Shown here piece after piece: positions 1 to 32,565 of a stretch of DNA of 32,565 nt. Origin of the DNA: Promethearchaeota archaeon (GTDB lineage: Archaea; Asgardarchaeota; Lokiarchaeia; Sigyniarchaeales; SOKP01); contig JBHLOI010000036.1 in the NCBI GenBank assembly GCA_048940645.1, positions 1 through 32,565 on the forward strand, given 5' to 3'. The position numbers and the translations under genes were made by a program. Positions within the stretch are counted from its first letter, which is position 1; every line of letters begins with the position of its first letter. Under the pieces are notes generated by a model. That model was given only the letters and a program-made list of their open reading frames with translations, ran no database searches and was not told the DNA's origin.

Positions 1-998
1 GAAGTTATAGAAATTATTATCGCATCCTCAACAGCAGAAATTCCTTTTATGAAACTTTTATCTGTATATCCTGAAATAGTTGTATAATCTATTTTCTCTA
101 AAGGCTTATCAAAATTCCTAATTTCTAATGGAATTTTTTTTTTTTCAATAGCTTCTAAACATTTAGGATGTAAGACTTTTGCTCCAAAATTCGCGATATG
201 TTTTGCTTCTTCATAATCTAAATTTCGAATTAGGGAGGCTTTTGGGATATAATTAGGATCAATTGATAATAACCCATCAACATCCTTCCATAGTATTACT
301 TTAATATCCTTATCACTTCCCATTTCGTAAATAGAATGAGCTAATATTGTAGCTGTATAATCAGAACCTCCTCTTCCTAAAGTTGTGGTGTATCCTATCT
401 TATTTCTTCCAATAAATCCAGTTACACATACAATGGTATTCTTTTTAGGATTCTCCAAAAGTGGGATTAATAATCGCCCTACTCTAGCGTTGGTTAAATT
501 ATAAAGAGGGTAAGCATTATTAAATTCATCATTAGTTATTAATAGTTTAGTTGCTGGAATAAAAATAGATTCAAAACCTCTACTCATAAGAAATTGATTT
601 AAAATATAAGTTGATACCATTTCACCAAAACTTAGGATATAATCCTTATAGTATGGTTCTAGACCAAATTCTTCAATATCAGCAAAAACATCCTCAAGAT
701 CGCTTAACTTTCTGTCTAACCAATCTTTAGTTTTATTAAATTCTTCAGAATCTTCTTTGAATATTTTCTCCATAATGTCAAAATGTTTTTTTTCAAAAAT
801 AGCCATAGTCTTATCCAATTCTTTTTCATTATCAATATCCTGAGTCATTTTTAGGAGAAGATCTGTGGCTCCTCGAAGTGCTGATACAACGTACACTTTT
901 TTTACGTTTTCATATATTTTCGTTACTTCGAAGATTTTTTTAAAGGCATTTTTATCAATCAGACAACTGCCTCCAAATTTCATAATAATTATTGTCAT
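1..998 (-). CDS. lysC: Aspartate kinase (C-terminus runs off the window edge; absent from the supplied ORF track)
   Basis: Manual translation from ATG at 998 gives MTIIIMKFGGSCL...VVSALRGATDLL...TTTLGRGGSDYTA...WKDVDGLLSIDP...GAKSLHP, all aspartokinase signatures. A GGTG RBS-like motif lies just upstream. Confidence 0.95.
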   Translation of the reverse strand, partial: MTIIIMKFGGSCLIDKNAFKKIFEVTKIYENVKKVYVVSALRGATDLLLKMTQDIDNEKELDKTMAIFEKKHFDIMEKIFKEDSEEFNKTKDWLDRKLSDLEDVFADIEEFGLEPYYKDYILSFGEMVSTYILNQFLMSRGFESIFIPATKLLITNDEFNNAYPLYNLTNARVGRLLIPLLENPKKNTIVCVTGFIGRNKIGYTTTLGRGGSDYTATILAHSIYEMGSDKDIKVILWKDVDGLLSIDPNYIPKASLIRNLDYEEAKHIANFGAKVLHPKCLEAIEKKKIPLEIRNFDKPLEKIDYTTISGYTDKSFIKGISAVEDAIIISIT

Positions 999-1146
999 AA
1001 CTTACACCACTGATAAAAAATTTTCCTTAAAACTATTTATATCTATTCGTTATTTAAAGTAATACAATGAAGAAATTTCAAGACAAGAATTAAAGTGAAG
1101 AAGTAAATTAGTCTTAAAAATTTTTAGCAATTAAAACTCTTAAAAA

Positions 1147-3150
1147 TTAATTAAATTTTTTTATTAATTCTTCTAATTCATGAATTTGGCTATTAATATT
1201 TTTCTCAATTTCTCTTAATTTATTTTTCTTATTCTCAAGCTCTTTCGCTGTAATTTCTCCCGTTAATTCTTTCATATCAAATTCTAATGACATTTTTGAA
1301 ATATTTGCCTTCTTAATTTTTAAATCCATCAGGGATTTTTCTAAATCTCCCTTCTGTTGAATGTTTAATGTAGTGATAGGTTCGATTTGTTCACTTTTTT
1401 GTTGTGGGGTTATACTAGGTGTATCAGGAACTGGTTTTTTAGGAGGGGTTACAGGCTTTTTTTCTAGTTTAACTAATTTTGTTGGAACGACAGGTACAGG
1501 AGTTTTTGGTTGAATCTCCAGTGGTTTCTGAGGAACAGGAGTTAGTTTTAATTTTGGTGGCATTACTTGTTTTATTGATTTTGGTTTGATTAATTTAGTT
1601 GGAGCAATAGCCTTGGGTTCCTTTTTTACTTGTTGATTTTCAACTTGAGCATATGGAGATATTGTTAACTTTTTCCTTGCATCCTTGGGAACTGTTGTTA
1701 TAGTTTTAGGTCTTTCTTTTACCATAAAATCCTCTGGATTTAGATTTAAACCCACCTTTAAAGGGGTTGATTCAGGTTTTTGAAGGCTTTCTGGTTTAGC
1801 TATGGGTTCTTTTGGTGGAGGAGGAGGGGGAATAGCTTTTTTTTCTGGAGTTTCAGGAATACTCTCTTCTTCGATTATTTTAACAGGTTCCTTTTGCACT
1901 TTTGGTTTTATGAGCTCTGCTGATTTTTCTGGAACTTTTGGTTTTTCAGATGCTATTGGTTCCTCTGGAATTTTTCGTAGATCAGGAGGTGGCGGAGGCT
2001 TTTCAAACGGTTTAGGCTCTGTAGCGACTTTTTCTGTTGAAATTAGAACTTCTTCTGGTTTAGCTTTTTGAGGTTCGGTAATTGCTGGAGAGGTTGGTTG
2101 TGGAGGTGAAACTTGCTGAAGCATGTTTTTAATTTTTTGGGATTTTTCGAAAAATTCTCTTCCTAATGAATCATCACCTAATTCAATACATAAATCACTA
2201 ATTTTCTCAAAAATATTTGCTGCTTTTTCAAACTCAGCATTTTCTAATGCTTTTGTGGCTTCTTCTATATGAGTATCTCTTTTCAATAAAGGTTGCAATA
2301 AAGGTGATACTTCAGCACTCATTTCTAAAATATCTGCAATAATGGTTATCATTTTATCTCTGTTAACAGGATCTTTAGCAATCATTGAATAAGTTTTTAA
2401 ACCTAAAATTTTTTCAATTTGATCAGGCTTCATTGCAGTCTTCAGATCTTGTTTATTTCCTATTATAGCGGTATGAGCATGGGGTGCTTGTTCTTTTATT
2501 AGTTCTAAGAAAAATTTACTTTTTTCTACATTTTCTAAACTAGAATCTGTAATTAAAAGGGCAGCATCGCTACCTTTGATAAAATTATTCCAAAGATAAC
2601 TAAATTGCTCTTGACCTGCAAAATCCCAGAGGTGAAAATGTAATTTTCCAATCTTAATTGTAGCAATATCACCAGTAATTGTTGGAATATGCTGCATAGG
2701 AATTTCTTCTGCTTTTATAAGCCTTGTTATTGTTGTTTTACCAACTCCAGAAAATCCTACCAACGATATTTTTGGTCTTAAATTTTTATGAATTGCATCT
2801 ATGGTAGGATCAAAAACTTCAAAGGTTTTATCATCATATCTGTGTTTTATAATATCTTCAAATAAATTTAAAAACTCTTTTTTACATTTTATTAATTCTT
2901 TTTTAATATTATCAAAATTATCAGTTAATCCTGTGACAAACAAAAAAATTACTTGTAATTTTGTTTCGGTTATATAGGAAATTCTATATTTATAATAATC
3001 ATGATAGTTAACTTTATCTATACTTTTAATAAAAGCATCTTTCATCAAGTCAACAACTAATGCATTAAATACTTCTGTTTTTAGAGCTTTCCCAAAATGT
3101 CTATAATAGATCAAATCACTGCCCTTATAGATGTATACTTGTCTTAGAAT
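1147..3150 (-). CDS. Multidomain small GTPase: longin-like N-terminus, Arf/Rab-like GTPase, TPR-like helices, long Pro-rich linker, C-terminal coiled coil
   Basis: G1 GFSGVGKT, G2 PTI, G3 WDFAGQ, G4 NKQD. The ORF track starts at TTG 3114, but the frame stays open to ATT 3150 (ILRQVYIYKGSD), 6 nt after GGTGA. The longin call is from the secondary-structure-like residue pattern only. Confidence 0.85.
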   Translation of the reverse strand: MLRQVYIYKGSDLIYYRHFGKALKTEVFNALVVDLMKDAFIKSIDKVNYHDYYKYRISYITETKLQVIFLFVTGLTDNFDNIKKELIKCKKEFLNLFEDIIKHRYDDKTFEVFDPTIDAIHKNLRPKISLVGFSGVGKTTITRLIKAEEIPMQHIPTITGDIATIKIGKLHFHLWDFAGQEQFSYLWNNFIKGSDAALLITDSSLENVEKSKFFLELIKEQAPHAHTAIIGNKQDLKTAMKPDQIEKILGLKTYSMIAKDPVNRDKMITIIADILEMSAEVSPLLQPLLKRDTHIEEATKALENAEFEKAANIFEKISDLCIELGDDSLGREFFEKSQKIKNMLQQVSPPQPTSPAITEPQKAKPEEVLISTEKVATEPKPFEKPPPPPDLRKIPEEPIASEKPKVPEKSAELIKPKVQKEPVKIIEEESIPETPEKKAIPPPPPPKEPIAKPESLQKPESTPLKVGLNLNPEDFMVKERPKTITTVPKDARKKLTISPYAQVENQQVKKEPKAIAPTKLIKPKSIKQVMPPKLKLTPVPQKPLEIQPKTPVPVVPTKLVKLEKKPVTPPKKPVPDTPSITPQQKSEQIEPITTLNIQQKGDLEKSLMDLKIKKANISKMSLEFDMKELTGEITAKELENKKNKLREIEKNINSQIHELEELIKKFN

Positions 3151-3156
3151 CGTGAC

Positions 3157-3161
3157 TCACC
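3157..3161 (-). promoter_or_regulatory. GGTGA Shine-Dalgarno-like site of the GTPase gene
   Basis: Minus strand reads GGTGA-GTCACG-ATT-CTA-AGA-CAA. Confidence 0.6.
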
Positions 3162-3188
3162 ATAAAATTATTTATAAGAACTCCAATT

Positions 3189-3680
3189 TTAACTTGAAAT
3201 AAATTTAACAAGATCTTTTATAATTGAATATTTTTTCTCTTTAAATTTTTCATGTTTAATAGTATCTTCAATTTTTTTAATCTCTTTTGAAAAGTCAATA
3301 ACTGAAAACTCATTTATCTCCTGCTTTTTAGTAGATTCACTTAATTTTTTTAAAAACACACTAATACTTGGCATAAGTTTTGCTAAATTAACATCTAAAT
3401 CCAATTTTGAAATTAAAATTAACTCTTCATTGAAGGTAAATAAATAATTATAATCTTGAGCTTCTAAAGCAAAAGAATTTATTTTTTTTAAATTCAAATC
3501 TTTAGCAATATCTTGAGAATTAGCTATAAGTGATAGAATTTTTTGGGGTATCACTTTTCCTTTAGAAAATTCTTTAATTGCCGTTCCAAGTATTATACCA
3601 TATCGATTTGCTATTGCACATTCTGAATTTAATTCTGTTTTTAATTGTGAGATTATATCATCGTAATCAATTTGTCTCAT
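3189..3680 (-). CDS. Roadblock/LC7 (profilin-like fold) domain protein with C-terminal helical extension
   Basis: An N-terminal helix, then CAIANRYGIILG, a beta-rich middle (FALEAQDYNYLFTF, LILISK) and a closing helix. Lies directly upstream of and co-oriented with the GTPase. Confidence 0.6.
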   Translation of the reverse strand: MRQIDYDDIISQLKTELNSECAIANRYGIILGTAIKEFSKGKVIPQKILSLIANSQDIAKDLNLKKINSFALEAQDYNYLFTFNEELILISKLDLDVNLAKLMPSISVFLKKLSESTKKQEINEFSVIDFSKEIKKIEDTIKHEKFKEKKYSIIKDLVKFISS

Positions 3681-3788
3681 GATTCAATTATGTCCGTTTT
3701 GAATAAATAATAATCTATAATTTATTTATATTTATTTGAATTATAATCTTAAGATTTGAGATTAAATTAAATTTATTAGAAAATAAAA

Positions 3789-4574
3789 GTGAAAATATAT
3801 AAATTTCATTTCATAGAAAAAGAGTCAGATATCACTATTATTTCAGAATCGAAAAATGCTATTTTAAGAGCAAAAAATGAATTTCATCTTCATAGAAGAA
3901 TTCTGGAAAGATATATAATTAAGCATAAAGTATTTCTTACTTCATTTTCACCAGTTAAAGTTCAAACTGATTATGATATAATCAATCTAATGGCTGAAGT
4001 AGCGCTTCTATGTGATGTTGGTCCGATGGCTACTGTGGCAGGAGCTTTTGCAGATTTGATGCTTAAAATAATGAAATCTAAAAATGATGATTTTGATGAT
4101 GCAAAAATCGCATTGATAGAAAATGGCGGAGAAATAGCCAACGATTCTGAACGAACAATGAAAATTGCCCTTTTTGCCGGAAATAATGAATTAAGTCTGA
4201 ATATTGGATTTTTAATTGAAAAGAAAGACTGTCCCATTGGTATTGCGACTAGTTCAGCAACAATAGGACATGCAATTAGCCTTGGCCAAGCAGATGCAGT
4301 AACCATTTTTGCTGAAAATGCTACAATAGCTGATGGTGCTGCAACAAAAATTGGAAATATTGTAAAAGGAGAAGATATTGAGAAATCTATTAAAAGTGGA
4401 TTAGATCTCGTTGACGATTTAGAAGTTATTAGAGGTGTTTTTATTTCTCGTAAAGATAAAATAGGAATGAGCGGATATATTCCTCAAATGATTAAGATAG
4501 AAGGCACAAATGAATTAATACTAAAGAATAAAATTGAATATTACCTTCCAGGTAATTTTGAGATTTTTAAATAA
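3789..4574 (+). CDS. UPF0280 family protein (ApbE-like superfamily)
   Basis: Motifs VGPMATVAG, IENGGEIA, SSATIGHAISLGQADAV, ADGAAT. Confidence 0.85.
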   Translation: MKIYKFHFIEKESDITIISESKNAILRAKNEFHLHRRILERYIIKHKVFLTSFSPVKVQTDYDIINLMAEVALLCDVGPMATVAGAFADLMLKIMKSKNDDFDDAKIALIENGGEIANDSERTMKIALFAGNNELSLNIGFLIEKKDCPIGIATSSATIGHAISLGQADAVTIFAENATIADGAATKIGNIVKGEDIEKSIKSGLDLVDDLEVIRGVFISRKDKIGMSGYIPQMIKIEGTNELILKNKIEYYLPGNFEIFK

Positions 4575-6846
4575 CCCAATAATAAGGAAAGTCTATACCA
4601 TTTTCACTTTTAGAGGAGCAAATCCTATTCATGTAATCCATATTATAATATTCTTCGATTTCTTCTTCAGTTAATCTTTCGAAAACATCAAATCCGGTAA
4701 ATGCCATATAATTATCATCTAATATTAGATAAATATCTGTATTTAGATACTCCTTCATTTGTTGTAACTTATTCGTACCATTTGGGTAGAAATGGTCTTC
4801 TGGTTTAAAATAACCTTTTGGTGCTTGTTTGAAATTAATAAGATCAGATAGTAAAATACTTCTATTATGTTCTTCATAAGGATATTCAAAATACATAACT
4901 ACATAGGGAATTCCAAATTCACAAATTATAAAATTTACATCAGAAGTGTAGCTTGAATACCATTGAAGGGAATATACTTCGCGTCTATGTAGACTATATT
5001 CTTTATCGTCGATATCAAAAAGTTGATTTGAAAATTGGGCAAAAAAATTAAAAATGACTACACTTAAAATAAAAATTTTGATTTTAATCATAGTGATTGA
5101 CTTTAATTTAATTAATTTATATATGTAAGATATAAAACCAAAAATTAAAACGGGGGAGATTAATAATAATATTCTTCCGGACCAAAATTGATGCAGAACA
5201 AACACATCTAGGGAAAAAGCAGTTAAATATATTATTATCATACCTAATAACCATAATAATAATGATTTACCTCTTGCATTTTTTTGGAATAAAATTAACC
5301 CCCATGTTCCGAAAAATATCATAATGAAAAATTCAAATGCAATTAATAATCTTGAAAAATATAAATCAAGAAAATTATAATTGACAATTAAAGCTGAAAT
5401 AAGAAATATTGCACCGAATGATAAAAATATTGGAAATATTAATTTATCTTCTATTTTTTTATAATATCCATATTTCTGGCCCGAAATAACTAATTTAAAT
5501 CTATTTTTTTCAAATTTAATTCCGCTTCGTAATTTTAAAACTATTAGAAATGCAATGATAACCCCTATAACTAAAAAATACCAAGGCAAACCTAAAATAT
5601 CCACAATAACCCAATGAGCACTTATTCCACTAATATTAAATAAAGTGAAAAACGCTCCAAGACAGATACATAAGATTATAAAATCTATTCCTCGCTTATA
5701 ACTTCGAGCAAAATAAATTAGAAAAATGAAGGTAAATGATACCAAATATATTGTTGCTATAAGAGAGTGAGTAAATAAGGCACTAATATAGATTAAAATA
5801 ATAAAAATGTATGTGAAAGTCAAATTTGAGAATATTTCTTTCTTCGTAGGAGGTTCTTCTTTGACAAAATTTTCTAATCTAACATAAAGTAAAAAGAAAA
5901 TGTATAAAGATTGAATAGATGCTAAAGATGTTGGCCAAAATTGATACATTGTATTGCTAAAACCCAAAGAAGTAAATTCTACTAAAAAAACTCCTAAAAT
6001 GGCTAAGTTACGGTTTTTAAAGATTCGCTTCAAAATATTAAAAATTAAAAGCCCTGAAACTAAAAATGTATAAAAAGAGAAATATTGTGCTAAAAGTAAA
6101 TGATCTATTCCGGTAAAAAAATGAATTAATGCTGCAAATAAATGTAAACCTAAAGCACCAAAATATTGATCAACTGGCAAATAATTAAGATTATTTATCA
6201 CTTTAGCCATAAAGATATGATACATAGCATCAGTACCATAAAAATAGCTAAATCTTACACCATTCAGTATTGGCATCAATATTAAAAAGATTACTATTAA
6301 TAATCCAGATAAAGGGATTCTTCTTTTAAAATAATTTAAAATAGAAAAACTCTCGTAAAATGACTGTTTATTAGCATTAAATTCTTCAACTTTTAAGAAA
6401 AGAGAAATTTTAGTCCTCTCTTCATAAATAACGATATATATTAACAATGAAAAATAAATAATTAAGGTTAAAAGAAAGAAGAAATATCCTGTAATAGGAA
6501 TTTCAAAAAAATTTCCGACATAAGCAGATAAGATATAAAGAGTTAAATTTGCAACTATAGTTAAACTCATTTTTTCTAAAAAATTGAAATTCTTATTTCT
6601 AAATATTATAAAAAATAAAGGATAAAAAGGTAAAAATATAACAATAAAAGCTGTGCTAAGTAAACATATTAGTGTAAAGAAAAATTGGCAGATATACATA
6701 TTATTTATCTCAAAAATGACCGATAACCCAATTAGATTTAAAAAAATTACTATGAAAGATAATAGAGATAAAATGAATATGCTAATTTGTTTTCTAATAT
6801 AAATGAATAAAATTATTTTGTTTAAAATAACCTTTAATATACTCAT
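4567..6846 (-). CDS. Polytopic membrane protein, probable GT-C-fold glycosyltransferase
   Basis: Many hydrophobic segments, a GTDAMYH (DxxxH) loop after the first TM bundle, and a soluble C-terminal domain with NRS and NGT sequons. No WWDYG motif. Confidence 0.55.
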   Translation of the reverse strand: MSILKVILNKIILFIYIRKQISIFILSLLSFIVIFLNLIGLSVIFEINNMYICQFFFTLICLLSTAFIVIFLPFYPLFFIIFRNKNFNFLEKMSLTIVANLTLYILSAYVGNFFEIPITGYFFFLLTLIIYFSLLIYIVIYEERTKISLFLKVEEFNANKQSFYESFSILNYFKRRIPLSGLLIVIFLILMPILNGVRFSYFYGTDAMYHIFMAKVINNLNYLPVDQYFGALGLHLFAALIHFFTGIDHLLLAQYFSFYTFLVSGLLIFNILKRIFKNRNLAILGVFLVEFTSLGFSNTMYQFWPTSLASIQSLYIFFLLYVRLENFVKEEPPTKKEIFSNLTFTYIFIILIYISALFTHSLIATIYLVSFTFIFLIYFARSYKRGIDFIILCICLGAFFTLFNISGISAHWVIVDILGLPWYFLVIGVIIAFLIVLKLRSGIKFEKNRFKLVISGQKYGYYKKIEDKLIFPIFLSFGAIFLISALIVNYNFLDLYFSRLLIAFEFFIMIFFGTWGLILFQKNARGKSLLLWLLGMIIIYLTAFSLDVFVLHQFWSGRILLLISPVLIFGFISYIYKLIKLKSITMIKIKIFILSVVIFNFFAQFSNQLFDIDDKEYSLHRREVYSLQWYSSYTSDVNFIICEFGIPYVVMYFEYPYEEHNRSILLSDLINFKQAPKGYFKPEDHFYPNGTNKLQQMKEYLNTDIYLILDDNYMAFTGFDVFERLTEEEIEEYYNMDYMNRICSSKSENGIDFPYYWVI

Positions 6847-6951
6847 AGGATCAATTCAATCATAGTTGATTTAAATTTGATAAATATTTTAATAAATTAA
6901 AATTAATGATTAGTAAATAAATCTAATCGTAAATCATAATGACTGTTTTTT

Positions 6952-7935
6952 ATGCTGAGTAAAAGTAAAATTCTTATCACTGGGGCAGCAGGCTTTATTG
7001 GATCACATTTAACTGAAGTTTTACTAAAAAATGATAACTATTTGATACTCATAGATAATTTTAACGATTATTATAAAGGAAAAGAAGAAAGATTAAGAGG
7101 AATAATTAAAAACTATAAAAGTGAAGAAAATTATAGCCTAATAAAAGGAGACCTTTTAGATACTTCAATTTATAAACAAATTGATAAAGATATAGATTAT
7201 ATTTTTCACTTAGCAGCTCAAGCAGGCGTAAGATATTCTATTAATAATCCAATTGAAGTTATCAACAATAATGTAATTAGCACAATTAAAATATATGAAT
7301 TTGCTTTAAAAATAGAAAAGCTTAAAAAATTGATATATGCTTCATCATCATCAGTATATGGAAATCCTATTTATACACCTTGTGATGAGGAACATCAAAA
7401 AAATCCGATATCACCCTATGCTTTAACAAAGTTAACAGGAGAGATATATGCAGATTATTATTATCGTGAATATGGAATACCAATTACGTGTTTAAGGTTT
7501 TATACGGTATATGGTCCAAGAGGAAGGCCGGATATGGCTATATATAAATTCTACAATTTAATATTCCTAAATAAAGAAATAAGTATATATGGAGATGGTG
7601 AACAACTTAGAGATTTTACTTATATATCTGATATCATTGAAGGGCTTATATTAGCGGGAGAAAAAAATGAATCTAAAGGGGAGATCTTCAATTTAGGTTA
7701 CTCAAATCCGATAAGTGTAAATAATTTAGTTGATAAAATGTATAAAATAACAAATAAAACTAAGAAGGTTAAATATATACAAAAACAAAAAGGAGATGTT
7801 AATATTACTCACTCAGATATAAATAAGGCTATAAGGATCTTGGGTTTTAGACCAAATGTAGATATTGATAAGGGTTTAATGTTACAATACCAATGGCAAC
7901 AGGCTTTTTTTATTAGTTCAAAGAATCACATATAA
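6952..7935 (+). CDS. NAD-dependent epimerase, UDP-glucuronate 4-epimerase-like
   Basis: TGAAGFIG, HLAAQAGVRYS, SSSSVYG, YALTK (YxxxK), LRFYTVYGPRGRPDMA. Confidence 0.85.
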   Translation: MLSKSKILITGAAGFIGSHLTEVLLKNDNYLILIDNFNDYYKGKEERLRGIIKNYKSEENYSLIKGDLLDTSIYKQIDKDIDYIFHLAAQAGVRYSINNPIEVINNNVISTIKIYEFALKIEKLKKLIYASSSSVYGNPIYTPCDEEHQKNPISPYALTKLTGEIYADYYYREYGIPITCLRFYTVYGPRGRPDMAIYKFYNLIFLNKEISIYGDGEQLRDFTYISDIIEGLILAGEKNESKGEIFNLGYSNPISVNNLVDKMYKITNKTKKVKYIQKQKGDVNITHSDINKAIRILGFRPNVDIDKGLMLQYQWQQAFFISSKNHI

Positions 7936-8096
7936 TAAATTTAAATATCCAATTTTAAAGATAATACTTAAGAAAAAATTCTGCAATTTTTAATAATCAA
8001 TTCTATATTTAAAATAAAGATAATTTTATATTCATGTGTGTCATATTAAAGCCTAGATAATAAATAAAATGACCCATATTAAAAAGGGCTTATTTC

Positions 8097-9059
8097 TTGA
8101 ATATTAGAAGTTTAAAGGGAAGCAAGAGTATACAAAAACCCTTTCAAAAACCTACAATTGTAAACGTATTCCAAGAATTGTATAAATACATTGAAAAGCT
8201 TAAAAAATATGAAGATGACGTAATAATTTCCATAGTTATACCTTTATATAATGAAGAAAGGACTATTAGGAAAGTTCTAGATTGTCTTCCCAACCATAAT
8301 TCAATTGAAATTATCGTAGTTAATGATCATTCTAATGATAATAGTTTACACCAAATTGAAATAGTTCAATCCTACAGAAATATCAAAGTAATAAACCATA
8401 AAATCAATAGGGGATATGGAGCAGCAATAATGACGGGAATTAAGCAAGCTAAGGGAAGAGTTATTGTTTCCATGGACTCTGATGGACAGCATAGCCCTGA
8501 TGACCTTTTCACATTGGTAAAACCAATTTTGGATGATAGGGCAGATTATACAATTGGATCCAGATATCTCGGAACATATTTTTATCAATTACCTTTATCG
8601 ACGCGATTAGGAGAATTATTTGTTGAAAAATTAATTCGAATCTTTTTTGGAAAAAAGATTATGAATAACCAAAATGGCTTTCGAGCGTTTAACAGAAAAA
8701 TTTTACCAATATTTGATGATCTTAAATATTATGGGTACGCATTTTGTACGGAACAAATTCTTAAAACTTCATTAGAAGGATATAAGATTAAAGAATGCCC
8801 AATTAAAGTGTATGATCGGAAATATGGAACTTCTCATATTATTTTATCAAAACTAGCTATAAACATTGTCACCTTGTTTTTTAATTATATTATTAAGAAA
8901 ATTAGAATAACTGTTATAAAGCGAGACAAATCTGGAACATTAAAAATTTATGAAAAATCCCTCAAGAGAAAAAAAGAATTACTTCATTTAAAATTCAAAA
9001 AAGAATACACTTATTTGAATTCAATTGTTTTTATTGAACGAGGATATGCAATTGCTTAG
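8097..9059 (+). CDS. GT2 glycosyltransferase, DPM1/polyprenol-phosphate sugar synthase-like (paralog 1)
   Basis: IVIPLYNEE, VNDHSND, NRGYGAA, MDSDGQH, IGSRY, NNQNGFRA. Confidence 0.88.
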   Translation: MNIRSLKGSKSIQKPFQKPTIVNVFQELYKYIEKLKKYEDDVIISIVIPLYNEERTIRKVLDCLPNHNSIEIIVVNDHSNDNSLHQIEIVQSYRNIKVINHKINRGYGAAIMTGIKQAKGRVIVSMDSDGQHSPDDLFTLVKPILDDRADYTIGSRYLGTYFYQLPLSTRLGELFVEKLIRIFFGKKIMNNQNGFRAFNRKILPIFDDLKYYGYAFCTEQILKTSLEGYKIKECPIKVYDRKYGTSHIILSKLAINIVTLFFNYIIKKIRITVIKRDKSGTLKIYEKSLKRKKELLHLKFKKEYTYLNSIVFIERGYAIA

Positions 9060-9207
9060 TAAGATTTATAATCTGAGGCTTTCCTCTAAAATTGTTAAAT
9101 TTTAACTATTTTTAGCTATTTAATTAAATTTTTATTAAATTGCCATTTATATTATTATAATACTTAACTTTTCAATAGAATTGGAATTTTAGATTTAAGG
9201 TTTTAAT

Positions 9208-10050
9208 TTGAAAACAGCAGCTAGTACTAATGCTACAGATATCGCTAGAGAAAGGAAAATAATTAAAACCCAAAAGAGTTTACACAAATTTAATGATTTA
9301 TTCAATTATCTTGAGATTCATAACACAAATAGCGACGCCGTGCTTCTTTCAATAATTCTTCCAATGTATAATGAAGAAAAAACAATTCGTGCCGTATTAG
9401 AAAGTTTACCTAAGTATGAGTTAATTGAGATAATTGTTATCGATGATCATTCTACAGATAACAGTATTAAAGAAATTCGAAAAATTCATTCACCAGAAAG
9501 AATAAATATACTGCATCATAAGGAAAATAAAGGTTATGGGGCTGCTATCACTACTGGAATGAAACATGCAAAAGGAAAAATTATTGTCTGTATGGATAGC
9601 GATGGTCAACACAACGCTGATGATCTATTCGATTTAATAAAACCAATTATCGAAGGTAAATCTGATATAGTAATTGGTTCAAGATATTTAGGCGCTTATA
9701 ATTATCGTTTACCATTATTAAGACAATTTGGAGAAATTCTGGCAGAGAAAATAATCAGAATATTATTCAACTTAAAAATAAAAAATAATCAAAATGGTTT
9801 CCGCGCTTACAATAGGAAAGTTCTTAAAGTATTAAAAAATGCGAGATACCTTGATTATACTTATTGTACGGAGCAAATTTTAAAAGCTTCGATTTATGGC
9901 TTTAAAATTAAAGAATCTCCTGTAAAAGTCTATGGCCGTCAACATGGCGCCTCAAAAATGACTATTATACGACTTGCACTTAATATATTCTCATGTATGT
10001 TAATATATTACTTTAAAAAAATCAAGGGCAATTCTACAAATAAGCAATAA
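9208..10050 (+). CDS. GT2 glycosyltransferase, DPM1-like (paralog 2)
   Basis: ILPMYNEE, IDDHSTD, NKGYGAA, MDSDGQH, NNQNGFRA. Visibly similar to the upstream gene throughout. Confidence 0.88.
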   Translation: MKTAASTNATDIARERKIIKTQKSLHKFNDLFNYLEIHNTNSDAVLLSIILPMYNEEKTIRAVLESLPKYELIEIIVIDDHSTDNSIKEIRKIHSPERINILHHKENKGYGAAITTGMKHAKGKIIVCMDSDGQHNADDLFDLIKPIIEGKSDIVIGSRYLGAYNYRLPLLRQFGEILAEKIIRILFNLKIKNNQNGFRAYNRKVLKVLKNARYLDYTYCTEQILKASIYGFKIKESPVKVYGRQHGASKMTIIRLALNIFSCMLIYYFKKIKGNSTNKQ

Positions 10051-10131
10051 GAATTTTTTCTCAAATTTTTTTGAATTTTTAATGCTAATAGAATCATAAA
10101 ATTTTTGATTAGCTACTCCTATAATAATCCC

Positions 10132-11202
10132 ATGAAAAAAATAATTACTTGTATTGGAATTCGTCCAGATATTATACGTTTATCTCAAATAATCAAGAAA
10201 TTAGATAAATATTTTGAAAACATAATTGTTGATAGTGGTCAGCATTACGATTATAATTTAAATAAAATATTTTATGATCAACTAAGTGTCCGAGTACCTG
10301 AATATAATCTTGATATTAAAAGTGGAACCCATGCTACTCAAGTAGCAAGACTTATGATTGAATTTGAGAAGGTACTAATGCATCTAAATCCTGAATTTGT
10401 TATTGTTTTAGGGGATAATAATAGTAGTCTAGGATTTGCGATAGCAACTTCTAAATTAAACATTCCCCTAATCCACATAGAAGCGGGAATGAGAAGTAAA
10501 AACTGGCTTATGCCAGAAGAAAAAAACCGCAAAATCATAGATCATTTAGCCGATATGAATCTCTGTTATTTGCCTGAACATAAAGAAAATTTAATAAGGG
10601 AAGGAATAAACCCGAGAAGATGCTGGGTTATAGGTAATCCCATTTTAGAAGTGGTAAACGCAGTAAAAACGACATTTAAACAAGAAAAACCGTTTTATCT
10701 AGTCACATGTCATAGAGCTGAAAATACAGAGATGAAAGAAAACCTTGAAATTATTTTAAATTTTTTAGGAGAGTTATATGAAAAAAAAAATATAGAAATC
10801 AAATTTATCCTTATGCCAAAAACTAAGAATATGATGGAAAAATATGGCTTAAAATTTCCAAGAGGTATTGATCCGATTCCACCTCAAGGTTTTGTAGAAT
10901 TCCTTGGTATGGAAAAAGAAGCACAGTTAGTTTTAACTGATAGTGGGACAGTTGTTGAAGAATGTGCCATTCTAGGAACCCCATGTATGACGATAAGAGA
11001 AAGTACTGAAAGGATTGATTTAATTGAACTTGGTGTAAACGTATTAACCGGTATAGATAATAGCCAAATGCTTGATTCAGCAGAACTAGCATTATCTCGT
11101 AAAGTTGAACCAGTGTCACATTATGGTAAAAATATATCTGATAAAATTTGTAATATATTGATAGGAAATTCTTTAAACTTCTATAAAAACTATGAAAGGT
11201 AG
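10132..11202 (+). CDS. Non-hydrolysing UDP-N-acetylhexosamine 2-epimerase, CapG/WbjD/FnlC-like
   Basis: GIRPDIIRLS, GQHYDYNL, HIEAGMRS, PEEKNR, HRAEN, TDSGTVVEE, RESTER. The start is likely ATG 10132 (MKKIITCIG) rather than TTG 10105. Confidence 0.88.
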   Translation: MKKIITCIGIRPDIIRLSQIIKKLDKYFENIIVDSGQHYDYNLNKIFYDQLSVRVPEYNLDIKSGTHATQVARLMIEFEKVLMHLNPEFVIVLGDNNSSLGFAIATSKLNIPLIHIEAGMRSKNWLMPEEKNRKIIDHLADMNLCYLPEHKENLIREGINPRRCWVIGNPILEVVNAVKTTFKQEKPFYLVTCHRAENTEMKENLEIILNFLGELYEKKNIEIKFILMPKTKNMMEKYGLKFPRGIDPIPPQGFVEFLGMEKEAQLVLTDSGTVVEECAILGTPCMTIRESTERIDLIELGVNVLTGIDNSQMLDSAELALSRKVEPVSHYGKNISDKICNILIGNSLNFYKNYER

Positions 11203-11226
11203 TTTTTAAAGGAGATTTAATTCATT

Positions 11227-12126
11227 CTAGAATTTATCCCTATTTTTTAATATATAATCTTTAAGTTCTGAAATAGCGATTTTTATATCTTTTTTTTTAA
11301 TAACTTTATCTAATTCTGCATATTTTGTAGCAAGTGATCGGTCTATTTTCTGTTCTGGTTTATTAACTCTATTAATTTTTAACTCTTTTTCAAAAATCTC
11401 ATTGAATACTTGCATTAATTGATACTTATTGACTGTATTATTAGGAATATAGTGGTGGATATAGGATTCATGTAATAATTCGTCATAAATGTTAGTCGAT
11501 ATTATTTTTTCACACAATTGAGCAAATTGAAGAGTAGTTACACCATTCCATATATGATGCTCAAAACCTCCAATTATGCCTCCATTAGGTTGACTTAAAA
11601 ACCATTCGAGTAAAAAGGAAGTTTCTTTTTTGAATTCAGGTCCAATTATAGAGCATCTTATTATTAACATTGATCCTTCAAAAACTTCACCAAGACTCTT
11701 TGATTTACCATATACATCTAATGGATCATGGGGATCTTCTTCGCTGTAATTACCTTTTTTTCCAGAATATACACAATCTGTGCCAATTTGAATTATTTTA
11801 ATATTATGTTTTTTAGCATAGCTGGCTAATTTCCATGGAAAATCAGCATTAATTTGAATTGCCCGTTTAACTCCTTCAGGATCATCATCTTTAGAGAAAG
11901 GTTTAGTAATTCCTATACAATTAATAATATATTCAATTTTTAAATCAAGAAACTGACTATTTTCCAATTGATTGATGTCATTAGCATCAAAGAGATACGT
12001 ATTATCATTTAAAAATTTTGGATTTCTCACAGTACCATATACGGTAAAATCAGGATTTTTTGAAAGATAATCAAAAACCATCGAACCTAACATTCCGCTT
12101 ATGCCAAGAACTAAAATTTTTGTCAT
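11227..12126 (-). CDS. RmlD/WbjC-like NDP-4-keto-6-deoxyhexose reductase
   Basis: GISGMLG, INCIGI, IGTDCVYSG, YGKSKSLGE, WNGVTT. The likely start is ATG 12126, behind a GAGTGA motif. Confidence 0.85.
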   Translation of the reverse strand: MTKILVLGISGMLGSMVFDYLSKNPDFTVYGTVRNPKFLNDNTYLFDANDINQLENSQFLDLKIEYIINCIGITKPFSKDDDPEGVKRAIQINADFPWKLASYAKKHNIKIIQIGTDCVYSGKKGNYSEEDPHDPLDVYGKSKSLGEVFEGSMLIIRCSIIGPEFKKETSFLLEWFLSQPNGGIIGGFEHHIWNGVTTLQFAQLCEKIISTNIYDELLHESYIHHYIPNNTVNKYQLMQVFNEIFEKELKINRVNKPEQKIDRSLATKYAELDKVIKKKDIKIAISELKDYILKNRDKF

Positions 12127-12145
12127 CCTAATTCTCACTCTTTAT

Positions 12146-13534
12146 TTATCGATTTTCTACTTCCCATATTTCTCTTCCCCAGTAATCTGCTGGAAAGCGA
12201 TAATCATCTCCTTTACTTTCTTCAAGAGAGCTTGTTGAAAAGAAAAGAATACGCGTATCTTCTTCCAATGGTCTAAAGCCATTAGCATATCTAGGAGGGA
12301 TAAATACTATTTGTGGATGTTTATCTGATAAAATAAAACGCGTAACTTCTTGATTTTTTGAGGGAGTCTTAATGTCATCTAATTTAACAGCCGCTACTAT
12401 AGCAGAACCTTTAGCAACATAAATATATTTCGCTTCATTCATATGTCCATGAAATGCACGAATCGTTGAGGTTGAAAAGTTTTGAACTTGATAAAAACGT
12501 TTAACACCATAAAAGTTAAAGTCATTAGCAAAATTTAGACTACCTCTATCATCAACTGCGATTCCTCCTTCAATCAATTGTAAATCTCTTTTACCAATTG
12601 TCTGTGATATTTTTACTCTTTCAGCTAATTTTAGATTAGAATAAATCCCCCTATGAAAATCTTGAGCTGTGGGTGAGTTGATTATTTCTCTTACAGCATC
12701 TTTAATACCATACCTAAATTCAAAACCAGTATTCAATAATTTACTACTATCTACCATATAGCTTCTTTTATCTACAATATTTCTATTAATTTGAATATCG
12801 CAATTAGTTATCTCTTTTACAATTTCCCCTAATCTTAATAAACTTAAATTTTCACCCCTCACGTTATAAATTCCATGTAAGCTATTTTTAATAGCATGGA
12901 CTATAGCTCGAGAAATATCACGAATATGTACAAATGGGCGTTCTTGTTCTCCACCAAACACAGTAATTTTATTGAAATTTAATGCTCTTGCTGCAAAAGC
13001 GTTTACAACCAAATCATATCGCATTCTTGGACTCAATCCATATGCAGTACCCAACCTTAAGATGCAATAATTATCTTCACATATCTCTCTTATTAGGCGT
13101 TCTTGAGTATATTTTGTTTGACCATAAAAGTCAATGGGAAAGCCCTCATCTTCTTCTTTTACAATGACATTTGGTTCGCTTCCATAAACACTACAGGTGC
13201 TAATGTGAACTACATATTTTTTCATTTTCTTACAAATTTCAGCCACATTTCGTGCACCTATGCAATTTATATCAATAGCTTGATTAGTATCTATTAAACA
13301 TGCGGGATCACCCACAATTGCCGCTAGATTTACAACAACATCATAATTTTTAACAATTTTCTCAATTTGATCTTTATTGCGTACATCTGCTTCTATAAAT
13401 GTGTTAGGTGGATGAAGATCTTTATAGAGGTGATTATCTAAAATATCAACTTCCCACTCCTCTTGTTTCATAACATCATTTAATACACTTCCAATATATC
13501 CAAGACCACCTAATATTAAAATTTTATACGGCAT
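12146..13534 (-). CDS. Fusion of extended SDR (epimerase/dehydratase) and C-terminal cupin (RmlC/FdtA-like sugar epimerase/isomerase)
   Basis: N-terminal GGLGYIG, STCSVYG, YGQTK. C-terminal DDRGSL, RAFHGH, IPPRYANGF, DDYR. Confidence 0.82.
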   Translation of the reverse strand: MPYKILILGGLGYIGSVLNDVMKQEEWEVDILDNHLYKDLHPPNTFIEADVRNKDQIEKIVKNYDVVVNLAAIVGDPACLIDTNQAIDINCIGARNVAEICKKMKKYVVHISTCSVYGSEPNVIVKEEDEGFPIDFYGQTKYTQERLIREICEDNYCILRLGTAYGLSPRMRYDLVVNAFAARALNFNKITVFGGEQERPFVHIRDISRAIVHAIKNSLHGIYNVRGENLSLLRLGEIVKEITNCDIQINRNIVDKRSYMVDSSKLLNTGFEFRYGIKDAVREIINSPTAQDFHRGIYSNLKLAERVKISQTIGKRDLQLIEGGIAVDDRGSLNFANDFNFYGVKRFYQVQNFSTSTIRAFHGHMNEAKYIYVAKGSAIVAAVKLDDIKTPSKNQEVTRFILSDKHPQIVFIPPRYANGFRPLEEDTRILFFSTSSLEESKGDDYRFPADYWGREIWEVENR

Positions 13535-13782
13535 AGTTCATTCTTTGGGTTTTTATTCAATAGGTCATTTGATTTTTATTATTAAAGTAAAATTTAGCTA
13601 ATAATAAAAATTAATTCAATTTCTAACTTTTTTGAAAGGATTAGAATCTATTTATTTCAAAAGGCTTTTTTTTTCATTAGCTATATAAATTTTAAATTTA
13701 TTGCTAATTTTTTTATATTTAAACATGCAATTTTGATTACTTTTTAAGATTTTAAAATAAATCAATTGTTGAGAGTTATTCA

Positions 13783-14997
13783 ATGAATATTCTTGTTCTC
13801 CAAGAAACAGATTGGCTTACTCGAGGGCCACATACACAACATCACGTTTTTGAGAGAATTTCAAAGAATTCCAATATTAAAATCTCTGTATTAGATTATG
13901 ATATTGATAAAAAAATGCATTCAAAATCAATTCTCATAAAGAAACAAATCTTTACTAATATTAACAGAGCCATTGATAATTCAAATGTAAAAATTATTCG
14001 GACAGCTCATATTCAAGTTCCATACCTTAGAAGATTTACTTCATTAATAACAAATTTTTTTGAAATGGTAAACATATTTAGAAAAAATAGACCTGATGTA
14101 ATTGTAGGATTTTCTTTAACAAATGGAATCATTGGTTTAATATTATCTAAACTTTACAGAATTCCTTATGTTTTTTATTATATAGACTTATTACATACAT
14201 TAATACCGGTTCATTATACTCAGAAAATCGCTTCAATATTTTCAAGATTTTTATTTAAGAATTCAGATAAAGTTATTGTTGTCACAAAATCTCTTCAAAA
14301 GTATATTTTAAATGAAAAAGTTGAGCCAGAAAAGATTAAGGTTCTTCTAAATGGAATTTCTTTAGAAAATACAATAGTAGATGAAAAAAAGCTTAATCAT
14401 TTAAAGCGAAAATATATGATTAGAGATGATGAGTTTGTTTTATTTTTCATGGGATATCTATATGATTTTGCTGGATTAAAGGAAATTATTAAGTATTACA
14501 ACCCTGATGTGAAAAAAGGAAAGTTGAAATTTAAGTTTTTAATAATTGGAGATGGAGGGATATATAATTCCCTAATTCGTTATGTTGAAGAGATAAAAGC
14601 GGATTGGGTAATTCTTACTGGAAGAATTCCATTTTTTGATATCACAGAATACATTGAATTAGCTGATTTATGTCTAATGAGCTTTGATTTAAATGATATT
14701 ACAAGAGAAATCACCCCAGTAAAAATTATGGAATATATGGCAATGAAAAAACCAGTTTTATCAAATAGTCTTCCAGGGGTACTCACTGAGATTGGAAAAA
14801 ATAATGGTGTAATATTCGCTAGAAATCAGTCCGACCTTATAAAGAAAATTGAATCTTTAAGTGCTAATAAGGATAAATTAAAGCAAATTGGGTTGAAAGG
14901 TTTTAAATTGATAAAAATGTATTATGTTTGGCCAAAAATTTTAAATAATTTTAAAAGAATTCTTTTCGAATTAATTAAAAATAAGAGATCAAATTAA
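13783..14997 (+). CDS. GT4 (GT-B) glycosyltransferase
   Basis: VLLNGI, FFMGYL, IIGDGG, ADLCL, PVKIMEYMAMKKPVL. Confidence 0.88.
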   Translation: MNILVLQETDWLTRGPHTQHHVFERISKNSNIKISVLDYDIDKKMHSKSILIKKQIFTNINRAIDNSNVKIIRTAHIQVPYLRRFTSLITNFFEMVNIFRKNRPDVIVGFSLTNGIIGLILSKLYRIPYVFYYIDLLHTLIPVHYTQKIASIFSRFLFKNSDKVIVVTKSLQKYILNEKVEPEKIKVLLNGISLENTIVDEKKLNHLKRKYMIRDDEFVLFFMGYLYDFAGLKEIIKYYNPDVKKGKLKFKFLIIGDGGIYNSLIRYVEEIKADWVILTGRIPFFDITEYIELADLCLMSFDLNDITREITPVKIMEYMAMKKPVLSNSLPGVLTEIGKNNGVIFARNQSDLIKKIESLSANKDKLKQIGLKGFKLIKMYYVWPKILNNFKRILFELIKNKRSN

Positions 14998-15000
14998 ATT

Positions 15001-15786
15001 ATGGATAAGTCTAATTATAAGGAAAAACGAAAGCGAGAAAAACTGTGGTATGAACAACAAACTTTAGCTAAAAAGAAAGGCTTTTTTGGTAGTATCCTTA
15101 CTTCTAATCTATTTATTACTCCAAAGAGGAGAGCATATACATACTCTTTTGCCAAGAAACAGATGAATATATTTGTTTATAATCATCTTAAAAACAAAAA
15201 AGTTGCAAAACTATTGATCGCACCTTGTGGTGTTGGAGATGATTTTAAATATTTAAAAGACTTTTCTAATGAGGTTCATGGTATAGATCTCTCTTCTATC
15301 CCTTTAAAAGAATGTCCAAATTCCATGATAATAAGAGAAGCGGACATTTTAGACTCAGGGTATCCAGATCGTACATTTGATTTTATCGCTAGCCCACTAT
15401 TTTTTCATCACCTAATAAAGATAGGATTTGAACCTTTTTTAAAAGAATTTCATCGAATTTTAAAACCTGGGGGAAAATTGGTTATTCTCGAACCATCTGT
15501 ATTTTATCCTTTAAATGCTTTCACTAGACCACTTAAAATAATTACCAAAAACATATATGGGGAAGTTGAAGATGAAGCCCCTTTCAATCCTAAATTGCTA
15601 ATAAATTCTTTAAAAAAAGTAGGTTTTATTAATTTAGATATAAAAGCTGCAACTTTCAGCCATGTCAGCTTCTTAGTTCCATTAGCAAAATTAGTAAATT
15701 TTGTATTTAAACCATTTTTGAAAACAAATAAATTTTGGAAATATTTTGCATTTTTAGTATTATTTTGGGGGGAAAAACCAAATTAA
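15001..15786 (+). CDS. Class I SAM-dependent methyltransferase
   Basis: Variant motif I LIAPCGVG, then HGIDLS, EADIL, YPDRTFDFI, FFHH, RILKPGG. Confidence 0.82.
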   Translation: MDKSNYKEKRKREKLWYEQQTLAKKKGFFGSILTSNLFITPKRRAYTYSFAKKQMNIFVYNHLKNKKVAKLLIAPCGVGDDFKYLKDFSNEVHGIDLSSIPLKECPNSMIIREADILDSGYPDRTFDFIASPLFFHHLIKIGFEPFLKEFHRILKPGGKLVILEPSVFYPLNAFTRPLKIITKNIYGEVEDEAPFNPKLLINSLKKVGFINLDIKAATFSHVSFLVPLAKLVNFVFKPFLKTNKFWKYFAFLVLFWGEKPN

Positions 15787-15817
15787 CCATTAATTTCATG
15801 CTGGAGATGTAGATTCG

Positions 15818-16996
15818 TTGATTAATGTTGCGATGTTGACTCCTTTTTTTACAGGAGAATTAGGAGGACCATTTAATGTAATATCAGAGATCGTTCCGTA
15901 TTTAGAAAAAAAAGATATATCAACAACCATTTTCACAACATCTGCTATTGAAAAATTTAGTAATAAACGTACTGAGTTCTATGAGCAGAAATCCAAAAAT
16001 TTTAGAATATATCGGTTAGATTCTTTTTTAAAATTTAAAGAATATAGAATTTCATTTAATTTACTCCCTTTTCTTCTTAAACATGAAGAAAAAATCGATA
16101 TTATTCATTCTCATGCATTAAGAAGTTATCAGGAAGATATAGGTTCAATTTTTTCATTAATGAAAAAAAAACCAATGGTAATATCGCCTCACGGAGGAAT
16201 TAGTATCAATTGGGATTATAGTGATAAAGTACCAAAAATGATCTCAGATAAAACTATTGGATATTTAAAGAAAAAATTATTAAAAGTACATTATATAGCA
16301 GTTACTAAAATGGAAATACCTTTAATTAAAAAATATGGGGGTATTGATGAAAATTTCATCCATTATATCCCTCATGGGGTAAACACTGATATTTTTAAAC
16401 CCATAGAATCATTTAATTTGAAAAAGAATTTAGGTTTAGAAAATTTTGATGTAATTTTGTATGTGGGACGTATTGCTAAAGGTAAAGGAGTAGACAAGCT
16501 TATCAAAATATTTAATATCGTTCATCAAAAAAATAAAAAAGTTAAATTAGTAATTATTGGAGGGGATGCCGGATATCTTCCAATTGTTAAAAATCTTATC
16601 CAAAAATATAACTTATCCAAATATATCTTAATTTTGGGTTACATTCCTAAAGAAAACTTGCCAGTTTACTATTCAATGGCTGATCTAGTAGTTTATCCAT
16701 CAAGACAAGAAATATTTGGACTTGTGCTATGTGAGGCAATGGCATGTGGTAAGGCCGTAATAGGATCAAACATTATGGGACCTAGTGAAATTATTGTTAA
16801 TGGAAAAACAGGTTTTACTTCCGACTTTAGAGATATTAATGAAATAAGTAAAAAGATACTATATTTATTTGAAGATAAAAAACTATTAAATCAAATGGGA
16901 AGAAATGGTCTAGAGAGAGTTAAAAAGAAATTTACATGGGAAAAAGCAGCACATTTACATTTTAAACTTTATAGAAAGGTATTAAATTTAAAATAA
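15818..16996 (+). CDS. GT4 glycosyltransferase
   Basis: IPHGVNTDIF, YVGRIAKGKG, EIFGLVLCEAMACG (Ex7E). Confidence 0.92.
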   Translation: MINVAMLTPFFTGELGGPFNVISEIVPYLEKKDISTTIFTTSAIEKFSNKRTEFYEQKSKNFRIYRLDSFLKFKEYRISFNLLPFLLKHEEKIDIIHSHALRSYQEDIGSIFSLMKKKPMVISPHGGISINWDYSDKVPKMISDKTIGYLKKKLLKVHYIAVTKMEIPLIKKYGGIDENFIHYIPHGVNTDIFKPIESFNLKKNLGLENFDVILYVGRIAKGKGVDKLIKIFNIVHQKNKKVKLVIIGGDAGYLPIVKNLIQKYNLSKYILILGYIPKENLPVYYSMADLVVYPSRQEIFGLVLCEAMACGKAVIGSNIMGPSEIIVNGKTGFTSDFRDINEISKKILYLFEDKKLLNQMGRNGLERVKKKFTWEKAAHLHFKLYRKVLNLK

Positions 16997-17080
16997 GACT
17001 TAGAAAGGATTTAATATCAATCATAATCTTATATTATTAAACAAGAATAAGTTTCAAAAAAAACTGACTAATTTAAAATT

Positions 17081-18307
17081 ATGAATTACAAGCCGGATTT
17101 GAAGTTTATATGGATCTCTCAATTTGGGACTCTCGTTGAGATTAGAATTAAAGAAATTTCAAAAAGATTAATGGTAAAAGGAATATACCCAATTATTTTT
17201 ACCCATAAACAGCAAAGGAAAGAGAGATCGAAATCTAAACAAATTAAAAGAGACTTATTTTATTATCATTTCCGAAATCCATTGTATTTCAATTTTAATG
17301 TTAAAATCTTTAAATACTTAAGAGAATTAGTTCATAAAATTGCATTCATTTTTGGCGGAATGCCTTTTTTATATTCAGATCTTAAATCTTTTTTAAAAAA
17401 AAATGATGAAATTAAATTTATATATGCCACAGGACCTCTTTTTTTTACACATATGCTTGGATACCTTTTAAAGAAAAGATATAATAAAAAACTTGTAGTG
17501 GAATATACTGATCCTTGGTATAAAAATCCCTATTCAGTAGAAAGTAGAAATATTTTTGATAAAATAATTGATTATTCTATTGAAAAAAAAATTTTACAAT
17601 CAGCAGATATTATTGTATCTAATACTGAGTCTTTAAATCCTATACTGCAAAAAAATTTTCCTTTTATAAAGAATAAACCAATATTCTCCATAGAAGATGG
17701 ATTAAATTTACAAACACTCGATGATTTACCTAAAAAAGATGAAAGCCGTATAACGCTTACTTACGGAGGTAAGATATACGGAAGAAGAAATATATATCCC
17801 CTTTTTAAAATTATATCTGATCTAAATAAAGAACATTTTTTTGAAGATATAAAAATATTAATTAAAATTTATGGAAGTTATCCAAAAAAGTTATTTGAAA
17901 GAATTCTTGATAGTTTAAACATAAGCGATTTATTTTATTTAGGTGATTTTCTTTCAAGATCTCAATTTATAAAAGAAATTATGAAATCTGACATGGCCCT
18001 TCATATTGGGGAAAACTTAGATTACCCTACGATAGCTTTCAAAGTATGGGAGTACCTTAGTTGTAGAAAAAAAATATTATTCTTAGGTCTTGAAAGATCT
18101 TATCGTTCAGACTTTATTAGAAACCATAATTTAGGAATTGTGATTCCAATTGATAATTTAGAAAAGGGAAAAGAAATCACAAAAGAGTTATTTATGAAAA
18201 TTAAAAATAGAAATATAGATTTAACGTTTGATGAAGAACAACTAAAAGCATTCTCATGGGATAACAGAGCAGAAAAATTTATCAAAAAAATTATAAACTC
18301 TTTATAA
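17081..18307 (+). CDS. GT-B (GT4-like) glycosyltransferase
   Basis: ATGPLF, EYTDPW, YGGKIYGRRN, FKVWEYL, FSWDNRA. Confidence 0.78.
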   Translation: MNYKPDLKFIWISQFGTLVEIRIKEISKRLMVKGIYPIIFTHKQQRKERSKSKQIKRDLFYYHFRNPLYFNFNVKIFKYLRELVHKIAFIFGGMPFLYSDLKSFLKKNDEIKFIYATGPLFFTHMLGYLLKKRYNKKLVVEYTDPWYKNPYSVESRNIFDKIIDYSIEKKILQSADIIVSNTESLNPILQKNFPFIKNKPIFSIEDGLNLQTLDDLPKKDESRITLTYGGKIYGRRNIYPLFKIISDLNKEHFFEDIKILIKIYGSYPKKLFERILDSLNISDLFYLGDFLSRSQFIKEIMKSDMALHIGENLDYPTIAFKVWEYLSCRKKILFLGLERSYRSDFIRNHNLGIVIPIDNLEKGKEITKELFMKIKNRNIDLTFDEEQLKAFSWDNRAEKFIKKIINSL

Positions 18308-18314
18308 TTTTTCT

Positions 18315-18971
18315 TTACTTTTCCTTAACACATAAGATTTGAAATGCTTTTGTGGGATGATTTCTTACAAATAATTGAGTTAAGTGAGTAATAACAAACC
18401 AAAAAAATCGAGGTTTAAATTTTAATAAGCCGTATTCACCCCTTAGGAATTTCCATCCATTAATGCCGATAACTTTGAACCCTTTTTTTTTCATTTCTTT
18501 AACAGTCCATCCAGATTTATGCACCTCCCAGGGATTATTATCGTATTCTCCTTGAGGAACAAATCCATTTGTGGTGAAAATAATTAATTTCTTTTTAGCG
18601 ATTTTTTCTAATATCTTTAATAATGAATTTCCTTCTTCTTTTGTTAAATGTTCAATCAAGTCTAATGCAATTACACAATCAAATGAGTTTTCATCAAATT
18701 CTTGATTAATTTTTAAGACATCTAATTGAATATATTTGTCATGAATTTTTTCTTTCTTACTTTTTTTAAGCCATGGTTCGAATTTATCCACTCCTATACA
18801 ATAAAATTGTTTTGGAAAATGTTTAAGTGGGGAATTTGAACCACAGCCTATATCAAGAATTGTTTTACAATTTCGGAGTAAATTTCCCAATTCAGAAATA
18901 TATTCAAATTTTATAGGAAATTTTGAATATACTGTTTTATATAATTGTAGCAACTGATTTTTGATTACCAT
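18315..18971 (-). CDS. Class I SAM-dependent methyltransferase
   Basis: ILDIGCG, GVD, FDENSFDCVIALDLIEHL, HKSGW. Confidence 0.88.
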   Translation of the reverse strand: MVIKNQLLQLYKTVYSKFPIKFEYISELGNLLRNCKTILDIGCGSNSPLKHFPKQFYCIGVDKFEPWLKKSKKEKIHDKYIQLDVLKINQEFDENSFDCVIALDLIEHLTKEEGNSLLKILEKIAKKKLIIFTTNGFVPQGEYDNNPWEVHKSGWTVKEMKKKGFKVIGINGWKFLRGEYGLLKFKPRFFWFVITHLTQLFVRNHPTKAFQILCVKEK

Positions 18972-19020
18972 GGTATTTAGCTTCTTAATTTATTTTTAAA
19001 TCTATATTTATATGATACTT

Positions 19021-20502
19021 CTACTCTTTATCTTTTAACTCTTCAGAAAGCGTTCTATAAATATTTCTAATACTAATTATATTAAGAAAAAACTTAAAAT
19101 CTTCTTTAGAAAAACCCTTAAGAATATAATTGATTATAAAATATAGCAATATATCAAAAATCGCAAATAAGAGATGAATTAAGATAGAAAACTTAAATAG
19201 ACCATTAATCCATATTTGAAATAGCAATATCCCAAACATAATAAAAAAGTTTCGAAATGTACCCCAGTAAAATCTGAGATGGAACTTTTTATATATAATC
19301 GGTCTGTAAATTAATTGAATCAGAATTTTTGAAAATAAAAATGATAGGGCTCCACCATATACGCCTAAATTAAATACAAGAGGAGATATAAATAAAATCA
19401 TAAAACAGATCGAAAGAATATTTTCTATAATGGAAAATTTAGCCAAAAATTTAACCTCTCCCAATGCCTGTAATTGAACTATATTTACACAGTCAAGAGA
19501 AATAGGAATTAAAAGTAATATAAAGATAAATAAAATCTGACCAGTTAAACGGTAATCTTCACCAAATATTAGCACAAAGAAATCTGGTACATAAAGATAA
19601 GTCAAAAAAATAATAGGAAATATTAATAAATTCAATATCTTATGCGTATAATTAACAATTATAATATTTTCACTTTCTTTTCCATCACTTATATTCTTTG
19701 AGAATGTTGTAATTAATATATTTGAAATGCTAATTGTAATGATTAAAAAGTATGAAAAGAATTGTTTGGCGGAAAAGTAATTTGCGACATTACTGATGCT
19801 AGACCAATTATTTAGTAAGAGGACATCAATATTATTAGCTATAAAAATAAGACTATTTGTTATAAAAAAAGGAATACTATATCTAAAAAATTTTCTTAAA
19901 TACTCTTTATTAGGTTTCTTAAATCCTCTATTTTTTGTAAGAAATAAGCTTACTAAAAAATATGAAACGTTAGATATAAGTACTATATAAGTTAATAACC
20001 AAATATCAGATTGGAAAAAGGTTATTAACAAAACTAATAAAATAATTCTTAAAGATATAGCTGTTATTGAAGTTATAGCATTCTTAAAAACTTCCTTTTT
20101 ACTTAAAAATACTTGTTCAAAAAAACTAACCCTAAAGAATAGCATGGCAATAAAAAAAATATACACAACAAAAATTTCTCCGTTATAAATAGGAGCTAGA
20201 GGGATAAAACTTAACAAAACAATTGTATAAATCATAAATTGAATAATTCTGAAAGTTAAAAAGGTCCCATTACATATTGCTTCTTCCTCAGTATCCTTTG
20301 ACTCAGCAAAAAATTTCAAATAAGCTAATTGGATACCTAAATCATTAATAAGACTAAATGTTGTAAAAAACGATAAGATCGCTCCATAGTACCCAACAAC
20401 CTCGATATCGAAAATTATTCTAATTAAGTAAAAGAATATTAAACTTAATGCAATATTGACTATGTTTCCAACAATTAATAAAAAAATTTTCGTAGAATCC
20501 AT
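19021..20502 (-). CDS. Oligosaccharide flippase (MOP/Wzx family)
   Basis: About 14 hydrophobic segments, with VGYYG, DLGIQ, YSIPFF, NIDVLLL, VANY, FGEDY, LGVYGGA. Confidence 0.85.
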   Translation of the reverse strand: MDSTKIFLLIVGNIVNIALSLIFFYLIRIIFDIEVVGYYGAILSFFTTFSLINDLGIQLAYLKFFAESKDTEEEAICNGTFLTFRIIQFMIYTIVLLSFIPLAPIYNGEIFVVYIFFIAMLFFRVSFFEQVFLSKKEVFKNAITSITAISLRIILLVLLITFFQSDIWLLTYIVLISNVSYFLVSLFLTKNRGFKKPNKEYLRKFFRYSIPFFITNSLIFIANNIDVLLLNNWSSISNVANYFSAKQFFSYFLIITISISNILITTFSKNISDGKESENIIIVNYTHKILNLLIFPIIFLTYLYVPDFFVLIFGEDYRLTGQILFIFILLLIPISLDCVNIVQLQALGEVKFLAKFSIIENILSICFMILFISPLVFNLGVYGGALSFLFSKILIQLIYRPIIYKKFHLRFYWGTFRNFFIMFGILLFQIWINGLFKFSILIHLLFAIFDILLYFIINYILKGFSKEDFKFFLNIISIRNIYRTLSEELKDKE

Positions 20503-20573
20503 TAACTTTCAAAAAGAAAAATTTACTATAAATTTTTTTAAATAATTTAGCTATTCTTCAAATTAGATAATTA

Positions 20574-21710
20574 TTATTCTAAATTTACAAGGTATTGCAT
20601 AAGAAATTTTTTATAATCTTTCGGATCCTTGGCAGGTCTCTTTAGGTTAGACCTTGAACCCTGTTTTATTTTGACAATTAAGATAATAGGCCCTTCGGCA
20701 CTTTTTATAAATTTTATAGCCTCCTCTAATTCTTTTAAACTCTTAATTATTAAACCTGATTTATAATTAGAAGAGATAGCGATCTGTAATATATCAATTG
20801 AATTTGAATTTGTAGGTTGACCTCCTGTTGATTCATGAGCATTATTATCAAAAATAATATGCACAAAATTTAATGGGTTATATCGCCCTATTGTGGTAAA
20901 TGCACCCATTTGCATAATAGCCGCTGCATCTCCATCAAAAACAATAATTCTAGTATGTGGCTTTTCAAGTGCTATACTAAGACCAATAGAGCTGGCACAA
21001 CCCATTGAACCGATGTTATAAAAACTCTTAAAGTGATTTTTTTTTCTTGATTCTCTATATTCAAACAATTCTCTGGAAGTATATCCTGTGGTTGAAACAA
21101 CTATTTCATCTTCACCTAAATTATTCATTATTAAATTAATTACCTCTTCTCTGCTGAGAATATGTTCAATATCTTGCTTTACTCTTAAGTCATATTTTTC
21201 AAATAGATTACGCCGTATTATAAAAGCATAGGGACCACAATTTTTATTAAAATATTTTATAGCCTTATTTAGTTCTTCCTTAATTGATTTAATATTCGAT
21301 TCCAAAATACTATAAGGAATTTGAAGTGTGTCTAATAGTGATAGTGTAATTCTTCCCATTTTTTTATGTTGCGGAGCATCTTTTTTCCCAGGCTCTCCTC
21401 GCCATCCAATCATTAAAAGAAGGGGGATAGAATATACGTCAGGATCACATAGAGAAGTTAAGGGGTTTACAGCCTTACCAAGACCAGAATTTTGCATGTA
21501 AACAATACCAATTTTATTAGTGGCTAAATGATATCCTGCTGCTAAAGCAATTGCTTCGCACTCATTACATGCAACGATATGTTTTAAAATACCACCATCA
21601 TTATCTATAATGAATTTGATCCATTCCTTAAATGTTGAATCAGGAATTCCAGTAAAAAATGAAAATCCTTCATCCTTTAAAATATCAAAAAATTCTTGAC
21701 ATAAAATCAT
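20574..21710 (-). CDS. aepY: Phosphonopyruvate decarboxylase (ThDP-dependent)
   Basis: FTGIPDS, YMQNSGLG, IGWRGEPG, PQH, STTGYTSREL, GSMGCASS, DGD...NNAHESTGGQ. Clustered with PEP mutase. Confidence 0.93.
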   Translation of the reverse strand: MILCQEFFDILKDEGFSFFTGIPDSTFKEWIKFIIDNDGGILKHIVACNECEAIALAAGYHLATNKIGIVYMQNSGLGKAVNPLTSLCDPDVYSIPLLLMIGWRGEPGKKDAPQHKKMGRITLSLLDTLQIPYSILESNIKSIKEELNKAIKYFNKNCGPYAFIIRRNLFEKYDLRVKQDIEHILSREEVINLIMNNLGEDEIVVSTTGYTSRELFEYRESRKKNHFKSFYNIGSMGCASSIGLSIALEKPHTRIIVFDGDAAAIMQMGAFTTIGRYNPLNFVHIIFDNNAHESTGGQPTNSNSIDILQIAISSNYKSGLIIKSLKELEEAIKFIKSAEGPIILIVKIKQGSRSNLKRPAKDPKDYKKFLMQYLVNLE

Positions 21711-21738
21711 AACAATCAGCTCAACTTAAATATTGTTT

Positions 21739-22455
21739 TCATATTACTGAAAAATATTTTCTAATTACCTCTAAATCTTCAAAATCGTCAATTTCCATAC
21801 AGTGAATGTCGGTAATATAAATAGGTTTTAAAATTAATTCATTTAATATCTCATTTAAAGCATCTTCAGCATAGCAATATACCTTATTCTGCTTTATAAA
21901 TTTTTCAATTTGATTAAGCCAAGTTTTAAAAAACTGTTTTGAAAGTTTGTATAAAGGTGCTAAAAATGCGCTTTTAGGATCAAAAATTTCAACTCCTATT
22001 TTAGTTATTCTCTCATCAATTATTAGAGCTTTAAAATCTTTTTTAGGGATTTCAATTTCTTTATTCACAAGCACACAATTTTTTTCTTCAGAATTAAGTA
22101 TTTGTTCTAAGCTTAAAATTGAAAATATTAAGTCTCCATGTAATAGAATTACATCATCATTAATAAAATCTTTAAGTAAATGAATAGAATATATATAGTT
22201 TGTTTTCTCATATATTGGATTATGTATATATTGTACGTTCAAGGTTGGATAATTCTCACTGATATGACTTTTTATCTTCTCTTCAAAAGGGCCAGTTAGC
22301 ATAACTAAATCTATTAAATTGCACAAAATTAGATTTTTTAATTGAAGATCTAAAATAGTTTCATCATTAGTAATCTTAATGAGACATTTAGGATTATTTT
22401 CCGTTAAATATCCTAATCTTTTTCCAACTCCAGCATTTAAAATGACTGCTTTCAT
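21739..22455 (-). CDS. Phosphonate/phosphocholine cytidylyltransferase (PntC/LicC-like NTP transferase)
   Basis: ILNAGVGKRLGYLTENNPKCL, NPIYEKTNYIYS, LLHGDL, MEIDDFEDL. Overlaps the upstream reductase gene by ATGA. Confidence 0.85.
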   Translation of the reverse strand: MKAVILNAGVGKRLGYLTENNPKCLIKITNDETILDLQLKNLILCNLIDLVMLTGPFEEKIKSHISENYPTLNVQYIHNPIYEKTNYIYSIHLLKDFINDDVILLHGDLIFSILSLEQILNSEEKNCVLVNKEIEIPKKDFKALIIDERITKIGVEIFDPKSAFLAPLYKLSKQFFKTWLNQIEKFIKQNKVYCYAEDALNEILNELILKPIYITDIHCMEIDDFEDLEVIRKYFSVI

Positions 22456-23588
22456 TTAATCTCCTCTAAAATCTTTCTGAGTTGAACTTCGGTCAATAAT
22501 CGCGGATTATTTTTTACCCGATTTGGAGTAAATCCATTTCTAACTATGAGGTCAATATCCTCTGACGAATTTATCCCTAAATCGCTTAATTTAGTTTCTA
22601 AATTTATGTGTTTCATAATATATATGATTCTTTCTTTAGCATCTCGGAAATCGGAGGCACCAATAATAGATAGTAATCTATTCATTATATCTCTAACAAA
22701 ATTCACGCCCCTAGGGTCTAAAACATCATCATGATCAACCTCTGAATTAAAAACAATCATAGAAGGTAAAGTTAAAGCAACAGCATGTCCATGGGGGACA
22801 TTAAAATATGATGTGATAGGGTATGAAATAGCGTGGCAAGCAGTTGTTTTTGTTATATTTATTGCTTTCCCAGCATAATTGGCAGCAATTGCCATATTAT
22901 ACAATGATTTTTTGTTTTGATTAATACTTGCTCCAAAAATATTCTTCATAATTAACTTAATTGCTTTTTTAGCATACTTTCTGGATTCTTCTGTAGAATT
23001 TACATTCCAAAATGACTCAATTGCTTGTGTTAATGCATCCATAGACGAATATGTAATAATTTTTTTAGGTAGAGTTAACATGAAATGAGGATCGATGATT
23101 ACATAATTGGGCTGCATGAACTCTGGACTTGCTAAGGAATATTTTGTTTTCCCAATATAAACAACAGCAAAATGAGTTGCTTCACTACCAGAACCTACTG
23201 TAGTTGGAATACGAATTAAAGGAAACCCTTTTCTAATAATCCTAGCATCTCCTTTGATTAGATCTTCTGGATTGCCGTTATTTGTTGATAATATTGAAAT
23301 AGATTTACCCATATCAATGACAGAACCCCCTCCAACAGCAACTATTACATCATATTTATCCCTTTTAAAAATTTCTAATCCTTTTTTTATATCCTTAAGT
23401 TTTGGATTGGGAGTAAAATCATTGAAATGATAAAATTTGAAATTGGCAATTATTTTTAAAATAGAATTTTTTATTTCATCCTTTTCGAAGGATTTCTTTC
23501 CTGTTATTAAAAATATATTACTAAAATTATTCTGACGTAGTATCTTTCTCAAGTTTCTAATAGAATTAAATCCTCGATATTCAATCAT
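22452..23588 (-). CDS. Phosphonoacetaldehyde reductase (iron-dependent ADH family, PhpC/FomC-like)
   Basis: GGGSVIDMGK, IPTTVGSGSEAT, DALTQAIES, TTACHAISYP, PHGHAV. Lies between pepM and ppd. Confidence 0.88.
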   Translation of the reverse strand: MIEYRGFNSIRNLRKILRQNNFSNIFLITGKKSFEKDEIKNSILKIIANFKFYHFNDFTPNPKLKDIKKGLEIFKRDKYDVIVAVGGGSVIDMGKSISILSTNNGNPEDLIKGDARIIRKGFPLIRIPTTVGSGSEATHFAVVYIGKTKYSLASPEFMQPNYVIIDPHFMLTLPKKIITYSSMDALTQAIESFWNVNSTEESRKYAKKAIKLIMKNIFGASINQNKKSLYNMAIAANYAGKAINITKTTACHAISYPITSYFNVPHGHAVALTLPSMIVFNSEVDHDDVLDPRGVNFVRDIMNRLLSIIGASDFRDAKERIIYIMKHINLETKLSDLGINSSEDIDLIVRNGFTPNRVKNNPRLLTEVQLRKILEEIK

Positions 23589-23654
23589 TTTTTAGGAGCA
23601 ATTTCAATTCAAAATTAAATATGTTTAAATATTTTTTCCATATCTCTTAAAAAG

Positions 23655-25337
23655 TTATAACCATTTCTCCGCAAATTCTACATCTTTTTTATTATGAATT
23701 TCAAACCAGCCTTTATATACTTCTAATAAATGTACTTTAAAACCTCTGTCAATCATTTCTTGAATAAAGTCAGTAAATGAAGCTTTTTCAAAAGAATCTG
23801 CCTCATGGAACGGTCCTCTATGATTTGTTAAACAATCATAATAGATTTTTCGAATAATATTTACACCATATTCTGAAAAATAAGCGATTCCAATATACTC
23901 GTAATCAGCCATATTTTTATCAATATATTTCCCGATTCTTATAATTTCATTATCTTTTCGGTATAACATCCTCTGTTCTTTTGTTGGTTTATTTTTTGTC
24001 AAAACTAAATCAAGCTTTTTATCAATTTCATGTTTATGATATGCATATGAATTATCTACAACCAAAACGATATCATGTTTTACATTTAATAAATTGTTAA
24101 TTATTTGCTCGTTGAATAGTATATCTGAATTTAAGTAAATAAAGCCATTAATCATATCCTCCTTTGCTTTAAATAAAGAATATAAAATATAGGTATCATC
24201 ATAATCATCATTAATTATATATTTAACTCCCTCAATGTTAACTAACTCTTTTTTATACCCTTTAACGACAGTTACATCTTTAATTCCACAATTTTTTAAC
24301 AGATCAATTTGTCTCTGGAGTATAGGTTTGCCCTTGATATCTATTATTGATTTTGGAATGTCAAAAATCGGATCTTTACCAGCAGCTGGAATAATTACTC
24401 GAATCTTACCTTTTGTGTACTTTAAATCTTTTTCCCTTACTTCTAAAAATCCAACATCTTCGAAAATCGTTCTAACTGGGCTGCATAATGATTCTGCTTC
24501 AAAGGCTCTCCTATTCTTTAAAATGTTTAAAGCAGTCTCTTTCATAATCTTGTGAGCAGATCGTAATAAATGATTTGCATATATTACAATATTAAATCCA
24601 TGGTTTCTTAGTTCATCTTCAGTTACTATGTTATAAGTCGTTGGTACGCATATTAGTGGTTTCTTCAAATCCATTTCATAATATTTCTTTGCAAAATTAA
24701 AAATATCACTTGGACTATCATCTTTAGAATGAATCATTATCGCATCTGCTCCAGCATTTAAATATTTTTTTGCCCTAAATATTGCATCCTCTAATCCTGA
24801 ACCAGAAATGAAACTTTCAATTCTGGCTGCGATCATGAAGTCTGGTGAGAGTTGGATATTTTTACCTCTTTCAATTTTTATGGCGAATATATCAGGATCC
24901 TCTTGAGTCTGGTTTGAAGCAGGATCTAAACTATTTCTTTTAGGAAAAGTTTTATCCTCAATAATTACCATGGAAACGCCCATATCTTCTAAATGTCTAA
25001 CAAAATACTCAAAATTAGTAGCATCTCCCCCAGTATCACCATCAACAATTAATGGTTTTGTAGAACTGTTCAGGATTTGCCTTATTGTTTCATATCTCGA
25101 TTCAGGTCCAATTACATTAGCATCGGGATATCCTTTAGCAGCGCTTTCAGTTAAACTACTTTCCCAAATCGCATCGAATTCATAAATCTCATCTTCTTCG
25201 TTTATCTTAATATTATTAGCTATAATTGCACTTAAACCATTATGAGCTTCAATAACTCTGACAAAATTTTTTTCGTGAAGTATTTTTTTTAAGGTTCCTC
25301 TTCTCTTTTCTGGTGCAATCCTGTTAAGTAAGGCCAT
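23655..25337 (-). CDS. pepM: Phosphoenolpyruvate mutase fused to C-terminal NTP-transferase domain
   Basis: Diagnostic EDKxxxxxNS motif (EDKTFPKRNS), plus EAHNGLS, DGDTGG, ARIES, VPTTY, IYANHLLR. C-terminal IIPAAG...PK...NSDILF...WFEIH. Confidence 0.95.
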   Translation of the reverse strand: MALLNRIAPEKRRGTLKKILHEKNFVRVIEAHNGLSAIIANNIKINEEDEIYEFDAIWESSLTESAAKGYPDANVIGPESRYETIRQILNSSTKPLIVDGDTGGDATNFEYFVRHLEDMGVSMVIIEDKTFPKRNSLDPASNQTQEDPDIFAIKIERGKNIQLSPDFMIAARIESFISGSGLEDAIFRAKKYLNAGADAIMIHSKDDSPSDIFNFAKKYYEMDLKKPLICVPTTYNIVTEDELRNHGFNIVIYANHLLRSAHKIMKETALNILKNRRAFEAESLCSPVRTIFEDVGFLEVREKDLKYTKGKIRVIIPAAGKDPIFDIPKSIIDIKGKPILQRQIDLLKNCGIKDVTVVKGYKKELVNIEGVKYIINDDYDDTYILYSLFKAKEDMINGFIYLNSDILFNEQIINNLLNVKHDIVLVVDNSYAYHKHEIDKKLDLVLTKNKPTKEQRMLYRKDNEIIRIGKYIDKNMADYEYIGIAYFSEYGVNIIRKIYYDCLTNHRGPFHEADSFEKASFTDFIQEMIDRGFKVHLLEVYKGWFEIHNKKDVEFAEKWL

Positions 25338-25434
25338 TTTTTTATAAAAGTTCTGTATTCTATTTTATTAATAAAAATGTAAAGAATATAAAATATATTA
25401 GTGGACAATTTAATTGTGAGTAAAAAGATTATTA

Positions 25435-26655
25435 TCAATATTCTATTTCAAGGAAATCTAAAATTCTTCTGATTGAATTTCCATCTGTATATCTATTAAA
25501 TCTATCTCTAACTTGTTTTCTTTTTTGCTCAAACTCTTTTGTTATATTCTCAATATTTTTAATTGCATTTGTTAAATCTTTAAAATTATATAAAAGTGGT
25601 CCTGGAGCTATATCTTCCAGTTTATAATACATTCCTCTAATTTTTTTATATCTCTCAAGGTCATAAGGAAAAAGTAATATTGGTCTATTTAATAATGAGA
25701 AATCAAGCATCGTTGATGAATAATCAGTAATGAGGATATCTGTAATTATATATAATTCTTGAATATCTGCTGATTTAGGTACGAGTTTAAGATTTTCATA
25801 CTCTTTAAAATTAACATCTTGAACGAAATAATGCCCTTTTAGGAGGAATAGAGTTTTCATATCTTTAAGCATTTTATTTAATTCATGCAATTCTTTCTTT
25901 GAAATCGAAAACTTTAAACTGTGATCTTCTCTAAATGTGGGACAATACAGAATTATTTGATTTACACTTTCAGGGATTTGATATTTGGTTTTTAAATTTT
26001 CGATAAAATTTTCATCCTCATTAAATAATATATCATTTCTCGGGTAACCTAAAGCTAATATTTTCTCTTTTGGCACTTTAAAGGCAGAACTTAATATATT
26101 ATGCTCTAAGTCATCTCTAGTAGGAGTTAGGATATAATTAAGATAATCATTATATTTTAATTTTAATTTAAAATATCTACCCCACTTTTTATATACAAGA
26201 AATTCAAGATCCTCATCAAAAATAATTTTCTTTATAGGTGTACCATGCCAAGTTAGAATTGTTGTCGATCTCGGTGAAAATTCAATTGGTAGTACATCAT
26301 AAATACCATGTGTGATGAAAATAAATCTTGCTTTTCGTAGTAATTTTATTGCCATAATATTTAATGTGTGGATAGCATTATATCCCTTTAATCTAAGTTC
26401 TTTAACTAATTTCCGTGATTTTGCGACCCATACAACCTTATAATCTGAATGTTGATTTAAATATTCAAATAGATATTTGGTATTATCATGATATAGATTT
26501 CCTCCATACCCCCCCATAATAATTAATTTCTCATCAACTTTATTACTAAAAAGTTTGGATAAAAGTTTAAAGCCAAATGGTATAATAATATCTCTCAAAA
26601 ACTTATAATATTTATTATTTCTCAAAAAGGAGTATTTCTCAAGTTGCAAAACCAT
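25435..26655 (-). CDS. CDP-glycerol glycerophosphotransferase (TagB/TagF) family protein
   Basis: WHGTPIKK, GYPRND, YCPTFR, KGHY, ITDYSS. Confidence 0.9.
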   Translation of the reverse strand: MVLQLEKYSFLRNNKYYKFLRDIIIPFGFKLLSKLFSNKVDEKLIIMGGYGGNLYHDNTKYLFEYLNQHSDYKVVWVAKSRKLVKELRLKGYNAIHTLNIMAIKLLRKARFIFITHGIYDVLPIEFSPRSTTILTWHGTPIKKIIFDEDLEFLVYKKWGRYFKLKLKYNDYLNYILTPTRDDLEHNILSSAFKVPKEKILALGYPRNDILFNEDENFIENLKTKYQIPESVNQIILYCPTFREDHSLKFSISKKELHELNKMLKDMKTLFLLKGHYFVQDVNFKEYENLKLVPKSADIQELYIITDILITDYSSTMLDFSLLNRPILLFPYDLERYKKIRGMYYKLEDIAPGPLLYNFKDLTNAIKNIENITKEFEQKRKQVRDRFNRYTDGNSIRRILDFLEIEY

Positions 26656-26806
26656 CTGACATTATCACTCAATTCATTTTTAAGGTGGTCTATTTTATTT
26701 GTTTTATAGTAAATCTATTATCTTTAGAAATAAATTCAAAAGATTGTAATCATTAATAGTAATTAAAATTAATTTTAAAATAAAAAAGCTTAGTTAATTA
26801 GCATTT

Positions 26807-27370
26807 TCACACATTATTAGTTAACCGTTCGTTTGGTAGATAACCCATATCATTTAAAGCTTTTAATACAATTTGTTTACTTTCTTCTACTGTTTGTTTA
26901 TCAGTTTCAACAATTATATCTGCTTGATCTGGTTCTTCAAATGGGTGGTCTATTCCTGTGAAATCTTTAATTTCTCCTGCTCTTGCTTTAGCATACATAC
27001 CTTTTATATCTCTTTCTTCACACACTTCGAGTAAACACTTAACATAAACGAGTATATAATCACCAATTTCATTTCTTGAATATGCCCGAATCTTATTATA
27101 TGGTGATACAAAAGAGGCAAGGACAGCAACACCATTTCGGGTTAAAAGCTTAGCAACAAACGTGACTCTCTCAATATTCATATTTCGATCCTCTTCAGTG
27201 AATCCCAAATCACGTGTTAAACTCTTTCTAACAATATCTCCATCTAAACGTTCAACTTTCATTCCTCTTTTTTTCAAATCGTCAGCAACAGCATCTGCAA
27301 GTACAGATTTCCCTGAGCAAGGAAGCCCTGTAAACCATAACGTAAATCCTTTATGTTCTATTTTTTTCAC
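26807..27370 (-). CDS. cysC: Adenylyl-sulfate (APS) kinase
   Basis: WFTGLPCSGKS, LDGDIVR, DLGFTEEDR, RDIKGMYAKA, FTGIDHPFEEP. Confidence 0.96.
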   Translation of the reverse strand: MKKIEHKGFTLWFTGLPCSGKSVLADAVADDLKKRGMKVERLDGDIVRKSLTRDLGFTEEDRNMNIERVTFVAKLLTRNGVAVLASFVSPYNKIRAYSRNEIGDYILVYVKCLLEVCEERDIKGMYAKARAGEIKDFTGIDHPFEEPDQADIIVETDKQTVEESKQIVLKALNDMGYLPNERLTNNV

Positions 27371-27375
27371 CTTTT

Positions 27376-28764
27376 TTAAAATTCTATTACATTTCCTTCC
27401 ATATCTTTTGGAATATCAAATCCTAAAATATTTAGGCAAGTTGGAGCAATGTCTAATATGTTCTTGGTGCCTAAATCCTTTCCAATTTTACTTCCTGGAT
27501 TATAAATAATATATATTCCGTAATAATCATGTACAGCATCATCTGGTCCCGTATCATTTTCTTTTAAATACATAGATTCATAACCTACTGTACCAGCAGA
27601 CCTCCAATTTAAATCATCAAAATATACCATTAAATCAGGTGGATCTCCCCGAATTATTGCATAAAAATCTTCAGGTTTATAGACTTTTGTATTCATAGTT
27701 TTACCAGAGTCATCCTTTATTGATTTTATCTTTTCTGCTATAACTTCCCTCATTTTTTCATAGTCTTCCTTTTTAATGATACCCTGAGGTTCTCTTCCTT
27801 CAACGTTTAAAAAAATCCTAGCATAATAACCACCCCAACCCCAAGCATATGTTCTGTTCCAATCTATTATTGCATCATCTAATCTAGTTCTTGGTTCGGG
27901 TTTCTCTTTAAATTTTAGTAATCCAAGTTCTTCAAAAGCCATATTAACGCATATTAAACCTTTCATTGCTTTTGCTCCATGATCGGATGCTACAATAACA
28001 GTTGTATTATCATCCAACAAATCCAAAATTTCCCCTACTTCTTCATCTAAATATTTATAATATTTACGCATTTCAAGCTCGAATTTATTTCCAGGAACGT
28101 ATTTGTTATGTTTTTTATCAAAATATTTCCAAAAAGCGTGATGAAATCTATCTAAACCTATTATAACAAATTGGAAAAAGTCCCAATCTTTATTTTTCAT
28201 CAAATATTTGATTGTTTTAAATTGAATCTTAGTCATTTCATATATTTGCTTTAACAAGGCTTTTTTATTTTCTACTCTAAAATTTGCATCTAAAATGTAA
28301 TTGCCAACTTTCTCTTCTATTTCTTGTTTCAGTTCAGGGGGATATGTATAATTTGAGTCTGTATCTGGTGCTATAAAGCCAGCAATCAAGTTACCATTAA
28401 TCAATTTGACTGGATATGTGGGAGGTACTCCAATAATAATGCTTTTTAACCCGTTTCTGCCAATTATATCCCAAATGGTAGGTTCTTTTACTGAATTTGA
28501 AGTGGCTATCCAAAAATCATTATAAGCAAATTTCTTTCGATGTCTAAATCCATAAATCCCAAGAGTACCAGCTTTTTTACCTGTTGCCATAACCATCCAT
28601 GCTGGTATTGTAATTGGAGGATCAGAACTTCTTAATTTTCCATATACTCCATTTTCCATTAATTTTCTAATATTTGGGCAATCATCGATGAAGTCATTAA
28701 ATAAAGTTCTTGGTGTAGCACAATCTAAACCAATAAGGACCAATTTCTTTTTTTTTTTACTCAT
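27376..28764 (-). CDS. Alkaline-phosphatase-superfamily (NPP/COG3379-like) metalloenzyme with Thr nucleophile
   Basis: IGLDCAT, SSDPPITIPAW, LDRFHHAFW, ASDHG, DAVH, ILDIAPT. No CxPxR sulfatase motif. Confidence 0.88.
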   Translation of the reverse strand: MSKKKKKLVLIGLDCATPRTLFNDFIDDCPNIRKLMENGVYGKLRSSDPPITIPAWMVMATGKKAGTLGIYGFRHRKKFAYNDFWIATSNSVKEPTIWDIIGRNGLKSIIIGVPPTYPVKLINGNLIAGFIAPDTDSNYTYPPELKQEIEEKVGNYILDANFRVENKKALLKQIYEMTKIQFKTIKYLMKNKDWDFFQFVIIGLDRFHHAFWKYFDKKHNKYVPGNKFELEMRKYYKYLDEEVGEILDLLDDNTTVIVASDHGAKAMKGLICVNMAFEELGLLKFKEKPEPRTRLDDAIIDWNRTYAWGWGGYYARIFLNVEGREPQGIIKKEDYEKMREVIAEKIKSIKDDSGKTMNTKVYKPEDFYAIIRGDPPDLMVYFDDLNWRSAGTVGYESMYLKENDTGPDDAVHDYYGIYIIYNPGSKIGKDLGTKNILDIAPTCLNILGFDIPKDMEGNVIEF

Positions 28765-28809
28765 AATGATACCAACACAAGGCTCTTATTTTTATAATTT
28801 ACATAAAAA

Positions 28810-29958
28810 TCATGTAACAAATGGATTTTTATACTTTAGAATCACTTCTGCTACTTCCTTACGCATAACTTCTGGATCAGGTGGTTTTCCGGCCTTTAAA
28901 GCATCTCTAATCTCACGACCTGCAAAGAAATTCTGCATTTCTGGAGGATGGGGACAAATCTTATCATTCACAACCGCATCACACTTTTTACATTTTGAGA
29001 AGGAGCGAAATTTAATTGGTTCAATACCTAAATCTGGAAATTTATCAAAAATGAAATGAGCATCATAAGGGCCATAGTAATCACCTACTCCCGCATGATC
29101 TCTTCCAATAATTATATGTGTACATCCAAAATTCTTTCTTGCAATTGCATGAAATATTGCTTCTTTTGGCCCTGCATATCTCATCTCTGTTTCGAATGTA
29201 CTCATTACTACACGATTTTTAGGATAATATTCTTTAATTAATACTTTATATGCTTCGATAATTACATCATCTAAGAAATCACCTTGTTTTTTCTTACCGA
29301 TTACAGGATTTATGAACAAACCATCTACATAAGTTAAACCTGCTTTTTGGACATATTCATGTCCCAAATGTGGGGGGTTTCTTGTTTGAAATGCCACAAC
29401 TCGTTCCCATCTCATTTCTTTGAAAAGAACTCTAGTTTCTATAGGTTTCAGGTCTATTTCTGGAAATGTAGCTCTAGGTTCATTGATTAAAAATATTTGC
29501 CCTCCCATTAGTTTTTCTTTATAGTTTAAGACCCTGTTCACTCCTGGATGATCTCTTTCTAAAGTTCCATATGTTTTGCTAGCATAATTTTTTTTGTCAT
29601 AATCATAGATATCTTCTACTCTCATTAGTGCAATAGGCTTATTCTCACTATTTGTTAAGACGATCTGATCATCGCTTTTGATATTCTTGAGTTCACTTTC
29701 TGAAACATCTAAAGTTATAGGAAAAGGCCAAGGAATATCACTTTCCAAATACATTGACTCAAGAACATAATTAAAATCATTTTCATTCATAAAGCCTTCT
29801 AATGGACTAAATACTCCAAAAGCAATGTTTTTAATCACTTTTAATGTTTCAGGTCTTACTTTAATTGTTTCAAATTCGCTAATTTGACTTAAAATTCTTT
29901 CTTTTTCAAAATTAGGTAAAACTTTATTTATTAAAGTACCTCCATGTGGCGAAATCAT
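28810..29958 (-). CDS. sat: Sulfate adenylyltransferase (Sat-type ATP sulfurylase)
   Basis: PHGGTL, FSPLEGFM, QTRNPPHLGHE, MRYAGPKEA, GRDHAGVG, and Zn site CKKC...CPH. Confidence 0.97.
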   Translation of the reverse strand: MISPHGGTLINKVLPNFEKERILSQISEFETIKVRPETLKVIKNIAFGVFSPLEGFMNENDFNYVLESMYLESDIPWPFPITLDVSESELKNIKSDDQIVLTNSENKPIALMRVEDIYDYDKKNYASKTYGTLERDHPGVNRVLNYKEKLMGGQIFLINEPRATFPEIDLKPIETRVLFKEMRWERVVAFQTRNPPHLGHEYVQKAGLTYVDGLFINPVIGKKKQGDFLDDVIIEAYKVLIKEYYPKNRVVMSTFETEMRYAGPKEAIFHAIARKNFGCTHIIIGRDHAGVGDYYGPYDAHFIFDKFPDLGIEPIKFRSFSKCKKCDAVVNDKICPHPPEMQNFFAGREIRDALKAGKPPDPEVMRKEVAEVILKYKNPFVT

Positions 29959-30006
29959 AATTTTTTCCTTCTTTAATATGTTGTGATTATTATATAAAGC
30001 TAAATT

Positions 30007-30246
30007 TTAATCAATATATCCCAAATCTCGTAATCTCTGCTTTACCTTCTCTTCTTCTTCCTTTGTAAAGGCTTGTTTTGATCTCTCCTCTTCCTCTATA
30101 GAGGAAAGAACTTGCCTAAGAACATACGTTACATAACTAGAGACCGAAGAAAACCCAGTTCCTTTCATTCGCTCTTTTATTTTCTCTGAAAGAACTTTAG
30201 GAATTGATACAGTTGTATATTCAACTTTATGATCATCATCTGACAT
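30007..30246 (-). CDS. Ribbon-helix-helix (CopG/MetJ-like) protein with C-terminal EEKVKQRLRDLGY tail
   Basis: YTTVSIP beta-ribbon, a helix, then GFSSVSSYVTYVLR as helix 2. First gene of the sat run. Confidence 0.85.
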   Translation of the reverse strand: MSDDDHKVEYTTVSIPKVLSEKIKERMKGTGFSSVSSYVTYVLRQVLSSIEEEERSKQAFTKEEEEKVKQRLRDLGYID

Positions 30247-30318
30247 TATAACTCATTTTAAAATATAATTATATTTAATTAAATAGAATTAAAATATATT
30301 AAAAAATCTTACTAAATA

Positions 30319-30333
30319 CCCTAACATCTAGGG
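30319..30333. promoter_or_regulatory. Candidate operator, inverted repeat CCCTA-N5-TAGGG in the divergent RHH/GT2 intergenic region
   Basis: A GC-rich palindrome within otherwise very AT-rich DNA, about 70-90 nt upstream of the RHH start. Short enough to arise by chance. Confidence 0.25.
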
Positions 30334-30484
30334 ATTCTTATTAGCTTCAATAAAATAAATGTTTTTCAGTAATAAAATTTTGAAAATTTGATTCAAATAT
30401 TTATTAAGTAAAGGAGATAATAAATAAATATATACATTAAATATCTATAGGGCAACTCTTTAAATTACTGACATACTTAAGATT

Positions 30485-31510
30485 ATGCAAATTACTCATC
30501 CAAGAATATCAATTATATTTCCCTCTTACAATGGTGTAAAATTTCTTGAAAGAAATTTGAATTCCATAAAAAATCTAAATAATCTGGATGAGATCGAATT
30601 GGTAATCGTAGATAATAAGTCAAAAGATTCTACTATTAAGGTAATAAATTCATTTGCAAATAATATCAATATTAATTTAGTAAAAAATAAGTCTAATGAA
30701 GGTTTTGCAGAAGCTTGCAATTGTGGAGTATCTAGCTCGTGTGGAGAGTTTGTATTTATTACTAATCAAGATGTAGTTTTTCCTCCAGACTTCTTTAGTA
30801 AAATAACAAAACTATATTCTAAGTACAGAAATGATCATGAGATTGTTATTTCACCCGCTTTGGTATTTGAAAATGGGAGAATACATTATTTTGGAGCTAA
30901 AAATCACTTTTTAGGATTCTCTTACACTCCAGAATTGGGTGAAAAATTACCTCAAAATAACATTATAAAGACTACTCAAAGATTTTCTGGCGGAACTCTA
31001 TTCATTAAAAAAAATTATTTCTTAGAAATGGGTGGTTTTGATAAAGAATTTTTTATGTATTATGAAGATACAGATCTTTCACTTAAAATTTTGAAGAATG
31101 GAAATCCAATATACACTACAAATGATCCCTATTTAATCCATCAAAAAAAGTATCAAACTATGAATAAGATGCAATATTTCTTTTTAGAGCGTAATAGGTA
31201 TCTTATTTTACTTAAAAATGTAAGCAATTTGTATAAACTATTTCCTATCATTATTCTTACTGAATTTATCTTATTATTCCATTCAATTTTTATTAAAAAG
31301 TTTAAATTAAGGCTAAGAATCTATATGGAATTACTGAAGAAAATTAAATGTTACAGAAATTTAAGAAAACTAGCAAAAAAGGAAAATAGATTAATGCCTT
31401 ATCAATTCTTATCGAGAGATCTAGACCCAATTCTATTGGGTAAGTTAGGAAAGTTAAAAGCGTTTAGAAAATTACTTGTATTTTTTAATAAATTTCTTAA
31501 ATACGTATAA
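30485..31510 (+). CDS. GT2 glycosyltransferase (WbbL/rhamnosyltransferase-like subfamily)
   Basis: IIFPSYNG, VDNKSKD, NEGFAEACN, TNQDV, GGFDKEFFMYYEDTDLS. Confidence 0.88.
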   Translation: MQITHPRISIIFPSYNGVKFLERNLNSIKNLNNLDEIELVIVDNKSKDSTIKVINSFANNININLVKNKSNEGFAEACNCGVSSSCGEFVFITNQDVVFPPDFFSKITKLYSKYRNDHEIVISPALVFENGRIHYFGAKNHFLGFSYTPELGEKLPQNNIIKTTQRFSGGTLFIKKNYFLEMGGFDKEFFMYYEDTDLSLKILKNGNPIYTTNDPYLIHQKKYQTMNKMQYFFLERNRYLILLKNVSNLYKLFPIIILTEFILLFHSIFIKKFKLRLRIYMELLKKIKCYRNLRKLAKKENRLMPYQFLSRDLDPILLGKLGKLKAFRKLLVFFNKFLKYV

Positions 31511-31514
31511 GTAG

Positions 31515-32495
31515 TCAAAATTTCTGCAGACTTTTTATGTAATAATAATCAGAGATCATATACTTTCTACAAGATCTATTTGTTCGTCTCCTAACTCCAA
31601 TTCTAAAACCTTGCCATATGGAGACAAGTCGTATTTTTATTTTATTGAAATTTAGCTTTAAAAAATTCAAAAAAATTATACCTAAATTCAAAATACTGAA
31701 AATATAGTAAAAAACCATTATATCAGTTATTTTTGCATGCTTCCAAACTAATATTTGAGAATTTCTGGTAAAAAAATGATGGTTAAAAATCATTCTTTCT
31801 TGATCAACTATGCGGGGAATATTATGATAGACGATTGTAGTTGGAACATAAAATGATTTATACCCTTTTTTCTGTGCTTGAATATTCCAGTCAGGATCCT
31901 CATGATACATAAAAAAAATCTCATCCATTAATCCTGCTTTGGTTATAACGTCTTTCTTCATAAAAAGAGCCGTTCCAGGGGCAAAACCGATTTGTTCAAT
32001 CTGGCTGTATTTTTTATTAAAAGGATCATATTCTAAATATCCTCTATTTCCAATAACTATTGCTGATTTAAAGTTTACAAATGCTCCAGCATTCCATATA
32101 ACATCTTTCTCATTATATATTTTAATCTTTGGAGTTATCATACCTGCCTTAGGATTCGATTCTAAAAAGTCTACCATAGTTTTTAAAAAATCAGGCTCTA
32201 CTATAATATCATAATTTAATAAACAGATATAATCTCCCTTTACTCTTTTTATGGCTTTATTATTTCCAGCTCCAAAAAAAAGGTTTTTATCGCTTCGAAT
32301 TAATCGAATTTTTAAGTTATTTTCAAATTGTTTTAATTGATCCCTTAATTTAGAATATAAATAATAATCCGAGCCGTTATCAACAAGGATTACTTCAAAG
32401 TTTTTATAAATTTGATTCTCTAATGATTTTAAACAATCTACAGCATATTGGTATTTATTATAGTTCAAAATAATTATAGAAACTAATTTATCCAC
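31515..32495 (-). CDS. GT2 glycosyltransferase (WbbL-like subfamily)
   Basis: IIILNYN, VDNGSD, FGAGNN, LNYD, MDEIFFMYHEDPDW, VYH. GTG start. Confidence 0.88.
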   Translation of the reverse strand: MDKLVSIIILNYNKYQYAVDCLKSLENQIYKNFEVILVDNGSDYYLYSKLRDQLKQFENNLKIRLIRSDKNLFFGAGNNKAIKRVKGDYICLLNYDIIVEPDFLKTMVDFLESNPKAGMITPKIKIYNEKDVIWNAGAFVNFKSAIVIGNRGYLEYDPFNKKYSQIEQIGFAPGTALFMKKDVITKAGLMDEIFFMYHEDPDWNIQAQKKGYKSFYVPTTIVYHNIPRIVDQERMIFNHHFFTRNSQILVWKHAKITDIMVFYYIFSILNLGIIFLNFLKLNFNKIKIRLVSIWQGFRIGVRRRTNRSCRKYMISDYYYIKSLQKF

Positions 32496-32565
32496 TGAAA
32501 CTAACCTTAGAACGTTTTAAAATTAAAACTTACTTTTCTCTAAATTTTTTATAAAATAAAAATCT

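What the first reader, a model, noticed from the sequence alone, without database searches (positions are those of the whole stretch)
19021..26655. Apparently complete 2-hydroxyethylphosphonate glycan-decoration pathway in a probable Asgard archaeon
Seen: co-oriented TagF-like, pepM, Fe-ADH, PntC-like, ppd and flippase genes with gaps under 100 nt, inside a glycosyltransferase locus. Established: PepM makes the C-P bond, Ppd yields phosphonoacetaldehyde, PhpC/FomC-type ADH yields 2-HEP, and PntC enzymes make CMP-phosphonates. Inference: the route is PEP -> PnPy -> PnAA -> 2-HEP -> CMP-HEP -> surface glycan or lipid. The window has no AEP transaminase and no HEPD/MpnS, so the product should be HEP rather than AEP or methylphosphonate. 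The archaeal precedent I know is Nitrosopumilus. I am not aware of a characterised Asgard phosphonoglycan.
Basis: partly seen in the sequence, partly recalled or inferred. Interest (0 to 1): 0.85.

Follow-up and report, generated by a model that had tools for sequence, protein, structure and literature searches.

The report
Asgard archaeal hydroxyethylphosphonate surface-decoration cassette
An Asgard (Lokiarchaeia) genome carries an intact gene set predicted to make the carbon-phosphorus compound 2-hydroxyethylphosphonate, activate it with CTP and attach it to a surface sugar chain; the set is a swappable module that recurs in about one in ten Asgard genomes sampled, apparently including a cultured one in which the prediction can be tested.

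Summary
Six intact, co-oriented minus-strand genes (19021-26655; gaps 97, 66, -4, 28 and 71 nt) encode a TagF-like transferase, PepM, an Fe-ADH, a LicC/PntC-like nucleotidyltransferase, Ppd and a Wzx-type flippase, inside a glycosyltransferase island.

PepM and Ppd pass NCBIfam equivalog cut-offs, and PepM has the EDKxxxxxNS motif. The ADH carries the Tyr reported as diagnostic of PhpC-type phosphonoacetaldehyde reductases. No AEP transaminase passes its cut-off anywhere in the genome. The host is Asgard, in the same order as the genome I identify as Ca. Lokiarchaeum ossiferum.

- PepM is fused to a C-terminal NT-like domain whose nucleotide loop is divergent. The stand-alone NTase is the canonical one.
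- The functional unit is a swappable block of about 6.3 kb (Ppd to TagF-like). Near-identical islands in pepM-negative congeners carry an NTase+MFS or inositol-phosphate module there, each with its own TagF-like allele.
- The flippase, the methyltransferase and sat/AP/cysC are conserved flank.
- The core cassette is not unique: 42 of 400 Asgard genomes have PepM.

All chemistry is inferred. I rate it a new member of the known phosphonyl-tailoring pathway. The TagF-like phosphonyl transfer step has no characterised example that I could find.

The parts
25435..26655 (-). TagF/TarF-like CDP-alcohol phosphotransferase homologue (406 aa). Proposed CMP-HEP:glycan 2-hydroxyethylphosphonyl transferase.
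   Evidence: PF04464 265.8 bits. Best PDB match is S. epidermidis TagF 3l7i, E 1e-43, with both catalytic His conserved (TWHGTP, GHY). It is only 56-57% identical to the allele in congeners whose flanks are 86-96% identical. It clusters by neighbouring donor cassette in the tree. It is the only PF04464 gene in the genome, which has no LicD and no TagD.
24459..25292 (-). PEP mutase domain of the 560-aa fusion protein (gene 23655-25337).
   Evidence: TIGR02320 340.7 bits, over the cut-off of 319.55. The EDKTFPKRNS motif starts at residue 127.
23655..24405 (-). C-terminal NT-like (PF12804) domain fused to PepM. Its nucleotide loop is divergent and its role is unresolved.
   Evidence: PF12804 32 bits against a cut-off of 27, and LicC 1jyk E 7e-12. 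The loop reads IIPAAGxxxxFxxPK: it lacks the GxRL arginine and five residues, and is variable among 17 Asgard orthologues. EIH replaces E(I/L)D. The same 'EIH' subtype is widespread among PepM fusions in the 1.8-billion-protein library.
22452..23588 (-). PhpC-like group III (Fe/Zn) alcohol dehydrogenase. Proposed phosphonoacetaldehyde reductase making HEP.
   Evidence: PF00465 and PF25137. The best NCBIfam hit is TIGR03405 Phn_Fe-ADH, below its cut-off. D184-x3-Q188, H252, Y256 and H266 align to the metal site of 6jko/6jkp, with Tyr where sulfoacetaldehyde reductase has Phe. PMC13576164 reports this Tyr as strictly conserved in PhpC. It is invariant in 19 Asgard cassette ADHs.
21739..22455 (-). 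Stand-alone LicC/PntC-family nucleotidyltransferase (238 aa). Proposed HEP cytidylyltransferase.
   Evidence: Canonical AGVGKRL...PK and EIDD motifs. PDB matches are LicC 2e-9 and Ari-PntC 6pd1 3e-9. It has His106 where PntC has the AEP-amine-binding Glu104. The Asgard AEP-type cassettes keep Glu, and their NTase hits 6pd1 at 1e-37. The gene overlaps the ADH gene by 4 nt.
20574..21710 (-). Phosphonopyruvate decarboxylase (Ppd).
   Evidence: TIGR03297 435.6 bits against a cut-off of 312.5. The sulfopyruvate decarboxylase models score only 88-118 bits.
20564..26900 (.). Swappable block: the four biosynthetic genes plus the TagF-like allele.
   Evidence: blastn against pepM-negative congeners G013 and G263 shows flanks at 86-96% identity. 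Nothing aligns across 20564-25429. Identity is only 66-71% across 25430-26999. In those genomes the block is replaced by an NTase254 + MFS pair.
19021..20502 (-). Wzx/Polysacc_synt flippase. Conserved flank and the likely exporter of the lipid-linked glycan; not cassette-specific.
   Evidence: PF01943 69.8 bits. It is 88% identical in pepM-negative G013 and has no homologue next to the cassette in other genera.
18315..18971 (-). Class I SAM methyltransferase. Conserved flank, role unknown.
   Evidence: Methyltransf_11. It is 86% identical in pepM-negative G013.
26807..29958 (-). cysC, AP-superfamily protein and sat (PAPS module). Conserved flank, independent of pepM.
   Evidence: It is 90-95% identical (protein) in pepM-negative G263 and G013 and absent from other pepM loci.

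Best explanation
The block at about 20.6-26.9 kb is a phosphonyl-tailoring module sitting in a conserved Lokiarchaeial surface-glycan island.

Proposed route:
1. PepM isomerises PEP to phosphonopyruvate.
2. Ppd decarboxylates it irreversibly to phosphonoacetaldehyde.
3. The PhpC-like ADH reduces that to 2-hydroxyethylphosphonate (HEP).
4. The stand-alone LicC/PntC-family nucleotidyltransferase condenses HEP with CTP to give CMP-HEP.
5. The TagF-like enzyme transfers the 2-hydroxyethylphosphonyl group from CMP-HEP to a hydroxyl of a lipid-linked oligosaccharide built by the neighbouring GT2/GT4 enzymes, releasing CMP. This mirrors what TagF does with CDP-glycerol.
6. The Wzx-type flippase exports the decorated unit.

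The NT-like domain fused to PepM has lost the canonical nucleotide loop, so it is more likely regulatory, structural or of altered specificity than the main cytidylyltransferase.

Shown by sequence: family membership and catalytic or diagnostic motifs of all five enzymes, absence of an AEP transaminase, and modular swapping of the block together with its TagF-like allele. Inferred: every activity, the nucleotide used, the donor of the TagF-like enzyme, and the acceptor.
For: Enzyme identities:
- PepM 340.7 bits (cut-off 319.55) and Ppd 435.6 bits (cut-off 312.5). EDKxxxxxNS is present in all 22 Asgard PepMs examined.
- The ADH aligns to 6jko with D-x3-Q/H/H metal ligands and has Tyr256 where sulfoacetaldehyde reductase has Phe. 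That Tyr is reported as strictly conserved in PhpC and H-bonded to the phosphonate. It is invariant in 19 orthologues.
- NTase238 has canonical LicC loops.
- The TagF-like protein has both catalytic His conserved.

HEP rather than AEP:
- The best class-V aminotransferase in the genome scores 172 bits against a cut-off of 360.8, and lies on another contig.
- NTase238 has His at the position of the AEP-amine-binding Glu104 of PntC.
- Asgard cassettes that carry an Aminotran_5 gene instead of the ADH keep Glu there, and their NTase hits Ari-PntC at 1e-37.

TagF-like as the transferase:
- It lies inside the low-identity swapped block, while the flanks are 90-96% identical.
- Within the genus, TagF-like alleles form well-supported clades matching the adjacent donor module: HEP, NTase+MFS, or inositol-1-P synthase+NTase.
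- In the family, PepM and PF04464 co-occur: both 20, PepM only 11, TagF-like only 16, neither 88.
- The genome has one PF04464 gene, no LicD and no TagD over cut-off.

Precedent and context:
- Bacterial Pnt clusters also combine a Ppm-fused NTase with a separate PntC, and the separate one was the active AEP cytidylyltransferase.
- A HEP conjugate has been isolated from Stackebrandtia exopolysaccharide.
- No PhnJ and no phosphonatase over cut-off, so a catabolic role is unlikely.
Against: - No activity has been measured for any of the proteins.
- The ADH scores only 186.6 bits on TIGR03405 (cut-off 423.7), almost tied with lactaldehyde reductase at 177.9. It has Gln rather than His as the fourth metal ligand, as in sulfoacetaldehyde reductase.
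- NTase238 is only distantly related to the characterised PntCs (E about 1e-9), and no PF12804 enzyme acting on HEP is known to me.
- TagF-like genes also occur in 16 pepM-negative genomes of the family.
- HEP-linked TagF-like proteins of another genus (g12) fall in a different clade.
- Eleven PepM-positive family genomes have no PF04464 hit. The genome identified as L. ossiferum has the cassette but neither TagF-like nor LicD. Phosphonyl transfer therefore does not always use this family.
- The acceptor is unknown.
- HEPD/MpnS-type enzymes could only be excluded within the window, not genome-wide.
- The genome is 89.6% complete.
Confidence: 0.6

Rival explanations
1. HEP is made and cytidylylated, but the TagF-like enzyme uses a conventional CDP-alcohol donor. 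The phosphonate would then go elsewhere: to a lipid headgroup, a small exported molecule, or a glycan through a different transferase such as an alkaline-phosphatase/sulfatase-fold enzyme.
For: - There are two NT-type domains in the block.
- TagF-like genes occur in 16 pepM-negative genomes of the family.
- In genus g22 and in the genome identified as L. ossiferum the cassette sits beside an NTase+MFS pair, and in the g22 loci whose flank I annotated also a sulfatase-like gene, with no adjacent TagF-like gene.
- Lockwood et al. note arylsulfatase-like genes in phosphonate neighbourhoods, including the archaeal ones.
Against: - No TagD over cut-off in the genome, and no polyol-phosphate-forming gene in the block.
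- The fused NT domain lacks the canonical nucleotide loop, so NTase238 is the only canonical activating enzyme in the block.
- The TagF-like allele is swapped together with the donor genes and sorts by donor module within the genus.
- The window's AP-fold gene is 92-94% identical in pepM-negative congeners, so it is not tied to pepM.
Confidence: 0.2
2. HEP is only an intermediate. An unrecognised enzyme converts HEP or CMP-HEP further before or after attachment. Candidates are the class I methyltransferase at 18315-18971 or a HEPD/MpnS-like enzyme elsewhere in the genome.
For: - In fosfomycin, phosphinothricin and methylphosphonate pathways HEP is an intermediate.
- A methyltransferase lies two genes downstream on the same strand.
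- HEPD/MpnS could not be searched genome-wide.
Against: - No cupin/HEPD-like, radical-SAM or epoxidase gene is in the window.
- The methyltransferase is conserved at 86% identity in pepM-negative G013, so it is not cassette-linked.
- The four-gene core recurs without any further conserved tailoring gene.
Confidence: 0.1
3. The ADH is not a phosphonoacetaldehyde reductase, and the pathway ends in a different phosphonate derived from PnAA or PnPy.
For: TIGR03405 is below its cut-off and nearly tied with lactaldehyde reductase. The metal site has Gln as in sulfoacetaldehyde reductase.
Against: - The PhpC-diagnostic Tyr is invariant.
- The ADH gene is within the PepM/Ppd/NTase core in 19 loci, and in the fused-type (own-family) loci, as here, it overlaps the NTase gene by 4 nt.
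- The ADH is replaced by Aminotran_5 in the AEP-type variant of the cassette, which is the pattern expected of a branch-point enzyme acting on PnAA.
Confidence: 0.05
4. The contig is bacterial contamination or a chimeric assembly, so the pathway does not belong to an Asgard archaeon.
For: The genome is a MAG with 3.7% estimated contamination.
Against: - The cassette is flanked by an Arf/Roc-type GTPase and conserved hypothetical genes in the same order in many independent MAGs of the family. Two of those records are titled Promethearchaeota / Promethearchaeia.
- The island is 86-96% identical in congeners.
- GC content is uniform at 25-32% across the window.
- The closed 6,035,313-bp genome identified as Ca. 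L. ossiferum B35 has a homologous cassette.
Confidence: 0.01

Closest known systems
Bacterial phosphonyl-tailoring (Pnt) pathway: Ppm-Ppd-AEPT-PntC plus a LicD-like transferase (Rice et al. 2019, PMC6697681)
   Same: The logic is the same: the C-P bond is made by Ppm (often fused to a PF12804 NT domain), Ppd follows, a separate LicC-like cytidylyltransferase activates the phosphonate, and the gene context is cell-surface glycan synthesis. Clusters with both a fused and a separate NTase are described there.
   Different: - The branch enzyme here is an ADH (HEP) rather than AEPT (AEP).
- The NTase has His in place of the amine-binding Glu104.
- The candidate transferase is TagF-like rather than LicD-like.
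- The host is an Asgard archaeon.
Early fosfomycin pathway in Streptomyces: Fom1 (CyTase-PepM), Fom2 (Ppd), FomC (ADH) giving CMP-HEP
   Same: The chemistry up to CMP-HEP is the same, with PepM fused to a nucleotidyltransferase-type domain. A second Asgard cassette type, including the one in the genome identified as L. ossiferum, has the Fom1-like N-terminal PF01467 CyTase-PepM architecture.
   Different: - The window's fusion is C-terminal, PF12804-type and has a divergent loop.
- There are no Fom3, Fom4 or FomD homologues.
- The context is glycan synthesis, not an antibiotic cluster.
HEP-containing phosphonoglycans of Actinobacteria: the Stackebrandtia nassauensis exopolysaccharide HEP conjugate, as cited in PMC8942020
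   Same: A PhpC-type cluster yields HEP attached to an exopolysaccharide. This is the only isolated HEP-glycan precedent named in that inventory.
   Different: It is bacterial.
Nitrosopumilus maritimus methylphosphonate cluster (archaeal precedent)
   Same: An archaeal pepM/ppd/phpC set with nucleotidyltransferase, glycosyltransferase and sulfatase-like neighbours, thought to esterify a phosphonate to a polysaccharide.
   Different: That cluster has MpnS, which converts HEP to methylphosphonate, and no equivalent is in the window. It belongs to a different phylum. Its sequences were not compared here.
TagF/TarF/TagB CDP-glycerol:poly(glycerophosphate) glycerophosphotransferases of Gram-positive teichoic acid synthesis
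   Same: The catalytic domain is the same (PF04464, 265.8 bits), both catalytic His residues are conserved, and its size matches the single-domain TarF/TagB enzymes.
   Different: - The score is far below the NCBIfam TarF, TarB and TarL equivalog cut-offs (201 against 550, and so on).
- No TagD or CDP-glycerol source is evident.
- The proposed donor is a CMP-phosphonate, which has not been demonstrated for any member that I could find.

Membership tests
PEP mutase (PepM/Ppm) | Score over the TIGR02320 equivalog cut-off | tested here: met
   340.7 bits against 319.55; 342.9 bits in the genome search.
PEP mutase (PepM/Ppm) | EDKxxxxxNS catalytic motif, which separates Ppm from other isocitrate-lyase superfamily members | tested here: met
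   EDKTFPKRNS starts at residue 127. The motif definition comes from PMC6697681.
Phosphonopyruvate decarboxylase (Ppd/AepY) | Score over the TIGR03297 equivalog cut-off, with both TPP-binding domains | tested here: met
   435.6 bits against 312.5. PF02775 and PF02776 are both present.
PhpC-type phosphonoacetaldehyde reductase | Membership of the group III Fe-ADH fold (PF00465) with metal ligands | tested here: met
   PF00465 132 bits and PF25137 114 bits. D184, Q188, H252 and H266 align to the Zn site of 6jko/6jkp. The fourth ligand is Gln rather than the His of P. fungorum PhpC.
PhpC-type phosphonoacetaldehyde reductase | Conserved Tyr four residues after the first metal His, H-bonding the phosphonate (Phe in sulfoacetaldehyde reductases) | tested here: met
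   Tyr256 aligns opposite Phe in 6jko. It is invariant in 19 Asgard orthologues. The criterion comes from PMC13576164.
PhpC-type phosphonoacetaldehyde reductase | Score over the TIGR03405 (Phn_Fe-ADH) equivalog cut-off | tested here: not met
   186.6 bits against 423.7. It is the best NCBIfam hit but nearly tied with lactaldehyde reductase. PhpC enzymes are described as very divergent.
PhpC-type phosphonoacetaldehyde reductase | NAD(P)H-dependent reduction of phosphonoacetaldehyde | not testable with these tools
   Needs an enzyme assay.
PntC (phosphonate-specific LicC-like cytidylyltransferase) | LicC-type fold with the GxGxRL...PK loop and the C-terminal E-x-D motif | tested here: met
   NTase238 reads AGVGKRLGYLTENNPK and EIDD. 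PF00483 and PF12804 hits.
PntC (phosphonate-specific LicC-like cytidylyltransferase) | Glu104 (Tde/Ari-PntC numbering) contacting the amine of AEP | tested here: not met
   His106 aligns to Glu104 of 6pd1 (criterion). This fits a substrate without an amine, so I file the enzyme as PntC-like and not as an AEP-type PntC.
PntC (phosphonate-specific LicC-like cytidylyltransferase) | Preference for CTP and a phosphonate substrate | not testable with these tools
   Needs an enzyme assay.
Ppm-fused PF12804 nucleotidyltransferase domain | Pfam PF12804 over its gathering score | tested here: met
   32.0 bits against 27.
Ppm-fused PF12804 nucleotidyltransferase domain | Canonical nucleotide-binding loop with Arg, and the acidic E-x-D motif | tested here: not met
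   The loop is shortened and variable, and EIH replaces EID in 17 Asgard fusions. Many library representatives show the same.
TagF/TarF/TagB glycerophosphotransferases | PF04464 domain with the two catalytic His residues (H444/H584 of S. epidermidis TagF, numbering from my memory) | tested here: met
   265.8 bits. TWHGTP and GHY align to the TagF His positions. The second position reads Ala in entry 3l7m, i.e. the mutated residue.
TagF/TarF/TagB glycerophosphotransferases | Equivalog-level similarity to TarF, TarB or TarL | tested here: not met
   201 against 550, 79 against 500 and 89 against 1000 bits.
TagF/TarF/TagB glycerophosphotransferases | A CDP-glycerol supply (TagD/TarD) in the genome | tested here: not met
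   The best TIGR01518 hit is 42.7 bits against a cut-off of 165.4. The genome is 89.6% complete.
Asgard archaea (Promethearchaeota), class Lokiarchaeia | Genome-level kinship and syntenic context with named Asgard genomes | tested here: met
   - The nearest PepM loci lie in records titled Promethearchaeota / Promethearchaeia.
- A same-order relative, G171, is one 6,035,313-bp contig, matching the published size of Ca. L. ossiferum B35.
- An Arf/Roc GTPase lies on the contig.
- The taxonomy of the window's own record was not shown to me.

The most novel reading that the evidence does not exclude
The TagF-like enzyme may not add just a single cap. It may use the free 2-hydroxyl of HEP as the next acceptor and polymerise CMP-HEP into a poly(2-hydroxyethylphosphonate) chain. 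That would be a teichoic-acid analogue whose backbone contains C-P bonds, displayed on an Asgard cell surface. More broadly, Lokiarchaeia would swap 'headgroup supply + cytidylyltransferase + matched TagF-like enzyme' cassettes (HEP, AEP, inositol phosphate, an imported compound) at one site of their glycan island, much as bacteria swap serotype-determining genes.
Probability: 0.1. Interest if true: 0.85.

Novelty: new member of a known kind. Interest (0 to 1): 0.55.

Why it matters
The surface chemistry of Asgard archaea is almost unknown, although their surfaces mediate the syntrophic contacts central to models of eukaryote origins.

A phosphonate decoration would resist phosphatases and could affect cell-cell contact, virus adsorption and phosphorus budgets in sediments.

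The full-text library I could search holds no paper linking phosphonate biosynthesis with Asgard archaea.

The prediction is directly testable. A genome that matches the cultured Ca. Lokiarchaeum ossiferum B35 in size and contig number carries a homologous PepM/Ppd/ADH/NTase cassette.

For phosphonate enzymology the locus offers three candidates with no characterised example that I could find:
- a HEP-type PF12804 cytidylyltransferase, with His in place of Glu104;
- a TagF-family CMP-phosphonate transferase;
- a widespread PepM-fused NT-like domain that lacks the canonical nucleotide loop.

Tried and rejected
- **Promoter/terminator scan of 18000-30400**. It found 75 promoter-like sites against 80 expected from shuffles. 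The model is bacterial, so it says nothing about operon limits. A T-run followed by an A/T-rich stretch lies between cysC and the TagF-like gene, but in 27% GC DNA that is not significant.
- **The search for related loci** with the single protein returned only three loci. A taxon-labelled PepM phylogeny, and therefore any statement about a donor lineage, was not possible. The representative library carries no taxonomy.
- **HEPD/MpnS** could not be searched genome-wide, because I had neither a profile accession nor a referenced sequence. Only the window's ORFs were checked by Pfam.
- **Considered and rejected:**
  - The AP-fold gene at 27376-28764 as the phosphonate transferase. It is 92-94% identical in pepM-negative congeners.
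  - A sulfonate pathway (sulfopyruvate decarboxylase plus sulfoacetaldehyde reductase) next to the PAPS genes. Ppd scores 435.6 bits on TIGR03297 against 88-118 on the sulfopyruvate models, PepM is bona fide, and the ADH has Tyr rather than Phe.
  - A catabolic HEP role. There is no PhnJ and no phosphonatase over cut-off.
  - The flippase and methyltransferase as cassette members. They are conserved flank.
- **HEP-linked TagF-like proteins are not one clade across genera**. Donor specificity cannot be read from the tree alone.
- **No structure prediction or complex prediction was run**, because none would have decided substrate specificity.

Full report
**Observation.**
The window has 25-32% GC throughout. 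ORF listing shows an uninterrupted minus-strand run from 29958 to 18315. The six genes of the finding are intact and separated by 97, 66, -4, 28 and 71 nt.

Pfam and NCBIfam give:
- 25435-26655: Glyphos_transf, TagF-like (265.8 bits).
- 23655-25337: PEP mutase (TIGR02320 340.7 bits, cut-off 319.55) plus a C-terminal NTP_transf_3 domain.
- 22452-23588: Fe-ADH.
- 21739-22455: a 238-aa NTP_transferase.
- 20574-21710: phosphonopyruvate decarboxylase (TIGR03297 435.6 bits, cut-off 312.5).
- 19021-20502: a Polysacc_synt flippase.

A class I methyltransferase lies on the downstream side. On the upstream side are cysC, an alkaline-phosphatase-fold protein and sat. The rest of the window holds GT2, GT4, epimerase and UDP-GlcNAc 2-epimerase genes, and a 655-aa Arf/Roc-type GTPase. 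The one omission is that PepM is a fusion protein.

**Host.**
The window is contig C64 of a 3.83-Mb MAG that is 89.6% complete with 3.7% estimated contamination. The closest PepM fusions outside it (68-69% identity) lie in records titled 'Promethearchaeota archaeon' and 'Promethearchaeia archaeon'. In those records the cassette sits next to the same hyp759 / hyp261 / hyp163 / Arf-GTPase / amino-acid-kinase block as in the window.

A same-order relative, G171, is a single contig of 6,035,313 bp. That is exactly the published genome size of Ca. Lokiarchaeum ossiferum B35 (PMC9834061). Three pepM-negative congeners keep the same island without the cassette, and two others have flanks 86-96% identical to the window. 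The contig is therefore Asgard (Lokiarchaeia) and not chimeric.

**The enzymes.**

*PepM.* It has EDKTFPKRNS, the Ppm-specific motif defined in PMC6697681. All 22 Asgard PepMs I extracted have the motif.

*ADH.* Its best PDB match is 6jko/6jkp (E 1.5e-37). PMC13576164 identifies that entry as sulfoacetaldehyde reductase and uses it as the structural reference for PhpC. In the alignment the window protein has D184-x3-Q188, H252 and H266 at the metal site. It has Tyr256 where the sulfoacetaldehyde reductase has Phe. The paper reports this Tyr as strictly conserved in PhpC enzymes and H-bonded to the phosphonate. It is invariant in all 19 Asgard cassette ADHs. Against this, the TIGR03405 score (186.6) is well below its cut-off (423.7), and the fourth metal ligand is Gln rather than His.

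*Stand-alone NTase.* It carries the canonical LicC loop (AGVGKRLGYLTENNPK) and an EIDD motif. Its best PDB matches are LicC and the PntC domain of Ari1348.

*TagF-like protein.* It aligns over its whole length to the catalytic domain of S. epidermidis TagF, with both catalytic histidines conserved.

**HEP rather than AEP.**
Genome-wide, the best hit to either AEP-transaminase model is a generic class V aminotransferase on another contig (172 bits against 360.8).

A natural control exists inside the same family. In genus g21 the cassette lacks the ADH and carries an Aminotran_5 gene instead. Its NTase matches Ari-PntC at 1e-37 and keeps Glu at the position of Glu104. Rice et al. place that residue against the amine of AEP. 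All NTases of the ADH-type cassettes, including the window's, have His there. So the branch-point enzyme and the specificity residue of the NTase change together. This is what is expected if the ADH-type cassettes activate HEP.

**Two NT domains.**
The domain fused to PepM reads IIPAAGKDPIFDIPK. Compared with LicC it lacks five residues, including the GxRL arginine. The loop is variable among 17 Asgard orthologues, and the C-terminal acidic motif is EIH instead of E(I/L)D. Free-standing paralogues of this domain in other Asgard loci have canonical motifs.

An exhaustive search of 1.84 billion representatives shows that C-terminal PepM-NT fusions fall into a canonical type (…RGxxLGxLT…PK, W-x-D-x-D) and this divergent 'EIH' type. 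The divergent type is widespread. I therefore take NTase238 as the working cytidylyltransferase. That matches the bacterial Pnt clusters, where the separate PntC was the active enzyme. The role of the fused domain stays open.

**Distribution.**
PepM over cut-off occurs in 42 of 400 genomes sampled from the phylum, 30 of 134 in the family and 8 of 41 in the genus besides the window's own genome.

Two architectures exist:
- The C-terminal PF12804 fusion, as in the window.
- A Fom1-like N-terminal PF01467 CyTase-PepM, found in G171 (the genome I identify as L. ossiferum), other families, and one congener.

In 19 of the 22 related loci mapped, PepM is accompanied by Ppd, the Fe-ADH and an NTase238 orthologue. 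The L. ossiferum paper contains no word beginning with 'phosphon'. No paper in the searchable library combines phosphonate biosynthesis terms with Asgard.

**The functional unit and the transferase.**
blastn of the window against pepM-negative congeners G013 and G263 gives 86-96% identity on both flanks: GT4b, GT4c, methyltransferase and flippase on one side, and cysC, AP-fold, sat, GT2c and GT2d on the other. Nothing aligns across 20564-25429. Identity is only 66-71% across 25430-26999, which covers the TagF-like gene.

In place of the four biosynthetic genes those genomes carry a canonical PF12804 NTase and an MFS transporter. Other congeners pair a TagF-like gene with two myo-inositol-1-phosphate-synthase-like genes and a PF12804 NTase, or with another NTase.

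In a maximum-likelihood tree, the TagF-like proteins of the genus form strongly supported clades matching these neighbouring modules. In the family, PepM and PF04464 co-occur more often than not: both 20, PepM only 11, TagF-like only 16, neither 88. Related genomes are not independent, so no statistic is attached to those counts.

The window's genome has one PF04464 gene, no LicD and no TagD over cut-off.

Taken together, the TagF-like enzyme most likely takes the cytidylyl-activated product of its neighbouring module as donor, which here is CMP-HEP.

Limits on this conclusion:
- HEP-linked TagF-like proteins of genus g12 belong to another clade.
- Genus g22 and G171 have the cassette without an adjacent TagF-like gene.
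- One other family has a LicD-like gene beside the cassette instead.

**What is not part of it.**
The flippase, the methyltransferase and the sat/AP-fold/cysC genes are conserved flank in pepM-negative congeners and are absent from pepM loci of other genera. The flippase is still the obvious exporter for whatever the island builds. No PhnJ and no phosphonatase over cut-off is present. This fits a producer rather than a consumer.

**Verdict.**
All five enzymes belong to known families and the logic is that of the known phosphonyl-tailoring pathway. A HEP-exopolysaccharide precedent exists in Stackebrandtia, and an archaeal pepM/ppd/phpC precedent exists in Nitrosopumilus. I therefore classify it as a new member of a known kind.

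Three elements go beyond the known:
- The lineage.
- The His-type NTase.
- The TagF-family candidate for phosphonyl transfer, swapped together with its donor module.

The most novel reading still open is that the TagF-like enzyme polymerises HEP.

Earlier notes of this scan on the same window had already raised the degenerate fused loop and the TagF-like transferase idea. I tested both here independently.

Noticed in passing
L079:4927-7027 and L080:4756-6846 (pepM-negative congeners); also L009:3147-5261, L064:11494-13777, L077:5516-7768: A canonical PF12804 NTase, the closest paralogue of the PepM-fused domain, is paired with an MFS transporter. In some genomes this pair replaces the phosphonate cassette, and in others (genus g22 and the genome identified as L. 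ossiferum) it accompanies it. It could be an uptake-and-activation (salvage) route for an external headgroup, possibly a phosphonate.
   Followed up: partly
L078:3986-8321 and L081:3945-8289 (congeners G007, G017): Two myo-inositol-1-phosphate-synthase-like genes, a PF12804 NTase and a TagF-like gene lie together. This suggests a CDP-inositol-dependent inositol-phosphate decoration.
   Followed up: partly
L056:1-20000 (G198, genus g21) and L057: An AEP-type variant of the cassette: PepM-NT, Ppd, a PntC-like NTase with Glu104, and Aminotran_5. It sits with four TagF-like domains (one ORF is a tandem double domain of 815 aa) and a radical SAM/SPASM gene.
   Followed up: partly
window 23655-24405; representatives P0006-P0083: C-terminal NT-like domains fused to PepM fall into a canonical type and a widespread 'EIH' type with a degenerate nucleotide loop. 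The second type may not be a nucleotidyltransferase at all.
   Followed up: partly
window 4567-6846 (-): A 759-aa protein with no Pfam hit is conserved next to the island in all congeners checked. It is only 38-66% identical among them, far more divergent than its neighbours, as expected of a surface- or glycan-related protein.
   Followed up: partly
L053 (G261:C151, same genus): A CyTase(PF01467)-PepM gene sits among GT2 and epimerase genes. No Ppd, ADH or NTase238 homologue lies within about 9 kb, which suggests a different, phosphonopyruvate-derived product.
   Followed up: no
G073:C15:135688-136284, next to PepM at 138441: A LicD-like gene lies beside the HEP-type cassette in another Asgard family. 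Asgard cassettes therefore pair with at least two transferase families.
   Followed up: no
window 26807-29958 (-): The sat / alkaline-phosphatase-fold / cysC module is 90-95% identical (protein) in congeners whether or not they have pepM. It is an independent, conserved part of the island.
   Followed up: partly
window 1147-3114 (-): A 655-aa Arf/Roc-type small GTPase is conserved in synteny across the family (57-82% identity).
   Followed up: no

Follow-up and report, generated by a model that had tools for sequence, protein, structure and literature searches.

A TagF-like protein encoded beside a phosphonate cassette in a Lokiarchaeia genome as a candidate CMP-phosphonate:glycan transferase

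In a Lokiarchaeia genome, the single TagF-like gene and the single pepM gene are adjacent to each other, and the TagF-like protein is probably a cytoplasmic phosphotransferase whose donor would be CMP-2-hydroxyethylphosphonate (CMP-HEP), supplied by the products of the four downstream genes, rather than CDP-glycerol. A CMP-phosphonate is predicted as the donor because the TagF-like gene is linked to a phosphonate pathway. Our comparisons of sequences and gene neighborhoods suggest that this enzyme may be the missing step that attaches phosphonates to cell-surface sugars. To our knowledge, no enzyme has yet been assigned to the transfer of CMP-activated phosphonates to glycans, and the TagF-family candidate, if correct, would close the last-step gap of CMP-phosphonate tailoring.

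Gene organization of the locus and assignment of the TagF-like protein

The window, i.e. the whole stretch of 32,565 nucleotides analyzed here, is a part of contig C64 of a Lokiarchaeia (Asgard) metagenome-assembled genome (MAG; G000, 3.83 Mb, 89.6% complete). Its G+C content is approximately 28%, and wherever a close homolog of one of its genes has a named source, this source belongs to Promethearchaeota/Lokiarchaeia or to another Asgard group. Eleven minus-strand genes, extending from approximately position 29958 to position 18315, are co-directional, and ten of them are named here. Three genes assigned with Pfam and NCBIfam, encoding sulfate adenylyltransferase (sat; 28810-29958), an alkaline-phosphatase (AP)-superfamily protein (27376-28764) and APS kinase (cysC; 26807-27370), are followed by the TagF-like gene (25435-26655) and by the four phosphonate genes described below. 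Downstream of these are genes for a Wzx/MurJ-superfamily flippase (Polysacc_synt, PF01943; 19021-20502; 88% identical in locus L027), which is the predicted exporter of the decorated lipid-linked glycan, and for a SAM-dependent methyltransferase (PF08241; 18315-18971; 86% identical in L027), the last gene of the run. The remainder of the window contains genes for GT2 and GT4 glycosyltransferases, epimerases and dehydratases, and the window was therefore regarded as a surface-glycan locus. A 655-aa protein encoded at 1147-3114 (minus strand) contains a small GTPase domain of the Arf/Roc/Ras type, as is typical of Asgard archaea.

The preliminary description of this DNA had reported an intact TagB/F motif set directly upstream of pepM, and both parts of this statement hold. 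The TagF-like protein matched PF04464 (Glyphos_transf) over residues 38-402 (E = 7.3e-79; 265.8 bits against a threshold of 22.1), and the match spanned positions 9-365 of the 367-position profile. When aligned to TagF of Staphylococcus epidermidis (3L7I; E = 1e-43), H137 of the TWHGTP motif and H275 of the GHY motif were in register with the catalytic histidines H444 and H584 of TagF, respectively, the latter being the residue mutated in entry 3L7M. Across 46 Asgard homologs, H137, K142, R242, K273, H275 and D311-Y312-S313 are invariant. An AlphaFold model obtained with 28 homologs as input (pLDDT 88.2) retrieved 3L7J, 3L7K and 3L7I as the top Foldseek matches (E = 3e-28, TM 0.75), followed by TarL, Cps3D and Bcs3. 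No transmembrane or hydrophobic segment was found in the protein, its maximum hydropathy being 1.08. Scores against the NCBIfam equivalogs fell below the cut-offs for TarF (201 versus 550), TarL (89 versus 1000) and TarB (79 versus 500). Sequence, motifs and fold all place the archaeal protein in the PF04464 family, but it is not a TarF, TarB or TarL equivalog. A gap of 97 nt separates its gene from the gene downstream (23655-25337), which encodes a PEP mutase (PepM) that carries an NTP_transf_3 domain at its C-terminus; the identity of PepM is supported by a TIGR02320 score above the cut-off (340.7 versus 319.55 bits) and by the motif EDKTFPKRNS, which is of the EDKxxxxxNS type.

The genes for PepM::NTase, an Fe-dependent alcohol dehydrogenase (Fe-ADH), a nucleotidyltransferase (NTase) and phosphonopyruvate decarboxylase (Ppd) constitute a complete 2-hydroxyethylphosphonate (HEP) cassette, with HEP as the predicted product. 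Ppd (20574-21710) scored 435.6 bits against TIGR03297 (cut-off 312.5). The Fe-ADH (22452-23588; PF00465, with the phosphonate-associated Fe-ADH family TIGR03405 as the best NCBIfam match at a score below its cut-off) is a predicted phosphonoacetaldehyde reductase yielding 2-HEP, and in AEP-type cassettes a class-V aminotransferase is found in its position. Two NTases are encoded, namely the PF12804 domain fused to PepM and, two genes away, the stand-alone PF00483 protein NTP2 (21739-22455; PntC-like). The fused domain (23655-24400) carries a non-canonical nucleotide loop, IIPAAGKD...PK, and in all 30 PepM-fused NTase homologs examined (L014-L076) the loop reads IIPAAGxxxxFxxPK, the arginine of GxGxR being missing; this domain may therefore not be a standard cytidylyltransferase. 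NTP2, in contrast, has a canonical loop (LNAGVGKRL...PKCL), its gene begins 4 nt before the end of the Fe-ADH gene, and no HEP cassette, whether accompanied by TagF or not, lacks it. On these grounds, and given the missing arginine in the fused domain, NTP2 is the predicted HEP cytidylyltransferase. The corresponding proteins of AEP cassettes are only 28-35% identical to it.

The sat/AP-superfamily/cysC trio (26807-29958) is a predicted sulfate-activation module that is separate from, and independent of, pepM. Its identity to the corresponding genes is 89-95% for L027 and L028 and 71-80% for L044, three loci that lack pepM (trio at 10317-13472 in L027 and at 14450-17558 in L044). The AP-superfamily protein has a Thr nucleophile context, PPITIPAW, and lacks a signal peptide; we saw no canonical sulfotransferase encoded in the window, and the trio may represent a non-canonical sulfation module. 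As a candidate HEP transferase, the AP-superfamily protein was ruled out, since it accompanies sat and cysC in the pepM-free loci L027, L028 and L044.

Linkage of TagF-like genes to pepM, tagD and other donor modules

We searched 400 Asgard genomes for the TagF-like protein and PepM, annotated approximately 60 loci against labelled references with Pfam and NCBIfam checks, and constructed a maximum-likelihood tree of 46 TagF-like proteins. The TagF-like protein of the window belongs to a clade with 99/99 support, whose members are 59-75% identical; this clade comprises 13 loci, eight of which are in the tree and five of which are metagenome or MAG loci placed by 60-75% identity. The preliminary description had named pepM versus tagD as the informative comparison for this clade, and the close homologs side with pepM: a pepM cassette adjoins the TagF-like gene in 12 of the 13 loci, in at least four flank contexts and with one inversion, and TagD was found in none of the 13. 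The contexts are cysC-TagF-cassette-Wzx in the window, epimerase-TagF-cassette-GT4-heparinase-like in L018, L014, L078 and L079, GT4-TagF-cassette in L080, other flanks in L016 and L020, and a divergent orientation in L021. In L015 (71% identity, intact TagF), the order is epimerase-TagF-GT4, and the four cassette genes are absent at exactly that position. The sister clade (99/98 support) has no adjoining pepM; one of its members lies beside a bona fide TagD (190 bits versus a cut-off of 165), and two of its genomes (G196 and G249) contain no PepM at all.

Among 135 family genomes, 20 carry both a TagF-like gene and PepM, 16 a TagF-like gene only, 11 PepM only and 88 neither. Kinship inflates any statistic on these counts, and many of the compared loci, being from genomes related to one another, are not independent. 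The two genes are <5 kb apart in 10 of the 20 genomes carrying both. TagD over the cut-off occurs in three of the 135 genomes, compared with TagF-like genes in 36, and it adjoins only one homolog, that in the sister clade. For a baseline outside Asgard archaea, we examined 79 loci among the listed matches to the nearest relatives (29-35% identity, mostly Bacillota); 28 of them had TagD at a distance of up to 8 kb, and none had PepM. A 142-aa CTP_transf_like gene near some homologs was considered as a TagD and ruled out, as it encodes pantetheine-phosphate adenylyltransferase.

The lack of TagD and of TarI/J in the window, which had been noted earlier, extends to the 89.6%-complete host genome, where the best matches remained below the cut-offs both for TagD (TIGR01518, 42.7 versus 165.4 bits) and for TarI/IspD (IspD, 22.5 versus 27 bits). 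Because the cassette contains two NTases of the GlmU/IspD superfamily, the absence of a polyol-phosphate cytidylyltransferase does not strictly follow. No match to LicD (PF04991) was obtained among the window ORFs or in the host genome.

The same HEP cassette occurs without a TagF-like gene in at least 14 Lokiarchaeia loci, in which its neighbors are a sulfatase-family protein, a 254-aa NTase, an MFS transporter, a GT4 protein and a CDP-alcohol phosphatidyltransferase. TagF is therefore not the sole possible outlet, and HEP has other outlets in related archaea. With the query used, no homolog of this sulfatase-family protein was found in G000. The gene order of the TagF-free type (L059-L074, e.g. 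L068 1-16000) is sulfatase-family (approximately 501 aa), NTase (254 aa), MFS (437 aa), PepM::NTase, Fe-ADH, NTase, Ppd, epimerase and proteins of 761, 265 and 163 aa, with the GT4 and CDP-alcohol phosphatidyltransferase genes nearby. Three window ORFs without a Pfam match, at 3189-3680 (minus strand, 163 aa), 3789-4574 (plus strand, 261 aa) and 4567-6846 (minus strand, 759 aa), share 74, 68 and 40% identity, respectively, with the trio flanking these TagF-free cassettes, and together they are a putative conserved unknown module accompanying these glycan and phosphonate loci.

In the tree, TagFs linked to pepM are found in three distinct clades, each well supported; two of these, including that of the window, go with HEP cassettes and one with an AEP cassette. 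L047 and L048 contain HEP cassettes in which PepM is 73-74% identical to that of the window and TagF only 45%, and in L042 and L043 an AEP cassette, with a class-V aminotransferase replacing Fe-ADH, lies beside TagF. In six further loci (L012, L040, L041, L044, L046 and L051), TagF is located beside an IPCT-like NTase and two inositol-1-phosphate synthases (2934-6005 in L012), an arrangement that predicts a CDP-inositol-dependent inositol-phosphate decoration of Asgard glycans. In L027, L028 and L032, TagF is found beside an NTase and MFS transporter pair. The most telling comparison is that with L027 and L028, which are from two species of the same genus. They share sat, the AP-fold gene, cysC, Wzx and the methyltransferase with the window in the same order at 65-95% identity; their TagF proteins are only 56-57% identical to that of the window, and the NTase and MFS genes stand in place of the pepM cassette. 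Since the flanks are conserved, TagF has diverged and the donor genes differ, TagF has been swapped jointly with the donor module rather than with the glycan genes, as would be expected if the specificity of TagF follows the donor. Within Lokiarchaeia, PF04464 has the look of a modular system whose TagF lineages would each have their own supply module for HEP, AEP, inositol phosphate, glycerol phosphate or the substrate of the NTase and MFS pair.

Several observations on these other loci may be added. The 254-aa NTase is 88% identical between two genera and is always followed by the MFS transporter (L027 6844-8934; L028; L068 10097-12205); the pair adjoins the HEP cassette in TagF-free loci and adjoins TagF in pepM-free loci, and its role may be to salvage a head group by import and subsequent activation. 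ORFs of 814-826 aa at L043 3184-5631, L046 4909-7353 and L055 3214-5694, located in inositol- or AEP-linked loci, are apparently tandem fusions of two TagF-like domains. In a locus from a Lachnospiraceae MAG (L089 1259-9098), genes for an LtaS-like sulfatase-family membrane protein, a PntC-like NTase, a class-V aminotransferase, Ppd and a GT2::Glyphos_transf protein (783 aa) are consecutive, and no PepM was seen in the stretch examined.

Proposed reaction and alternative explanations

The preliminary description had proposed that the protein transfers HEP from CMP-HEP to a glycan. This proposal gains from the linkage of the clade to pepM and from the joint swap of TagF and donor module; however, L015 lacks the cassette, HEP cassettes without TagF exist, and we obtained no usable residue signature for the pepM-linked TagF clades, E148 being confined to one clade and V84 and M342 being weakly shared. 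In the pathway that we propose, for which we infer the donor, the acceptor and the number of units added, PepM would form phosphonopyruvate, Ppd would convert it to phosphonoacetaldehyde, and Fe-ADH would reduce the latter to HEP. The stand-alone NTase would then combine HEP with CTP to give CMP-HEP. As in TagF, the histidine H137 would act as a base and activate a hydroxyl of a lipid-linked oligosaccharide, and this hydroxyl would attack the phosphonyl phosphorus with departure of CMP. The HEP-decorated glycan, probably also sulfated and methylated, would finally be flipped by the Wzx-like protein. Single or few additions by the TagF-like enzyme are favored, because the protein has the size of TagB and TarF.

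It is rather unlikely, in our judgment, that the protein is instead a conventional CDP-alcohol transferase that adds glycerol phosphate or another phospho-alcohol, supplied either by one of the two cassette NTases or from another source, with HEP being attached by another enzyme or to the added alcohol; the adjacency to pepM would then reflect a shared glycan locus and not a shared substrate. The active-site motifs are compatible with this explanation, as those of pepM-linked TagFs are the same as those of TagD- and inositol-linked relatives, and so are the retention of TagF in L015 and the sister clade, with its genomes devoid of PepM. Glycerol-1-phosphate is always present in archaea, and Yu and colleagues reportedly described in 2014, in J Bacteriol, an HEP-glycerol ester obtained from actinomycete phosphonoglycans. 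Nevertheless, the genome lacks TagD and IspD, NTP2 is a part of the HEP cassette even where TagF is missing and changes with the head group, and the joint exchange of TagF and donor module between flanks that are still 86-95% identical, together with the prevalence of pepM among the clade members, argues for CMP-HEP as the donor.

We regard as improbable the broad view that PF04464 proteins are general, hitherto unrecognized last-step CMP-phosphonate transferases, which Asgard archaea would combine in a plug-and-play manner with HEP, AEP, inositol phosphate, glycerol phosphate or salvaged head-group cassettes, and that the present enzyme might chain HEP via free hydroxyls on the glycan in a teichoic-acid-like fashion. 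A dedicated polymerase building teichoic-acid-like poly(HEP), with the free hydroxyl of each HEP as the next acceptor, appears distinctly improbable. The protein consists of 406 aa with no extra N-terminal domain, i.e. the size of the single-addition enzymes TagB and TarF, which makes poly(HEP) unlikely; its best NCBIfam match is TarF, not a polymerase, with TarL at a lower score; and the window contains no TagGH-type ABC exporter, while the Wzx-type flippase suits short lipid-linked units. In favor of such a polymerase are the free hydroxyl on HEP and the inclusion in PF04464 of the processive polymerases TagF, TarL, Cps3D and Bcs3. That HEP is placed on a lipid or protein by another enzyme, such as a CDP-alcohol phosphatidyltransferase (CDP-OH_P_transf), and that the TagF-like gene is unrelated to phosphonates seems highly improbable. 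Such a gene does occur in the TagF-free (type-B) HEP loci, and four are present in G000; however, all four are on contigs other than that of the window, none being near the cassette, the surroundings of the cassette consist of GT2, GT4, epimerase and flippase genes, and its linkage to TagF is clade-specific.

Significance and comparison with known systems

What is new here is the pairing of an archaeal TagF-like protein with a predicted HEP cassette, together with the natural cassette swap at the conserved locus; the enzyme family itself is known. Since TagF and its donor module have been exchanged jointly at one conserved locus, donor specificity could be mapped by means of close orthologous loci, and L027 and L028 compared with the window represent a natural experiment on the donor specificity of TagF. 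The reading of the TagF-like protein as a CMP-HEP:glycan transferase also predicts surface glycans decorated with phosphonate, sulfate and methyl groups in archaeal relatives of eukaryotes. Phosphonoglycans are a large pool of marine organic phosphorus, and a source among sediment archaea would therefore be relevant to phosphorus cycling.

Rice et al. 2019 (PMC6697681) described NTase fusions and CMP-AEP, and named LicD-like proteins as the likely transferases; the terms 'TagF' and 'glycerophosph' each have zero occurrences in that article. In a literature search covering sources other than subscription journals, no paper linking TagF or glycerophosphotransferase with pepM, phosphonate or CMP-HEP was found.

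The archaeal protein resembles TagF, TarF, TagB and TarL (PDB 3L7I-M, 8VA1) in that it belongs to the same Pfam family, is soluble and cytoplasmic, adopts the same predicted fold (TM 0.75) and retains the two catalytic histidines as well as the motifs PTxR and TDYSS. Release of CMP is predicted as for these enzymes, and the protein is of the size of TagB and TarF. Unlike these wall-teichoic-acid enzymes, it comes from an archaeal host whose genome lacks TagD and TarIJ, and it scores well below the equivalog cut-offs. Its predicted donor, a CMP-phosphonate, would contain a P-C bond where the CDP-alditols have P-O-C, and its predicted acceptor is a Wzx-dependent glycan, in contrast to the wall teichoic acid linkage unit. 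The Gram-negative capsule polymerases Cps3D (8QOY) and Bcs3 (8A0C) are similar in that a TagF-like catalytic domain is used outside Gram-positive teichoic acid synthesis for the incorporation of phospho-alcohols into surface polysaccharide; however, these are multi-domain proteins of >1000 aa that use CDP-glycerol or CDP-ribitol, whereas the archaeal protein is single-domain and has another predicted donor. With the Pnt pathway (PepM, Ppd, AEPT, PntC and LicD-like; PMC6697681) and the early steps of fosfomycin synthesis (Fom1/Fom2/FomC), the system shares a PepM-NTase fusion (PF12804), a second NTase nearby, a CMP-phosphonate as the predicted activated intermediate, and the glycan-locus setting. 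It differs from the Pnt pathway in that the head group would be HEP, formed with Fe-ADH, and not AEP, in that the genome contains no LicD, and in that the predicted last step is carried out by a TagF-like enzyme.

Follow-up and report, generated by a model that had tools for sequence, protein, structure and literature searches.

Two genes in a glycan locus of a Promethearchaeota archaeon, sat and cysC, flank a gene for a 462-aa alkaline-phosphatase (AP)-fold protein of family PF01663, hereafter the AP enzyme or NPP-like enzyme. Sat and CysC produce PAPS, as is established for both families, and the locus raises the question of what uses it. The sequence-only reading of this DNA had noted no canonical P-loop sulfotransferase, PAPS/APS reductase or sulfite reductase in the window, by which we mean the whole stretch of 32,565 nucleotides analysed, and our Pfam scan of all larger ORFs found no sulfotransferase or reductase of these kinds. 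The evidence throughout is computational.

Re-derivation of the ORFs placed sat, the AP gene and cysC on the minus strand with gaps of 45 nt and 5 nt, as first read, and revealed a fourth gene of the unit that had been overlooked, a 79-aa ORF situated 48 nt upstream of sat. The four genes are as follows.

30007..30246, minus strand: RHH-tail protein, 79 aa; ORF with an N-terminal strand-helix-helix and a C-terminal tail ending in ...FTKEEEEKVKQRLRDLGYID
28810..29958, minus strand: sat, ATP sulfurylase (sulfate adenylyltransferase); PF01747, E 3.6e-84; PUA_2, E 7.9e-48; NF003166, 489 bits
27376..28764, minus strand: NPP-like AP-superfamily enzyme, 462 aa, cytoplasmic, with predicted nucleophile Thr52; PF01663 Phosphodiest, E 2.3e-48
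26807..27370, minus strand: cysC, APS kinase; PF01583, E 1.1e-58; TIGR00455, 225 bits; C-terminus ...KALNDMGYLPNERLTNNV

The 79-aa RHH protein had no Pfam match; its N-terminal part is what published clusters label copG. The four genes form one unit, which is a copy of the archaeal 'sulfate assimilation' cluster of the Thermococcales. Clusters of this kind are TON_1704-1707 of T. onnurineus (PMC4463584) and PYCH_17520-17560 of P. yayanosii, with genes for copG, ATP sulfurylase, DHH pApase, type I phosphodiesterase/NPP and APS kinase (PMC8268124). The copG-sat-(DHH pApase)-NPP-cysC cassette is already published and not new; a sulfotransferase role for its NPP gene is what we propose here. Gene set and order are the same in the Thermococcales cluster and in the window, and no sulfotransferase has been assigned in either; a Thermococcus sp. 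locus (L077) likewise contains RHH, sat, AP (55% identical) and cysC genes. The window cassette differs in having no DHH pApase gene, which is present in genome G038. In the accessible portions of the two papers, the NPP gene is called a pyrophosphatase as a guess and a tail on the copG protein is unmentioned (PMC8268124, PMC4463584); no known sulfotransferase is described there for the P. yayanosii cluster (PMC8268124).

According to Pfam annotation of all larger window ORFs, the cassette is set in a glycan/phosphonate locus with glycosyltransferases, sugar-nucleotide enzymes, a flippase and a phosphonate module. The co-directional block downstream of cysC (18315..26655, minus strand), from the TagF-like gene to the methyltransferase gene, is a phosphonate-decorated glycan module.

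25435-26655, minus strand: TagF-like glycerophosphotransferase
23655-25337, minus strand: PEP mutase-nucleotidyltransferase fusion
22452-23588, minus strand: Fe-alcohol dehydrogenase
21739-22455, minus strand: nucleotidyltransferase
20574-21710, minus strand: TPP decarboxylase
19021-20502, minus strand: Wzx-type flippase
18315-18971, minus strand: methyltransferase

This module is not kept beside the sulfate cassette elsewhere, and the flanks vary between genomes.

The active site of the NPP-like enzyme was largely as the sequence-only reading had described it. PF00884 (Sulfatase) scored 24.3 bits, under the 25-bit cut-off, and there is no C/SxPxR formylglycine motif; the site is PPITIPAW. A profile alignment placed Thr52 of this motif on the Thr90 nucleophile of Xanthomonas NPP, and among 60 homologues, 52 have Thr and 5 have Ser at this position, while the metal ligands D14, D205, H209, D261, H262 and H412 are each at least 90% conserved. 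Both the sequence and the model show an N-terminus (MSKKKKKLVLIGLD) that enters strand 1 directly, and the protein therefore has no signal peptide. The AF2 model (pLDDT 96.4) had its best fold matches in ENPP1/3 and Xac NPP (Foldseek E 1e-16 to 1e-18, TM 0.57-0.70); a PDB single-sequence search gave no match, and NPPs were reached only by profile and fold searches. The enzyme shares its fold, two-metal ligands and a Thr nucleophile in the same motif position with Xanthomonas NPP (2GSN/7MW8), ENPP1 and ENPP3; unlike them, and at 12-17% identity, it is cytoplasmic, carries an extra insertion of ~100 residues and has Phe73 for Asn111. In NPP, N111 holds the transferred phosphoryl group; it aligned with F73, with R74 adjacent, in a region where the alignment is weak (13 bits). 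Arg74 is found in 78% of the 60 homologues and is invariant in the 12 closest, and several other conserved Arg and aromatic residues are located along the site where the tail is predicted to bind. Of the features of PF01663/NPP proteins, the enzyme has the core fold, two-metal ligands and Thr nucleophile but, by this alignment, not the active-site Asn. The P-loop sulfotransferase families PF00685 and PF13469 gave no match to the enzyme, and its NPP-like fold is also unrelated to those of PAP phosphatases (DHH-DHHA1 or inositol-monophosphatase). Archaeal and bacterial orthologues share 48-94% identity, and 8350 cluster representatives of the family score E 1e-10 or better. Our search of the literature on COG3379 and on Asgard sat, cysC and sulfotransferases found nothing about it.

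A locus search from a 12-sequence alignment yielded 80 loci of AP orthologues (48-74% identity) in Asgard, Bathyarchaeia, Thermococcus, Archaeoglobaceae, Hadarchaeota, Nitrososphaerota, Aminicenantes, Clostridia, Chloroflexota and others. The linkage to sat and cysC, on which the sequence-only reading had staked its proposal, recurred across many bacterial and archaeal phyla: sat or cysC was located within 1.5 kb in 67 of the 80 loci and both in 45, usually in the order RHH-sat-AP-cysC. Natural fusions (Sat-AP, CysC-AP-tail and AP-pyruvate kinase-Sat) were also found.

The cassette of the Asgard genome G041 reads RHH-sat-DHH-[195-aa P-loop sulfotransferase]-cysC. This small sulfotransferase (P0274 family; PF00685/PF13469), itself uncharacterised, occupies the same place and has the same tail partner as the NPP-like enzyme, but has an unrelated, PAPS-binding P-loop fold. 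Of 151 Asgard genomes, 9 encode it, and all 9 are without an AP orthologue. The genes adjacent to the small sulfotransferase at 80 metagenome loci included cysC (45 loci), a PAP phosphatase (38) and the tail (45); an AP orthologue was adjacent in none, the only relatives being paralogues of 25-30% identity. The complementary distribution comes from few independent lineages (5 genera). PF13469 sulfotransferases were found in ~22 of 25 cysC-positive, AP-lacking Asgard genomes versus 20 of 48 AP-positive ones, and two genomes with the cassette, G147 (100% complete) and G049 (99%), have no canonical sulfotransferase (neither PF13469 nor PF00685) and no PAPS reductase. The source genome (89.6% complete) has no PAPS reductase above the score cut-off. 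Three canonical sulfotransferases are, however, encoded elsewhere in it (contigs C37, C34 and C1), and these could use PAPS; the caveat of the earlier reading, that such an enzyme just outside the window might account for the PAPS, applies to this extent. From this comparative genomics, we infer that the NPP-like enzyme is the PAPS consumer of the cassette, a putative sulfotransferase on an alkaline-phosphatase fold.

The RHH protein ends in a tail consisting of an acidic helix and RLRxLGY (...ERLRxLGY), with an invariant Tyr near the C-terminus; L72, L75, G76 and Y77 are invariant among 28 aligned orthologues and R71 is at least 90% conserved. Of 48 AP-positive Asgard genomes, 46 have the tail, as do 63 of the 80 AP loci. 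Its carriers are the RHH protein, CysC (in Chloroflexota and others), a neighbouring PF01663 paralogue or the AP enzyme itself, the last at locus L073 and in 16 of ~150 family representatives. Our tail scan of the source genome found the full tail on the RHH protein only and a short LGY ending on CysC only; the sulfatase-like paralogues had no tail in cis. Because this tail is retained in cassettes with either of two unrelated loader folds, its strict conservation may stem from another common partner.

Complex prediction for the AP enzyme and the RHH protein gave a score of 0.77, against 0.00 for the best control; this score is the model's own confidence and not a measurement. Of 80 solved complexes, 58 reached the mark used, as did 2 of 110 mismatched pairs; these counts hold only roughly here because our own alignments were used. 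Runs shared at least 84% of contacts, and the partner pLDDT was at least 74. In the predicted complex, RHH residues 57-79 bind the active site of the NPP-like enzyme, where Tyr77 contacts Thr52, I51, I53, G72, F73, G312 and Y313. Conservation of the interface was 0.63 compared with 0.52 for random position sets, 0.3% of which reach it. The complex prediction, together with co-occurrence and fusions, suggests that the immediate sulfate acceptor is probably the invariant tail Tyr (Tyr77 of the RHH protein).

Our best explanation as a whole, to which we give slightly less than even weight, is that the NPP-like enzyme is a sulfotransferase that loads sulfate from PAPS onto the tail tyrosine of the RHH protein. 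Sat and CysC would make PAPS, and the NPP-like enzyme would consume it. Judging from the geometry only of the model, Thr52 at the two-metal site might take the sulfuryl group as sulfo-Thr and pass it to Tyr77, or might assist direct transfer. To our knowledge, there is no precedent for sulfuryl transfer via a Thr nucleophile in an NPP fold. TPST and RaxST are protein tyrosine sulfotransferases whose acceptor is a tyrosine in an acidic context. The ~50% identity between bacterial and archaeal orthologues is what a substrate common to all cells would lead one to expect, and a small nucleotide or PPi would satisfy this equally well.

The weakest step, drawn from gene neighbourhoods only, is that the sulfo-tyrosine tail might act as an aryl-sulfate donor to paralogues of the AP superfamily, each specific for its acceptor. 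The receiving paralogues would be sulfatase-like PF00884 or PF01663 proteins with no formylglycine motif, and they would sulfate glycans. A complete protein-borne relay, in which sulfate from PAPS passes to a portable tail Tyr (on RHH, CysC or enzymes) through an NPP-fold sulfo-Thr or a small P-loop loader, and then through such paralogues to glycans, is conceivable but doubtful. In caprazamycin biosynthesis, PAPS sulfate is transferred to a phenolic acceptor, from which a PAPS-independent transferase moves it further; there, however, a small polyketide acts as carrier and the folds are P-loop and ASST, whereas the proposed relay would use a protein tail and AP folds for both steps.

The sequence-only reading had suggested that sulfate may move from PAPS or APS onto sugars, and our data bear differently on its two halves: the linkage and the replacement by a P-loop enzyme support a PAPS sulfotransferase, whereas a tail tyrosine is a likelier immediate acceptor than a sugar. 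In the corresponding alternative, the NPP-like enzyme would transfer sulfate directly from PAPS to a sugar, nucleotide sugar or lipid-linked glycan, and the RHH tail would only dock or regulate. The linkage and displacement evidence applies equally to this explanation, and the enzyme is found in glycan loci; away from sat and cysC, its orthologues adjoin GT2 and GT4 genes, and other AP fusions are with GT2, methyltransferase and nucleotidyltransferase domains. An SDR epimerase/dehydratase gene follows cysC in 22 of the 80 AP loci and UDP-glucose dehydrogenase in 8, and NPP folds bind nucleotide sugars, NPP3 with UDP-GlcNAc (PDB 6F30) being among the fold matches. However, ~50% identity between domains would be unusual for an enzyme acting on lineage-specific glycans, the tail accompanies the enzyme through fusions and across phyla, and the tail tyrosine, if placed in the catalytic site as predicted, would block a sugar acceptor. 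We consider direct glycan sulfation unlikely.

It is less likely still that the RHH protein is an operon repressor whose tail acts as a pseudo-substrate plug or a sulfation-switched PAPS sensor, with no onward transfer of sulfate. Both the RHH/copG-like fold and the place at the head of the operon are what an autoregulator would typically show (PMC8268124). Two-gene modules of RHH-tail and small sulfotransferase occur with no sat or cysC nearby, and three Asgard genomes (genus g3) keep the RHH protein in an RHH-sat-cysC arrangement with nothing between sat and cysC, the AP gene being missing. A repressor does not account for the same tail being fused to CysC, the AP enzyme and PF01663 paralogues without a DNA-binding part, and genomes with this enzyme as sole candidate PAPS consumer would make PAPS just for modifying a regulator.

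The published guess that the enzyme is an inorganic pyrophosphatase, pulling the unfavourable ATP sulfurylase reaction forward, appears improbable to at least the same degree. PPi hydrolysis is within the capability of the alkaline-phosphatase superfamily, and PPi is released by Sat and by nucleotidyltransferase, both of which occur as fusion partners of the enzyme. TON_1705 and PYCH_17550 are so annotated or speculated (PMC4463584, PMC8268124). The family I pyrophosphatase PF00719 was found neither in the source genome nor in any of the 12 sampled genomes of its genus. Across Asgard genomes, however, 11 of the 48 with the AP gene carry PF00719, the 100% complete G147 among them, as do 53 of the 103 without the AP gene, a trend confounded by relatedness, and several cysC-positive, AP-lacking genomes also lack PF00719, so there is no clean complementarity. 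This result and the replacement gene of the alternative cassette, which is a sulfotransferase, weaken the hydrolysis of PPi offered in the earlier reading. Moreover, some orthologues lie between GT2 and GHMP kinase genes with no sat or cysC, and a pyrophosphatase leaves the tail and its predicted docking at Thr52 unexplained.

A role in hydrolysing pathway nucleotides, as a PAP 3'-phosphatase or as an APS/PAPS pyrophosphatase that sets pool size, is very unlikely. The closest folds are indeed nucleotide pyrophosphatases, and no DHH PAP phosphatase homologue was found in the source genome with the query used, an absence that proves nothing because the genome is 89.6% complete; the same genome has two Inositol_P (CysQ-family) genes. 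A separate DHH gene, matching the solved PAP phosphatase of M. thermolithotrophicus (8A8K, E 4.8e-83), is present in 8 of the 80 AP loci and in the G038 and G041 cassettes. Because a PAP phosphatase of proven type often adjoins the AP gene, the NPP-like enzyme is not expected to be one, which argues against the PAP hydrolysis raised in the earlier reading. Destruction of APS or PAPS within the operon that makes them would be futile, and the position of NPP Asn111 is not retained. Finally, although PF01663 takes in GPI phosphoethanolamine transferases and a phosphonate module lies directly downstream, we reject the remaining suggestion, an LtaS/EptA/PigN-like phosphonate or phospho-alcohol transferase serving that module, as scarcely credible, because the module is not conserved with the cassette, the linkage of sat, cysC and tail persists in loci where no phosphonate genes were seen, and that step already has a TagF-like transferase.

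There is precedent for AP-superfamily sulfotransferases in archaeal glycan loci in place of P-loop enzymes: Agl30 (VNG1056C) and Agl31 (VNG1057C) of Halobacterium salinarum are N-glycan sulfotransferases, as shown genetically (PMC11980604), and we place Agl7 of Haloferax volcanii (PMC3892788) beside them as a related archaeal system. By family description, Agl30/Agl31 belong to the sulfatase-like PF00884 branch, unlike the NPP-like PF01663 enzyme proposed here to load the RHH tail, and no tail or carrier is described for them. Our H. volcanii control genome had no APS kinase match, so PAPS may not be the donor of Agl-type sulfotransferases.

For the Thermococcales operon, neither a sulfotransferase nor a functioning reductive pathway is known. 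If the NPP-like enzyme does load the tail tyrosine, it would supply the PAPS consumer so far lacking for an operon published in 2015 or earlier, and the label 'pyrophosphatase' or 'alkaline phosphatase family' would be corrected on thousands of proteins. Sulfuryl transfer would be added to the chemistry of the NPP fold, and the finding would point to prokaryotic tyrosine sulfation in the cytoplasm. It would also suggest how Asgard archaea and many uncultured anaerobes might make sulfated surface glycans, and hint at a possible sulfate donor of the Agl30/31-type archaeal sulfotransferases. The relay, if true, would mean a carrier-protein logic for sulfation, comparable to that of ACP or LysW, across many archaeal and bacterial phyla.

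The window has a G+C content of approximately 28%, and its proteins have their closest matches among those labelled Promethearchaeota, Hodarchaeales, Thorarchaeota, and the like, which indicates an Asgard origin. The following features of the minus strand are considered here.

30007-30246, minus strand, 79-aa ORF encoding the RHH-tail protein
28810-29958, minus strand, sat
27376-28764, minus strand, PF01663 'Phosphodiest' protein of 462 aa (AP)
26807-27370, minus strand, cysC
20574-26655, minus strand, phosphonate module: PEP mutase-nucleotidyltransferase fusion, TPP (phosphonopyruvate-type) decarboxylase, Fe-alcohol dehydrogenase, second nucleotidyltransferase, and TagF-like transferase

The first four genes are separated by 48, 45, and 5 nt. 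The sequence-only reading had described an AP-fold gene with a Thr nucleophile and metal ligands between sat and cysC; this observation was borne out in every detail, the nucleophile being Thr52, and AP carries neither a formylglycine motif nor a signal peptide, as that reading claimed. Downstream of cysC, the co-directional genes are the phosphonate module, a flippase, and a methyltransferase; the latter two and the five phosphonate genes make a phosphonate-glycan module. The remainder of the window encodes glycosyltransferases and sugar-nucleotide enzymes, and neither a sulfotransferase nor a PAPS reductase was found among its ORFs. Eukaryote-like GTPases are typical of Asgard genomes, and the 655-aa protein at 1147-3114 (minus strand) is one of these: its PF00025 match (E 3e-21) identifies a small GTPase domain of the Arf/Roc/Ras type. 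Three ORFs, at 4567-6846 (minus strand), 3189-3680 (minus strand), and 3789-4574 (plus strand), encoding 759, 163, and 261 aa, respectively, had no Pfam matches.

The AlphaFold model of AP was confident (pLDDT 96.4), and its nearest solved folds were ENPP1, ENPP3, and Xanthomonas NPP (TM 0.57-0.70; identity 12-17%); a plain sequence search among solved structures returned no match. Profile alignment placed Thr52 at the position of the NPP nucleophile Thr90 and Phe73 at that of NPP Asn111, next to a well-conserved Arg74. The family comprises 8350 cluster representatives (E 1e-10 or better), and AP is unusually conserved across lineages, with identities of 70-94% within Asgard lineages and 48-57% in Bathyarchaeia, Thermococcus, Archaeoglobaceae, Hadarchaeota, Nitrososphaerota, Aminicenantes, Clostridia, Chloroflexota, Poribacteria, and others.

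The proposed linkage of AP homologues to sat and cysC proved real: within 1.5 kb of AP in 80 genome loci, sat was found in 54, cysC in 58, either gene in 67, and both in 45. AP also occurs in natural fusions, with Sat, CysC, or a pyrophosphate-releasing nucleotidyltransferase as the partner, and one protein joins AP, a pyruvate kinase barrel, and Sat. Among the cluster representatives, P0164 (1151 aa) has this AP-pyruvate kinase-Sat arrangement and P0228 (786 aa) is AP-pyruvate kinase-tail, the kinase barrel being ATP-regenerating. This cassette matches a published five-gene cluster of copG, ATP sulfurylase, DHH pApase, type I phosphodiesterase/NPP, and APS kinase genes, which has been reported in Pyrococcus yayanosii, Ferroglobus, Aciduliprofundum, Aeropyrum, and Ignicoccus (PMC8268124). 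Its pApase was characterised, while pyrophosphate degradation by the NPP gene was 'speculated', and the authors identified neither a sulfotransferase nor a sulfite-reducing core enzyme in P. yayanosii (PMC8268124). The cassette itself is already known, and the role of its central NPP gene in print is speculation. In four other Asgard loci (L006, L007, L009, and L010), a conserved block in divergent orientation lies beyond the cassette; it encodes transketolase halves, a PfkB kinase, a transaldolase, a HAD phosphatase, a ribulose-phosphate epimerase, a SIS isomerase, and a GHMP kinase, and looks like a heptose-type sugar pathway.

The cassette of Asgard genome G041 reads RHH-sat-DHH-X-cysC, where X is a 195-aa protein with the P-loop sulfotransferase signature GIERSGTS and matches to PF00685 and PF13469 above the cut-offs. 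This small sulfotransferase occurred in nine of the 151 sampled Asgard genomes, with no overlap with the 48 genomes carrying an AP orthologue. Its neighbours in 80 metagenome loci were cysC (45), PAP phosphatase (38), the RHH protein (36), and the tail (45); an AP orthologue adjoined it in none of the 80, only paralogues that were 25-30% identical. Thus, one cassette exists in two versions that differ by a single gene, encoding either the NPP-fold enzyme or a P-loop sulfotransferase. The swap covers just five genera of the Asgard sample and its statistics are weak, so that positional equivalence carries the argument; this replacement is nevertheless the strongest argument that AP does a sulfotransferase's job, and we consider it probable that AP is the PAPS-dependent sulfotransferase of the cassette. 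The small sulfotransferase and a tail protein also form two-gene modules, and in genome G086 a sulfatase-like gene (without a formylglycine motif), the small sulfotransferase, and an RHH-tail gene lie in a row. Loci L104 and L105 (genomes G030 and G019) have an RHH-sat-cysC cassette with nothing between sat and cysC; both genomes encode the small sulfotransferase elsewhere, and G030 has a sulfatase-like gene approximately 2 kb away.

The 79-aa protein has an N-terminal strand-helix-helix part and ends in ...EEEEKVKQRLRDLGYID; L72, L75, G76, and Y77 were invariant among 28 orthologues from both domains. The small upstream protein was found at 46 of the 80 AP loci and the tail at 63. In lineages that lack the small protein, Chloroflexota among them, the same tail is borne by CysC instead; in Chthoniobacterales, it is on an adjoining PF01663 paralogue (548-571 aa), and in locus L073 and 16 of approximately 150 family representatives it is at the C-terminus of AP itself, including CysC-AP-tail and AP-pyruvate kinase-tail proteins. 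Among Asgard genomes with AP, 46 of 48 had the tail, and in both exceptions the AP gene is at a contig edge. Complex prediction for AP and the 79-aa protein scored 0.77 (best control, 0.00), with at least 84% contact agreement between runs and a partner pLDDT of at least 74; of the 80 solved complexes 58 attained this level, as did 2 of the 110 mismatched pairs, figures that apply only approximately here, since the prediction used our own alignments. Tail residues 57-79 were predicted in the catalytic cleft, with Tyr77 contacting Thr52, I51, I53, G72, F73, G312, and Y313. The AP contact residues were conserved above random position sets, and the paralogues of the window's genome retain the metal site and differ at R74, F162, R163, Y313, R316, R388, N403, D404, and D408. 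These predictions support, but do not show, that the tail tyrosine would be an acceptor or active-site ligand of AP. The evidence for all these readings is computational. That AP is the PAPS-dependent sulfotransferase and the tail tyrosine its most likely acceptor is, jointly, a serious possibility just short of probable; that a sulfated tail is a carrier feeding AP-superfamily paralogues is a more tentative proposal, and such a tail may instead be a regulatory switch.

Direct sulfation of sugars by AP, as the sequence-only reading proposed, is rather unlikely. With regard to other potential users of the PAPS, that reading held that a canonical sulfotransferase just outside the window that accounts for PAPS use would refute its proposal of a sulfotransferase module; this is partly so for the window's genome, which encodes three, all on other contigs. 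In the Asgard sample, PF13469 sulfotransferases were found in approximately 22 of 25 genomes with cysC and no AP, versus 20 of 48 with AP. Two genomes, G147 (100% complete, 10 contigs) and G049 (99%), contain the cassette, and PF13469, PF00685, and PAPS reductase were all not found in them; they encode seven or eight PF00884 'sulfatases'. At another glycan locus in the window's genome (L017, contig C1:14000-33999), two PF01663 paralogues and a radical SAM/SPASM protein are encoded together with a 301-aa canonical sulfotransferase and a sulfatase-like protein of 487 aa, whose nucleophile site reads PATPSS and which has no C/SxPxR; CxPxR is present in two other sulfatases of this genome (contigs C11 and C105).

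The published guess that AP is a pyrophosphatase, under which the T. onnurineus orthologue TON_1705 is listed (PMC4463584), is weakened and now appears improbable: the replacement gene in the second cassette version encodes a sulfotransferase, and the absence of a pyrophosphatase equivalent there speaks against this role. Family I pyrophosphatase showed only a loose negative trend with AP. Phosphonate transfer by AP, another alternative of the earlier reading, is unlikely. So is PAP hydrolysis, because many cassettes already contain a separate PAP phosphatase gene: a 316-aa DHH/DHHA1 gene lies between the small protein and AP in 8 of 80 loci, its product matches the solved M. thermolithotrophicus PAP phosphatase 8A8K (E 4.8e-83), and the closed Asgard genome G038 has the order RHH-sat-DHH-AP-cysC. 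An operon with its own PAP phosphatase is expected to produce PAP, and hence to use PAPS as donor.

Agl30 and Agl31 of Halobacterium are AP-superfamily sulfotransferases (PMC11980604) and thus a precedent; they belong to the sulfatase-like branch. Haloferax volcanii accepts Agl30/31 and sulfates its N-glycans (PMC3892788), yet its genome, our control, had no match to APS kinase (PF01583); thus, the donor of sulfatase-like archaeal sulfotransferases may be other than PAPS. Four Asgard genomes of family f17 (G021, G032, G051, and G100), in which APS kinase was not found, carry an RHH-tail-like gene together with an AP-like gene whose identity is just 35-38%; they may contain a divergent form of the system that uses a different donor. 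In the window itself, the phosphonate module is complete, which suggests that this Asgard archaeon has a glycan decorated with a hydroxyethyl- or aminoethyl-phosphonate that is nucleotide-activated.
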